A stretch of DNA of 64,000 bases, taken from NCBI GenBank assembly GCA_963744145.1, contig CAVUSO010000001.1:736001-800000 (forward strand). The letters run 5' to 3'. Source of the DNA: an uncultured cyanobacterium (lineage in GTDB: Bacteria; Cyanobacteriota; Cyanobacteriia; Cyanobacteriales; CAWUOF01). Of this stretch, positions 1 to 64,000 are shown one piece after another; position 1 is the stretch's first letter; the number at the start of each line of letters is the position of its first letter. The notes under the pieces were generated by a model. The model saw nothing but the letters and a program-made list of their open reading frames with translations, had not been told where the DNA came from and searched no databases. Position numbers and translations under genes: made by a program.

Positions 1-4
1 TCGC

Positions 5-1942
5 ATGGAATCAAGCCATGGTCGAGACGATACTATCAAAAGAGCTGAAGGTGCTTTAGACTACTATAAAAAAGCTGTTCAATCAGCAACCGGTGATCTA
101 CCTACTTCTCAAACTACCCTAATTCAAGCACAATTGAATGGTCTGAGTTTATTATTAGACTATCAGAATTGGTTAGAGCAAGAAACCAAAATAGATTCAC
201 CAGATATTCGGGAAAAACTAGAGCAAGTTAAAGCGCAATTGCAAGCTCAGGTTGATCAGTTACGGAAAGAGCCATTCCTGTTTGCTAATTTACCACCGAT
301 AATCGCAATTTATAGTCGTTTAAACTTTGCCGAAAGTCTGATTAGCTTCTCTCCAGAAAAAGAAGAATATGTATCGATCGCGCTCCAATATGCAAAAGAT
401 GCTCTCGCTAAATCTCTGGTTTTAGGAAATCAACAAGTAAGAGGTTATGTGCTGGGAATACTGGGTAGTTTATATGAACAAATTAATGATTTAGAGCAAG
501 CGGAAGATTTGACTAAAAAGGCTGTCTATATTACTCAATCGATTCTGGCTGAAGATATTGTTTATAAATGGCAATATCAATTAGGCAGTATTTATGAACG
601 TCAAGGAAAAATTCCCGATGCGATCGCTGCTTATAATGCAGCAGTTAACACTCTTGATGTGGTCCGTCATAGCTTACTATCAGTGAATACCAATGTACTA
701 TTTTATTTTCGGGAAAAATTAGAACCTATTTATCGAGATTTAATTAATTTATATCTACAATCACCAAATCAAGAAAATCTCGCCAAAGTCCTAGAAGTAA
801 ATAAGAAATTCCAATTAATCGAGCTGGAGAATTTTATTCAATGTAATTTATCAGGTTTTGAACCCCTGGAAAAAATTGTGAAGGAACTTAAGCAAACAGC
901 AGTTGCCATTATTTATACAATTATTTTAGAAAAGCAGAATAAAGTTGAAGTAATTCTTAGTTTACCTAACCAAGATCAACCGAATTTATATCATTATAGC
1001 ACGCCTTGGGATGAAGTAAATGAGAACGTTAATGCGCTCAGGAATAATCTGCAACTGCCAAATTTTAGAAACTTAAACGCTGAGGAAAAAATTATGCCTC
1101 GGTATCAGAAACTTTATCAATTATTGATGGCACCACTCAAGAGATACTTACCTAAGCAAGGAACATTAGTATTTGTACTGGATAGTCAATTACAAAACAT
1201 TCCAATGGCACTTTTGCAAGATGAAAATAAGCGCTACTTAATTGAGGATTATAGTATTGCACTTAGTCCGGGTTCCCAAATCCGCAAACCAAGTAAAATC
1301 TCTTGGAAGCAATCGAGGGCATTAATTGCTGGACTCAATCAAAGTGAACGTAGTTCACCTGAATTTCGACCACTAACTAACGTAAAAATTGAATTAGATG
1401 AAGTGAAGAAAAATACAGTTTCCCACGAAATCCTGTTTGAAAAAAACTTTACTAAAGAAAAGTTCCAAAGTACAGTTCATGCTTCGTCTTTTCCCATCAT
1501 CCATCTAGCTACTCATGGAAAATTTAGTTCTGACTCAGAAAAAACATTTATCGTTGCTTATAATGGGCAAATTAATGTCAGAGAATTAGACTATTTGCTG
1601 AGAAATAAAACTCAAGGTAGTCCTGAACCACTTGAGTTACTCGTATTGAGTGCTTGTGAGACAGCAAAAGGCGATCGCGAAGGAGGGTTAGGAATGGCAG
1701 GGGTGGCAGTAAAAGCAGGTGCTCGTAGTACAGTAGCAAGTATTTGGAGTGTAAGCGATCGCTCTACCGCCTGGTTTATGAAAGAATTTTACCAAAGATT
1801 AAAAGCAGGTGCGACCAAAGCAGAAGCCCTACGTCAAGCACAAATAGCTTTTTTGAAAAATCCTCATCACGACCTAGCTTATCAAGGTTACGAACATCCA
1901 TATTACTGGGCACCTTTTATTCTGGTCGGTAATTGGCTATAA
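5..1942 (+). CDS. TPR + CHAT (caspase-like) domain protein, 5' end probably outside the window
   Basis: TPR-like helices (YKWQYQLGSIYERQGK), CHAT motifs HLATHG and LVLSACETA, C-terminal HPYYWAPFILVGNW. Confidence 0.9.
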   Translation: MESSHGRDDTIKRAEGALDYYKKAVQSATGDLPTSQTTLIQAQLNGLSLLLDYQNWLEQETKIDSPDIREKLEQVKAQLQAQVDQLRKEPFLFANLPPIIAIYSRLNFAESLISFSPEKEEYVSIALQYAKDALAKSLVLGNQQVRGYVLGILGSLYEQINDLEQAEDLTKKAVYITQSILAEDIVYKWQYQLGSIYERQGKIPDAIAAYNAAVNTLDVVRHSLLSVNTNVLFYFREKLEPIYRDLINLYLQSPNQENLAKVLEVNKKFQLIELENFIQCNLSGFEPLEKIVKELKQTAVAIIYTIILEKQNKVEVILSLPNQDQPNLYHYSTPWDEVNENVNALRNNLQLPNFRNLNAEEKIMPRYQKLYQLLMAPLKRYLPKQGTLVFVLDSQLQNIPMALLQDENKRYLIEDYSIALSPGSQIRKPSKISWKQSRALIAGLNQSERSSPEFRPLTNVKIELDEVKKNTVSHEILFEKNFTKEKFQSTVHASSFPIIHLATHGKFSSDSEKTFIVAYNGQINVRELDYLLRNKTQGSPEPLELLVLSACETAKGDREGGLGMAGVAVKAGARSTVASIWSVSDRSTAWFMKEFYQRLKAGATKAEALRQAQIAFLKNPHHDLAYQGYEHPYYWAPFILVGNWL

Positions 1943-3016
1943 TTTTTTTACTACATCATCTGATAAACCAAGTTTTTTGATTTCTTGGTTAACTTGATTC
2001 AATCTAGTTTCTGCTAATTCTAATTCTTGCTCATCAGCATTAATCTTTGCTAACTTCACCGCTGTTTTATAGCGAGTTTTAGCCAATTGCCACAGGTTTT
2101 GCTTTAAGTAAATATCTCCTAATTTTCGATAAGTCTGGGGAATTTGACTACCATCTTTTACCAATGATTCGAGGATGTTTCTGATGTCAGAGATTAAATG
2201 ATTTTTTTGGTAAACGCTATACAAGTCTTGCAGATATTTTTCCTCTTTCGATATGTTTAAAGAGTTGATCAAATTAATGGTATCTTGCACTTGCTTAATT
2301 GTTTCTGGTTTAAGCATAGCAAAAGTTGATTCGCTGGCTTCTAGATAATTTTGAGATCCTTCAGTTTTGACCTCAATCGTTAATTTATATTCATGTCCAG
2401 GGACTAAAGCTGGTACATCACTAGGATAGTCCCATGTAATCTCATTTTCCACTGATTTAGGTGGATTGGTCACAGCTCTTTCCCAGTTGAGTCCGTCCTC
2501 AGTTATATCTATGATGCTTACACTATAACTGGTTATTCCTGACACAGCGTGCCAAGAAATTCTTGGTCGAGCATTGATGATATCTGTTTCGTAGAGACTA
2601 ATAATATAAGGTAAATTAGGATCATTTTCCGGACCACGCGGATCAGGATCATAACAATTTTTGTTTTCGGGACAAATTACTTCTGATGCAGGTTGTGGAC
2701 AGTGAGCGCCAACAGGTGAATTCCCAGGAGATACTTGCCAAGTTTCCCCAGAAGCGTAGCAGAGAGCAGTTATATCAGCACCTGGGCTAGGTTGTAAGAT
2801 ATCATCGCTATAAATTAATGTACCAGCTTTAATTTTGCGATCGTTTTGAACAGAAAGAATCCGTCCCACGGGAGTCTTCTTGACCGTTGTAGCTGCAACT
2901 GGTTCGATTTGGATCAAATTGACATGGTTGCTAGTTTTCTCCTTGGGAGCAAATAGGAACGAGGTTATGGCTAAAGAAATGGATGTTAGAATTGAAAAGG
3001 ATCTTTTGGTTTTCAT
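1937..3016 (-). CDS. Secreted hypothetical protein of the type found beside cyanobacterial CHAT genes (DUF928-like region, C-terminal TPR)
   Basis: AGGAG RBS before ATG 3016; signal-peptide-like N-terminus; RGP..PYIIS..RPRISW segment; TPR-like tail. Confidence 0.65.
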   Translation of the reverse strand: MKTKRSFSILTSISLAITSFLFAPKEKTSNHVNLIQIEPVAATTVKKTPVGRILSVQNDRKIKAGTLIYSDDILQPSPGADITALCYASGETWQVSPGNSPVGAHCPQPASEVICPENKNCYDPDPRGPENDPNLPYIISLYETDIINARPRISWHAVSGITSYSVSIIDITEDGLNWERAVTNPPKSVENEITWDYPSDVPALVPGHEYKLTIEVKTEGSQNYLEASESTFAMLKPETIKQVQDTINLINSLNISKEEKYLQDLYSVYQKNHLISDIRNILESLVKDGSQIPQTYRKLGDIYLKQNLWQLAKTRYKTAVKLAKINADEQELELAETRLNQVNQEIKKLGLSDDVVKKL

Positions 3017-3348
3017 AGTTGATCTCCTGCTTGTCATCGGTGCGATCGCTCGTTAAAAACAGCATAACTCACCTCACTAATTTGTAAGTCTTGACTGAAT
3101 CGGTATGAGAACCTTCAGCTTTAAAAATGTTATGACTGGGTTAATTTTAGGTGATATCATACCAAATAGCAAACTGATTGTTAAAAAAAAGTTATGAAAT
3201 GGTAGGAAAATCTGAAAATATCGCATTGGTTCAGAAGCAGCAGATCAGGAATAGTGAAGCTAAAAGCGTTCAGTCAGGGATAATCTGTACACCAGTAAAT
3301 GTTAGAGTAAAAGCAGCAAAAAATAAAATTACACCAATTAATAAATTG

Positions 3349-3533
3349 AGGGTTGTTTCATGCTAGGTCGCTCCCATGCTTAGACCTAACACCCCAACCC
3401 CCTTCCCTAGAAGGGAAGGGGGAGTAATTAAGATGATTAAATTAATGGGAGTGAATCAGAGTCATTCTTGCTCCCCTTTCCTCTTAGGAGAGGGGTTGGG
3501 GGAGAGGTCCTTCTGCTAGAATGAAACAGCCCT
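3349..3533. mobile_element. MITE, 185 bp, with internal GC-rich hairpins
   Basis: Terminal inverted repeats AGGGTTGTTTCATGCTAG (3349-3366) and CTAGAATGAAACAGCCCT (3516-3533), 16/18 complementary; internal CCCCCTTCCCT-AGA-AGGGAAGGGGG palindrome. Confidence 0.75.
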
Positions 3534-3549
3534 GCAATTGCTAGTGAGG

Positions 3550-3897
3550 TTAACTATTGATGAATTCCCAAATATCTTGCAAACACTCTACCTCATCAAT
3601 CCCAAATTCATGCCAATCGTTAGGATGGGGTATATATTCAAGCAAGTTCTTCCACAAACTTGCCATTGAAATATTAGACTTAAAGCAAATCACACTAGCC
3701 AAAACTGCCAGAGCATTATCTAATAGTTCACTATTAACATTTTCTAATTTCTTTTTTGATACACCCAAACTACCAAAATACAAGATCAGATTATCTTTTT
3801 TATATTGAACTTGAATAGCTAGAGAATTAGCAGGTTTCTGAAATTCAATCAAAGACCAACTATCTGTTTCACGACGCCAAATTTCTCTCATGTTCAT
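3550..3897 (-). CDS. Hypothetical protein downstream of the WYL gene
   Basis: ORF with AGGAG RBS before ATG 3897; no recognised motifs. Confidence 0.5.
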   Translation of the reverse strand: MNMREIWRRETDSWSLIEFQKPANSLAIQVQYKKDNLILYFGSLGVSKKKLENVNSELLDNALAVLASVICFKSNISMASLWKNLLEYIPHPNDWHEFGIDEVECLQDIWEFINS

Positions 3898-4011
3898 ATT
3901 TAACACTCCTAAATTTTGGGAATGACTAAATCCACTAAGCTTAACCACAACTGCTCTACCTCGGATTGCGGAAGTTTCACCAAAAATTCTGCCTAAATGA
4001 CTGCAACAATT

Positions 4012-5484
4012 TTATTGACTGATGCTGATTTTAGTTTCCGACTGATAGTTCGCTAATTCTTGTGCTGCTTCAGTTTGCAAAAGTTGTCTGATTGATAAGG
4101 GGGCAATCACTTCACCATTAGGTCTCCAATCTCGCAAGCGCATCAAAACATTAACATCTCCAGTCCGAATCCAACCTTGGTAATAGGCGTCAATCTCAGA
4201 TTTTTGAGCAATTATTTGTAATAATTGTTGCTGTTGCTGTAGATCTTTGATCTGCTCACGGATCAGGTGAGGTAGGTTTTGATGGGCGATCGTTTGAAAG
4301 GTAGGATGTCTAAATGTATCTTGAACATACCAACGTGCAAATTCAGTAGGAAAACGGACAATGAATAATTCTGCTGGTCGATAAAAATCAAATCCCCAAG
4401 CTTCATTTAATTCATTTTGCACTGTTGTTGGTGTCGGTAATTGACCAGAGCGCCACAGATTTTTGAGGGGTTTAGGTACATCCGGATCTCCCCATGCTAA
4501 GATTTTTAGTTGGTTTGAGGTAATCCGATCAAGACGATAATTATGCCAGCCAAATTTGCCTTTTGGATCTTTGCCATAGGCACTCAGATATTTAGCCCGT
4601 CGGATATAATGCAAGCAAACTGGATATACTGTAATTAAGATTTCTTGGGATTGGGAAACTGACCAATAGGGAAATTGAACTACTCCTCCTTCATGTTTGT
4701 GCCATAAGGATTCGAGTTGTGCTTGATAATCATCGACTTGATCTTGTTGGTCTGGGGAGAGAATATAATCTAGATGAATAAAAATCCGTTTACTAGGTGT
4801 TTGTGCGGTTTGGGAAATTGCCCGATCGCTGACTTGGGTCCGGAGCGAGTCGATCAGGATTTCTATATTTGGTTGGACAAATGCGATCGATTCTAATACT
4901 TGTAATATTTCCGAAATTTGGGTTTTCGATAGTTCATCACCGTTCTGATTGGGGATAATTTCCGTTGGGGGAGGTGGGAATTTAGAACTGGGGATACATT
5001 GGTAATATTGACGACGGGGCGATCGCAACCATCCCTGTTCTACCAATTTTTTGAGGTCATCCCGAATCGAGCGATGGACAGTAGCAAAAGGACGCTCTCG
5101 TAATTTTTTAGCTAATTCTGCTTTGGGTATCCCTGTCATTTGCATGACTATTTTCGTCCATTCAGATTCAGATTGAGCTGTATTCGGAGTAAAGAGTAAT
5201 TCTTTTGAAGATTGATGACAAATACAACTTGAATCTCGACAATTAGCTAGCAGTTGATCAGCCGTCAGCAGATCACTGGTCGGATGGGTAGGTGCAAATA
5301 GGAGATCCCGGAGTTCCGGATAGATAAAAGTTTGGGATAAGATGGCTCGAATGGGAGACTCCGAACTATAAAACCGTTGCAATAATACCCATAAACGGAG
5401 CGATCGCAGCAACCGATTGGCCAATTGACCACCTGCTAACCATTGCAGAATCTGGGGACTGGGAGGATAGATAAAAGTAGACAA
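4012..5484 (-). CDS. CRISPR-associated WYL-domain transcriptional regulator (TIGR03985-like)
   Basis: wHTH-like segment (HRSIRDDLKKLVEQGWL); WYL core YPVCLHYIRRAKYLSAYG...NYRLDRI; WCX-like tail (EVIAPLSIRQ); divergent from the cas genes. Confidence 0.85.
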   Translation of the reverse strand: MSTFIYPPSPQILQWLAGGQLANRLLRSLRLWVLLQRFYSSESPIRAILSQTFIYPELRDLLFAPTHPTSDLLTADQLLANCRDSSCICHQSSKELLFTPNTAQSESEWTKIVMQMTGIPKAELAKKLRERPFATVHRSIRDDLKKLVEQGWLRSPRRQYYQCIPSSKFPPPPTEIIPNQNGDELSKTQISEILQVLESIAFVQPNIEILIDSLRTQVSDRAISQTAQTPSKRIFIHLDYILSPDQQDQVDDYQAQLESLWHKHEGGVVQFPYWSVSQSQEILITVYPVCLHYIRRAKYLSAYGKDPKGKFGWHNYRLDRITSNQLKILAWGDPDVPKPLKNLWRSGQLPTPTTVQNELNEAWGFDFYRPAELFIVRFPTEFARWYVQDTFRHPTFQTIAHQNLPHLIREQIKDLQQQQQLLQIIAQKSEIDAYYQGWIRTGDVNVLMRLRDWRPNGEVIAPLSIRQLLQTEAAQELANYQSETKISISQ

Positions 5485-5487
5485 TAA

Positions 5488-5505
5488 TGGAAACCCCTTA
5501 TTCCA
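5488..5505. promoter_or_regulatory. Palindromic operator candidate TGGAA-N8-TTCCA in the WYL/csx3-fusion divergent intergenic region
   Basis: Perfect 5-bp inverted repeat 3 bp upstream of the WYL start; a second GGAA-N8-TTCCA lies at 6709-6725. Confidence 0.45.
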
Positions 5506-5549
5506 AGCGGGATTAATATAGGAGCAGAGTCGAAATTTGGTATTGAATC

Positions 5550-6467
5550 ATGAACTATACAACTGCGCCCGGTATGCGTTTTACCCTATCTAGTCATTGT
5601 AATCCCGAAGGATTAAAGTATCAACTGTTATTCGTAGAATTAACTCGGAAAGACAGAATTATTCACCCAGAGGAATTAGCCGAAATTGAACTACCCCAGG
5701 GAATAGATACAACTGGGGGGGTAGTGATTTCCGGTCGTGGGCCAATTTGGTTACATGACTATCTCGTCCATGAGCTACATCCAACAGCTTGGATTGGTTG
5801 TTTTGAACCGAGGTTTAATTCTGCGATCGTCGTTGCTACTCATACGAGTTCAGTTAAAGTCGGTCAAGTGATTCCCTTAACACCCCTGGAAGTGAGTTTT
5901 TTAGGTAGTGCTTTGATGATTGTCGGACCTCCTAATAGTGGGAAAAGCGTTTTGTCATATACTTTATTTAAAGCTTTGCTATCAGAATTTCCAGATATTT
6001 ATTTACAACGTGCTAACTGGGATGGGGAAGGTAATTATGTATTGGAATTAACAGCACAAGCTAGTAAAGATGCAGAAGGGTTTAAAGCAGATAATAAGGG
6101 AGGTTTAACACCGCAATTCTTTCCCTACCACGCGCAAGCAATTCTCCAATTAAGACGACAAAAATCTTTAGTAATTGTTGATGTAGGTGGGATGGTACAG
6201 CCAGAAAAACAACCGATTTTAGAAGCTTGTTCTCATTATTTGATCATTAGTTCACGTCCAGAAGAAGTAGAAAAATGGCACGAATTTTGTCGCGATCGGG
6301 GTAATCTCCAACCTGTCGCTGTGATTCACAGTACATTAGAGCAGCAGGAAATTATGCACCAACAACAACCTTACTTAGAGATCACTTGTGGTCCTTGGAT
6401 TAGCGGACAAGAATCAGTAATTCCTAGCACATTAATGGAACAAGTACGCACTTTGGTAAAGAAATGA
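5550..6467 (+). CDS. csx3: Csx3 (Crn3) ring-nuclease domain fused to a P-loop NTPase
   Basis: N-terminal GVVISGRGPIWLHDYLVHELHPTAWIGCFEPR (Csx3 motif); Walker A GPPNSGKS; Walker B-like VIVDVGG. Confidence 0.85.
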   Translation: MNYTTAPGMRFTLSSHCNPEGLKYQLLFVELTRKDRIIHPEELAEIELPQGIDTTGGVVISGRGPIWLHDYLVHELHPTAWIGCFEPRFNSAIVVATHTSSVKVGQVIPLTPLEVSFLGSALMIVGPPNSGKSVLSYTLFKALLSEFPDIYLQRANWDGEGNYVLELTAQASKDAEGFKADNKGGLTPQFFPYHAQAILQLRRQKSLVIVDVGGMVQPEKQPILEACSHYLIISSRPEEVEKWHEFCRDRGNLQPVAVIHSTLEQQEIMHQQQPYLEITCGPWISGQESVIPSTLMEQVRTLVKK

Positions 6468-6568
6468 TCCAAAGCTACATGATTCTTCAATAATTTCGCG
6501 ATCGGTGATGGATCGATTTACCTTGAGAGCGGATCTGGACATGAAAGATTAATTTAAAATTACGTTTC

Positions 6569-6607
6569 GTTAAGAGTTACTTTTTGCCGATCCGGTCTGC
6601 TAGATTA
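6569..6607 (+). promoter_or_regulatory. Conserved cas promoter element, copy 1 (extended -10 TGcTAGATT)
   Basis: 35/39 identical to 23676-23714, which lies upstream of the III-A cas10. Confidence 0.7.
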
Positions 6608-6708
6608 GTAGTAGTTTTATGTGTGATGCTACTAATCTCACTTGTAATAACGAGACTTTCTCCGTAAAAATGTCCCAGGTTGGCTTGTTAGAGGCAAATT
6701 GCCGCTAC

Positions 6709-6725
6709 GGAAGACGCCTATTCCA
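6709..6725. promoter_or_regulatory. Second GGAA-N8-TTCCA operator candidate upstream of csx3
   Basis: GGAAGACGCCTATTCCA, followed by an extended -10-like TGaTAAAGT (6732-6740). Confidence 0.4.
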
Positions 6726-6764
6726 TTAGGGTGATAAAGTAGCAATAATTTCACCAAGAGCATT

Positions 6765-7094
6765 ATGAGTACAGTACAACTAAAAGTCATTCCCCATCAA
6801 ACCCAGTCTGGTGTACCGTATCAACACCTGCGCGTCGAAATTACGAATGAAAACGGCATTATTACACCAGAGGATCTCAAGGGGGTCAAGTTACCAGCAG
6901 GGATCGATTTTAGTCAAGGTATTGTTATTGAAGGAAAAGCACCGATTTGGCTGTATGGGTATTTGGTGCATGAGTGCCATCCCGCTGCATGGGTTGGGTG
7001 TTATGACCCACGTTTAGGAGTGGTGGTGGTCGCGACTCATACTCATGCGGTGGCGATCGCGGAGGTGTTTAAAGTGGATTTACCTGGGGGGTGA
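6765..7094 (+). CDS. csx3: CRISPR-associated ring nuclease Csx3/Crn3
   Basis: GIVIEGKAPIWLYGYLVHECHPAAWVGCYDPRLG motif; 109 aa. Confidence 0.92.
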   Translation: MSTVQLKVIPHQTQSGVPYQHLRVEITNENGIITPEDLKGVKLPAGIDFSQGIVIEGKAPIWLYGYLVHECHPAAWVGCYDPRLGVVVVATHTHAVAIAEVFKVDLPGG

Positions 7095-7158
7095 GGGGCG
7101 ATCGCACTTTTTACTATTTCAATTCTGTTGACCAGTTAACCTAAATTTGGAAGAATTT

Positions 7159-8511
7159 ATGACCAGTACAAATCCTAATGATTGGGAAGATTATCAAGTT
7201 GATCATCTATTTTTGTTGGTTGGTGAGAATCCGTTACCGAATTATGTAGCAGCTAAGACATTACTTAGAGAAGGTGAAGAAGGTAAAGAAGGTGGTAAAC
7301 CTTACCTTATTTACACAAAACATACTCAAGAAGCAATGAAACGCTTACAGGAAATTTTAGAGATTCCTGAAGAACAAAGACAAAAATTAACTGTGGCATT
7401 AGAAAACTATGAATCTAATGCTCATGAAATTCGCCAGCGTATTAATGGTAAAATTACAGAGATCCGGGAACAAGAAAAGAAACAGAAAGAACCTAAATTG
7501 CGTTTTGGCTTGAATTATACGGGTGGAACTAAAGCAATGGCTGTTCATTCTTATCAAGCATTTTTAGAACTAAAAGACTTAGAGTCTGTTGTTTTTAGTT
7601 ATTTAGATTCTCGTACTATGCAAATGATGTTTGATAAGCTTTTTCCTCCTGTCTCCGTCAAAAATAAAACCAGTATTTCTCTTGTACAGCTTTTTAAGCT
7701 ACATGGGTTATCTTTGAGTAAAGATCCAAAACCTGAAGTTGTTTATCCTGAACTTATAAGCGTTTTAATCAAGACGGAAAACTTAAAAGCATGGAAAAAT
7801 TGGTGTCGAAAGATTTTACAAGTTTATGGAAAAGTTCAAAATGAAATAACAACTATGACAAAAGATAACAAAGAAATAAAGATAGTTGAATTGGGTAATT
7901 GGAAAAAGAAAAATGAACTCAACTCTCTATTTTTGGATATTCAAGAACTACCAGAAGAAATCAAAAATATCTTAATTAGTTACGATATCACTGAAAATAA
8001 TGACAAATTATCAGTTAGCAAGTTAATAGATAAACAAAAAATACCTAAACCCAGTAAGAATGAAAAATATCCAGAAGAAATATGTAAATGGCTTGATGGA
8101 ATTTGGTTAGAAGATTTTGTTTTACAAACAATCAAAAAAATTAAGCAAGAAGGAGAAATAATAATTGATGAATTTGGAATGTCATTTAATTTTCCACCAA
8201 AAGATAACATTGCTGATTTTGAGTTTGATGTGGCTTTTTTACGAGGTTATCAATTGTTTGCACTCTCTTGTACTACAGATGATACTCTTGGACTCTGTAA
8301 GTTAAAACTATTTGAAGCTTATCGGAGAGCAAAACAGATGGGAGGAGATGAAGCACGAGTCGCGTTAATTTGTTGTTCCAATAATTCCTCAAAAATTCGT
8401 GATGACTTTTTGGCTCAAATTAAAGATGAAAAAGTTAAAGTGTTCGGTATTCAAGATTTACCTGAACTCGGACAAAAACTTCGGTTATGGATTAAAGAGG
8501 TAGAAAAATAA
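7159..8511 (+). CDS. CARF + PD-(D/E)xK nuclease effector (DUF1887 / Card1-Can2-like)
   Basis: CARF motifs LLVGENPLPNY and LNYTGGTKAM; nuclease motifs GIWLE and EFDVAFLRGYQLFALSCTT. Confidence 0.85.
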   Translation: MTSTNPNDWEDYQVDHLFLLVGENPLPNYVAAKTLLREGEEGKEGGKPYLIYTKHTQEAMKRLQEILEIPEEQRQKLTVALENYESNAHEIRQRINGKITEIREQEKKQKEPKLRFGLNYTGGTKAMAVHSYQAFLELKDLESVVFSYLDSRTMQMMFDKLFPPVSVKNKTSISLVQLFKLHGLSLSKDPKPEVVYPELISVLIKTENLKAWKNWCRKILQVYGKVQNEITTMTKDNKEIKIVELGNWKKKNELNSLFLDIQELPEEIKNILISYDITENNDKLSVSKLIDKQKIPKPSKNEKYPEEICKWLDGIWLEDFVLQTIKKIKQEGEIIIDEFGMSFNFPPKDNIADFEFDVAFLRGYQLFALSCTTDDTLGLCKLKLFEAYRRAKQMGGDEARVALICCSNNSSKIRDDFLAQIKDEKVKVFGIQDLPELGQKLRLWIKEVEK

Positions 8512-10145
8512 TGAGTCATTATACGGCAACTATCATTGATACAACAGGTATCCAAAAGTACATTTTTGGGAGTAACCGATTAAGAGAAAATATTGGTGCT
8601 TCTCATTTGGTTAAATTAGCTACAACTGAATGGGTTGAGGATTGTCTCAAAAAAATAGGTCATGTTCATATTCCTAAAAAATGTGAAAATGAATTAGAAC
8701 CTAAAATTATTGATGTTGGTTCTAGTTATGTTGGAGAATTGATCTATGCTGGAGGTGGAAACGCAGTTATTTTATTTAAAAATGAAAATGAAGAAAAAGC
8801 AAAAGAATTTACGAAATATCTTACCCGAAAAATACTTGAATATGCACCAGGATTGAATGTTATTATTGCTCATCAAAGCTTTAACTGGGAAACCGAATTA
8901 TTAAGCGACATTATTGATCAAAAATTAATTAAGCAGAAACTAGACCCAAAAAAAAGAAACCCAATTGAATCAGTTCCATTATTGGGTTTGGGGGTAACAG
9001 CAACTTGTAATTCGACAGGGTTAGTTGCAGTAGAAGATACTAATGGTCAATATGGAATCCGGAACGGAGAAGGATATTTGGCTTCTCGGGAAATTGTGAC
9101 CAAACTCAAAGCCGCAGAAAAAGCTAATGAGGAATTGGAAAAGTTACTGTCTCTAAAAGGTACTTATCAAGTTGCTCGTGATGTTGATGATATGGGCCGT
9201 TCGGAAGGAGAAAGTAGTTATGTAGCTATTGTTCATGCTGACGGGAATAGAATGGGTAAAAGATTTGAAAAATATGCTGAAAATTATTGCCAACAATGTT
9301 CTTCAATTGCAGAGGAAAATAAAAATTATATTGTAGCTATGCGAAATCTTTCTTGGTCTGTAAACAGAGCCGGAGAGACAACTATAAAAGAAGTTGGCAA
9401 ATTTCTCAACCATGCAATTGAACGAAAAATTGTTAATATCAAAGAGAATTATTTTCCTTTTCGACCAATTGTTTATGGCGGGGATGATATTATTTTTATT
9501 GGTGATGGTCGAATTGGTATTTCATTAGCAGTTGAGTTCTTAAAGCGATTTGAAAAAAATACTGAAAATCTACCTGATCAGCAGGGGAAAGTAACAGCTT
9601 GTGCAGGTATTGCTATTGTCAAAACTCATTATCCATTTGTTAGAGCTTATGAATTATGCGAAGCATTATGTGGTAATGCTAAAAAGTTTTTTAGAGACGA
9701 GGTTGAAAAAAATCCTGAAGCATCTTTTTCAGCTATAGATTGGCATATTGCAGCAAGTGGTGTTTTAGGAAAACTTAATGAGGTTCGAGAGCGAGAATAT
9801 CAGGGTGGGAAGTTAACAGCACGTCCAATGAGATCGCATGAATATGCAGGTAGCTGGTTTATGTGGGAAGATATGGCAAAAGTTATTCAGGAATTTAAGG
9901 AGGGGGTAGCTTGGAAAGATAAGCAAAATAAAGTAATAACTTTGCGTCAAGTGTTAAGAGAAGGAGATAAAGCTACCGAGCAGTTTTTAATTGCCTGTGG
10001 TGATGAATTACCAGAATTTTCAAAAGCAAATTCAATAGTTAAAAAACAAGGTTGGTTAAACAATAAGTGTTATTACTTTGATGCTATTGAAGCAATGAAG
10101 TTCTATATCCCGTTAGGAGGAGATGATGTACTCAATCAAGATTAA
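8511..10145 (+). CDS. cas10: Type III-D Cas10 (short, no HD domain, Palm cyclase intact)
   Basis: DTTGIQKYIF, YAGGGN, VHADGNRMG, VYGGDDI. Confidence 0.92.
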   Translation: MSHYTATIIDTTGIQKYIFGSNRLRENIGASHLVKLATTEWVEDCLKKIGHVHIPKKCENELEPKIIDVGSSYVGELIYAGGGNAVILFKNENEEKAKEFTKYLTRKILEYAPGLNVIIAHQSFNWETELLSDIIDQKLIKQKLDPKKRNPIESVPLLGLGVTATCNSTGLVAVEDTNGQYGIRNGEGYLASREIVTKLKAAEKANEELEKLLSLKGTYQVARDVDDMGRSEGESSYVAIVHADGNRMGKRFEKYAENYCQQCSSIAEENKNYIVAMRNLSWSVNRAGETTIKEVGKFLNHAIERKIVNIKENYFPFRPIVYGGDDIIFIGDGRIGISLAVEFLKRFEKNTENLPDQQGKVTACAGIAIVKTHYPFVRAYELCEALCGNAKKFFRDEVEKNPEASFSAIDWHIAASGVLGKLNEVREREYQGGKLTARPMRSHEYAGSWFMWEDMAKVIQEFKEGVAWKDKQNKVITLRQVLREGDKATEQFLIACGDELPEFSKANSIVKKQGWLNNKCYYFDAIEAMKFYIPLGGDDVLNQD

Positions 10146-10788
10146 ACTACTCAGCGATACTACTTTTGGGCGAGGAGATGGTGTTGCAGGATTAATTGAT
10201 GCTGAAGTTGAACATGATCGCTATGGTTTTCCTTATTTGCGAGGACGCACCCTCAAAGGACTACTGAGTGAGGAGTGTGATAATCTAATTTTGCTGTTAC
10301 CAGAGTCCCAACAACAAACATGGATTGAGATTAGATATCAACTGTTTGGACAAGCAGGAAGCACTCAAGAAACAATGGCTCAGATGCACGTTGGTGATGC
10401 TTGCCTTCCTTCAGGTTTAAGAAACGCAATCGCACAACAACAACAAGAAAATAGTTTTCCGACTCGTTTAGATGTTCTAAATTCTCTAACTGGAATTCGT
10501 CAACAAACTGCAATTAATTCAGATACAGGAGCAGCTGATCCCCATAGTTTACGGAATGCGCGTGTTATCATCCGCGATCGCTATGATGCTCAACCCAGTT
10601 ACACAGCTCCCTTATTTTTTGATGTAAAGCCTACATCAGAAATGTTAGGGCTACTGGGTGCAGGAGCTTTAGCCCTCAGACGTATTGGGAGCGATCGAAA
10701 TCGAGGGCGGGGTCATGTGCAATGTAGTTTGTACTATCAAGAGGAAAATATTAGTGCCAAATATCTCGATTGGTTAGGAGAAAATTAA
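10123..10788 (+). CDS. Cas7/Csm3-group RAMP
   Basis: LLSDTTFGRG, PYLRGRTLKGLL, glycine-rich loop IGSDRNRGRG. Confidence 0.88.
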   Translation: MMYSIKIKLLSDTTFGRGDGVAGLIDAEVEHDRYGFPYLRGRTLKGLLSEECDNLILLLPESQQQTWIEIRYQLFGQAGSTQETMAQMHVGDACLPSGLRNAIAQQQQENSFPTRLDVLNSLTGIRQQTAINSDTGAADPHSLRNARVIIRDRYDAQPSYTAPLFFDVKPTSEMLGLLGAGALALRRIGSDRNRGRGHVQCSLYYQEENISAKYLDWLGEN

Positions 10789-12458
10789 TGCCAGTTATTC
10801 GCTTTTTATTACACACTGAACAACCTATTTTAGCCACTTCCTTACAAGGTGATCCGAATAGTGATGTGTCTTATCCCTATATTCCCGGTAGCATGATCAG
10901 AGGAATGTTAATTAGTCGCTATTGTCGCCAACAAAAAATTCAAGAATTGGATATTCTAGATCAAACAATTAGAAGGCTATTTTTTGAAGATACTACTCGT
11001 TACTTAAATGCTTATCTATTCGATTCAGAGCAAAAATATAGAACTTTGCCGACTCCTTTATGTTTGTACAAGGAAAAAGGAGATGAATTTTTACAAACTG
11101 TTTTTGATTCTAGTCAAACAAATATAGAAGATCGACCCGAATCTCCAAAGCGATTAGAAAAAGCATTTTGTTGGATTGATGAGTATTCAAATATTTCTGT
11201 TTATGAAATTAAGCGATGGATTAATATTCACAACAAACGAAATCGTCAAAAAGGTAGAGGAACAGAAGCTACTGGAGAAGTATTTCACTATGATGCCATT
11301 GATGCAGGACAAATTTTTGAAGCTGTAGTTTTATGTCATAGTGACGAAGATGCTAAGATGATTAAATCCTTACTGCAACTAAAAAAAGAAACAGAAAAGA
11401 TTAACGCTTGGCTTGGTGGTTCTCAAAGTGCAGGTTATGGTCATGTCACTATTAATTCAATTAACTCAACGGATGGTTGGAATGAAATTGCCATTGACTG
11501 GCAAGATAGAAGCGATCGTCAAAATAATTTAACGATTACTCTTCTGAGTGACACAATTATTCGAGATGAATGCGGTCAAATTACGACTGAACCTCAAAAA
11601 TTAGTGGATTTAATTTCAAAACTCCTAAAAACTGAACTCAAGCTAATTGATACCTATGCCAGCAGCACAATAGTTGGTGGATTTAATCGAAAATGGGGTT
11701 TACCGTTACCGCAAGTTCAAGCGATCGCAGCAGGTAGCGTTTTTGTTTTTCAATGTCCCGAAAATTCACTTGATCCTCAAGCTGTTAGAGATTTAGAAAC
11801 TCAAGGAATAGGAGAAAGGAGAGTCGATGGTTTTGGTAGAGTGGTCTTAAATTGGCTCAAAGAAGAGAATGAAATTAGTGCCAAACAAGAAAACATTAAG
11901 TACCATGTCATTACACAGCCATTAAATTATCAAGAGGAACAAATTGCTAAAGACATTGCAGAAAGAATACTGCGGCAGAAATTAGATGAGCTATTGATGG
12001 AGCAAGTCAGCCATAATACACCAGATAAAAACCAGTTAAATTCTGTTCAAAACAATCAACTTTCACGGTTAATGATTGTCACTAGAAATGCTTTAAATCA
12101 AGTTCAAGCTGGTTTACCTGATAATCATCCCCATGACCTGGATGTCTTTTTAGGAGAAAATCGAGAATCTAGTCAAATGACCAAAGCAGGGAAAGAACAG
12201 TTTAGCAAAATTAAAATGAGCAATGGTAAGGCATTTGATGAGCAAATTCGACACTGGCTAAATTATTCAAATCAATGGATTAAATTAGCTTGGCTGAGTA
12301 AACCTGAATATAGTGGCTTTATCACTGAAAATAAAGAACCAACCATTGAGATTAGCAATCAGTCTGTTACTCTAGACTCTAGGTTATACCAAGAATATAC
12401 ATTGCGTCTGATTTTAGCAATTACCAAAAAAATTATGAAGGAGAAAAGCAATGCTTAA
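10788..12458 (+). CDS. csx10: Csx10 (Cas5-group RAMP) with helical Cas11-like C-terminal extension
   Basis: YIPGSMIRG, LGGSQSAGYG, GIGERRVDGFG; AGGAG RBS; TAATG overlap with the upstream gene. Confidence 0.8.
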   Translation: MPVIRFLLHTEQPILATSLQGDPNSDVSYPYIPGSMIRGMLISRYCRQQKIQELDILDQTIRRLFFEDTTRYLNAYLFDSEQKYRTLPTPLCLYKEKGDEFLQTVFDSSQTNIEDRPESPKRLEKAFCWIDEYSNISVYEIKRWINIHNKRNRQKGRGTEATGEVFHYDAIDAGQIFEAVVLCHSDEDAKMIKSLLQLKKETEKINAWLGGSQSAGYGHVTINSINSTDGWNEIAIDWQDRSDRQNNLTITLLSDTIIRDECGQITTEPQKLVDLISKLLKTELKLIDTYASSTIVGGFNRKWGLPLPQVQAIAAGSVFVFQCPENSLDPQAVRDLETQGIGERRVDGFGRVVLNWLKEENEISAKQENIKYHVITQPLNYQEEQIAKDIAERILRQKLDELLMEQVSHNTPDKNQLNSVQNNQLSRLMIVTRNALNQVQAGLPDNHPHDLDVFLGENRESSQMTKAGKEQFSKIKMSNGKAFDEQIRHWLNYSNQWIKLAWLSKPEYSGFITENKEPTIEISNQSVTLDSRLYQEYTLRLILAITKKIMKEKSNA

Positions 12459-14037
12459 ACTATCTTACAGATCCGATCATCGTCATATTATTCGGCGCGT
12501 GATTGTACGCGGAACTCTATTTTTAGATACCCCCACTTGCTTAGGAACAGGAGATAAAGATAGTCCTACTGATATGCCATTATCACGGGATAATCTGGAA
12601 ACGAATAGGGCATTACTAACAGGATCTTCTCTGGCAGGTGCTTTACGGAACTATTTACGGGAATATAACAAGAGATATGGACATATTGAAGAACGGGATG
12701 ATTTAACAACAAAATTATTTGGCGATCTGTTTGCGTATGAGAACGAAACGGATAGAACTGAAGACCAAAAGATAGAACTCAGAGAAAGAAATATTCAAAG
12801 TTCCCTAATTATTAACGACGCTATTAGCACTAAACCAATACAATCAGAACTCAGAGATGGAGTAAAAATTAATAGTATTACTCGTACTGCTGCTGATAAA
12901 GCTAAGTATGACTTAGAGTTACTACAAGCCGGAAGTGAGTTTCCTTTGTGTTTTGAATTGTTGATTGAGAAGGACAGTGATGAGGCTGAGTTAGGCAAAG
13001 GACTTGCGATCGCTCTCCAAGGCTTAGAACCTAAAAATGGTTCAACAAGTGGTGAAATCAGCCTTGGTATGAAAAAACGACGTGGGTTTGGCCGCTGTCA
13101 TGTTCAAAAATGGCAAGTTTGGAATTTTAATTTGGAAAATACAGATGATCGGATGGCTTGGTTAACTCTTGACCATTCTTGGTTAAGTGACCCACCCTGT
13201 ACTAAATCATCTGCTATTGATCTTTCAATTGTCGAAGCAATGAAAAAGGCTGGTATTCAAGTAGCAGAAATTTGGGAAGATAAACGTGATTGCTTCATCA
13301 TCCAGGCTACTTTTCAATTAGCCAGTCCCTTACTTATCCGTTCTGGTCAAGCTGAAACTGGACGCGCACCTGATGTTGTACATTTGAAGTCTAATCGACC
13401 TGATGAATCAACAGAACCAGTAGCAGTTTTATCAGGTACAAGTTTAGCAGGAGTATTACGCCATCGAGCAGAACGGATTGTCAATACTCTGGAAAAGCCC
13501 ACAACAATTATAGACGAGATTTTTGGGCCAGATTTTAGTAAGGACAAAACTAAGAAAGCTAAAGCAAGTCGTCTAATTGTCCATGAAAGTGTTATCAAGG
13601 ATACTACTGACTTAGTACAAACTCGAATTGCGATTGATCGATTTACAGGAGGTGCGTATCATGGAGCATTATTTGACGAACAACCAATTTTTAGTGGAGA
13701 TGAAACTTGCGTAACTATTGAACTAGAGTTGCGTCAGCCAAAAGAGTATGAAATTGGGTTACTATTCCTATTAATCAAAGATTTGTGGACGAGCGATTTA
13801 CCTGTAGGGGGTGAAAGTAGTATTGGACGCGGACGCTTAAAGGGAATCAAGGCAGATTTGATCCGACATGATCCAAAAGAACCAAAGGGATGGACAATTT
13901 CTGAAGCCAATGGAAATTTACAAGTTATGAATTTAGTAGATCCAAACCAATCAGAAGATTTAGTTAAAGATGAGCTAGAAGGGTTTGTTAAGAATTTGCT
14001 AAAGCTAAAAGAATTAGGAAATGAGGTAGAAGTATGA
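12451..14037 (+). CDS. Double-Cas7 RAMP (Csx7/Cas7-2x type)
   Basis: Two RAMP repeats: TGSSLAGALR...GMKKRRGFG and SGTSLAGVLRHR...GGESSIGRG. Confidence 0.88.
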   Translation: MLKLSYRSDHRHIIRRVIVRGTLFLDTPTCLGTGDKDSPTDMPLSRDNLETNRALLTGSSLAGALRNYLREYNKRYGHIEERDDLTTKLFGDLFAYENETDRTEDQKIELRERNIQSSLIINDAISTKPIQSELRDGVKINSITRTAADKAKYDLELLQAGSEFPLCFELLIEKDSDEAELGKGLAIALQGLEPKNGSTSGEISLGMKKRRGFGRCHVQKWQVWNFNLENTDDRMAWLTLDHSWLSDPPCTKSSAIDLSIVEAMKKAGIQVAEIWEDKRDCFIIQATFQLASPLLIRSGQAETGRAPDVVHLKSNRPDESTEPVAVLSGTSLAGVLRHRAERIVNTLEKPTTIIDEIFGPDFSKDKTKKAKASRLIVHESVIKDTTDLVQTRIAIDRFTGGAYHGALFDEQPIFSGDETCVTIELELRQPKEYEIGLLFLLIKDLWTSDLPVGGESSIGRGRLKGIKADLIRHDPKEPKGWTISEANGNLQVMNLVDPNQSEDLVKDELEGFVKNLLKLKELGNEVEV

Positions 14038-14615
14038 GTGAAGATGTGAAGCGATCGCCAGTTATAGATTTTCAAGATGATCATAAATTATGTGAGTGGT
14101 TAAAATCTCAAGCACCATCAGTATCTGATCAAACACCTTACCTACTAGCTCATGCTGAAGATGGTGTGATTTGGGGTCGTTTTGATGACGGAAAATTGAC
14201 AACAGCTAATAAAGTATTTCGTAAGCCAGAGTTTGACTTTCCTGAGTTGCGGTTACAAACTCTGCAACAATGTCGTATTTTTGGACGAGAAGGTGAAGTA
14301 TTACTGTGGAAGTATGGCGAAAGATGGAAATGGCGTTTTATTGAGAAATTAGCCGATGAAAAAATAGAAGAAAGACAAATTCTCTGGGGAACGCATGGAC
14401 AAAGACGAGATAATTTTACTCTACTGTGGGATGGGTCACAAGGATTGAAACACGCTGTACCTTTGATGAATATCGTTACTGTTAGTGATTGCAAACTTGA
14501 TAAACCAGTACGTTTAATTGTTCATCATTATATCAATTATGATCAAGATGGTTTAGCTAGAATTTATCTCAGTCGTCTTGTTGATTTAACTACTCAGGAG
14601 AAAGATAATGACTAG
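14034..14615 (+). CDS. csx19: Type III-D Csx19 (TIGR03984-like)
   Basis: LLAHAEDGVIWG, LQQCRIFG..GEVLLW, QILWGT, SRLVDL; operon position. Confidence 0.85.
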   Translation: MSEDVKRSPVIDFQDDHKLCEWLKSQAPSVSDQTPYLLAHAEDGVIWGRFDDGKLTTANKVFRKPEFDFPELRLQTLQQCRIFGREGEVLLWKYGERWKWRFIEKLADEKIEERQILWGTHGQRRDNFTLLWDGSQGLKHAVPLMNIVTVSDCKLDKPVRLIVHHYINYDQDGLARIYLSRLVDLTTQEKDND

Positions 14616-15066
14616 AATGAGATCAAAAACTGATCCTCTTTACGATCGCGATTTTGTAGCTTGGTGTGAAGACACTGCTGCTAAACTCAGAAGACGTAAT
14701 ATTGATTATTTAGATTTTGAGAATTTAATTGAGGAGGTAGAAAGCTTGGGAAGAAGCGAACGACGGGAATTAAGAAATCGGTTAAGCGTGTTAATAGCTC
14801 ATATCCTTAAGCGGATGTATGTTAACAGCTCTGAAAATTTTGATGGATGGGAAGTAACTATTGTAGAGCAACGCAAACAAATTAAAGGATTATTGCAAGA
14901 TTCTCCCAGCTTAAAACCTTATTTCGCACAAATATTTACAGAAGTTTATGTTGATGCTTTAGATATTGTTTCTGTTGAATATAAGCAAACATAGTTTCCT
15001 AAAACGTGGCAATTTGATCCTGAAATTGATGTAATGCTATCTAAGAAATACTGGGAGGAACAGTAA
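14608..15066 (+). pseudogene. DUF29 family gene inside the III-D operon, with premature TAG at 14992-14994
   Basis: LYDRDFVAW...NLIEEVESLGRSE; the paralog at 20406 has GAG at this codon; the frame continues to TAA 15066. Confidence 0.8.
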
Positions 15067-17529
15067 ATGAATCCTAAACATATTGATGAAGTTCCAAAAT
15101 TTATTAAAGATGACAAAGGAAAAAATATACCTCGTCGTGCAGTTGCACCTTATAACTTTGTCGAACTTCCTGAAAAAGTTGTTGAAGTGGAAGCAGAAGA
15201 ATTACCCAGTAGTGATCGCTATCACCTTGATCGCCACACAGGTAGAATTGAATGTAGTTTAACAACTTCTTCTCCTCTCTACATTCGCTGCGGACTGACT
15301 CCCGCTAATTTTACTAAATATTCGGAATATTCAAACCTAGCAAAAGATGCAACAGAAGAACAGAAGAAAAAGTGGGAAGAAGAGAAAAAAGAATGGGATA
15401 CGGAAAGACGAACAATTCTTTCTCCATTTTTTACATACCAAAGCGATACTCTTCCTGTTATTCCTGGTAGCAGCTTACGGGGGATGCTGAGGAATTTAGT
15501 AGAAATTATCAGTTTTAGTAAAATTAATAGAGTTTCAAATGAAAATCGACTATTTTTCCGTGCAGTAGCAGCAAATCCTGAGAAAGATTCTTTAGGTAAA
15601 GCTTACAAAAGATATGTCGATCCTAAAAAAGTTAAAGCTGGTTATCTAAAAAAAGATAGAGAAGGATGGTATATTCAACCTGCTCAAGAAGCTGAACAAG
15701 GTGCAACATTTGCTTGGGTTAGGGAAATAACTCTTAACTTGCCAAACTTAAAAAAATTCAATGATGATAAATATGAATCTCAGTATATTCCTGTTAGCTA
15801 TGAAAGTGTAGCTGTAGATAATACAGATAGAGCTAAACGCTTATTTGCTAATAATGTCGAGTTACCAGACACCCATCCCAAAAAAGGCGTGCTTGTTACA
15901 AGTGGAAACATGAAACAAGGAAATGAACCTTCACCTCGTCGTAATCATTGTGTTATTTTTGAATGTTTAGTATTTGAAGCAAATTCAACCTCTCGTAAGC
16001 TAAGAGTAGATAATACAGCAATTGAGCATTACAGTAATGCTCTGACTGATTTTCAGAAAAAATTACCCTTTGATAAAGATTGGGGAATGTTAGCAGAGAA
16101 TAGACCTGTATTTTATCTACCTCCCCAAAATGATGATGATACTGTAGCTTTTTTCGGTCAAAGCCCTAACTTTCGTATTCCCTACTCTCCTGAAAGTAAC
16201 GGTCATGCAACAACTGTAGTAGATTTTATTCCCGAAAATTTGAGAAAATTGGCATCACTTGATTTTGCTGATGCAATTTTCGGTTGGGTCAAGCAAGAAT
16301 CTGAATCAGAAAAACTACCCCAAAATTTTGATAAACAAAAAGCAGGTAGAGTTTGTGTTACAGATGCCTTATATCAAAACAATCAAAACGGTATCTGGTA
16401 TGAAGATAAACCGTTAACTCCTCAAATTTTATCTGGGCCAAAACCAAGCTGCTTTCCACACTATCTAGTTCAGCAGAGTGCAGATAAATCAGAACTTAAA
16501 CACTATACCAGTCAACCTGTTACAGAAACAGTAATTCGTGGTCATAAACTGTATTGGCATAAAGGGAATAACCCAAACTTCAAACTGAAAAAAGTTATTG
16601 ATTCCTCTAAAAAAGATTCTGATACTCAAACAACTCTAATTAAACCTATTAGCCAAGGAGTTACTTTTAAATTTGATATTCACTTTGAAAATTTGAGTGA
16701 TGTTGAACTTGGTGTACTGTTGTGGGTTCTCAAAGTCGCTAAAGATGATGCCTATCGCCTTAAGATTGGTATGGGTAAACCTTTAGGATTAGGGGCAATA
16801 AAGATTGAACCTAATTTATATTTAAGTCGTCGTAAGCAACGTTACCAAAAATTATTTGATAATAATTACTGGGAAAAAGAAGAGATAACCAGTAACGAAA
16901 ATATATCAATTTATGTAGATAATTTTGAAAAATATATGTTAAAAAAACTTGATCATAATGGAGATTTTAATAACTTATGTAGAATTCAAATGTTATTAGT
17001 GATGTTACAGTGGCCTGGGATAGAAGATGTAGAAAAAACTACTCGATATATGGAAATTGAGCGGGATTGCAAAAAGCACCATATTGGTCAATGCAAGCAG
17101 ACAGATAAAAAAACTAATGAGTATAAAGAACGTCCAGTTTTGCCAAATCCATTAGATGTCATGGGCATTAAGATAGAGTGCGATCGCCCGTCTACATTTC
17201 TCTCTAAAAAATCTACTGAGCAAACAACACAAGAGTTTTTAGTAGATCAAATCGTTGATGCTAATACATCTCTCTCTAAAAAATACACTGAGCAAACAAC
17301 ACAAGAGTTTTTGGTAGATCAAATCGTTGATGCTAAGGTAGTTGATATCCAAGTAGAAGAAGGCAAGAAGCTAAAAACAATTATCACTTACGAAATTCAA
17401 TGCTCAGACTGCCTAGCTAAAGAAGAAGTTTATAAAAAAAAGGTTTTTTTAGATGTGGGTAATAGTCTGAAAGTCAGCATTGTTAAAGCTGAAGGAAAAA
17501 GTATTAGAAAGGTGAAGCGTTTTGAATAG
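15067..17529 (+). CDS. Large Cas7 with insertion (TIGR03986-like RAMP)
   Basis: APYNFVELP, IPGSSLRGM, RGHKLYWHK, IGMGKPLGLG; OB/S1-like tail. Confidence 0.9.
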   Translation: MNPKHIDEVPKFIKDDKGKNIPRRAVAPYNFVELPEKVVEVEAEELPSSDRYHLDRHTGRIECSLTTSSPLYIRCGLTPANFTKYSEYSNLAKDATEEQKKKWEEEKKEWDTERRTILSPFFTYQSDTLPVIPGSSLRGMLRNLVEIISFSKINRVSNENRLFFRAVAANPEKDSLGKAYKRYVDPKKVKAGYLKKDREGWYIQPAQEAEQGATFAWVREITLNLPNLKKFNDDKYESQYIPVSYESVAVDNTDRAKRLFANNVELPDTHPKKGVLVTSGNMKQGNEPSPRRNHCVIFECLVFEANSTSRKLRVDNTAIEHYSNALTDFQKKLPFDKDWGMLAENRPVFYLPPQNDDDTVAFFGQSPNFRIPYSPESNGHATTVVDFIPENLRKLASLDFADAIFGWVKQESESEKLPQNFDKQKAGRVCVTDALYQNNQNGIWYEDKPLTPQILSGPKPSCFPHYLVQQSADKSELKHYTSQPVTETVIRGHKLYWHKGNNPNFKLKKVIDSSKKDSDTQTTLIKPISQGVTFKFDIHFENLSDVELGVLLWVLKVAKDDAYRLKIGMGKPLGLGAIKIEPNLYLSRRKQRYQKLFDNNYWEKEEITSNENISIYVDNFEKYMLKKLDHNGDFNNLCRIQMLLVMLQWPGIEDVEKTTRYMEIERDCKKHHIGQCKQTDKKTNEYKERPVLPNPLDVMGIKIECDRPSTFLSKKSTEQTTQEFLVDQIVDANTSLSKKYTEQTTQEFLVDQIVDAKVVDIQVEEGKKLKTIITYEIQCSDCLAKEEVYKKKVFLDVGNSLKVSIVKAEGKSIRKVKRFE
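17193..17336 (+). repeat. 72-bp in-frame tandem duplication (24 aa)
   Basis: LSKK(S/Y)TEQTTQEFLVDQIVDA occurs twice, period 72 bp. Confidence 0.9.
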
Positions 17530-17680
17530 AAATTTGACTCGCAAAAAAGGAAGTCTTAAAGTGTAATTCTTTCTTAATCAGGACTTACACAGCTTCACCA
17601 GACACACTTTATTGCTAATTACAACTCCAAACATAAATGCGATCGCAAAAATTCTCAACAATTCACTAGGAGATTAAACA

Positions 17681-17908
17681 ATGACAATTGAGCAAGCTGT
17701 ATTACAAAACTTACGGGAATTACCTCCTGAACAACAGCAAGAAGTTCTAAACTTTATTCAATCTCCCAAGCAAAAGTCACTCCTGAAACAACCCTACCGT
17801 AATTTGCATGGATTATGGAGCGATCTAGATATGGAAATTACCGAGGTAGATATTGCCGAAGTTCGTCAGGAAATGTGGGGAAATTTTCCCAAGGAGTTTC
17901 CTTTATGA
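17681..17908 (+). CDS. DUF2281-like antitoxin
   Basis: LRELPPEQQQEVLNF...LHGLWSDL...IAEVRQEMWGNFP. Confidence 0.75.
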   Translation: MTIEQAVLQNLRELPPEQQQEVLNFIQSPKQKSLLKQPYRNLHGLWSDLDMEITEVDIAEVRQEMWGNFPKEFPL

Positions 17909-17960
17909 CCGTGATCGCTCTCTATCCACTATGTCAAAATTAACAAAATCAGAGGTGATT

Positions 17961-18587
17961 ATGCCTTTCAGTTCTTATAAAACCATCAATGATGTTGTCA
18001 AAGAATTTCAAATTACCTATACTCAATCAAACTTTATCCAAGAAATAGAGTTTAATATCTCCGACTACTTTCGAGAAGATTTAGAAATAGTGATGCAAGA
18101 TGGTGCAGCAGACTGTTCCGAATTTGCAATTTGTGAAAATCTGATTTATCCAGTGTTAAAGGAAGTTTGGAAGCAGTATCGCCAAAATTTTATTTTATGG
18201 AGTCACAAGTCTCTCACATTCGACGAGAAGCTTTCCGGATTTCCTGAGTATGTACTGGCGAAAAAATCACCATTAGGAAACGTAGTTTTTGATCAGCCTT
18301 ACTTTATCCTCATTGAAGCAAAGCAGGATAATTTTGAGGCGGGATGGGCGCAGTGTTTAGCAGAAATGATCGCAGCTCAACGGCTGAATGAAAATCCAGA
18401 TCAAGAATTGTTCGGAATTGTATCCAATGGAAAATTATGGCAATTTGGAAAACTTAAAATTCATACTTTTACTTTGAATAAAAATTCTTATTTAATTGAT
18501 AATTTAGATAAGCTTTTTGCAGCAATCAATTATCTATTTCAACAATGTGATTCCCTTTTAGATGTATTGGAACGATCAATAAATTAA
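17961..18587 (+). CDS. Cyanobacterial restriction-endonuclease-like (PD-(D/E)xK) protein
   Basis: IEAKQDNFEAGWAQCLAEMIAAQ...FGIVSNGKLWQF; GAGGTG RBS before ATG 17961. Confidence 0.7.
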   Translation: MPFSSYKTINDVVKEFQITYTQSNFIQEIEFNISDYFREDLEIVMQDGAADCSEFAICENLIYPVLKEVWKQYRQNFILWSHKSLTFDEKLSGFPEYVLAKKSPLGNVVFDQPYFILIEAKQDNFEAGWAQCLAEMIAAQRLNENPDQELFGIVSNGKLWQFGKLKIHTFTLNKNSYLIDNLDKLFAAINYLFQQCDSLLDVLERSIN

Positions 18588-18709
18588 TCCAATTGGAGGT
18601 AAAACAAGGCACTACAGCGATTCATTCAAGCTTTAACTGATGTTACAACTGGATGGTTGGTGATGCCACTATCATTAGAAAATATTCGAGGAAATTAGGA
18701 GGCAATATC

Positions 18710-18976
18710 GTGATTAATAAACCTAAAATTGAACGAGATAAACTCATTAAATTTATCCATGAAATGCCTGACAATAATTTAGCTGAATTGGCGATTTTTA
18801 TTGATTATCTTCGCTATAAATCTAGTCAATCTCAAACAATAAAAGAAAGTGATTCTAGCTTTTTAATGTCTATTGCTGGATTCGGTACTTCTGGAGAAAC
18901 AGATATTTCTGAGCGAGATGAAGAAATTTTACAAACAGAAATTACTTCGATCCAGGGTTGTACCACTAATCCCTGA
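18710..18976 (+). CDS. DUF2281-like antitoxin
   Basis: GGAGG RBS before GTG; MPDNNLAELAIFIDYLRYK...DISERDEEIL. Confidence 0.6.
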   Translation: MINKPKIERDKLIKFIHEMPDNNLAELAIFIDYLRYKSSQSQTIKESDSSFLMSIAGFGTSGETDISERDEEILQTEITSIQGCTTNP

Positions 18977-19029
18977 TTGTCAATCTATCTAAAACAGCAC
19001 TCATAAAATACTAAGGAGATTGATAGACA

Positions 19030-19482
19030 ATGCCAACTAAAATTACAGGATCTCTCTACGAACAGGATTTTGCTTTATGGATCGAGGATGTGGCAGCAAA
19101 ATTAAAAGTACGAGATTTTGATCATCTTGATGTTGATCATCTGCTTGAGGAGATCGAAGCTTTGGGGAAATCACAAAAGCGGGAGGTGAAAAGCCGTTTA
19201 CAAACTTTACTGGCACATATTTTAAAACGGATGTATGTTGACAGTCCATTAGACTATAACGACTGGGAGCGAACCATCCGAGAACAGCGCAAAGAATTAA
19301 GACTTTTGTTTGAACAATCTCCCAGTTTGAAAGGATATTACACAGAAGTCTTTGAGAGCGTTTGGCAAGCAGCAATGTTGGAAGTCTAGGAAGAATATAA
19401 AAAGACAAAATTTCCTAAAGTTTGGCAGTTTAGTAGTGAGCTTGATAACGTCCTCAATAATATTTTTTGGCAGGGAGTATAA
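19030..19482 (+). pseudogene. DUF29 family gene with premature TAG at 19387-19389
   Basis: LYEQDFALW motif; the frame continues past the TAG as EEYKKTKFPKVWQF to TAA 19482. Confidence 0.8.
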
Positions 19483-19613
19483 AAACAAAAGTTATCCAGG
19501 TGAGGTATGGTTCTGGAACTATGGGGGAAAGTGGAAACGACGATCGCATTCTTCCCTTACCCTCATTCCCCTAAAAGCGATCGCAACCATATCGTTATTT
19601 TACCATTAAGATT

Positions 19614-20030
19614 ATGCCAGCAAAAGACACTTACCATAAAACTGTTAAAAATGCCTTAATTAAGGATGGTTGGACAATTACGCACGATCCTTTAAAATTG
19701 CAATGGGGGAAAAAAGACTTATATGTTGACTTAGGTGCAGAGAAACTGATTGCCGCCGAAAAAGAAAATTGTAAAATAGCAGTAGAAGTCAAAAGCTTTG
19801 TGGGTCGTTCTGAAATTGATGACCTGGAAAAGGCTTTAGGACAGTATGTTCTTTATCGTGATGTTTTGTCTAAACGAGAACCTGAGCGAACTCTGTATGT
19901 CGCAGTCCATCAGGACATTTTTAATGATTTGTTTACGGAGCCAATTGGCCAACTTTTATTAGACAACCACCGCATACAGTTGGTTATATTTAATCCCATA
20001 ACGGAGGTAATTTTGAGATGGATACCCTAG
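19614..20030 (+). CDS. xisH: XisH family protein
   Basis: MPAKDTYH..VKNALIKDGWTITHDP, IAVEVKSF, ALGQY. Confidence 0.92.
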   Translation: MPAKDTYHKTVKNALIKDGWTITHDPLKLQWGKKDLYVDLGAEKLIAAEKENCKIAVEVKSFVGRSEIDDLEKALGQYVLYRDVLSKREPERTLYVAVHQDIFNDLFTEPIGQLLLDNHRIQLVIFNPITEVILRWIP

Positions 20031-20353
20031 AACATTATCGGCAAATTATTGAGAAAGTTCTGACTGACTATGTAGCTGTTCCTTATGCTTATGGAGATAT
20101 TAAAGGACAGGTAGTGTTCGATCGCGATCGCGATTCCTATTTAATTTTAACCATTGGATGGGATGAAAGACAACGAGTGCATGGCTGTATCGTTCACCTT
20201 GATATTATTGATGGCAAAATCTGGATTCAGCGGGATGGAACCGAGGAAGGAATAGCCCTTGATTTAACAGAAGCGGGTATTCCCAAAGAACAGATAGTTC
20301 TAGGTTTTCGTCATCCTGATATGCGACAATATACTGAATATGCGATCGCCTAA
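20018..20353 (+). CDS. xisI: XisI family protein
   Basis: HLDIIDGKIWIQRDGTEEGIA...IVLGF. Confidence 0.92.
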   Translation: MDTLEHYRQIIEKVLTDYVAVPYAYGDIKGQVVFDRDRDSYLILTIGWDERQRVHGCIVHLDIIDGKIWIQRDGTEEGIALDLTEAGIPKEQIVLGFRHPDMRQYTEYAIA

Positions 20354-20405
20354 ATCAAGCAATATATTCAGCTTAATTCAATATTATATAGGAGATTGAT
20401 AGACA

Positions 20406-20858
20406 ATGCAAACTGAAACTAAAGTATCCCTCTACGAACAGGATTTTGCTTTATGGATCGAGGATGTGGCAGCAAAATTAAAAGCACGAGATTTTGATCA
20501 TCTTGATGTTGATAATCTGCTTGAGGAGATAGAAAGCTTGGGAAGAAGGGAACGACGGGAATTGAGAAATTGGTTAAGCGTGTTGATAGCTCATATCCTG
20601 AAGCGGATGTATGTTAACAGTTCTGAAAATTTTAATGGATGGGAAGTAACTATTATAGAGCAACGCCAACAAATTAAAGGATTATGGCAAGACTCTCCCA
20701 GTTTAAAACCTTACTTCATACAAATATTTACAGAAGTGTATATTGATGCTTTAGACATTGTTTCTGTTGAATATCAGCAAACAGAGTTTCCTAAAACCTG
20801 GCAATTTGAGCTTGAAATTGATATAATTCTATCTAAAAAATACTGGGAGCAGCAATAA
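20406..20858 (+). CDS. DUF29 family protein (intact, chimeric copy)
   Basis: 5' third matches the 19030 copy; the remainder matches the 14608 copy. Confidence 0.85.
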   Translation: MQTETKVSLYEQDFALWIEDVAAKLKARDFDHLDVDNLLEEIESLGRRERRELRNWLSVLIAHILKRMYVNSSENFNGWEVTIIEQRQQIKGLWQDSPSLKPYFIQIFTEVYIDALDIVSVEYQQTEFPKTWQFELEIDIILSKKYWEQQ

Positions 20859-20977
20859 ATGATTTCTAAGCAGCTCCGAATTATTACCGATGTGGGGAAA
20901 TTTTTCCAAGGAGTTTCCTTGATGACCGCGATCGCTCTCTATCCGCTATGTCAAAATTAGCAAAATCAGAGGTGATT

Positions 20978-21209
20978 ATGCCTTTTAGCACTTATAAAAC
21001 AATCAGTGCAGTTCTTAAAGAATTTCAAGTTACTTACATTGAAGCAAACTTGATTATAGAAGCTGAATTTAATATCTCTGACTATTTTCGAGAAGATTTA
21101 GAAATAGTGATGCAAGACGGTGCAGTGAACTATTCCGAATTTGCAATTTGTGAAAATCTGATTTATCCAGTGTTAAAGGAAGTTTGGAAGCAGTATCGCC
21201 ACAATTTTA
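20978..21209 (+). pseudogene. 5' fragment paralogous to 17961-18587, cut by an IS66 end
   Basis: MPFSTYK...VLKEVWKQYR is near-identical to the 17961 gene; similarity stops at GTAAGCGTTCA. Confidence 0.8.
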
Positions 21210-21359
21210 GTAAGCGTTCACGGAGTGGAAAAAGAAAGCAAAATACCCCCCAATGGAATTCCAGCAATTTTCAAGTAAATCGCCAGATCACAGCCGGACG
21301 AATAGCTCTTTCTGCCGCATTATTAGTGGGTTCAACCCCAACAGTAGTCACAAATAACC
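21210..21359 (-). mobile_element. IS66-family remnant (one end plus a transposase fragment)
   Basis: Minus strand encodes LFVTTVGVEPTNNAAERAIRPAVIW (IS66 TnpC motif); end sequence GTAAGCGTTCAC at 21210. Confidence 0.8.
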
Positions 21360-21420
21360 TGATAAAACTTGCCGCGGGGATTTTTTCATTTTGCATCTGG
21401 GGATTTGACTGTAACTAAGA

Positions 21421-22005
21421 TTACCAAATCTTACTCATATTCAGAACAAATCCAGGTAAAATTGGATCGCCGCTAACTGTAGCAGGATTTTCTAAACATT
21501 CCTCTGGCAAACCTGGGCGGTAAATATAAACTCGCCGATTTTTCCGGTCAATTAACCAGCCTAACTTTACTCCCGGTTCCCTCATGTATTCTGCCATTTT
21601 TTCTTGTAAAGGTTTCAAGTTATCAGAAGCCGACCTGAGTTCTACTACAAAATCGGGACAAATGGGAGCAAATTTTTTCTGTTGTTCTAGGGATAAAGTA
21701 TTCCATCTTTCCAGTTTAATCCAAGCAGCATCAGGGGATCTTTCTGCACCTGTTGATAGGGTAAATCCGGCACTGGAACTAAAAGTTATACCTGTCCCAT
21801 CTTGTTCTGACCACACCCACAGCGGCCCAAAGATATTGCCTTCTCGATTTCCTGTTTCTGATCCTGTGGGGGGCATAATTAGCACTTCTCCTAATTGATT
21901 TCTTTCAATTTGTAAGTCGCGATTAATTTGGCAGAACTCAAAAAACTCATCGGCTGTCATTTGCAGTTTCGGCGGCATTCTTAATACTATCGGAGATGAG
22001 AGCAT
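21421..22005 (-). CDS. Uma2 family endonuclease
   Basis: RSPDAAW, PICPDFVVELRS, LGWLID; AAGGAGG RBS. Confidence 0.9.
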   Translation of the reverse strand: MLSSPIVLRMPPKLQMTADEFFEFCQINRDLQIERNQLGEVLIMPPTGSETGNREGNIFGPLWVWSEQDGTGITFSSSAGFTLSTGAERSPDAAWIKLERWNTLSLEQQKKFAPICPDFVVELRSASDNLKPLQEKMAEYMREPGVKLGWLIDRKNRRVYIYRPGLPEECLENPATVSGDPILPGFVLNMSKIW

Positions 22006-22049
22006 GGTGATTTCCTCCTTTAAAATATTTTTATTTGAGCATGATTTGT

Positions 22050-22634
22050 TTACCAAATCTTACTCATATTGAGAACGAATCCAGGTAAAATTGGATCGCC
22101 GCTAACTGTAGCAGGATTTTCTAAACATTCCTCTGGCAAACCTGGGCGGTAAATATAAACTCGCCGATTTTTCCGGTCAATTAACCAGCCTAACTTTACT
22201 CCCGGTTCCCTCATATATTCTGCCATCTTTTCTTGTAAAGGTTTCAAGTTATCAGAAGCCGACCTGAGTTCTACCACAAAATCGGGACAAATGGGAGCAA
22301 ATTTTTTCTGTTGTTCTGGGGATAAAGTATTCCATCTTTCCAGTTTAATCCAAGCAGCATCAGGGGATCTTTCTGCACCTGTTGATAGGGTAAATCCGGC
22401 ACTGGAACTAAAAGCTAGACCTGTGCCATCTTCTTCTGACCACACCCACAGCGGTCCTAATATGTTGAATTCTCGGTTTCCTGTCTCTGATCCTGTGGGG
22501 GGCATAATTAGCACTTCTCCTAATTGATTTCTTTCAATTTGTAAGTCGCGATTAATTTGGCAGAACTCAAAAAACTCATCGGCTGTCATTTGCAGTTTTG
22601 GCGGCATTCGTAATACTATCGGAGATGAAAACAT
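22050..22634 (-). CDS. Uma2 family endonuclease (tandem near-identical duplicate)
   Basis: Near-identical to 21421-22005, period 629 bp. Confidence 0.9.
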   Translation of the reverse strand: MFSSPIVLRMPPKLQMTADEFFEFCQINRDLQIERNQLGEVLIMPPTGSETGNREFNILGPLWVWSEEDGTGLAFSSSAGFTLSTGAERSPDAAWIKLERWNTLSPEQQKKFAPICPDFVVELRSASDNLKPLQEKMAEYMREPGVKLGWLIDRKNRRVYIYRPGLPEECLENPATVSGDPILPGFVLNMSKIW

Positions 22635-22818
22635 GGTGATTTTCTCCAATTAAAATTTTGAGAGAGGCGATTATACTAAATCTGGTTCTATTACCGCCTT
22701 TGGAACGAACCGCTAAGGCGCAAAGGACGCAGAGGGAAGAGGAAGAGCAATATTGGGGGTAATGGTGGAGGATTTAGTGTTAATCGCGCCTCTACTTCAG
22801 TTTAACACAAGGGTGTTG

Positions 22819-23319
22819 CTATTTATTCGGCTGAAGAGTCATCCGCAAATAAGGTTTAATTACTTCATAACCTTTGGGAAATTTCTCTTTCAGTTCTTCG
22901 GGATCTTTGATGGAGGGGACAATTACGCAATCTTGACCGTCTTTCCAGTTGACGGGGGTAGCAACGCTATATTTGTCTGTAAGTTGTAGGGAGTCAATTA
23001 CTCGCAAAATTTCATCAAAGTTACGACCTGTACTCGCCGGGTAGGTAATTGTTAACCGCAGTTTCTTTTGGGGATCAATAACGAAAACTGTACGGATAGT
23101 TAGGTTATTCAAAGAGTTCGGATGGATCATGTCATAGAGGTCTGACACTTTTTGATTTGGATCGGCTAAAATGGGATAATTTAAGCTAAATTTTTGGGTT
23201 TCTTCGATGTCTTTAATCCAACCTTTATGGGACTCTTCATCATCAACACTAACCGCGATAGTTTTGACGCTACCTTTGTCAAATTCTGCTTTGAGACGGG
23301 GGACTTCCCCTAGTTCGGT
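22819..23319 (-). pseudogene. 1-Cys peroxiredoxin, 5'-truncated
   Basis: Frame reads TELGEV...SHKGWIKDI...YPASTGRNFDEILRVIDSLQL...TPVNW; the N-terminus with the PVCTTE peroxidatic Cys is absent. Confidence 0.85.
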
Positions 23320-23329
23320 GAGTCCATCA

Positions 23330-23526
23330 GGTTAAGCGTGTTGATAGCTCATATCCTGAAGCGGATGTATGTTAACAGTTCTGAAAATTTCAATGGATGG
23401 GAAGTAACTATTATAGAGCAACGCCAACAAATTAAAGGATTATGGCAAGACTCTCCCAGTTTAAAACCTTACTTCACCCAAATATTTACAGAAGTGTATA
23501 TTGATGCTTTAGACATTGTTTCTGTT
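23330..23526 (+). pseudogene. Internal DUF29 fragment (copy of the 20406 gene)
   Basis: Near-identical to about 20572-20768. Confidence 0.85.
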
Positions 23527-23680
23527 GCGTTTTTTCCAAGAGCAAGGGGAATTGATAATTTTGCCAGAAGAAATGCAGCAACAAATAGAACAGGAACGGC
23601 AAAGAGCTGATCGAGCTGAACAAGAATTAGCCAAACTGCGATCGCAATTGCGTGATCAAGGTATTAAAGAAAAAGGTTAA
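23525..23680 (+). pseudogene. 3' fragment of a Uma2-type gene (coiled-coil tail)
   Basis: Reads LRFFQEQGELIILPEE...EQERQRADRAEQELAKLRSQLRDQGI. Confidence 0.6.
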
Positions 23681-23714
23681 GACCTACTTTTTACCAATCC
23701 GGTCTGCTAGATTA
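23676..23714 (+). promoter_or_regulatory. Conserved cas promoter element, copy 2
   Basis: 35/39 identical to 6569-6607; 11 bp before the cas10 ATG. Confidence 0.7.
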
Positions 23715-23725
23715 ATTGAGGAAAA

Positions 23726-25996
23726 ATGGGTATGGGATCTCACGATATAGCTTTACGAGTGATGCAAGAATCTGTAATGGTTTTAGCTACATGGACAAAT
23801 ATCAAATTGGACTTTCCAAAAATCCAAGAATCTGAAGCGGTAGAAAAAGCAAAAGATTATCTGAATTGGCCAAAAATGGGAGAAGATCAGATTCAACCTT
23901 TACGTCTACTATTCGACTTTGTTTATTTTCCTCAAGATGGGGGAAAGCAGACAAAACCAGAAAATTACTATCCTGTGTGTGCGATCGCCGATTCTGATCC
24001 TGTCATTCCCTATCCCTTAGAACAAAAACCTGATTTAACGGAGTACAAAAAACTTGTCAAAACTGAATTAGAAAGACTTAACTCAGCAGATTGGCAAAAC
24101 TTGCCACTTCTCAGCTTATTTATCGAAAAATATGGTTCTTGTCTGAGCTTTGGTGAATCAGATATTGCCTTAATTGATATGGCTCGATCTACCGCTGCGG
24201 TTGCTGCTGCTTTGGTCGATAATCCTGAAGCCGATCAAATTGCTTTAATTGCTGGTGACTTATCAGGAATTCAGAAATTTATCTACACTATTTCTTCTGA
24301 TGGTGCGCTCAAGTCGTTACGAGCGAGAAGTTTTTATTTAGAATTAGTTGCTGAGGAAATTGTCCAGCAGCTTTTATATAGTCTGAAATTGCCCCGTACC
24401 AGTGTTATCTATGCGGGCGGAGGAAATTTATATATATTAGCACCTGCGAATCAGAATACTAAAAACACTGTTGACCAATTACAATCAACTTTCAACCAAT
24501 GGTTGAAAAACAAATTTCAAAACAAAATATTTTTAGCACTTACTATTTCTGCTCCTTTTTCTGCTCAAGATGTAGCTACTAATCAATTTGCAGAACATTG
24601 GAATAACGCAATTAAAAAAGTTAATCAGCAAAAAAATCAAAAATTTATAAATCAAATTGATACTTTACTTAAAATTAAGGTAAGTTACGAACAAAAATGT
24701 CGGGTTTGTCATCGTGATGATACAACAAATTTAAAAGAATTTGAAAATGATGAAGGTGAGTTAATAGTCCAATGTCCAATTTGCAAAAAAATGGCTCAAT
24801 TGGGGAGCCAATTATTTCAAACAAAAGTGGTTGTAAGATCGCGTCGTAAAGACATACCAGGTAAATTAGGAAAAATCTCTTTTCAATTTGCTCACTATTA
24901 TCTTTTTGAGAATCAAGACAATTTGCCAGAATTACAAGAGGAAGAAATAGTATTATTTATAAATAATTGGGAGACTAAAAACTATCATTTTCAAAATTCA
25001 GTTTCTTTCTTTTTGGGTAACTATGGTAAAAAAAGTGAAGAAGAAGAACCAAAATTTATCCGAGCTAATGAAATGGCAAAAAAAGCAAAAGGGATTAAGC
25101 GAGTTGGTTATTTACGGATGGATGTAGACAACTTAGGTAAAATTTTTGCGAAAGGGTTAGGGAATAAGCACTCTTTACTTAGACTAACAGGACTTTCTCG
25201 TTTGATGACCTATTTCTTTAAAGTTTATCTGAATAGTTTGGCAAAAGATCGCTGTGCCAATTTACCCGAAGGAGCAAAAAGTTTAGACTCAGGCGATCGC
25301 CCAAATTTATTATTTATTTATGCAGGAGGTGATGATTTATTTATCAGTGGCTCTTGGAATGAAGTAGTAGACTTTGCTTTTGATGTTTATCAGTCATTTC
25401 GAGCATATACAGGCTATAATACTGATATTACTCTTTCCGGTGGAATCAGCCTAGCAGATTTCAAATTTCCTCTTTATCAAGCAGCAGATGAATCAGGGGA
25501 TGCTGAAAAAAAAGCTAAAGGAAATGGTCGAGATAGTTTAGGATTATTTGGAGAGGTGTTTAAATGGGATGAATGGCTTGGAATGAATAATGTGAACGCG
25601 ATCGCTTCGGAAACTAAAACTTATCTGAAGTCTGAAAATATGCCTAGCTTATTTGGTATCTTACCTCTTGTAAGACTCTACCATATAAACAATAATCATT
25701 CCCATAGCTTTGTCAGAAACCTACTGGTTACAGCTCAATTACAAGATCAAATGATTAAGGAGATTAAAGAAGAACGAAAAAACCGAGATTATATAGATCA
25801 AGAGCAAGATATTCGCTACTATTTACATTTACCCAAAATTGCTTATACTTTGGCACGACTTCCTAAACAAGTTCTGGATGATGATGAGTTTCGTAAGTCA
25901 TTAAAGAATCCATATAATGCACCTTATTTTCGGGCGATCGCCACTTGGATAGAATTACTTAACCGCAAGGAAAGCCATGACTCAAACAACAACTAA
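23726..25996 (+). CDS. cas10: Type III-A Cas10/Csm1
   Basis: GDLSGIQKFIY, LRARSFYLE, CRVC..CPIC zinc motif, RMDVDNLG, YAGGDDLF. Confidence 0.95.
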   Translation: MGMGSHDIALRVMQESVMVLATWTNIKLDFPKIQESEAVEKAKDYLNWPKMGEDQIQPLRLLFDFVYFPQDGGKQTKPENYYPVCAIADSDPVIPYPLEQKPDLTEYKKLVKTELERLNSADWQNLPLLSLFIEKYGSCLSFGESDIALIDMARSTAAVAAALVDNPEADQIALIAGDLSGIQKFIYTISSDGALKSLRARSFYLELVAEEIVQQLLYSLKLPRTSVIYAGGGNLYILAPANQNTKNTVDQLQSTFNQWLKNKFQNKIFLALTISAPFSAQDVATNQFAEHWNNAIKKVNQQKNQKFINQIDTLLKIKVSYEQKCRVCHRDDTTNLKEFENDEGELIVQCPICKKMAQLGSQLFQTKVVVRSRRKDIPGKLGKISFQFAHYYLFENQDNLPELQEEEIVLFINNWETKNYHFQNSVSFFLGNYGKKSEEEEPKFIRANEMAKKAKGIKRVGYLRMDVDNLGKIFAKGLGNKHSLLRLTGLSRLMTYFFKVYLNSLAKDRCANLPEGAKSLDSGDRPNLLFIYAGGDDLFISGSWNEVVDFAFDVYQSFRAYTGYNTDITLSGGISLADFKFPLYQAADESGDAEKKAKGNGRDSLGLFGEVFKWDEWLGMNNVNAIASETKTYLKSENMPSLFGILPLVRLYHINNNHSHSFVRNLLVTAQLQDQMIKEIKEERKNRDYIDQEQDIRYYLHLPKIAYTLARLPKQVLDDDEFRKSLKNPYNAPYFRAIATWIELLNRKESHDSNNN

Positions 25997-26546
25997 AGCT
26001 AAACTCACTTTTGAAGAATACCTCAGCTATGACGATGGTACAGATAACCGCTATGAATTGGAAGATGGAGAATTAATTTTAATGAACCTACCAACATTTC
26101 ATCATGCTTTCATTATTAGATTTTTGGCAAATAAGTTTGAGTCAGAAATTACGCGGCTTAATTTACCTTGGCTGACGTTGCAGGGTATAGGAGTCAGAAC
26201 ATCGATCAATCGCTCTAGGATTCCCGATTTATGCGTAATTACCCGCGAACAAATTTTAGAAAACCTTGACGTACCCGCAGTCATTGAATCTGCTGCATTG
26301 CTAGCAGTGGAAATTGTCAGTCCTGAATCCAAAACTAGAGATTATCGGTTTAAACGTTCTGAATATAGTGTAGTGGGAATTCCTGAATATTGGATTGTCG
26401 ATCCAGCCGAGCAAAAAGTTACTGTTCTGAATTTAGTGGAGGGATTTTATGAACAGATAGAATTTCGAGGAAATGAGAGAATTGTTTCTCAGACTTTCCC
26501 CGAATTGGTGTTAAATTTAGAACAGGTATTGCAAAGCAATTTTTAA
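25977..26546 (+). CDS. Uma2 family endonuclease inserted in the III-A operon
   Basis: RYELEDGEL, RIPDL, AVEIVSP, KRSEY..GIPEYWIVDP. Confidence 0.9.
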   Translation: MTQTTTKAKLTFEEYLSYDDGTDNRYELEDGELILMNLPTFHHAFIIRFLANKFESEITRLNLPWLTLQGIGVRTSINRSRIPDLCVITREQILENLDVPAVIESAALLAVEIVSPESKTRDYRFKRSEYSVVGIPEYWIVDPAEQKVTVLNLVEGFYEQIEFRGNERIVSQTFPELVLNLEQVLQSNF

Positions 26547-26576
26547 CAGAACTTAAGATATTAACCAGGAATAAAT

Positions 26577-27035
26577 ATGGGACCAGAAGATAAACACTCT
26601 AAACCTATACCGAAGATAGATGATGATATTGTAGCAGTAATGGTCAACAAGATTGATAACTTGAAATTGGGCTTAAAAGAGTATAAAATTCGCGACTTAG
26701 TTGACCATACAGAAAAGCTAGGAAAAAAACTCGCTGATAATGGCTTAAAAACCAATCAAATTCGCAAATTTTTAGATGCTGTCAACCGTTTTAAGATTAA
26801 ACAAACGGGCAAATCTGAACTTTCCGAAGAAAGTCAAGATGAATTACACATCTTAAGATACCAATTAGCCTATGCTGCGGCTCGACAGCAAAAGGTAGTC
26901 GAACCTTTAAAAAAAGTCTTAGAAGTAGCGATTAAACAAGTAAAAGGGAAGGAGTTAGAAAACTTTAACCGTCTTGTTCAACTTATTGAATCAGTAGTTG
27001 CATATCATAAAGCAGCAGGAGGAAAAGACCAATGA
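26577..27035 (+). CDS. csm2: Csm2 (Cas11) small subunit
   Basis: LKTNQIRKF, LAYAAAR, ESVVAYHKAAGG. Confidence 0.93.
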   Translation: MGPEDKHSKPIPKIDDDIVAVMVNKIDNLKLGLKEYKIRDLVDHTEKLGKKLADNGLKTNQIRKFLDAVNRFKIKQTGKSELSEESQDELHILRYQLAYAAARQQKVVEPLKKVLEVAIKQVKGKELENFNRLVQLIESVVAYHKAAGGKDQ

Positions 27036-27988
27036 CCATATCAACGATTGATAAACCCCAGAGACAATTACTCGGAAAGCTTCACTTTAAAAGTATTATC
27101 TTAGTTGAAACTGGACTTCATATTGGAGGAGGTAGTGAAACTTTAAACATTGGTGGACTCGATAAACCTGTTATACGCGATCCAATTACTCGGCACCCCT
27201 ATTTACCTGGTTCATCAATTAAGGGAAAACTGCGTGCGATTTTAGAAAGGTTACTAAACAAACCTCTAAATCGACCCGGTGGTAGCGGAACTTATCGCTA
27301 TGAAAGCGGTGATTTAGTTGATGGAATTGTAGAACTAGGCGGACAATATATCAATTTTCAAGGTGCAAGAACTTGTGAATTATCACGCATTTTTGGTTCT
27401 ACAGGAGTAAAATGTTATATTGAAACAGAGATCGCTCGTCAAGAGGGGTTACTTGATAATAAGAGTGAGAAAAAGTTGATCAATAACAAAGAATATGTCA
27501 ATGTTATAGGTCGTAATTTCCCAGGACGATTAATTGTCAGGGATGCTCATTTAGAGGAAGATTCAGCCAAACAACTAGAAAATATTGATACTGGTTTGTA
27601 CATGACTGAATGGAAGTTTGAAAATGGAATTGATCGCATCACAGCACTAGCCAATCCCAGACAAGTAGAGCGAGTTCCCAAAGGAGCAAAATTCAAGTTT
27701 GAGCTGGTTTATACTGTTGAAGAGGCTAGTCAAGCACTAGAAGATTTGAGGAATATTCTTCGTGCAGTTTTAGTTTTAGAAGATGATGCTTTAGGTGGAC
27801 ATGGTTCTCGCGGTTACGGAAAAATTAAGTTTCAAAATCTAGATTTTTGTTATCGAGATTATGCAGGAATTCACAAAGCAGGAAGTGGTGTACTCAGTTT
27901 ACCATCATCAAATAAAGTATCAGAAATTAATGATACTACGCAGTTACCAGATAAATTTAATGAAATTCAGAAACTTTTACCAAGGTAA
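27032..27988 (+). CDS. csm3: Csm3 RAMP backbone ribonuclease
   Basis: TGLHIGG...IGGLDKPVIRDP (catalytic Asp position), PGSSIKGKLR, LGGHGSRGYG. Confidence 0.95.
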   Translation: MTISTIDKPQRQLLGKLHFKSIILVETGLHIGGGSETLNIGGLDKPVIRDPITRHPYLPGSSIKGKLRAILERLLNKPLNRPGGSGTYRYESGDLVDGIVELGGQYINFQGARTCELSRIFGSTGVKCYIETEIARQEGLLDNKSEKKLINNKEYVNVIGRNFPGRLIVRDAHLEEDSAKQLENIDTGLYMTEWKFENGIDRITALANPRQVERVPKGAKFKFELVYTVEEASQALEDLRNILRAVLVLEDDALGGHGSRGYGKIKFQNLDFCYRDYAGIHKAGSGVLSLPSSNKVSEINDTTQLPDKFNEIQKLLPR

Positions 27989-27996
27989 AGCAAAAA

Positions 27997-29040
27997 ATGA
28001 GTGAGTGGAAATTATTTAAGCTGAAATTTGGACGCACTCCCGTTCACTTTGGCGAATTGGGAATTGGGATGGAAGAAACAAGCGATCGCATCCACTCAGA
28101 CACGCTATTTAGTGCTTGGGTGAGTGCTTACGCTCGGTTATTCGGGCAAATTGCTGTTGAGGAACTATTGCAAAAATTCCAGAATGAAAAAGAACCACTA
28201 TTTCGATTGAGTTCTACTTTTATCTATCAGCAGATCGACAAGAAAACTATTTATTATTTACCTCGTCCTTTCAAACGTCCAATAAACTATCCAGAGCAAG
28301 ATTTTGAATTTGCTAAAGAGTATAAAAAACTGAATTACTTACCCTTGGAAGTATGGCAACGTTGGTATCAAGGGGAAGGATGGATAAATACGGATCAACA
28401 AGAACTTGAAGCTAAAGCTAAAAAGAGAGAAATCCAGCCTAGAAAACTGAAAGAAGTAGGTACTTTTGATTATAGTGAAGCGGTCAAAAAGAGTAAAGTT
28501 CCTAAAATTGCAGTCGATCGCATTACCAGAGCAACTAATCTCTACCACACGACATTTGTTCAATATCAAGAGAATGCAGGTTTATATTTTCTGGTTCAAT
28601 TCCATGACACAGAATTTGAACATAAATTTTTGAGTGTCTTAAACTTTCTAGGTGATGAAGGAATTGGTGGTGAACGTTCTAGCGGTGCAGGACAATTTGA
28701 GGTTGAATCTGGCGAAATTTCTGATTGGCAACAACTGATTAAGTTTGATCAGGGAAATTTGTATAGTTTGATCAGTTTATTTTGGGAAAATCCTCTTGAT
28801 CCTGACTTGCTAGCTCAAGAATCTAGTTATGAATTACTGCGTCGAGGGGGATGGATTTCCTCTTCTCCTTCAGGAAATCAGCGTCGTCGTAAGTCAGTAC
28901 AAATGTTTGCTGAAGGTTCAGTTTTTCCAGTTAAACCTAAAGGTAAGCTTGCTGATGTAACACCCGAGCATTTTCAAGCTCATAGTGTTTATCGCAGTGG
29001 GATTAGTTTGAGTTTACCAATTAAAGTATTAGTTGAGTAA
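27997..29040 (+). CDS. csm4: Csm4 RAMP
   Basis: HFGE, IHSDTLFSA, GIGGERSSGAG. Confidence 0.95.
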   Translation: MSEWKLFKLKFGRTPVHFGELGIGMEETSDRIHSDTLFSAWVSAYARLFGQIAVEELLQKFQNEKEPLFRLSSTFIYQQIDKKTIYYLPRPFKRPINYPEQDFEFAKEYKKLNYLPLEVWQRWYQGEGWINTDQQELEAKAKKREIQPRKLKEVGTFDYSEAVKKSKVPKIAVDRITRATNLYHTTFVQYQENAGLYFLVQFHDTEFEHKFLSVLNFLGDEGIGGERSSGAGQFEVESGEISDWQQLIKFDQGNLYSLISLFWENPLDPDLLAQESSYELLRRGGWISSSPSGNQRRRKSVQMFAEGSVFPVKPKGKLADVTPEHFQAHSVYRSGISLSLPIKVLVE

Positions 29041-29044
29041 AATT

Positions 29045-30331
29045 ATGATTTCTACTTCTGAAGATGCTCTGGTAAAACCAGAGATTTACGAAACAAAACG
29101 CATTCATCTTACCAGTCCAATTCTGCATATAGGTTCGGAAGTTTCTAAACTCAGTCCGTTTGAATATGTACAAACCGATAGTCAAGTTTACCTACCAAAC
29201 CAGGAAGCTTTAGCTAAAGCATTATACCAAAGAGGAAAGTTACAGGAATATATTCACAGACTTGAAAATCGACAAGAAATTACTCCTTTGTTAAAAGAAG
29301 CGTTTGGAGATAATTGGCAAAATGAAAAACTTAATGGAGCAGCGATTTTTCCCAAAACTAAAATTAGTCATAAGTGGACAGCAGAAAAAATTACCGATTT
29401 ACGTCCAATGATTCGCAATGGATTCGGACAACTATATATTCCCGGTTCTTCAATTAAGGGTGCTATTCGGACAGCGATCGCTTATCATTTGCTCACCCAT
29501 CCCAATCAATATAATCTTCCCTCCTCTGTTCGAGTGAGTGAAATAGAGAAAAAATTGAGAGAAAAAATTAAAACAGGAGAAATCGCTCGGAAAGCTAAAC
29601 AAATAGCTCTTGACGATCAACTGTTTATGGATTCTCTATTCACTGAATTTGAAATCGCCGATCGAGACAATCTAAAATTTGGGCCGAATACTGATTTTAT
29701 GCGAGCAATCAAAGTGACGGATTCTCAGCTTTTACTAGAGAAAACTAAAACCATTAAAGAAGGCAAAAAAATAACAGTTAACTCACCAATAGTAGCTGAA
29801 GTAATGGTTTCTAGTAAACTAGCTGATCACAAAGCAAAATATCGGGCGTCTATTTATGCTGAAATGGTAAGAAATGTCAGCACGACCTTTACCATCAGCT
29901 TAGACCAAAAAATGTTAGACAGTTTTCATCATATTCAAGGATTAAAAATTCCTTTTCAAAATATTGATGAACTCTTAAGAATTTGCCAAGAATTTGCTCA
30001 ACATCAGTGGGACGCTGAACATGATTACTGGCAAGATATTAAAGATAATCATTATCAAGAAAAAAATTTATACTTTGAAGCAATTCGTGAATTTTATGAA
30101 ACTATTAAATCTCCTTACAGTTTGCGGTTAGGTTGGGCTAGTGGAATGAGAGGTACTACAGTTAATTTATGTCTCAGTGATGAAGTAGTTGAACAAATTC
30201 GGGATAACTGTGGTATTATGGCTCCTGGGTTTGAAGCACCTAAATCTAGACGTACAGTAATTAACAATAAAGGAGATGTTAAGTTTCCTCTTGGATGGGT
30301 AAAATTTAATATGTTAAAAGGTGTCGTTTAG
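29045..30331 (+). CDS. csm5: Csm5 RAMP
   Basis: LHIGS, YIPGSSIKGAIRTA, LRLGWASG, PLGWV. Confidence 0.93.
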   Translation: MISTSEDALVKPEIYETKRIHLTSPILHIGSEVSKLSPFEYVQTDSQVYLPNQEALAKALYQRGKLQEYIHRLENRQEITPLLKEAFGDNWQNEKLNGAAIFPKTKISHKWTAEKITDLRPMIRNGFGQLYIPGSSIKGAIRTAIAYHLLTHPNQYNLPSSVRVSEIEKKLREKIKTGEIARKAKQIALDDQLFMDSLFTEFEIADRDNLKFGPNTDFMRAIKVTDSQLLLEKTKTIKEGKKITVNSPIVAEVMVSSKLADHKAKYRASIYAEMVRNVSTTFTISLDQKMLDSFHHIQGLKIPFQNIDELLRICQEFAQHQWDAEHDYWQDIKDNHYQEKNLYFEAIREFYETIKSPYSLRLGWASGMRGTTVNLCLSDEVVEQIRDNCGIMAPGFEAPKSRRTVINNKGDVKFPLGWVKFNMLKGVV

Positions 30332-30370
30332 TTTCATCATCAGAAATTTAGTAGGAGCATGATAAAAACA

Positions 30371-31765
30371 ATGATAAATTATATTAAAAAATTAGAAGTA
30401 GTAGGTCTTCATCATCGATTTGATATCATCCAAGATTTTTATCCCAATACACAAATTATATTTGGTGAAAATGGCACAGGTAAAACAACATTACTTCATA
30501 TTTTAGCTAATTTATTAAATGCTGACTATCGGCGTTTTTTTGCACTTGATTTCAATCACATAAAAGCCATTATGGATGATGAAACAATTTTAAAGATACG
30601 CAAAGCAGATTATCAGCCAGAAAATAACACATATAATAGTCTCATTGTACAGTCAAGTAAAGCAAGAAGTAGATTGTCAATCTTAAAAGAAAGCCAAGAA
30701 AATGATTACGAGTTGCAAAGCTGGAATCGACGACACTATGGATCTTTACTACCAGTAGTTTATTTTCCAGCTTTTAGAAACATTATAGAAGCTTGGGCTA
30801 TGGTAGAAAATCGTAAAAATAAATATGAACTAGATAAAGTTAGAGAACAAGAAATTACTGAATTTGTTCGCAATGTCTACGGTCAATTTACTCCCCAAAT
30901 AAATTATCCATCACCTGTGGAAATTGAACAAGAACTGGTGCATGAAATGAAACAAGCAGGGGATCGAGTCTTTGAAAGCGATCGCCAAGTTTTAGATCAA
31001 AGTTTTATCGATGTATTTTCCCAATTATCCCCCGCTACTTCCCATATTAATGAGGATCTAAATAACCCGAACGAAATTATCCAAAACATCAAAAAACTTT
31101 CAGAAGAAATTAATAATTATCCATTCCAAAAAGCTGCTGTGTTAGGTGGAGGTATTTACTCAATTCAGAATATATTGAAATCAGTAGCATCTAACCAACA
31201 TGAACTCAAGCTTGCTACTGAAATCTTAGGTGTCTATCAGGATTCATTAGAAAAAATGTTTCAAATTAGAAAGGAGTCTTTTGTAAAGATTAAGCAGTAT
31301 TTGGATGCGGTCAATTATTTTTTAAAAGGAAAAGAGCTAATGACTGAAGTCCAAGGATTTAATGAAATATTTGTTGGGTTAAAATTTGATGATGCTTTTT
31401 CCCTAAGAGGTTTTAGTGGTTTGTCATCAGGTGAACGTCAAATTGTCACGCTGATCTATGCTGTTAATCGCATGAATAAACAAAAACTTGTCTTGATAGA
31501 TGAACCTGAAATATCTCTTCATGTTGACTGGCAAAGGGAACTTCTTAAGACAATTTCTAAACAGTCTTCAGATTGTCAAATTATTGTTTGTACTCATTCA
31601 CCAGTTATTGCTGGAGATTACGATGAATCTATGACTGAGATTAACTTAACTCCAACTAATAAGCAATTATGGATTGATGATAGCATTGATAGAGATGACT
31701 TTCCCTATTCAGAAGATGAAGATGATGTAATGGATTCTGATGAATTTCAAGAAACTGACGAATAA
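30371..31765 (+). CDS. ABC-type (AAA_15/AAA_21) ATPase, AriA/PARIS-like, with acidic tail
   Basis: Walker A GENGTGKT, signature LSSGERQ, Walker B/D-loop LIDEPEISLH, H-loop CTHS; start could be 30359. Confidence 0.85.
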   Translation: MINYIKKLEVVGLHHRFDIIQDFYPNTQIIFGENGTGKTTLLHILANLLNADYRRFFALDFNHIKAIMDDETILKIRKADYQPENNTYNSLIVQSSKARSRLSILKESQENDYELQSWNRRHYGSLLPVVYFPAFRNIIEAWAMVENRKNKYELDKVREQEITEFVRNVYGQFTPQINYPSPVEIEQELVHEMKQAGDRVFESDRQVLDQSFIDVFSQLSPATSHINEDLNNPNEIIQNIKKLSEEINNYPFQKAAVLGGGIYSIQNILKSVASNQHELKLATEILGVYQDSLEKMFQIRKESFVKIKQYLDAVNYFLKGKELMTEVQGFNEIFVGLKFDDAFSLRGFSGLSSGERQIVTLIYAVNRMNKQKLVLIDEPEISLHVDWQRELLKTISKQSSDCQIIVCTHSPVIAGDYDESMTEINLTPTNKQLWIDDSIDRDDFPYSEDEDDVMDSDEFQETDE

Positions 31766-31785
31766 AAACAGGATGATTTTTGTTT

Positions 31786-32916
31786 ATGGCGATTTCTAAC
31801 TATACGCAACAGGACTACTTGAACTATATACAGTTCAGTAAAAAGAAACACTTGTTAGTAGAGGGAGTGACTGATAAACGAATTTTTAATCTGCTTTTTG
31901 ATGAATGGGAACAGAAACAGAAAAATAATATTAATCTAGTAAACCTAGAAGTACAGATAGATACTGCTGAAGGTTTGAACTTTATTGATGTACCCCGAAA
32001 TTGCGATCGCGTCAAGGCAATTTGCCAAAGTATTGAAACTAAACCCTATAATTATAAGTTAGTGGGTTTTATCGATCGAGAGTTTAATGAATTTGCATAT
32101 AGTTCTTCTTTTGAAGACAACCTAAAAGGACATAAAGTAGAAGGTAGACTTGTATGGTCAAGAGGACATTCTATTGAAAATTACTTTTTTGAATACTCAA
32201 TCCTTCGCGAACATTTTCGGGGTCTAGCTCTAGACTATTTTAGTGAAGCATTGGAAGTTTTCAGTAGTCAATTTCTAGAATCTATTCTGAAAATAGCTTG
32301 TGCTGTTACTCTTGCTAGTAAAGAAATTGGCAAAATTCAAAAAATTGAAGATAGAATCATTCAAGATTTTTTTCAAATAATTAATAATGAATTTCTGATA
32401 AAGTTAGAATTTTTTAAAGAAAACTTAATTAAAAGTAAGAATGATTTTACTCTAGAAGAAGCTGAAGAATTCTACAGAGAATATATTAATTTTCAAGATA
32501 AAATCACATTATTTAAAGATCCACAAATTATTAGATGGCTTTGTCATGGTCATATAGGTATAAAATTAATATGCTTAAGTTATGATTTATGTATTGATGA
32601 GTTGGCAAAACATTTTGAAAAATATGCTAGAGAATTATACAATAATTTTCAAGCCATAATCACATTATTTAAAGATTTGCAAATTATTAGATATCTTTGT
32701 CGTAGTTGTGTAGGTATAAAATTAATATGCCTAAGCTATGATTTATGTATTGATAAGTTAGCAAAATGTATTGATGATTTAGAGAATAAAATATATATCA
32801 AAACAAAGGAACTTATTAAAATCAATGGTATTGCTAACATTTGGGCTGTAAAAGCACTTGATGGAAAATGTGAATATCCTCAAGAAATTTTTCAATTATT
32901 GGGAATTGATACTTAA
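31786..32916 (+). CDS. DUF4435/TOPRIM-like protein, AriB/PARIS-like
   Basis: LLVEGVTD, GFIDREF, GHSIENYF and LCHGH motifs; directly downstream of the ABC ATPase. Confidence 0.7.
   Translation: MAISNYTQQDYLNYIQFSKKKHLLVEGVTDKRIFNLLFDEWEQKQKNNINLVNLEVQIDTAEGLNFIDVPRNCDRVKAICQSIETKPYNYKLVGFIDREFNEFAYSSSFEDNLKGHKVEGRLVWSRGHSIENYFFEYSILREHFRGLALDYFSEALEVFSSQFLESILKIACAVTLASKEIGKIQKIEDRIIQDFFQIINNEFLIKLEFFKENLIKSKNDFTLEEAEEFYREYINFQDKITLFKDPQIIRWLCHGHIGIKLICLSYDLCIDELAKHFEKYARELYNNFQAIITLFKDLQIIRYLCRSCVGIKLICLSYDLCIDKLAKCIDDLENKIYIKTKELIKINGIANIWAVKALDGKCEYPQEIFQLLGIDT
32488..32774 (+). repeat. 156-bp-period in-frame duplication in the DUF4435-like gene
   Basis: NFQ..ITLFKD.QIIR.LC....GIKLICLSYDLCID.LAK occurs twice. 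Confidence 0.9.
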
Positions 32917-32942
32917 TTTTTTTATTAATCCAGTTATTGCTT

Positions 32943-33710
32943 ATGCTGATTCGTTCAACTTGGACACTAAAAGTACAGGAATCGACAAGTCTACCCCGAT
33001 CGCACGGTTTAGAACTTACTAAACTACTGCATCAAAAACTAGGTTGGGACATCGGTAATGAAAGAATTCCTTCAACAACCTATTCTGGTTTGCTAGGATA
33101 TTATATAGGAAATGGGGATTTTCTGACATTTTTGCCAGAGGAAACTTATCAGCTTTCTCTCAGTGGTTTACACCGAGAAACTGCTCAAGCGATCGCATCT
33201 TTGGACCTATCTTCTGGGTTAGAGTTTTTGGGGGTAAAATTTGAAGTCTGCGATCGCCAAGACAAAATCACCAGCTACGAGGAACTTTATACTACTTTAG
33301 TTGCTAACGAACCAGAACCAGTTCATCGCTTTAATTTAAAATTTATTACTCCCACAGCTTTTGCTCAACAAAAAATTCACTTACCATTACCAGTTCCCAG
33401 TTTAATGTTTCGCAATTGGTTAGAAAGATGGAATGAATTTGCACCAGTTTATTTAGGAGGGGATGAACTAATTGGGTATTTGGAGAATACAGTGGTGATT
33501 AAATCGCACCAAATCAAAACGCGATCGTTTCAACTATCGAGAGGGTACATCAATGGATTTATTGGTAATGTAAATTTACAAATTCCTTACCGAATAGATG
33601 CTTTACTGGTAAATGTAGCTAATTTATTGATTCAGTATAGCCAGTATTCAGGTACGGGAATCAAAACCCGTTTAGGAATGGGACAGACTATGATAAGGAA
33701 TGAAAACTAA
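32943..33710 (+). CDS. cas6: CRISPR precursor-processing endoribonuclease Cas6
   Basis: FITPTAF, PLPVP, C-terminal YSGTGIKTRLGMG loop. Confidence 0.93.
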   Translation: MLIRSTWTLKVQESTSLPRSHGLELTKLLHQKLGWDIGNERIPSTTYSGLLGYYIGNGDFLTFLPEETYQLSLSGLHRETAQAIASLDLSSGLEFLGVKFEVCDRQDKITSYEELYTTLVANEPEPVHRFNLKFITPTAFAQQKIHLPLPVPSLMFRNWLERWNEFAPVYLGGDELIGYLENTVVIKSHQIKTRSFQLSRGYINGFIGNVNLQIPYRIDALLVNVANLLIQYSQYSGTGIKTRLGMGQTMIRNEN

Positions 33711-33875
33711 ATAACTTGATGATTTATTGTAGTAAGCACCAAGAGCGCTCTCATCGCTTTTAATTTCTATTTTTAAGTTTATTCTCGACGTGAAATCAAC
33801 CTTGATTTTGTCAGGGAGTTGAAAAAATAAAAATTACCAGTTAAAATAAGAACAGATTAAATCAATGAACAAATT

Positions 33876-34475
33876 ATGATTGCTAATCCTCAAAACTTTC
33901 AAAAAATGACAGCGGTACAATACCTAGAATGGGAAGCTAAACAAGAACTTCGCTATGAATATATTGATGGGGAAATTTTAGCGATGACAGGGGGTACTAT
34001 TCCTCATAACAAGATTTCCCTCAACTTCTATAGGACTTTGTACCCTCATTTACGTCAGAGAGGTTGTGAAGCTTATGTTTCAGATGTGAAAGTTCAGGAT
34101 AGTAATAATACTCGTTATTTCTATCCTGATTTAGTTGTCACTTGTCACCCTGATGATTTAAAAGCTAGTGATTTTCTTGAATATCCTAAAATTATTGTTG
34201 AGGTTCTTTCTCCCAGTACAGCAAGTTACGATTCTCCTATGGAGACGCTACGCGAACGCGGTGACAAATTCAAATATTATCGTCAGATTCCGACTTTACA
34301 AGAGTATGTTTTAGTCGATTCTGAATCCATCTCCGTTGAAGTTTATCATCGAGGAGAAGGTAAAATGTGGCTTTATTATGCTTATACAGCCGAAGAAGCG
34401 ATCGCATTCTTCAGTATTGAGTTTGAGTGTCCGATTGAAGTTTTGTATGAAGGAGTTAGCTTTGAGAAAGAGTGA
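33876..34475 (+). CDS. Uma2 family endonuclease with an 8-aa insert
   Basis: [32 protein letters not shown]. Confidence 0.9.
34233..34256. mobile_element. 24-nt small dispersed repeat inserted in a HIP1-like site
   Basis: Removing TCTCCTATGGAGACGCTACGCGAA restores ACGAT-CGC and the usual YDRG motif; contains hairpin TCTCC-TAT-GGAGA. Confidence 0.75.
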
Positions 34476-34683
34476 GCGCAAAAATAGGTATTAAGAATTT
34501 CATTAAATTTGATCTGTCCGTCCCATTTCTGCTAAACTAGACTCAGACTTGATTTAGGAGTCCAATAATTTATGAATTAGATCAACTTTTTGCAGCAGTT
34601 AACTACATTTTTCAACAGGGCATTTTCCAGTTAGATAAACTTGTACACTGTTAATATTTTCAGATTACCTTAAGGAACAAATT

Positions 34684-35256
34684 ATGATTGCTAATCCTCA
34701 ATACCCTCAAAAAATGACAGCTGAAGAATACCTAGAATGGGAAGCAAAGCAGGAATTTCGCCATGAATATGTTGATGGCGAAATTTTGGCAATGACAGGA
34801 AGTCCCCTTCCTCATAATGACATTGCTCTCAATTTATATACAGCACTAAGACCTCATTTGCGTCAGAGGGGTTGTCGAGTTAATGTATCAGATGTGAAAG
34901 TTCATGATAGTAAAAACAGTCGTTATTTCTATCCTGATTTAGTTGTTACTTGCGCCCCTGAAGACTTGAAAGCTCACAAATTTATTCAATATCCCAAAGT
35001 TATTATTGAAGTTCTTTCTCCTAGTACCGAAAATTACAACCGCACTAAAAAATTCAAATATTATCGTCAGATTCCCAGTTTACAAGAGTATGTTTTAGTA
35101 GATTCAGAAGAAATAGCTGTTGAGGTTTATCATCGAGGGGAAGGTAAAATGTGGCATTATTATGAATACGCAACCGGAGATGCGATCGCATTCTTCAGTA
35201 TCGAGTTTGAGTGTCCGATTGAAGTTTTGTATGAAGGGGTTAGTTTTGACCAATAG
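34684..35256 (+). CDS. Uma2 family endonuclease (paralog of the 33876 gene)
   Basis: Same motifs and high similarity, without the insert. Confidence 0.9.
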   Translation: MIANPQYPQKMTAEEYLEWEAKQEFRHEYVDGEILAMTGSPLPHNDIALNLYTALRPHLRQRGCRVNVSDVKVHDSKNSRYFYPDLVVTCAPEDLKAHKFIQYPKVIIEVLSPSTENYNRTKKFKYYRQIPSLQEYVLVDSEEIAVEVYHRGEGKMWHYYEYATGDAIAFFSIEFECPIEVLYEGVSFDQ

Positions 35257-35297
35257 TAAAAATGGAGAAAGATTAACTTGTATGAGGAAGTCATAAA

Positions 35298-35903
35298 ATG
35301 TCTTATAGTCAGTTTACTTTAGAGACAGTTGAACAAGTTTTTGGGCTAAGTATTATTGAAAAGTTGGATATTTTTGCGACAGTATCGGAAGTTTCCATTA
35401 GTAATTTCTTAACACAGTGTTTGCAATATAATACTCCTTTAGCATTGGAAATTGCTACAGAGAAAGCGCGATCGGAGATGATTATTACACCAATTTTAAT
35501 TGAATTGAAACAGCAGTTTGAGTCTAAAATTAGTCTATTCTCAGGGAGAGAATTTAATGTGGATAGTCAACAAAGATTAATTGGTTATTGTGATTTTCTT
35601 ATTAGTAAATCTCCATCTCAATTGCTAATTAAATCACCGATCGCTGTAATTGTAAAAGCTAAAAATGATAATATTCAATCTGGGTTAGGTCAGTGTATTG
35701 CTGAAATGGTAGCAGCACAAATATTTAATCAGCGTCAGAATAATTCCCATCCAACTATTTATGGTTCTGTAACTACTGGAACTAACTGGAAGTTTATGCG
35801 ATTACTTGATACCATAGTTGAAATTGACCCTAATGAATATTTTCTCAACCATATCGGTAAGTTAATGGGTATATTAAGAAGTTTTATTGAATCAGGAGAG
35901 TAG
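35298..35903 (+). CDS. Restriction-endonuclease-like protein (same family as the 17961 gene)
   Basis: EKARSEMII, GYCDFL, GLGQCIAEMVAAQ, YGSVTTGTNWKF. Confidence 0.75.
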   Translation: MSYSQFTLETVEQVFGLSIIEKLDIFATVSEVSISNFLTQCLQYNTPLALEIATEKARSEMIITPILIELKQQFESKISLFSGREFNVDSQQRLIGYCDFLISKSPSQLLIKSPIAVIVKAKNDNIQSGLGQCIAEMVAAQIFNQRQNNSHPTIYGSVTTGTNWKFMRLLDTIVEIDPNEYFLNHIGKLMGILRSFIESGE

Positions 35904-35953
35904 TCCAAGTCTTTTTATTGACTTAATTCTTGGCGATTGCTCTCCTGCTAATT

Positions 35954-36580
35954 TCATCGGATCTGTCTTACCCAATTTCGGATAGCTTGTCTAATTGCTC
36001 GTCTTCCATTTGGACGAGATTGGTCAATTATTGAGGGAATTTCTTGCACTCGCAACATGGGAAAAATTGAGCTAGTTTCTACTTCCACATATTTCTCATT
36101 TTGGAGTTGATAAATTTTCAATTCACCAGAATCATAACACCAAATTTCTGGTATACCTAAACGAGCGTAAATGGGAAAGCGATTTAAAGATTTACTGGTT
36201 AAATCGATTTCTAAAGCTAAGTCAGGAGGAGGATCTTGATTCAAGTCAAACTTTAATTGACCCCTGACTCTAGCTTCATTTTGAAAATAAAAACAGTTAT
36301 CTGGTTCAATTCCAGCTTTGCTAATTTCCCGTTTCCAAGTAGTTGATCCGTAACTTTCATAATTAATTTCTAGTTCTTCTGATATGTCTTTAATTGCATC
36401 ACTAATAGATTCTTTGTAATACTCATGTTCAGGTAATGGGGTCATAATTTCCAAAGTTCCGTTATCGTAAGCAACTCGTGCAGCACGAGTTTGACCTAAG
36501 TCAATTAGTAAATTTTCAAATTGCTGCCAACTAATATCGTATAAGATCACGCGATCGGCACGGTGTTCGGTCAGTTGCAT
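35954..36580 (-). CDS. Uma2 family endonuclease
   Basis: ISWQQFE, LEIMTP, IEPDNCFY, PPPDLALEID. Confidence 0.9.
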   Translation of the reverse strand: MQLTEHRADRVILYDISWQQFENLLIDLGQTRAARVAYDNGTLEIMTPLPEHEYYKESISDAIKDISEELEINYESYGSTTWKREISKAGIEPDNCFYFQNEARVRGQLKFDLNQDPPPDLALEIDLTSKSLNRFPIYARLGIPEIWCYDSGELKIYQLQNEKYVEVETSSIFPMLRVQEIPSIIDQSRPNGRRAIRQAIRNWVRQIR

Positions 36581-36655
36581 AAGCTTTTTTCATCCAGTCT
36601 GACAAACAATTATTATATTATCATTTACTTTAGTAAGATGGTTATTTTATTTAGG

Positions 36656-37155
36656 ATTTTGAAATATTGGGCGATCGCGCTTTGATAATTTTACCCTATT
36701 ACTGATGGATCAATTCAAACTTCACTTTAACCGTATCCCAGGATATTTATCATGCTTCTGCTTCTCTCCCTCTGGGACAATAAGTAATGCTTATCTATTA
36801 TCGATCACTCAAAATTTTATAAAAATTTTAGAAAGTTCAGTGTTTTTCGATATTTACAATTGATCAGGGAGACATTATAGTGATAAGTGGTTAGAATACT
36901 TTAAGCGTCAGATATAAGTCATGTCTAAACTAATTATGTCTCTTCTTAGTCGTCGCCATTTTCTTGGTCAGCAGCACTAATTGGAGCTGCCGGATTGTCG
37001 TCAATTGCGTTAGTCCAGGAAATGGATAGCGAAGATCGAAAAAATTTAGGAATTGCAATTAGTACAGGAACAATAGCTGGTGCTGCTACAGTTTTAGGTG
37101 CTTGGACTGCTGCTAGTGCTTTGGGAGTAGCAGGCACGATCGCCTAAAATTGATA
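36656..37155 (+). pseudogene. Internally deleted copy of the 40145-42529 gene with its upstream region
   Basis: 36921-36970 matches 40145-40194; 36971-37137 matches 41423-41589; 37138-37155 matches 42547-42564. Confidence 0.9.
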
Positions 37156-37192
37156 GAAATCGATTGAGCGATGAGGAATAAAAATGACAAGA

Positions 37193-37531
37193 TTAGCCTA
37201 GCGCAAACTCTGTGTACTGTCGCACATAAGGTGCATAATAGGCTAGTACAATTTCCTGTTTCGGCACACCCAGGGCTACTAATTGATCAGCGATCGCTTC
37301 TTCTGTTCCATCATGTTGCACCCAAATTTTTCCATCTTTAATATCAACATGAAGTATACAACCATAGATCCGAGTAGTGCTGTCCTTCCAACCCACATTT
37401 ACCAGCTGATAGCGATCGCTGATCGGATCAAAAATTGTTTCGCTGACAACCGGATCATGAGGTGAGCGTCGGTTGGCTCGTTGAGTCAGTAAGTCCTGAA
37501 TATACTGACGATATAAACTTATTTTATCCAT
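37193..37531 (-). CDS. xisI: XisI family protein
   Basis: HVDIKDGKIWVQHDGTEEAIA...IVLAY. Confidence 0.9.
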   Translation of the reverse strand: MDKISLYRQYIQDLLTQRANRRSPHDPVVSETIFDPISDRYQLVNVGWKDSTTRIYGCILHVDIKDGKIWVQHDGTEEAIADQLVALGVPKQEIVLAYYAPYVRQYTEFALG

Positions 37532-37726
37532 TGGACAATCTCCTGGTTTTCTATATTATAGATCGTTTAGCGTGCCGTAGCATCAGCATTACTATGGCAT
37601 AATTAGAGGATATAAGCATACTGAAGTCTCGTTTTAGGAGAAAAAATCTCTCTGATTTGATTTTCACAACCTGGTTAAGGTAAGTTAATAGAATAAGGAT
37701 GTAGTATTTTAACTAGACAAAAAGCT

Positions 37727-39139
37727 ATGCTAGTTCAATTCACAATAGAAAATTTCCTATCATTTAGGGAAGCAAAGACCTTTAGTATGCTAGGTGTGAA
37801 CAATGATCTGAATCATCTAGAGCATCTGGGAGTGAATCTAGCAGGTAAAGGGAAGTCTCTTCTACCTGTTGCTGGTATTTATGGTGCAAATGCAGCGGGC
37901 AAATCTAACCTCATTAAAGCCATTGATTTTGCAAAGGATTTAATCGTTGAAGGAACCCGTAGTGGACAATCTATCCCTGTTTCCCCATTCAAATTAGGTG
38001 ATTACAGTCAGAAACCTAGCCAATTTGAATTCATATTTACTTATCAAAACACGCTTTATTCATACGGGTTTAAGCTTAATTCCAGCCAAATATTAGAAGA
38101 GTGGCTTTATGGCACTCCTCCTGAAAAAAAGAGAGAGATACTTTACTTTGAACGAACTACTTCTGAGCAGAAAGAAACCATAGTAGAATATGGAGCAACC
38201 CTCAGAGGTAGAGGTGAAAATAATAAGCAGTTTCTCGATTTTATTAGCAAAGGAACTCGCTCTAACCAACTCTTTTTAACGGAAGCTGTAGAACGCAATG
38301 TTAACCTATTAATACCTATTTTTGACTGGTTCAAAAAAGTTCTGACTATAATTCCGGCTGAATCTGATTATACAGATTTAGAAATTGGCATATTAGGCAG
38401 CATAGAATTTACTACTTTTCTGAGCGACTTTTTAAAATTTGCTGGTACAGGGATTGATTCGATCGGATTAGATGAAGTCACACTTGATTTTGATTCTCAC
38501 TTTCCAGAGATGCCCAAAAGTATGCGTGAGAAACTTAACCAGCAACTTGCTGAAGCTGGTGCAAATTCTGTTGTAATGATTGAGAATTCTCTCAGAAAAA
38601 AAAGATATCTTTTGATGAAAGGAGAACAAGAGAAAATAAATTTAATGCAGATTAAAACTAAACATCGCCATGAAAACGGTCAACTTGTCGATTTTTCAAT
38701 CGATGAGGAATCAGAAGGAACACAACGTTTAATTAATCTAATTCCAGTTCTATTTGTTTTAAGGAAAAATCCTGAGAAAGTTATATTGCTAGATGAACTT
38801 GATCGTCGATTACATCCTTTATTATCACGTCAATTTTTGGAGTTTTTTCTACAATGCAAAACGGAAAATAGTAGAAGTCAGCTAATTTTTACAACTCATG
38901 ACAGTAACTTACTTGACTTAGATATACTACGTCGAGATGAAATTTGGTTTGTCGAAAAAAATCAGCAGGGAGTTTCACATCTTTACTCCTTAGCAGAATT
39001 CAAGATTAGACCTGATCTCAAAATTGAGAAAGGATATTTGAATGGTCGATTTGGAGCGATTCCATTCTTTGGTGATATTCACAGTTTAGGTTGGGTCGAT
39101 TGTCAAGCAGAACCTGCTATTAGGATCACAAAGGTTTGA
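37727..39139 (+). CDS. AAA_21 ATPase (RloA/AbiEii-like)
   Basis: IYGANAAGKSN, ESEGT, DELDRRLHP, QLIFTTHD, YLNGRFGAIP. Confidence 0.88.
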   Translation: MLVQFTIENFLSFREAKTFSMLGVNNDLNHLEHLGVNLAGKGKSLLPVAGIYGANAAGKSNLIKAIDFAKDLIVEGTRSGQSIPVSPFKLGDYSQKPSQFEFIFTYQNTLYSYGFKLNSSQILEEWLYGTPPEKKREILYFERTTSEQKETIVEYGATLRGRGENNKQFLDFISKGTRSNQLFLTEAVERNVNLLIPIFDWFKKVLTIIPAESDYTDLEIGILGSIEFTTFLSDFLKFAGTGIDSIGLDEVTLDFDSHFPEMPKSMREKLNQQLAEAGANSVVMIENSLRKKRYLLMKGEQEKINLMQIKTKHRHENGQLVDFSIDEESEGTQRLINLIPVLFVLRKNPEKVILLDELDRRLHPLLSRQFLEFFLQCKTENSRSQLIFTTHDSNLLDLDILRRDEIWFVEKNQQGVSHLYSLAEFKIRPDLKIEKGYLNGRFGAIPFFGDIHSLGWVDCQAEPAIRITKV

Positions 39140-39173
39140 TGCCGATCGATTCGCTCACCAATTCTTTTTAACG

Positions 39174-39335
39174 CTAATTTTGAGGATTTTTCGGTTTAAT
39201 TATCGGTTTAGGTTTTGGTGTGCTGGGGATAGAAATATCTAAATTCTCTACAGCTTGACGGTTAGCAATTTTTTTATTATTGACTTGATTTTGGAAAGCA
39301 GATTTAACTGCAACTGATTGGGATAGAACTTTCAT
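39174..39335 (-). pseudogene. In-frame internally deleted copy of the NERD gene (53 codons)
   Basis: Start and end match 43545 and 42822; junction lies at a CAAGCT direct repeat. Confidence 0.85.
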
Positions 39336-39391
39336 AAGACTTTAACTTGTGAAAACATCTAGTAATACATCACTATCAAATCAGACTTTCT

Positions 39392-39643
39392 TCAACGGTA
39401 TTTCTCCTCTAGATAATTGATATAAGATTCGTTTAAATCTGCCGATTCAAGCTGAATTACACCAATTAGACTTTGAGTCCAATCAGCGAGTTCTGTTAAA
39501 GATTTTTCCTTTGGGAGAAAAGAAATAGGTGGGGAATAAATTGTGGTTTCCCGTTGAATTGATGTTAAGATTGACTGAACTAAATGCCAGCGATCGGAGA
39601 GTGATAATTTTAATATCTGATCTTCTAACTCTGATAATATCAT
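39392..39643 (-). CDS. Small hypothetical protein, antitoxin-like
   Basis: GGGAGG RBS; ILKLSLSDRWHLV...WTQSLIGVI...YINYLEEKYR. Confidence 0.65.
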   Translation of the reverse strand: MILSELEDQILKLSLSDRWHLVQSILTSIQRETTIYSPPISFLPKEKSLTELADWTQSLIGVIQLESADLNESYINYLEEKYR

Positions 39644-39879
39644 CAGTTTTCCTCCCTAAATTGACTTGCTGAAAATCTAACTATGACCCACTCGAAAATT
39701 ACATAAGATTACTGATGTTATGATTTTAGCCAATATTTTGAAATTTTGAGCGATCGCGCTTTGATAATTTTACCGTATTACTGATGGATCAATTCAAACT
39801 TGACTTTAACCGTATCCTAGGATATTTATCATGCTTCTGCTTCTTTCCATCTGGGATAATAAGTAATACTTATCTATTA

Positions 39880-40023
39880 GGGATAATACCAATTTAATGT
39901 GAAGTTGCATAGAGCTAGATCCCCCTAAATTCCCCTTAAAAAGGGGGACGCGAGAATTCTTGCTCCCCCTTTTTAAGGGGGCTGGGGAGATCGGATTATA
40001 TGCAGGTTAATAAAAAATATAGT
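39880..40023. mobile_element. MITE-like insertion, absent from the duplicate region at about 36800
   Basis: Filled versus empty site; internal CCCC..TT..AA..GGGG hairpins. Confidence 0.75.
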
Positions 40024-40144
40024 TCAAAATTTTATAAAAATTTTAGAAAGTTCAGTGTTTTTCGATATTTACAATTGATCAGGGAGACATTATAGTGGTA
40101 AATGGTTAGAATACTTTAGTATAAGGAAGCGTCAGATATAAGTC

Positions 40145-42529
40145 ATGTCTAAACTAATTATGTCTCTTCTTAGTCGTCGCCATTTTCTTGGTCATGTGGC
40201 TTTAGCTACTTTTGGATTGCTGACAAAAGACTTTCTTTATCCAGTTAGTGCTAGAGCTAATAGCGAGGGATTAGTCAAGAGTTCTGATATCTTAGAAAAG
40301 TATCATATTTGTGTTCCTTATATAACGGCGCTGCGGGGGGGTAAACAAACAGTACCTCTCCGTTCAGGAGATAATTTTGAGATAAAAATTTCTCCTCGAA
40401 CTCAAGAGAATCAGGAGATTACTATTAAAGGGTATGGTCAAGATGGTAAAGATATGATTGTAGTCTTCCATACCTTATACGATCAACAACTTAGAGTAGC
40501 GGATCAAGTTTATCAAGAAATTGACAAACATACGGAATTTTTTGAACAAGCAAGTAAAGCTAAATGTAAATCAGTGTACGAGCAAGTTGAAGATGGTCAA
40601 TATATTGACAATATGATCTCATTAGACTTGTTAGATTATGTGATATCCACTTCAAAGCTAGATAGCAAAATTAAAGAGCGTTACCAAATTGCCAGCACTA
40701 ATTCGCGTCTGATCGGAATTCAGGAAAGTATTGAATCTACATTAGCTAAATCTAAATTGACTGAATCAGACAAAAAACTGCTTAGAGGAACTTACGCTTA
40801 TGTCCGAGCTGGTGAACCAGTTCCTAATTTTAAAGCACTGACAGACATTGACTCAATTGTGACTAACTCAACCCTACCATTAGAAATTCAGCGGAGTTAT
40901 TTTTTAGCTAGTGCCAAATCAAAAGCGTTAACGGTTGACTTTATTATTGTTAAACTGATTAACGACAGCCAACAACTGAACTCCGAACAAAAGACACTTT
41001 ACCTATCAATTTATCAACAGGTCCGCGATGGCAAGACAGTTGAGGATGAAGCAAATTTAAAGTCCCTAGACTTATTCATAAGAAATGCTAAAATTTCAAA
41101 AAACGCTAAAATTGTTTACTCAATCGCCAGAATAAATAATTTAGATAACCAAGAAGATTTTGCCAAAAATGTAGTTGGTTTTGTGCAAGATGCTCAAACA
41201 TTTCAAGAGCAGCTAGAGGACATTAAAGGCCAAGGATTTGCTATTATTCCACAAGCTACTAAAATCCTGAGTACACTGGGAGCAGAAGCAGGAACAGGTG
41301 TCAGTATTAGTAGTTTGTCTGGAGCAGCTGCTACCAACGCAACTTTAGCCGTTTTAGGTGGTGGTTCAGTTGCAGCAGGTGGTTTAGGAATGCTGGGTGG
41401 ATTAGCAGTAGCAACAGGAGGAGCAGCACTAATTGGAGCTGCTGGATTGTTGTCGATTGCGTTAGTCCAGGAAATGGACAGCGAAGATCGAAAGAATTTA
41501 GGGATTGCAATTGGTACAGGAACCATAGCTGGTGCTGCTACGGTTTTAGGTGCTTGGACTGCTGCTAGTGCTTTGGGAGTAGCAGGCACATTGTCCGGTG
41601 CTGCTGCTATTACTACTACCATCTCGGCTCTTGGTGGACTCAGTATACTTACTGGTGGTGCTGCGCTGGTTGCATCAGGTACAGCATTTTTAATTTGGTC
41701 ATTGTTGCAAGGACAAAAGCAACGAGATCAGTCCTTATTGCATCAATTAGAAACTCGAACTTACACCTATACTGAAGATATAATTTCAAGTAATGTGGGC
41801 TCATTTATCCAAAAAGATATCGGCCAAAAATACAGTTTAGCTAATGCCTTTTATGCTCCTAATATTCCCTTGGATAAGCTATCGAATTCTTTATCTAAAT
41901 GGCTAGATATTGATTCAAACGAAAAGGTAATCGCTTTAATCGATACGAGTGGATGGTTTGGTACTTACGGTGCTGTTTTTACTGAAAGTCGGCTCATCTG
42001 GACAAATAACTTGATCAACTATGAAGATTTAGTCAGGTTTTTCAAGAGGGAAACAGAATTAGCCTTATTGTTATCTGACCAAAACCAGATGACAAAATTG
42101 TCTAATTTGAAAGAGGTAGTAGATATTTTATCTGATGATAATTATAAGTCAGATCTATCTAAGTTGAAAAAATTAGTTGACATATTATCTAATTACCCAG
42201 ATATAAAGCCACTTCTATTAGACGATAGGTATAGGACCCAATTAACTAAATTGAAAGATATAATATATATATTTTCTGATGATAATTACCAAAGAGATTT
42301 GTACAAATTAAAAGAGGTAGTAGATAGTCTATCTGATCATGAAAATAACTTAGTAATCTTTTTAGTAATCTTTTTATCACCGGAATTAGTCTCACTAATA
42401 TCTGATGATAATTACAAACAATACTTATCTAAGTTAAAAGATTTAATCTATACCTTATCTTATCAAAGTATCCAAGATTCTTTGATGCAAATGCTTCGAG
42501 AACTTGGTCAAAGATATAGCTATGTTTAG
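40145..42529 (+). CDS. Tat-signal protein with DnaJ-C-like segment, glycine-zipper membrane region and C-terminal helical repeats
   Basis: SRRHFL twin-arginine motif; GAAATNATLAVLGGGSVAAGGLG; repeated LSKLKEVVDILSDDNY. Confidence 0.75.
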   Translation: MSKLIMSLLSRRHFLGHVALATFGLLTKDFLYPVSARANSEGLVKSSDILEKYHICVPYITALRGGKQTVPLRSGDNFEIKISPRTQENQEITIKGYGQDGKDMIVVFHTLYDQQLRVADQVYQEIDKHTEFFEQASKAKCKSVYEQVEDGQYIDNMISLDLLDYVISTSKLDSKIKERYQIASTNSRLIGIQESIESTLAKSKLTESDKKLLRGTYAYVRAGEPVPNFKALTDIDSIVTNSTLPLEIQRSYFLASAKSKALTVDFIIVKLINDSQQLNSEQKTLYLSIYQQVRDGKTVEDEANLKSLDLFIRNAKISKNAKIVYSIARINNLDNQEDFAKNVVGFVQDAQTFQEQLEDIKGQGFAIIPQATKILSTLGAEAGTGVSISSLSGAAATNATLAVLGGGSVAAGGLGMLGGLAVATGGAALIGAAGLLSIALVQEMDSEDRKNLGIAIGTGTIAGAATVLGAWTAASALGVAGTLSGAAAITTTISALGGLSILTGGAALVASGTAFLIWSLLQGQKQRDQSLLHQLETRTYTYTEDIISSNVGSFIQKDIGQKYSLANAFYAPNIPLDKLSNSLSKWLDIDSNEKVIALIDTSGWFGTYGAVFTESRLIWTNNLINYEDLVRFFKRETELALLLSDQNQMTKLSNLKEVVDILSDDNYKSDLSKLKKLVDILSNYPDIKPLLLDDRYRTQLTKLKDIIYIFSDDNYQRDLYKLKEVVDSLSDHENNLVIFLVIFLSPELVSLISDDNYKQYLSKLKDLIYTLSYQSIQDSLMQMLRELGQRYSYV

Positions 42530-42624
42530 CTAATGAGAAAATTAGCGATCGCCTAAAATTGATAAAGATCAGCGATCGATATTTTTGTTGATATAGTTGA
42601 TCTATTGGATGCAGAAATGGCTGA

Positions 42625-42694
42625 GGGCAAAGCATTTCGGTCATAATTTTCTGTGTGATGACGATGTTTTTTCGCCGAAATGCTTTGCCCCTAC
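42625..42694. repeat. REP-like inverted repeat
   Basis: GGGCAAAGCATTTCGG (42625-42640) and CCGAAATGCTTTGCCC (42675-42690), followed by CTAC. Confidence 0.8.
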
Positions 42695-42821
42695 AAAGAT
42701 GGACAAAATTCTGTTTTTTTGGTAATATTCACAGTTTAGGTTGGGTCGATTGTCAAGCAGAATCTGCTATTAGTACCACAAAGTTTGATACCGATCGATC
42801 GCTTACCAATTATTTTTAACG

Positions 42822-43545
42822 CTAATTTTGAGGATTTTTTGGTTTAATTATCGGTTTAGGTTTTGGTGTGCTGGGGATAGAAATATCTAAATTCTCTACA
42901 GCTTGGGCAAGATTCTAAAACTTGCGTTGAATTAAGATATAGTGGAGATTCAGCGATGAGCTTTAACAATGGAATAGCACCTTGAAAAACTGGAACAGAA
43001 CATTGATTAATTCCCAACCATTTAGCTACTGGAAATATTACCGGAGCCATAATGCAATCTGGAGGTAAATTAGGAACTTGGGTAGTTATCCATTGTCGAA
43101 ACATTTTTTGATGATAAGCACTTTGACTCGTTGGACTATTAGTAACTTTCACCCAGTTTTCTCCTTCCCGTCGTTTCCAGTTGTCCTTGTACGCGCTAAA
43201 TGATCCTTTCCAAGTCTTAACTTCGATTAAAAATATCCCACCTGGACCAATGATTAAATGATCGATTTCAGTAAAAGTACCGATGCGGTTGGTAGGAATA
43301 ATTGCATTGTTAAACATTACCCAGGTGTCTGGTAAAGATTTTAACAAGAGAGAAATCCCCCATTCTCCTAAGCTTCCGGTGACCTGATTTTTCACCTGCT
43401 TAAAATCAAACATAAATGCACCGATCGCACCAAAAAAACCACCACCTAATGATTCTTGAGTAGCTTGACGGTTGGCAGTTTTTTTATCATTGACTTGATT
43501 TTGGAAAGCAGATTTAACTGCAACTGATTGGGATAGAACTTTCAT
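42822..43545 (-). CDS. NERD-domain nuclease-like protein with a probable +1 frameshift near 42918
   Basis: GSLGE, TEIDHLIIGPGGIFLIEVKTWKG, SPTSQ; the annotated frame stops at 42856, while the ancestral-looking tail QAVENLDISIP ends at 42822. Confidence 0.8.
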
Positions 43546-43641
43546 AAGACTTTAACTTGTATAGTAAGAAGTAGCTTGACTTTTTGATCCTTATTATACC
43601 CAAATCATAGATAATCTTCTTCTACAAGCTGATCCAGAAAT

Positions 43642-44298
43642 CTAGCCCCGATGGTTGATATTTTTGAACAAAGAATGAGCTAGCAATGCTGCTTGAGTTC
43701 GATCGCGTAAACCCAAGTGACTCAGAATATTAGTGACATAATTTTTCACCGTATTTTCTGAGAGAAAAAGTGCTTGAGCAATCTCACGGTTATTTGCTCC
43801 CGAAGCAATTAAGCGCAATACATCCATTTCTCTAGGAGTTAGTTGGGCTAATTCTGGGTATTGTTCCATCGATGGAGTAGCTGGAGGAGGGGACATAATT
43901 GCTTTTTCAAATAATCCTGGACCTAGTTGAGTATGTCCTTTATATATAGCTCGAATTGCTGATGCTAATTCATCTGGTTCTGTATCTTTGAGTAAATAAC
44001 CCTTAGCACCTAGTCTCATGGCTTGGGAAACATATTCATCATCATCAAAAGTTGTTAAAATTAACACTTTAGTCTGGGGATAGTTTTCTGCGATCGCTTT
44101 AGTCGCAGCTACTCCATCCATGACGGGCATCCGAATGTCCATTAATACTAGATCAGGTTTGAGTTGCCCAATTTGGATTAGTGCTTGTTGTCCATTTTCA
44201 GCTTCCCCAATCACTTCCATGTCAGCATTAGGCTCTAACAGACTTTTAATTCCTTGACGAATTAAAAATTGATCATCAACTAACAAAATCTGAATCAT
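43642..44298 (-). CDS. NarL/LuxR family response regulator
   Basis: ILLVDD, LMDIRMP, LTTFDD, LTPREMDVL..GANNREIA. Confidence 0.95.
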   Translation of the reverse strand: MIQILLVDDQFLIRQGIKSLLEPNADMEVIGEAENGQQALIQIGQLKPDLVLMDIRMPVMDGVAATKAIAENYPQTKVLILTTFDDDEYVSQAMRLGAKGYLLKDTEPDELASAIRAIYKGHTQLGPGLFEKAIMSPPPATPSMEQYPELAQLTPREMDVLRLIASGANNREIAQALFLSENTVKNYVTNILSHLGLRDRTQAALLAHSLFKNINHRG

Positions 44299-45497
44299 AA
44301 TATTATTTTTGATAAGGGTAAAGAAACCGAGATCCGACATCCTGTTCCGCTTTCACTGTCAATGTGAAACATCCCACCGATCGCTGTGGCTCGTTCACGC
44401 ATTCCTTGCAGTCCAAACCCTGTGGTATTCTGATTTGGATTAAATCCTTGACCATTATCTTCAATCAAGATATGAACCATTCCTAGTTGTTCGTATATTT
44501 TAATAATGACAGACTGGGCTTGAGCGTGCTTGTAAATATTCGTGAGTGATTCTTGCACAATTCTATACAGACTAGTGTTAATTTCTGTCGGTAATAATTC
44601 TGGTAAATCAATTTTAGCCGAAGGTTCAATTCCCGTAGTCTGCTGAAATTCCGTGAGTAGTTTTTTAATCGCTGATTCAATCGATTGACCATATAATGGA
44701 TTTGAACGTAATACAGAAACTGAACGACGAATTTCTAGTAATGCTTCCGCTCCCAATTGTTTGGCTTGTTTAACAAAGGTCAGTGCTTTACTATTATTTG
44801 ATTCCCAAAACAACAAAGCATTATTAAGCTGAATAGTTTGAGCAGCTAAAGTATGTCCCAGTCCGTCATGGATTTCCCGGGCAATTCGGTTACGTTCCTG
44901 TAAAGTTGCCTGATCTTCAATTCGGAGTGAATATTGTCTTAGTTGCTCGTAAGTAATCGCTAATTTTTGATGAGCATTTTCTAATTGCGATCGGCTCTGT
45001 CTTTCTGCTAATAAAGCATTAATTAATAATAAGGCAAATACTAAGGTTAAACCATACAATAATACATTACTTAACCGCCAATCCCAGATCGTGACTACCA
45101 ACTTTTCGGGGACAATCGGTCTGGATAATAGCCATGTCCCATAGGAGAAAAGCGATAACCCCAAAACCACTAAGCGTCCTGTCCGCTCAAAAATCAGACA
45201 ACTTCGCATTAGTAATACTAAACAAAGTAGGAAAACAGCGCGAGTCGATAAGCCATTTTCAATCGCTGATAACACAATCAAACTGAATTCTGCTGTTGTA
45301 TAAAATAATTTTGTGATCAATTGACCCGTAGGTAATCTTAACCCCATTACCCCAAACACAGCGATCGCCATAATTCGCAATGGTAAAGACCAGGATAATG
45401 GTAATGGTTGTAATAATTCCATTAAGATCGCCATTACTAATAACAACCACTCTAGGTATAGTAAAAAACGAAAAGATTGATAAGGTAGGCAAATCAT
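44295..45497 (-). CDS. Membrane sensor histidine kinase (HisKA_3)
   Basis: ERNRIAREIHDGLGH, QESLTNIYKHA, IEDNGQGF, GFGLQGMRER. Confidence 0.93.
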   Translation of the reverse strand: MICLPYQSFRFLLYLEWLLLVMAILMELLQPLPLSWSLPLRIMAIAVFGVMGLRLPTGQLITKLFYTTAEFSLIVLSAIENGLSTRAVFLLCLVLLMRSCLIFERTGRLVVLGLSLFSYGTWLLSRPIVPEKLVVTIWDWRLSNVLLYGLTLVFALLLINALLAERQSRSQLENAHQKLAITYEQLRQYSLRIEDQATLQERNRIAREIHDGLGHTLAAQTIQLNNALLFWESNNSKALTFVKQAKQLGAEALLEIRRSVSVLRSNPLYGQSIESAIKKLLTEFQQTTGIEPSAKIDLPELLPTEINTSLYRIVQESLTNIYKHAQAQSVIIKIYEQLGMVHILIEDNGQGFNPNQNTTGFGLQGMRERATAIGGMFHIDSESGTGCRISVSLPLSKIIL

Positions 45498-45723
45498 AGC
45501 ATTCTGATTACCGATAAAGAACTGGAGCAAAGCACCCAGCGGATTTTTTATTTTTCGCGAAGAAATCAAATAATCAAACAACATTTTAGCCCTTATGAAT
45601 TGACAATTTGCCCTAGATGTGGGAATAGTATTGGTATACCGTTCCCATGCTTATTTCTCTATAGCAATATATCTCAGAAATTGATAGAGTCATTGGGACT
45701 AATTAACAATTCCTCAACTAGGA

Positions 45724-45752
45724 AAAAAGTCATATAACCTTTAGGACTTTTT
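45724..45752. promoter_or_regulatory. Inverted repeat, candidate response-regulator site
   Basis: AAAAAGTC-N13-GACTTTTT between the divergent kinase and RND operon. Confidence 0.4.
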
Positions 45753-45898
45753 CACTGATTAAGTTAGGAATCCTACTTCATCCATAAGTTGATAGTTAGA
45801 TTTTAAGATAAGCTGATAAAAGTAGACGACAATTTAAATAAAGGCTCTATCTAGTTATCCATGCTGGCAAATTATCTGTTCAAAATCCAGAGGAGATC

Positions 45899-47747
45899 AT
45901 GACCCATCAAGTTTCCGATGAAATTTCTCCAGAAGTTGTTGATGAAATTCCCCAGGAAATTCCCCAGGAAATTCCCTATGATGACTTAGTGGAGAACGGG
46001 AAGAAACCAATCCGCAGTTCTGGGGGAAAAAAAAGGATTGGTTTAGCGCTCATTGGTGTGCTGTTACTTACCGCGGTGGGGTTTCTGGTGATCCGCAACC
46101 TAGCTACTCCTAAACTTGAAAAAGCTGGAAGATACGGTGCGAAGGGACAACAAGTAACACCTGTAACAGTAGCAACTGTGATCCAAAAAACAGTTCCTTT
46201 ACAATTACAAGCAGTTGGTAATGTTCAATCCAGTTCTACAGTATCAGTTACACCCCAAGCAAGTGGAATTATCACTGGAGTGTATTTCCAGAAAGGTCAG
46301 GAGGTAAGCAAAGACGCAACTTTTGTTTACACTTGACGATCGCACACAAGGTGCTGCGATTGAGCAGGCTCAAGGGGTGATCGCTAAAGACCAAGCTCTG
46401 GTAGGACAAGCTCGAGCTACTTTAGCTAAAGACCTAGGACAAGTAGAGCAAGCTCGAGCTACTTTAGCTAAAGACCTAGGACAAGTAGAGCAAGCTCGAG
46501 CTACTTTAGCTAAAGATCAAGCGATGGTGCGACAAGCTCATGCAACTTTAGCAAAGGATGAAGCGCAAGCAGATTACGCTCAGGCGCAGAACAAGCGTTA
46601 TGGTGATCTGTACAATGAAGGTGAAATTAGCCAGGATACAGCTCAACAGTACGCTACCAACTATCGATCAAGTCAGGCAACACTTCAAGTAGATCAAGAA
46701 GCGATCGCTAATGCTGAACAAGTCGTTAAAGGTGATCAAGTAGCGATCGACAATGCTCAACAAGTCGTCAAAGGTGATCAAGTAGCGATCGACAATGCTC
46801 AACAAGTCGTCAAAGGTGATCAAGAAGCGATTAAAAATGCTGAAGCTGTTGTCAGTAGTGACCAAGCTGCGTTGAAAAGCGTCCAAGTGCAATTGTCCTA
46901 TAGCAAAATTTATGCACCAATTGATGGTCTAGCTGGAAACGTTCTAGTTACTGAAGGTAACGTAGTTCAAGCTAACAGTACCACCCCCCTAGTTACCATC
47001 ACCCAGATTCACCCGATTCAGGTTTCCTTTTCAATCCCTGAATCCAATCTGCCTGCGGTGCAAAAACGTCTTCAGAATGGCAGACTTAAGGTTGACGTCA
47101 CCTTCCCTGACAGCACTCAATCAATACCCGGTACATTGACTTTTGTCAATAACACAGTTGATCCTACTACAGGGACAATCCAACTAATTGGCGATTTTGA
47201 TAATACTCAGGGAAAACTTTTTCCTGGTCAATTTGTCAATACTACCCTGACGCTAGCTGAAGAACCGGATGCGATTGTAGTTCCCGACCAATCTGTGCAA
47301 AATGGACCAAATGGACAGTTTGTTTTTGTCGTTAAACCTGACATGACCGTGGAAAATGTGCCCGTAGTTGTCAGCAACAGTGTTGATGGATTAGATGTAG
47401 TACAAAAAGGACTGCAACCTGGTGATCAGGTAGTAACAGACGGACAAGCAAATCTAGTATCAGGTAGTTCCATTAGCATCAAAACTGGAGCAGGTGCTGC
47501 TGATAGTGATGATTCAACTAGTTCCGTTCGCATTAATACGGGGAAAAATTCTGCTAAGGATAATACTCCAAATTCAGCGGGTAATAATGACAAAGATAGT
47601 AAAGAGAAAGCGGGTAAACAAAATGATCCTGGGAACAATAAGGTAAGCGGTAATGATGCAAATCCAAGTGGCAATCAGACTTGGAAATCAGGGAGAAAGA
47701 GAAAAGCCAAAGAAGACCAATCCTCACCATCAACTGGAGGGAACTAA
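45899..47747 (+). CDS. RND periplasmic adaptor (MdtA-like), split by a +1 frameshift near 46315
   Basis: TM helix; GQEV followed by QLLFTLD in the next frame; IYAPIDG; VDPTTGT; LFPGQFV. Confidence 0.85.
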
Positions 47748-62920: not shown

Positions 62921-64000
62921 CCCACATTCCGCACCCTCACTGGCACATCTTAATAAAAGGGTAAAAATTGGGGACGAAGAAAGTTGGCTCAAAAAGATCA
63001 TAAATGAGATTAATGAGAATAAATTTTATTAAACTAGATTTATGAGCAGAAAGAGAGCACTGGGTTATTGAGAGATTAACCGTAGCAGAAGTCCGGAAAA
63101 TGAAAGAGTAAAAAAATTAATTGCAATCGAGCCTAAAAATGCGATAATTGAACCAAAAATTGGCTCGTTAAATTGGGTAACTATGGTAGACATAAACGAT
63201 ATTAAAATTCAGAATATCGACCATCTGGGGTTAGTAGCAGGAATAGTAGATACGATTGGAATAGTAGAAATAATTAATAATTTAATCGGGATAGAATCGG
63301 GAGAAAAAGTTACTGCTGGACAAGCAGTTAAAGCAATGATTATCAATGGGTTAGGATTTATTTCTAAACCATTATATATGTTTCCGAAATTTTTTGAATC
63401 AATTCCCTGTGAACATTTAATAGGAGCCGGGGTAAAGCCCGAATATTTAAATGACGATAAACTGGGAAGAGTGATGGATAAACTATATAGTAAAGGACTG
63501 GATACAATATTTTTAGCAATTACTTTAAATGCAGTTAAAAAGTTTGATATATCTTTAAATACATCCCATCTAGACTCATCGTCAATTCACGTACATGGGG
63601 AATATCATCAAGAATTACCAGAGATAATATTTAGTCAGCCAGAATTGTCATACCAAGGAGAGCCCCAAATAAAATCGCGACAACCAATCAAAATAAATTA
63701 CGGTTATTCCCGTGACCATAGACCTGATTTAAAACAATTTTTAATAGAATTAGTATGTACCGGGGATGGAGATATCCCAATATTTTTAAAAGCAGCGTCA
63801 GGAAATCAAGCCGACTCATCATGCTTTGCGAAGATAGCAATTGATTATAAAAATCAAATAAAAGTAGATAGTTTAATCGTAGCTGATTGTGCCTTATATA
63901 CAGAAGATAATCTCAAATTAATGTCGGAAATTAAGTGGTTAAGCCGAGTACCGTTAAAGATAAAATTAGCCCAAGAATTAGTAGCAAATTTGCCAGATTC
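62921..64000 (+). mobile_element. IS1634-family element; transposase starts at 63183 and runs off the window
   Basis: MVDINDIKIQNIDHLGLVAGIVD...LNDDKLGR...HLDSSS..VHGEY...YGYSRDHRPDLKQ; putative end CCCACATTCCGCAC at 62921. Confidence 0.9.

Follow-up and report, generated by a model that had tools for sequence, protein, structure and literature searches.

A predicted PARIS defence system nested between csm5 and cas6 in a cyanobacterial type III-A CRISPR operon

Why a pair of genes resembling the PARIS defence system should lie inside a type III-A CRISPR operon is the question raised by a 64,000-nucleotide stretch of DNA from an uncultured cyanobacterium (the window). The flanking genes were assigned with Pfam and PADLOC and make up a complete type III-A effector module on the + strand: cas10/csm1 (23726–25996, 756 aa; Pfam Cas10-Cmr2_palm2 5e-41 and Csm1_B 4e-32, PADLOC Cas10 9e-115), with the cyclase GGDD motif at residues 534–537, csm2 (26577–27035; Pfam Csm2_III-A 6e-30), csm3 (27032–27988; PADLOC Csm3 5.6e-68), csm4 (27997–29040; PADLOC Csm4 6.6e-61, Pfam Csm4_C), csm5 (29033–30331; PADLOC Csm5 6.7e-30) and cas6 (32937–33710; Pfam CRISPR_Cas6 2.7e-18, PADLOC Cas6_IIIa 4e-23). 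A Uma2-family (PD-(D/E)XK-like) gene occupies the cas10–csm2 junction (25977–26546, + strand; Pfam Uma2 3.4e-33, PADLOC PDC-S03 3e-78). No CRISPR array was found in the window by repeat search or with a k-mer CRISPR finder; the genome has arrays outside the window, of which the closest is about 60 kb past the window end.

The two genes in question, ariA (30359–31765, 468 aa, ATG start) and ariB (31786–32916, 376 aa), also lie on the + strand. The ariB ATG at 31786 is preceded by an aggatg-type ribosome-binding site, and an alternative TTG start at 31780 would give 378 aa. Gaps are 27 nt from csm5 to ariA, 20 nt from ariA to ariB (14 nt from the TTG start) and 20–26 nt from ariB to cas6, for which the likely start is the ATG at 32943, encoding MLIRS as in homologues, which align from residues 1–3. 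A preliminary description had placed the pair within the operon on the same strand, separated by short gaps and with no obvious terminator, and this layout holds, with gaps of 14–27 nt: a consensus-match scan finds no terminator-like hairpin between csm5 and cas6 (30331–32937), and the sole such hairpin near the operon end lies directly 3′ of cas6 (33741–33761, + strand), where the operon likely ends. Because the genes are closely spaced and no terminator-like site separates them, we infer that ariAB is transcribed from the csm transcript, with cas6 downstream. The HIP1 site (GCGATCGC) occurs 45 times in the window against 0.22 expected by shuffling, including, as had been noted, once in ariA (30978–30985) and once in ariB (32003–32010).

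Comparison with solved structures identifies the first protein as AriA. A phmmer search of the PDB aligns residues 6–434 with residues 3–443 of the solved AriA chains 8ux9_B/8v45_A at E 1.2e-63, and the next-best family after PARIS is GajA at E 1e-08. Pfam AAA_21 (76.8 bits, cut-off 27) and AAA_15 (66.0 bits, cut-off 32.1) match, as do PADLOC AriA models at 2.5e-30, 3.9e-22 and 2.5e-19. The catalytic ATPase motifs are present as first described: Walker A GENGTGKT, signature LSSGE, Walker B LIDEPE and H-loop CTHS, with residues K42, S357, D381, E382 and H413 kept in all 13 embedded AriA proteins; the E. coli ATPase residues include K39 and E393. Aromatic residues F230, F234, F238 and Y304 are tied to hexamer (trimer-of-dimers) assembly in E. 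coli AriA (Burman 2024, PMC11464382), and in the phmmer alignment F216, F220 and Y293 are conserved in the window protein and S224 replaces F238. AriA ends in an acidic C-terminal tail of 54 residues. This tail is present as quoted in the preliminary description; as a CRISPR-specific device it was rejected, since the whole PARIS family searched, stand-alone copies included, has an acidic tail.

The second protein is identified as AriB by sequence and by predicted fold. A single-sequence phmmer search of the PDB matches solved AriB (8ux9_A) at E 5e-22, and a family profile built from 43 sequences matches it at E 6.7e-56 over positions 1–320 versus 1–307. An AlphaFold2 model (pLDDT 87) has 8ux9_A (E 3.4e-16, TMt 0.84) and 8v46_D (TMt 0.86) as its top Foldseek matches, with the third match at E 0.36. 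The VEGxxD, DRE and SIENY motifs reported earlier are present as VEGVTD, FIDREF and HSIENY, and the TOPRIM acidic residues E26, D30, D97, E99 and E131 do not vary across the 43 aligned sequences or among the 13 embedded AriB proteins; the metal-binding residues of E. coli AriB are E26, D30, D88, E90 and E122. A salt bridge joins AriB R28/R31 to AriA D401/E404 in E. coli. The corresponding positions of the window AriB are V28, K31 and R32 (V28/K31 for R28/R31), and its AriA keeps the Asp and has an Arg aligned with E404 and a Glu one residue later. Because these interface residues differ from those of E. coli, AriA–AriB binding is putative for this pair.

Profile searches of the kind proposed in the preliminary description succeeded for one gene of the pair: the AAA_21, AAA_15 and PADLOC AriA models find AriA, and the DUF4435 and PADLOC AriB models miss AriB. 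Pfam DUF4435 (PF14491), a match to which was the rule of the original PARIS detection, does not match the window AriB even at E up to 10 and matches 10 of the 43 AriB family members, and the PADLOC AriB model PDLC02983 misses it and matches 40 of the 43. These misses point to model failure on one sequence and not to absent homology, because the protein matches solved AriB over its full length and is predicted to have the same fold; in practice, automated calls overlook it. An in-frame internal tandem duplication (32481–32774, + strand) found by repeat search sets this AriB apart. This 52-residue duplication in the C-terminal helical domain has two copies (nt 32481–32618 and 32637–32774, 138 nt, 84% identical, offset 156 nt) and corresponds to a gap in every one of the 42 aligned homologues; the W, G and H that the family keeps invariant in the RWLCHGHIG motif are gone from copy 2, and the linker is modelled at pLDDT below 50 over residues 304–329. 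Overall, full-length matches of both proteins to solved chains, the predicted AriB fold and the catalytic residues take the pair beyond the 'PARIS-like' of the preliminary description and identify both as true PARIS proteins, which would make up a complete two-gene system (AriA plus AriB) of a distinct cyanobacterial sub-lineage.

The insertion is not unique to this strain. Sampling of cyanobacterial genomes (two samples of 400) recovered embedded ariAB in 13 other species genomes, and 13 of 80 metagenome loci also carry it. Among 48 species-genome loci, eight have ariAB between csm5 and cas6, one has it after cas6 and one retains a remnant, and four further genomes beyond these loci carry the embedded pair; ariAB follows cas6 in loci L013 and L180, and a Calothrix locus (L047) has only a fused ariA-5′/ariB-3′ remnant left. 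Across 56 related III-A loci, csm5 adjoins cas6 in 41, intact PARIS is carried by 7 and a remnant by 1, other cargo by 2 (a Ser/Thr kinase–TPR gene and a GIY-YIG gene), gaps of 131–265 nt occur in 3, and a contig end cuts the remaining 2. PARIS is a minority state at this junction. The interval had been called the csm6 slot, a name that sits poorly with the 41 loci in which csm5 adjoins cas6 and with the position of Csm6/CARF-HEPN-like genes after cas6; it is better described as a variable cargo slot. The cas10–csm2 junction is a second site of cargo within the operon: it holds Uma2 in the window and is occupied at 7 of 25 related loci, irrespective of PARIS. The cassette of locus L004 is bordered by a 31-nt duplicate of the start of cas6 (30/31 identical, score 52 versus 25 at most after shuffling), a sign that insertion or recombination took place and a sequence from which the cassette could be precisely excised. 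Flanking direct repeats were rejected as a feature of the cassette in general: this is the only one of nine PARIS-bearing loci with such a repeat, and none was found in the eight others or in L013, L047, L057, L059, L107 and L110.

Trees suggest how PARIS came to occupy the junction. In a tree of AriA plus AriB (13 embedded and 25 stand-alone pairs), the embedded pairs form one clade with an SH-aLRT of 93; all trees come from quick searches with SH-aLRT support only and with long branches and compositional heterogeneity flagged, and support for this clade was only 39 in a first concatenated tree. The AriB-only tree does not place the embedded proteins in one clade (5 changes, at least 2 forced), and in it the AriB of L002 groups with that of embedded L001, yet no cas6 follows the L002 gene, the upstream side of which is cut by a contig end. 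Recurrent capture of different PARIS lineages is not favoured, given the single clade of embedded pairs; the AriB-only tree could not decide this point. Pairwise identities of Csm4+5 and of AriA+B rise together (Spearman 0.76 over 45 pairs; Mantel r 0.94, with 0 of 5000 permutations as high), and one old capture followed by co-inheritance with Csm would fit both the clade and this co-divergence. PARIS presence is not clustered on the Csm4+5 tree, where its state needs 9 changes, of which well-supported branches force at least 7. Pfam found no Cas genes in the flanks of the closest stand-alone PARIS relatives at 10 loci, a scan that took in 49 of 91 picked ORFs, with more distant ORFs dropped and L014 and L035 left out. 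The catalytic residues persist throughout the 13 embedded pairs, even where identity falls to about 30%, which argues for selection on activity.

These results are most likely explained by an autonomous PARIS layer that is, as the gene layout suggests, co-transcribed with the type III-A genes. PARIS probably acts autonomously, Csm can probably do without it, given the many related operons that lack it, and any functional wiring to Csm is hypothetical. The AriB duplication, the departures from the E. coli interface residues, the AriA features peculiar to the embedded clade (below) and the weaknesses of the trees weigh against this reading. The trees suggest a single capture of a cyanobacterial PARIS sub-lineage by a III-A operon, at the csm5–cas6 junction, followed by inheritance with the III-A cassette and many losses from it. 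By homology to the PARIS system of E. coli B185, the AriA hexamer would keep AriB inactive until ATP-dependent binding of a phage-made protein trigger frees it; freed AriB would then dimerize and cut host tRNA, so that translation stops and infection is aborted. The triggers of E. coli PARIS are acidic, DNA-mimicking anti-defence proteins (Burman 2024, PMC11464382). With ariAB on the csm transcript, a single cassette would therefore deliver two co-expressed and co-transferred layers, adaptive RNA-guided immunity and an innate layer that senses phage proteins. PARIS as a replacement cyclic-oligoadenylate (cOA) effector was rejected. The window carries a Card1-like CARF gene and Csx3, related loci carry Csm6 HEPN, Csx3 or Card1, and a roughly 420-aa ORF after cas6 gives weak CARF/HEPN matches; with conventional cOA effectors nearby, PARIS is not needed as a type III effector. 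Searches with Pfam, NCBIfam and PADLOC detect no CARF, SAVED or other cOA sensor in AriA or AriB.

The preliminary description had instead proposed a guard or an alternative effector that responds to anti-CRISPRs, to Cas10 products or to depletion of nucleotides, and repeated loss of PARIS and the presence of CARF effectors count against that proposal. As a wired guard, embedded PARIS would be specialized to watch over type III immunity: AriA would detect a conserved anti-type-III factor (an anti-CRISPR, ring nuclease or cOA sponge) or the state of the Csm complex, and AriB would be released as a fallback abortive response once CRISPR interference is blocked. A monophyletic PARIS lineage so far found only next to Csm genes, its long co-divergence with Csm4+5 and its place inside the transcription unit all suit such a role. 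Embedded AriA proteins also have an Arg at alignment column 101, near the region aligned with the AriA central-pore loop, and a conserved Trp (W438), each in 8 of 9 representatives versus 0 of 22 stand-alone proteins, together with a longer and more acidic tail than stand-alone copies. The pore-loop region is poorly conserved and tuned to triggers (Burman 2024, PMC11464382), and these features could mean that the clade has its own conserved partner, favouring a wired system. However, shared descent alone also predicts clade-specific residues, PARIS has been lost at least seven times from otherwise intact operons, its position after cas6 in L013 and L180 means that adjacency to csm5 is not required, and the same slot elsewhere holds unrelated kinase–TPR and GIY-YIG cargo. 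We therefore consider a guard of this kind unlikely. We are just as doubtful of a combined account in which the cas10–csm2 and csm5–cas6 junctions of cyanobacterial III-A operons are true cargo slots with a turnover of defence genes, and a PARIS lineage resident only in csm5–cas6 has been there long enough to become wired to type III, its AriA (basic pore motif, Trp and acidic tail) sensing a conserved anti-type-III factor or stalled Csm and triggering tRNA cleavage. If that combined account were true, a single transcript would tie an innate guard firmly to an adaptive system. A wired PARIS would be, to our knowledge, the first known case of an innate phage-protein sensor guarding type III CRISPR, and would point to new cyanophage anti-type-III proteins as triggers. 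Some closely related operons differ naturally in whether they contain PARIS (for example, L011 versus L062), making both the autonomous and the wired reading directly testable.

A selfish or stabilizing passenger, a toxin–antitoxin-like pair hitch-hiking in a mobile cas cassette at a junction that tolerates insertions and persisting through addiction or linkage instead of a CRISPR-tied benefit, is very improbable. The PDB depositors label AriA 'antitoxin' (8v45), the embedded locus L005 is plasmid-borne, the junction takes other cargo too, L004 bears its cas6-derived repeat, and ariAB has a G+C content of 0.28–0.33 versus 0.36–0.385 for the csm genes. Against this, frequent clean loss speaks against strong addiction, AriB alone is only mildly toxic (Burman 2024, PMC11464382), the catalytic residues kept across all 13 pairs imply selection on activity, and the flanking repeat is confined to that one locus of nine. 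It is likewise very improbable that the AriB duplication blocks dimerization or AriA loading and that PARIS is decaying in this strain. In favour of this, the duplication is unique among the 43 aligned proteins, its second copy lacks the invariant W/G/H residues, its linker is modelled with low confidence, the PADLOC AriB model misses this protein and finds 40 of 43 relatives, and the genome has a second PARIS copy that is disrupted too, with an insertion of about 1.9 kb dividing its ariB. Against it, the reading frame remains open despite 16% DNA divergence between the repeats, copy 1 and all catalytic residues are intact, and outside the linker the model has good confidence and can be superposed on AriB.

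PARIS has so far been studied as a stand-alone, phage- or satellite-borne system, and here a whole sub-lineage appears to be resident, in several cyanobacterial families, in an operon that belongs to a different immune system. If the autonomous PARIS layer is only co-expressed with Csm, the locus offers a clear example from nature of layered immunity bundled so that both layers transfer together, and cas operons can hold internal cargo slots like the hotspots of mobile elements.

Staphylococcal-type III-A loci have csm6 between csm5 and cas6. The window shares with them an accessory gene in the csm5–cas6 interval of a cas10-csm2-csm3-csm4-csm5-cas6 operon and differs in that the occupant has no CARF or HEPN domain or known cOA sensor, and in that the interval is usually empty in this cyanobacterial clade, with Csm6-like genes after cas6. 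OLD-family systems (Gabija GajA, retron PtuA and P2 Old) have the same ABC ATPase plus TOPRIM logic, and weak sequence matches occur in the Walker B/signature region and to the OLD TOPRIM; these are local and at least 50 orders of magnitude weaker than the matches to AriA and AriB, and the window domains sit on separate proteins, as in PARIS. As described for E. coli B185 PARIS (Rousset 2022, PMC9122126; Burman 2024, PMC11464382; PDB 8ux9, 8v45–8v49), adjacent genes encode the ATPase and then the TOPRIM protein, and the window pair shares with that system full-length homology of both proteins, the AriB fold, the catalytic and ATPase residues and three of the four hexamer aromatics. It differs in being nested in a III-A cas operon and not in a phage or satellite hotspot, in belonging to a separate cyanobacterial clade with about 22% identity to the solved proteins (AriB), in AriB V28/K31, the longer acidic AriA tail and the 52-residue AriB duplication, and in an AriB missed by Pfam DUF4435 and the PADLOC AriB model. 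The crenarchaeal Cas_RecF (cluster 17) and cluster 83 genes, which adjoin III-A cassettes and include a non-CARF accessory ATPase (Shah 2018, PMC6546367), likewise pair an ABC/SMC-type ATPase with a small partner gene and are conserved next to or inside type III cassettes; they belong to another protein family and another host domain, and the main text of that study reports no TOPRIM partner and does not name PARIS or DUF4435. Like the P2/P4 defence hotspots (Rousset 2022, PMC9122126), the csm5–cas6 interval is a fixed junction with conserved flanks and alternative defence cargo including PARIS; unlike them, it lies inside the operon of another immune system, has csm5 and cas6 as its flanks, and so far holds PARIS, Ser/Thr kinase–TPR and GIY-YIG cargo. 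The literature searched contains no description of PARIS or DUF4435 inside a type III operon, with the proviso that the supplements of Shah 2018, Shmakov 2018 and Burman 2024 may list one. The locus had been put forward as an undescribed system, and that view survives in part: PARIS itself is already known, and what is new, as far as this literature extends, is its nesting in a cas operon.

A single, tightly packed row of plus-strand genes spans positions 23726–33710 of the window on our ORF map, and Pfam and PADLOC assign its genes for Cas10, Csm2–5 and Cas6 to subtype III-A. The row begins with cas10 (23726–25996), which keeps its GGDD cyclase motif, followed by a Uma2-family gene (25977–26546; PD-(D/E)XK-like, PADLOC PDC-S03) overlapping the cas10 stop by 20 nt, csm2, csm3 and csm4 in that order, and csm5 (29033–30331). 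Between csm5 and cas6 (32937–33710; likely ATG at 32943) lie a 468-aa ORF (ariA, 30359–31765) and a 376-aa ORF (ariB, 31786–32916, with an alternative TTG start six bases upstream), separated from each other and from their neighbours by gaps of 27, 20 and 20–26 nt, a spacing that suggests ariAB is transcribed together with the csm genes. A consensus scan detected no terminator-like hairpin from csm5 to cas6 and one directly 3′ of cas6 (33741–33761); promoter-like matches were near shuffled level and uninformative (62 versus 47.4, s.d. 6.8, in shuffled sequence).

The ORF pair, called PARIS-like in the preliminary description, is PARIS proper, a two-gene anti-phage system of an AriA ABC ATPase and an AriB TOPRIM nuclease, as established by full-length homology to solved AriA and AriB, fold match and invariant TOPRIM acidic residues. 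The 468-aa protein is an AAA_21/AAA_15 ABC ATPase by Pfam and aligns over its full length with solved E. coli AriA 8ux9_B (E = 1.2e-63, residues 6–434 against 3–443), with GajA as the next-best family (1e-08). The 376-aa protein has no Pfam family above threshold, yet aligns to solved AriB (E = 5e-22). Searching a large protein collection with window AriB returned 166 relatives at E ≤ 0.001; among the best 120 of these 166, most are about 320 aa long and several carry the source name DUF4435, and a profile of 43 AriB relatives matches AriB across the whole chain (E = 6.7e-56). Foldseek with the AlphaFold2 model of window AriB (pLDDT 87) found significant similarity to AriB alone (E = 3e-16, TM 0.84–0.86 on target; third match E = 0.36). 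The TOPRIM acidic residues listed for E. coli AriB in Burman 2024 (PMC11464382), E26, D30, D88, E90 and E122, correspond to window E26, D30, D97, E99 and E131 and are invariant in the family. The domain matches anticipated from sequence were obtained for AriA; Pfam DUF4435 misses window AriB. The PADLOC AriB model also misses the window protein while finding 40 of the 43 relatives, so automated annotation would not call PARIS in this genome. The motifs, acidic AriA tail and two HIP1 sites described previously were all found in the window.

Scanning one genome per species yielded 48 loci with an AriB relative, which were then searched with the window's Cas proteins. ariA–ariB lies between csm5 and cas6 in eight (Nostoc punctiforme NIES-2108, Microcoleus asticus, a Pseudanabaena plasmid, an Oscillatoriales MAG, a Pseudanabaenales MAG, Anabaena FACHB-1237, Nostocales LEGE 11386 and Xenococcus PCC 7305) and directly after cas6 in one (a Leptolyngbyaceae MAG). 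One further locus, in Calothrix sp. NIES-3974 (L047), holds a remnant with a fused ariA-5′/ariB-3′. There, a 151-aa ORF between csm5 and cas6 (9845–10300) fuses the N-terminal ~40 residues of AriA to the C-terminal ~90 of AriB, and is the leftover of an internal deletion in the PARIS cassette. At the other 38 of the 48 loci the search with these Cas proteins met no relative; three of the 38 hold AriB fragments only, and some contigs are too short to judge. Among 49 ORFs flanking stand-alone PARIS at 10 loci, Pfam recognised housekeeping genes or defence genes of other kinds, and none of a Cas family. In all, intact embedded PARIS occurs in 13 species genomes besides the window's, and a metagenome scan recovered Csm/Cas6 neighbours at 13 of 80 loci (11 of 53 among those with enough flank); the insertion is thus not strain-specific.

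A Csm5-based search of two samples of 400 cyanobacterial genomes identified 56 loci of the same III-A clade in 54 other genomes. csm5 lies ≤75 nt from cas6 in 41 of these and 131–265 nt away in three; seven junctions hold intact ariAB, one an ariAB remnant, one a 427-aa Ser/Thr kinase-TPR gene (L059, 2785–4068) and one a minus-strand 125-aa GIY-YIG gene with a 78-aa ORF (L057, 1045–1422 and 834–1070), and two are cut by a contig end. The preliminary description had placed the pair in a csm6 slot, a label that does not hold: this junction is normally empty in the clade, and Csm6 HEPN genes come after cas6. At the cas10|csm2 junction, 7 of 25 related III-A loci carry a Uma2 gene (the window and relatives' loci L005, L006, L009, L021, L121 and L122), with or without PARIS, which gives the operon two cargo positions that vary independently of each other. 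Five further Uma2 genes lie around the window's III-A operon.

A survey of genes flanking related III-A loci (51 scanned of 71 picked ORFs) found Csx3, Card1-like and WYL genes upstream and, after cas6, either Csm6 HEPN genes or a ~420-aa ORF with weak CARF/HEPN matches. This conserved ORF, directly after cas6 in four relatives (L001 11811–13079, L011 11871–13133, L020 11832–13088 and L047 11113–12348), has sub-threshold matches alone, to CARF (Csx1_CARF, Csa3_N) and HEPN, and is probably a divergent Csm6/Csx1-type effector. Upstream in the window, a second type III module (5–17529) encodes a 544-aa Cas10-like protein, several RAMP proteins and a Card1-like CARF-nuclease (7147–8511), and is accompanied by Csx3 (5550–6467), a WYL protein (4012–5484, minus strand) and a TPR-CHAT protein (5–1942); DUF29 genes are interspersed in the module. 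As the window has the Card1-like protein and Csx3, and no cyclic oligoadenylate (cOA) sensor domain was found in AriA or AriB, we rejected PARIS as a substitute for a missing cOA effector.

The acidic AriA tail, present as first described, is not peculiar to embedded copies, and is only longer and more acidic there: after the H-loop, embedded tails have a median of 54 residues (47–59) versus 40 (22–48) in stand-alone AriA, and a median net charge of −12 versus −7. In Microcystis, Pannus and Crocosphaera, stand-alone AriA proteins (L016, L018, L022 and L031) end in D-x-I-P-F/L after an acidic run, presumably resembling the bacterial SSB C-terminal tip. At two AriA columns, 8 of 9 embedded representatives, against 0 of 22 stand-alone ones, keep a conserved residue: at one, a basic residue of an R-R-G-like motif (K101-A102-R103 in the window), and at the other W438, a Trp ahead of the acidic tail. 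The R-R-G-like motif adjoins the stretch aligned with the E. coli central-pore loop, and according to Burman 2024 (PMC11464382) conservation of pore residues is poor, probably through tuning to triggers. The motif may be a lead towards a shared trigger, but shared descent could also account for it. We regard a PARIS wired to type III immunity as unlikely.

On a concatenated AriA+AriB tree of 13 embedded pairs, 25 stand-alone pairs and a proteobacterial outgroup, embedded pairs form one clade (SH-aLRT 93). This clade also appeared, with support of 39, on an earlier tree of 10 embedded pairs, and an AriB-only tree lacked resolution; the AriAB and Csm trees come from quick searches in which long branches and uneven composition were flagged. 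AriB of relative L002 groups with embedded L001, yet no cas6 follows L002 ariB, and its upstream flank is truncated by the contig end. AriAB and Csm proteins co-diverge: across 10 embedded loci, pairwise identities of AriA+B (0.29–0.74) and Csm4+5 (0.52–0.82) correlate with a Spearman coefficient of 0.76 (45 pairs; 0.80 minus two near-copies) and a Mantel r of 0.94, with 0 of 5,000 permutations as high. PARIS presence requires 9 changes on a Csm4+5 tree of 29 loci, with at least 7 of them forced by well-supported branches, differs between close pairs (L011 with, L062 without) and clusters no more than it does after label shuffling in this set, which is PARIS-enriched through its collection. 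The data read most simply as a single ancient capture, after which PARIS was inherited with the cassette, changed about twice as fast as Csm and was lost many times, the Calothrix remnant being a loss caught midway. Microcoleus asticus (L004) carries, between csm5 and ariA, a 31-nt copy of the start of cas6 (30/31 identical), so that direct repeats (~8460–8500 and 11045–11080) flank the PARIS cassette, and the left junction resembles an empty site. These repeats mark an insertion or recombination event and offer a route to precise loss; no such copy turned up at the other loci tested. We find it very improbable that PARIS is mainly a selfish passenger.

Window AriB contains an in-frame 52-residue duplication, absent from every homologue aligned, that keeps the family-invariant motif RWLCHGHIG in copy 1, loses it from copy 2 and has a linker of low AlphaFold2 confidence. 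That this duplication has crippled the window copy, with its TOPRIM acidic residues in place, is the least probable reading.

Further features were noted in the window and its genome. A second, stand-alone PARIS in the same genome (L071, G000:C1:7257414–7261722) has an intact ariA, 39% identical to window AriA, and an ariB split by a ~1.9-kb insertion with a 421-aa opposite-strand ORF weakly matching DDE transposase (E = 0.001). In the window, an AbiLi-like AAA_21 ATPase (37727–39139; PADLOC AbiLi 9e-93), with no TOPRIM partner seen beside it, is followed by a 794-aa ORF without family (40145–42529) containing internal 57–144-nt repeats (42069–42465). Small DUF29, XisH and XisI genes cluster at 18653–21418 and 37193–37531, flanking the III-A operon. 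The window has no CRISPR array; the genome has many, including one of ~208 repeats ~60 kb past the window end (G000:C1 860258–875628) whose repeat family recurs at 2336636–2347293 and 4811439–4823595.

We consider an autonomous, co-expressed PARIS layer the probable reading. By analogy with E. coli PARIS, AriB would be sequestered by an AriA hexamer and released, in an ATP-dependent manner, on encounter with a phage protein; the freed AriB would then dimerise and cut tRNA, stopping translation. Full-text literature searches, and passages of Rousset 2022, Burman 2024, Shah 2018 and the Shmakov 2018 preprint, yielded no account of PARIS within a type III operon; supplementary tables may list such loci. 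Because PADLOC recognises most relatives, large surveys probably hold embedded loci without comment. The component parts are already known; what is new is that their nesting is conserved, that embedded PARIS forms a clade and that the csm5|cas6 junction behaves as a cargo slot.
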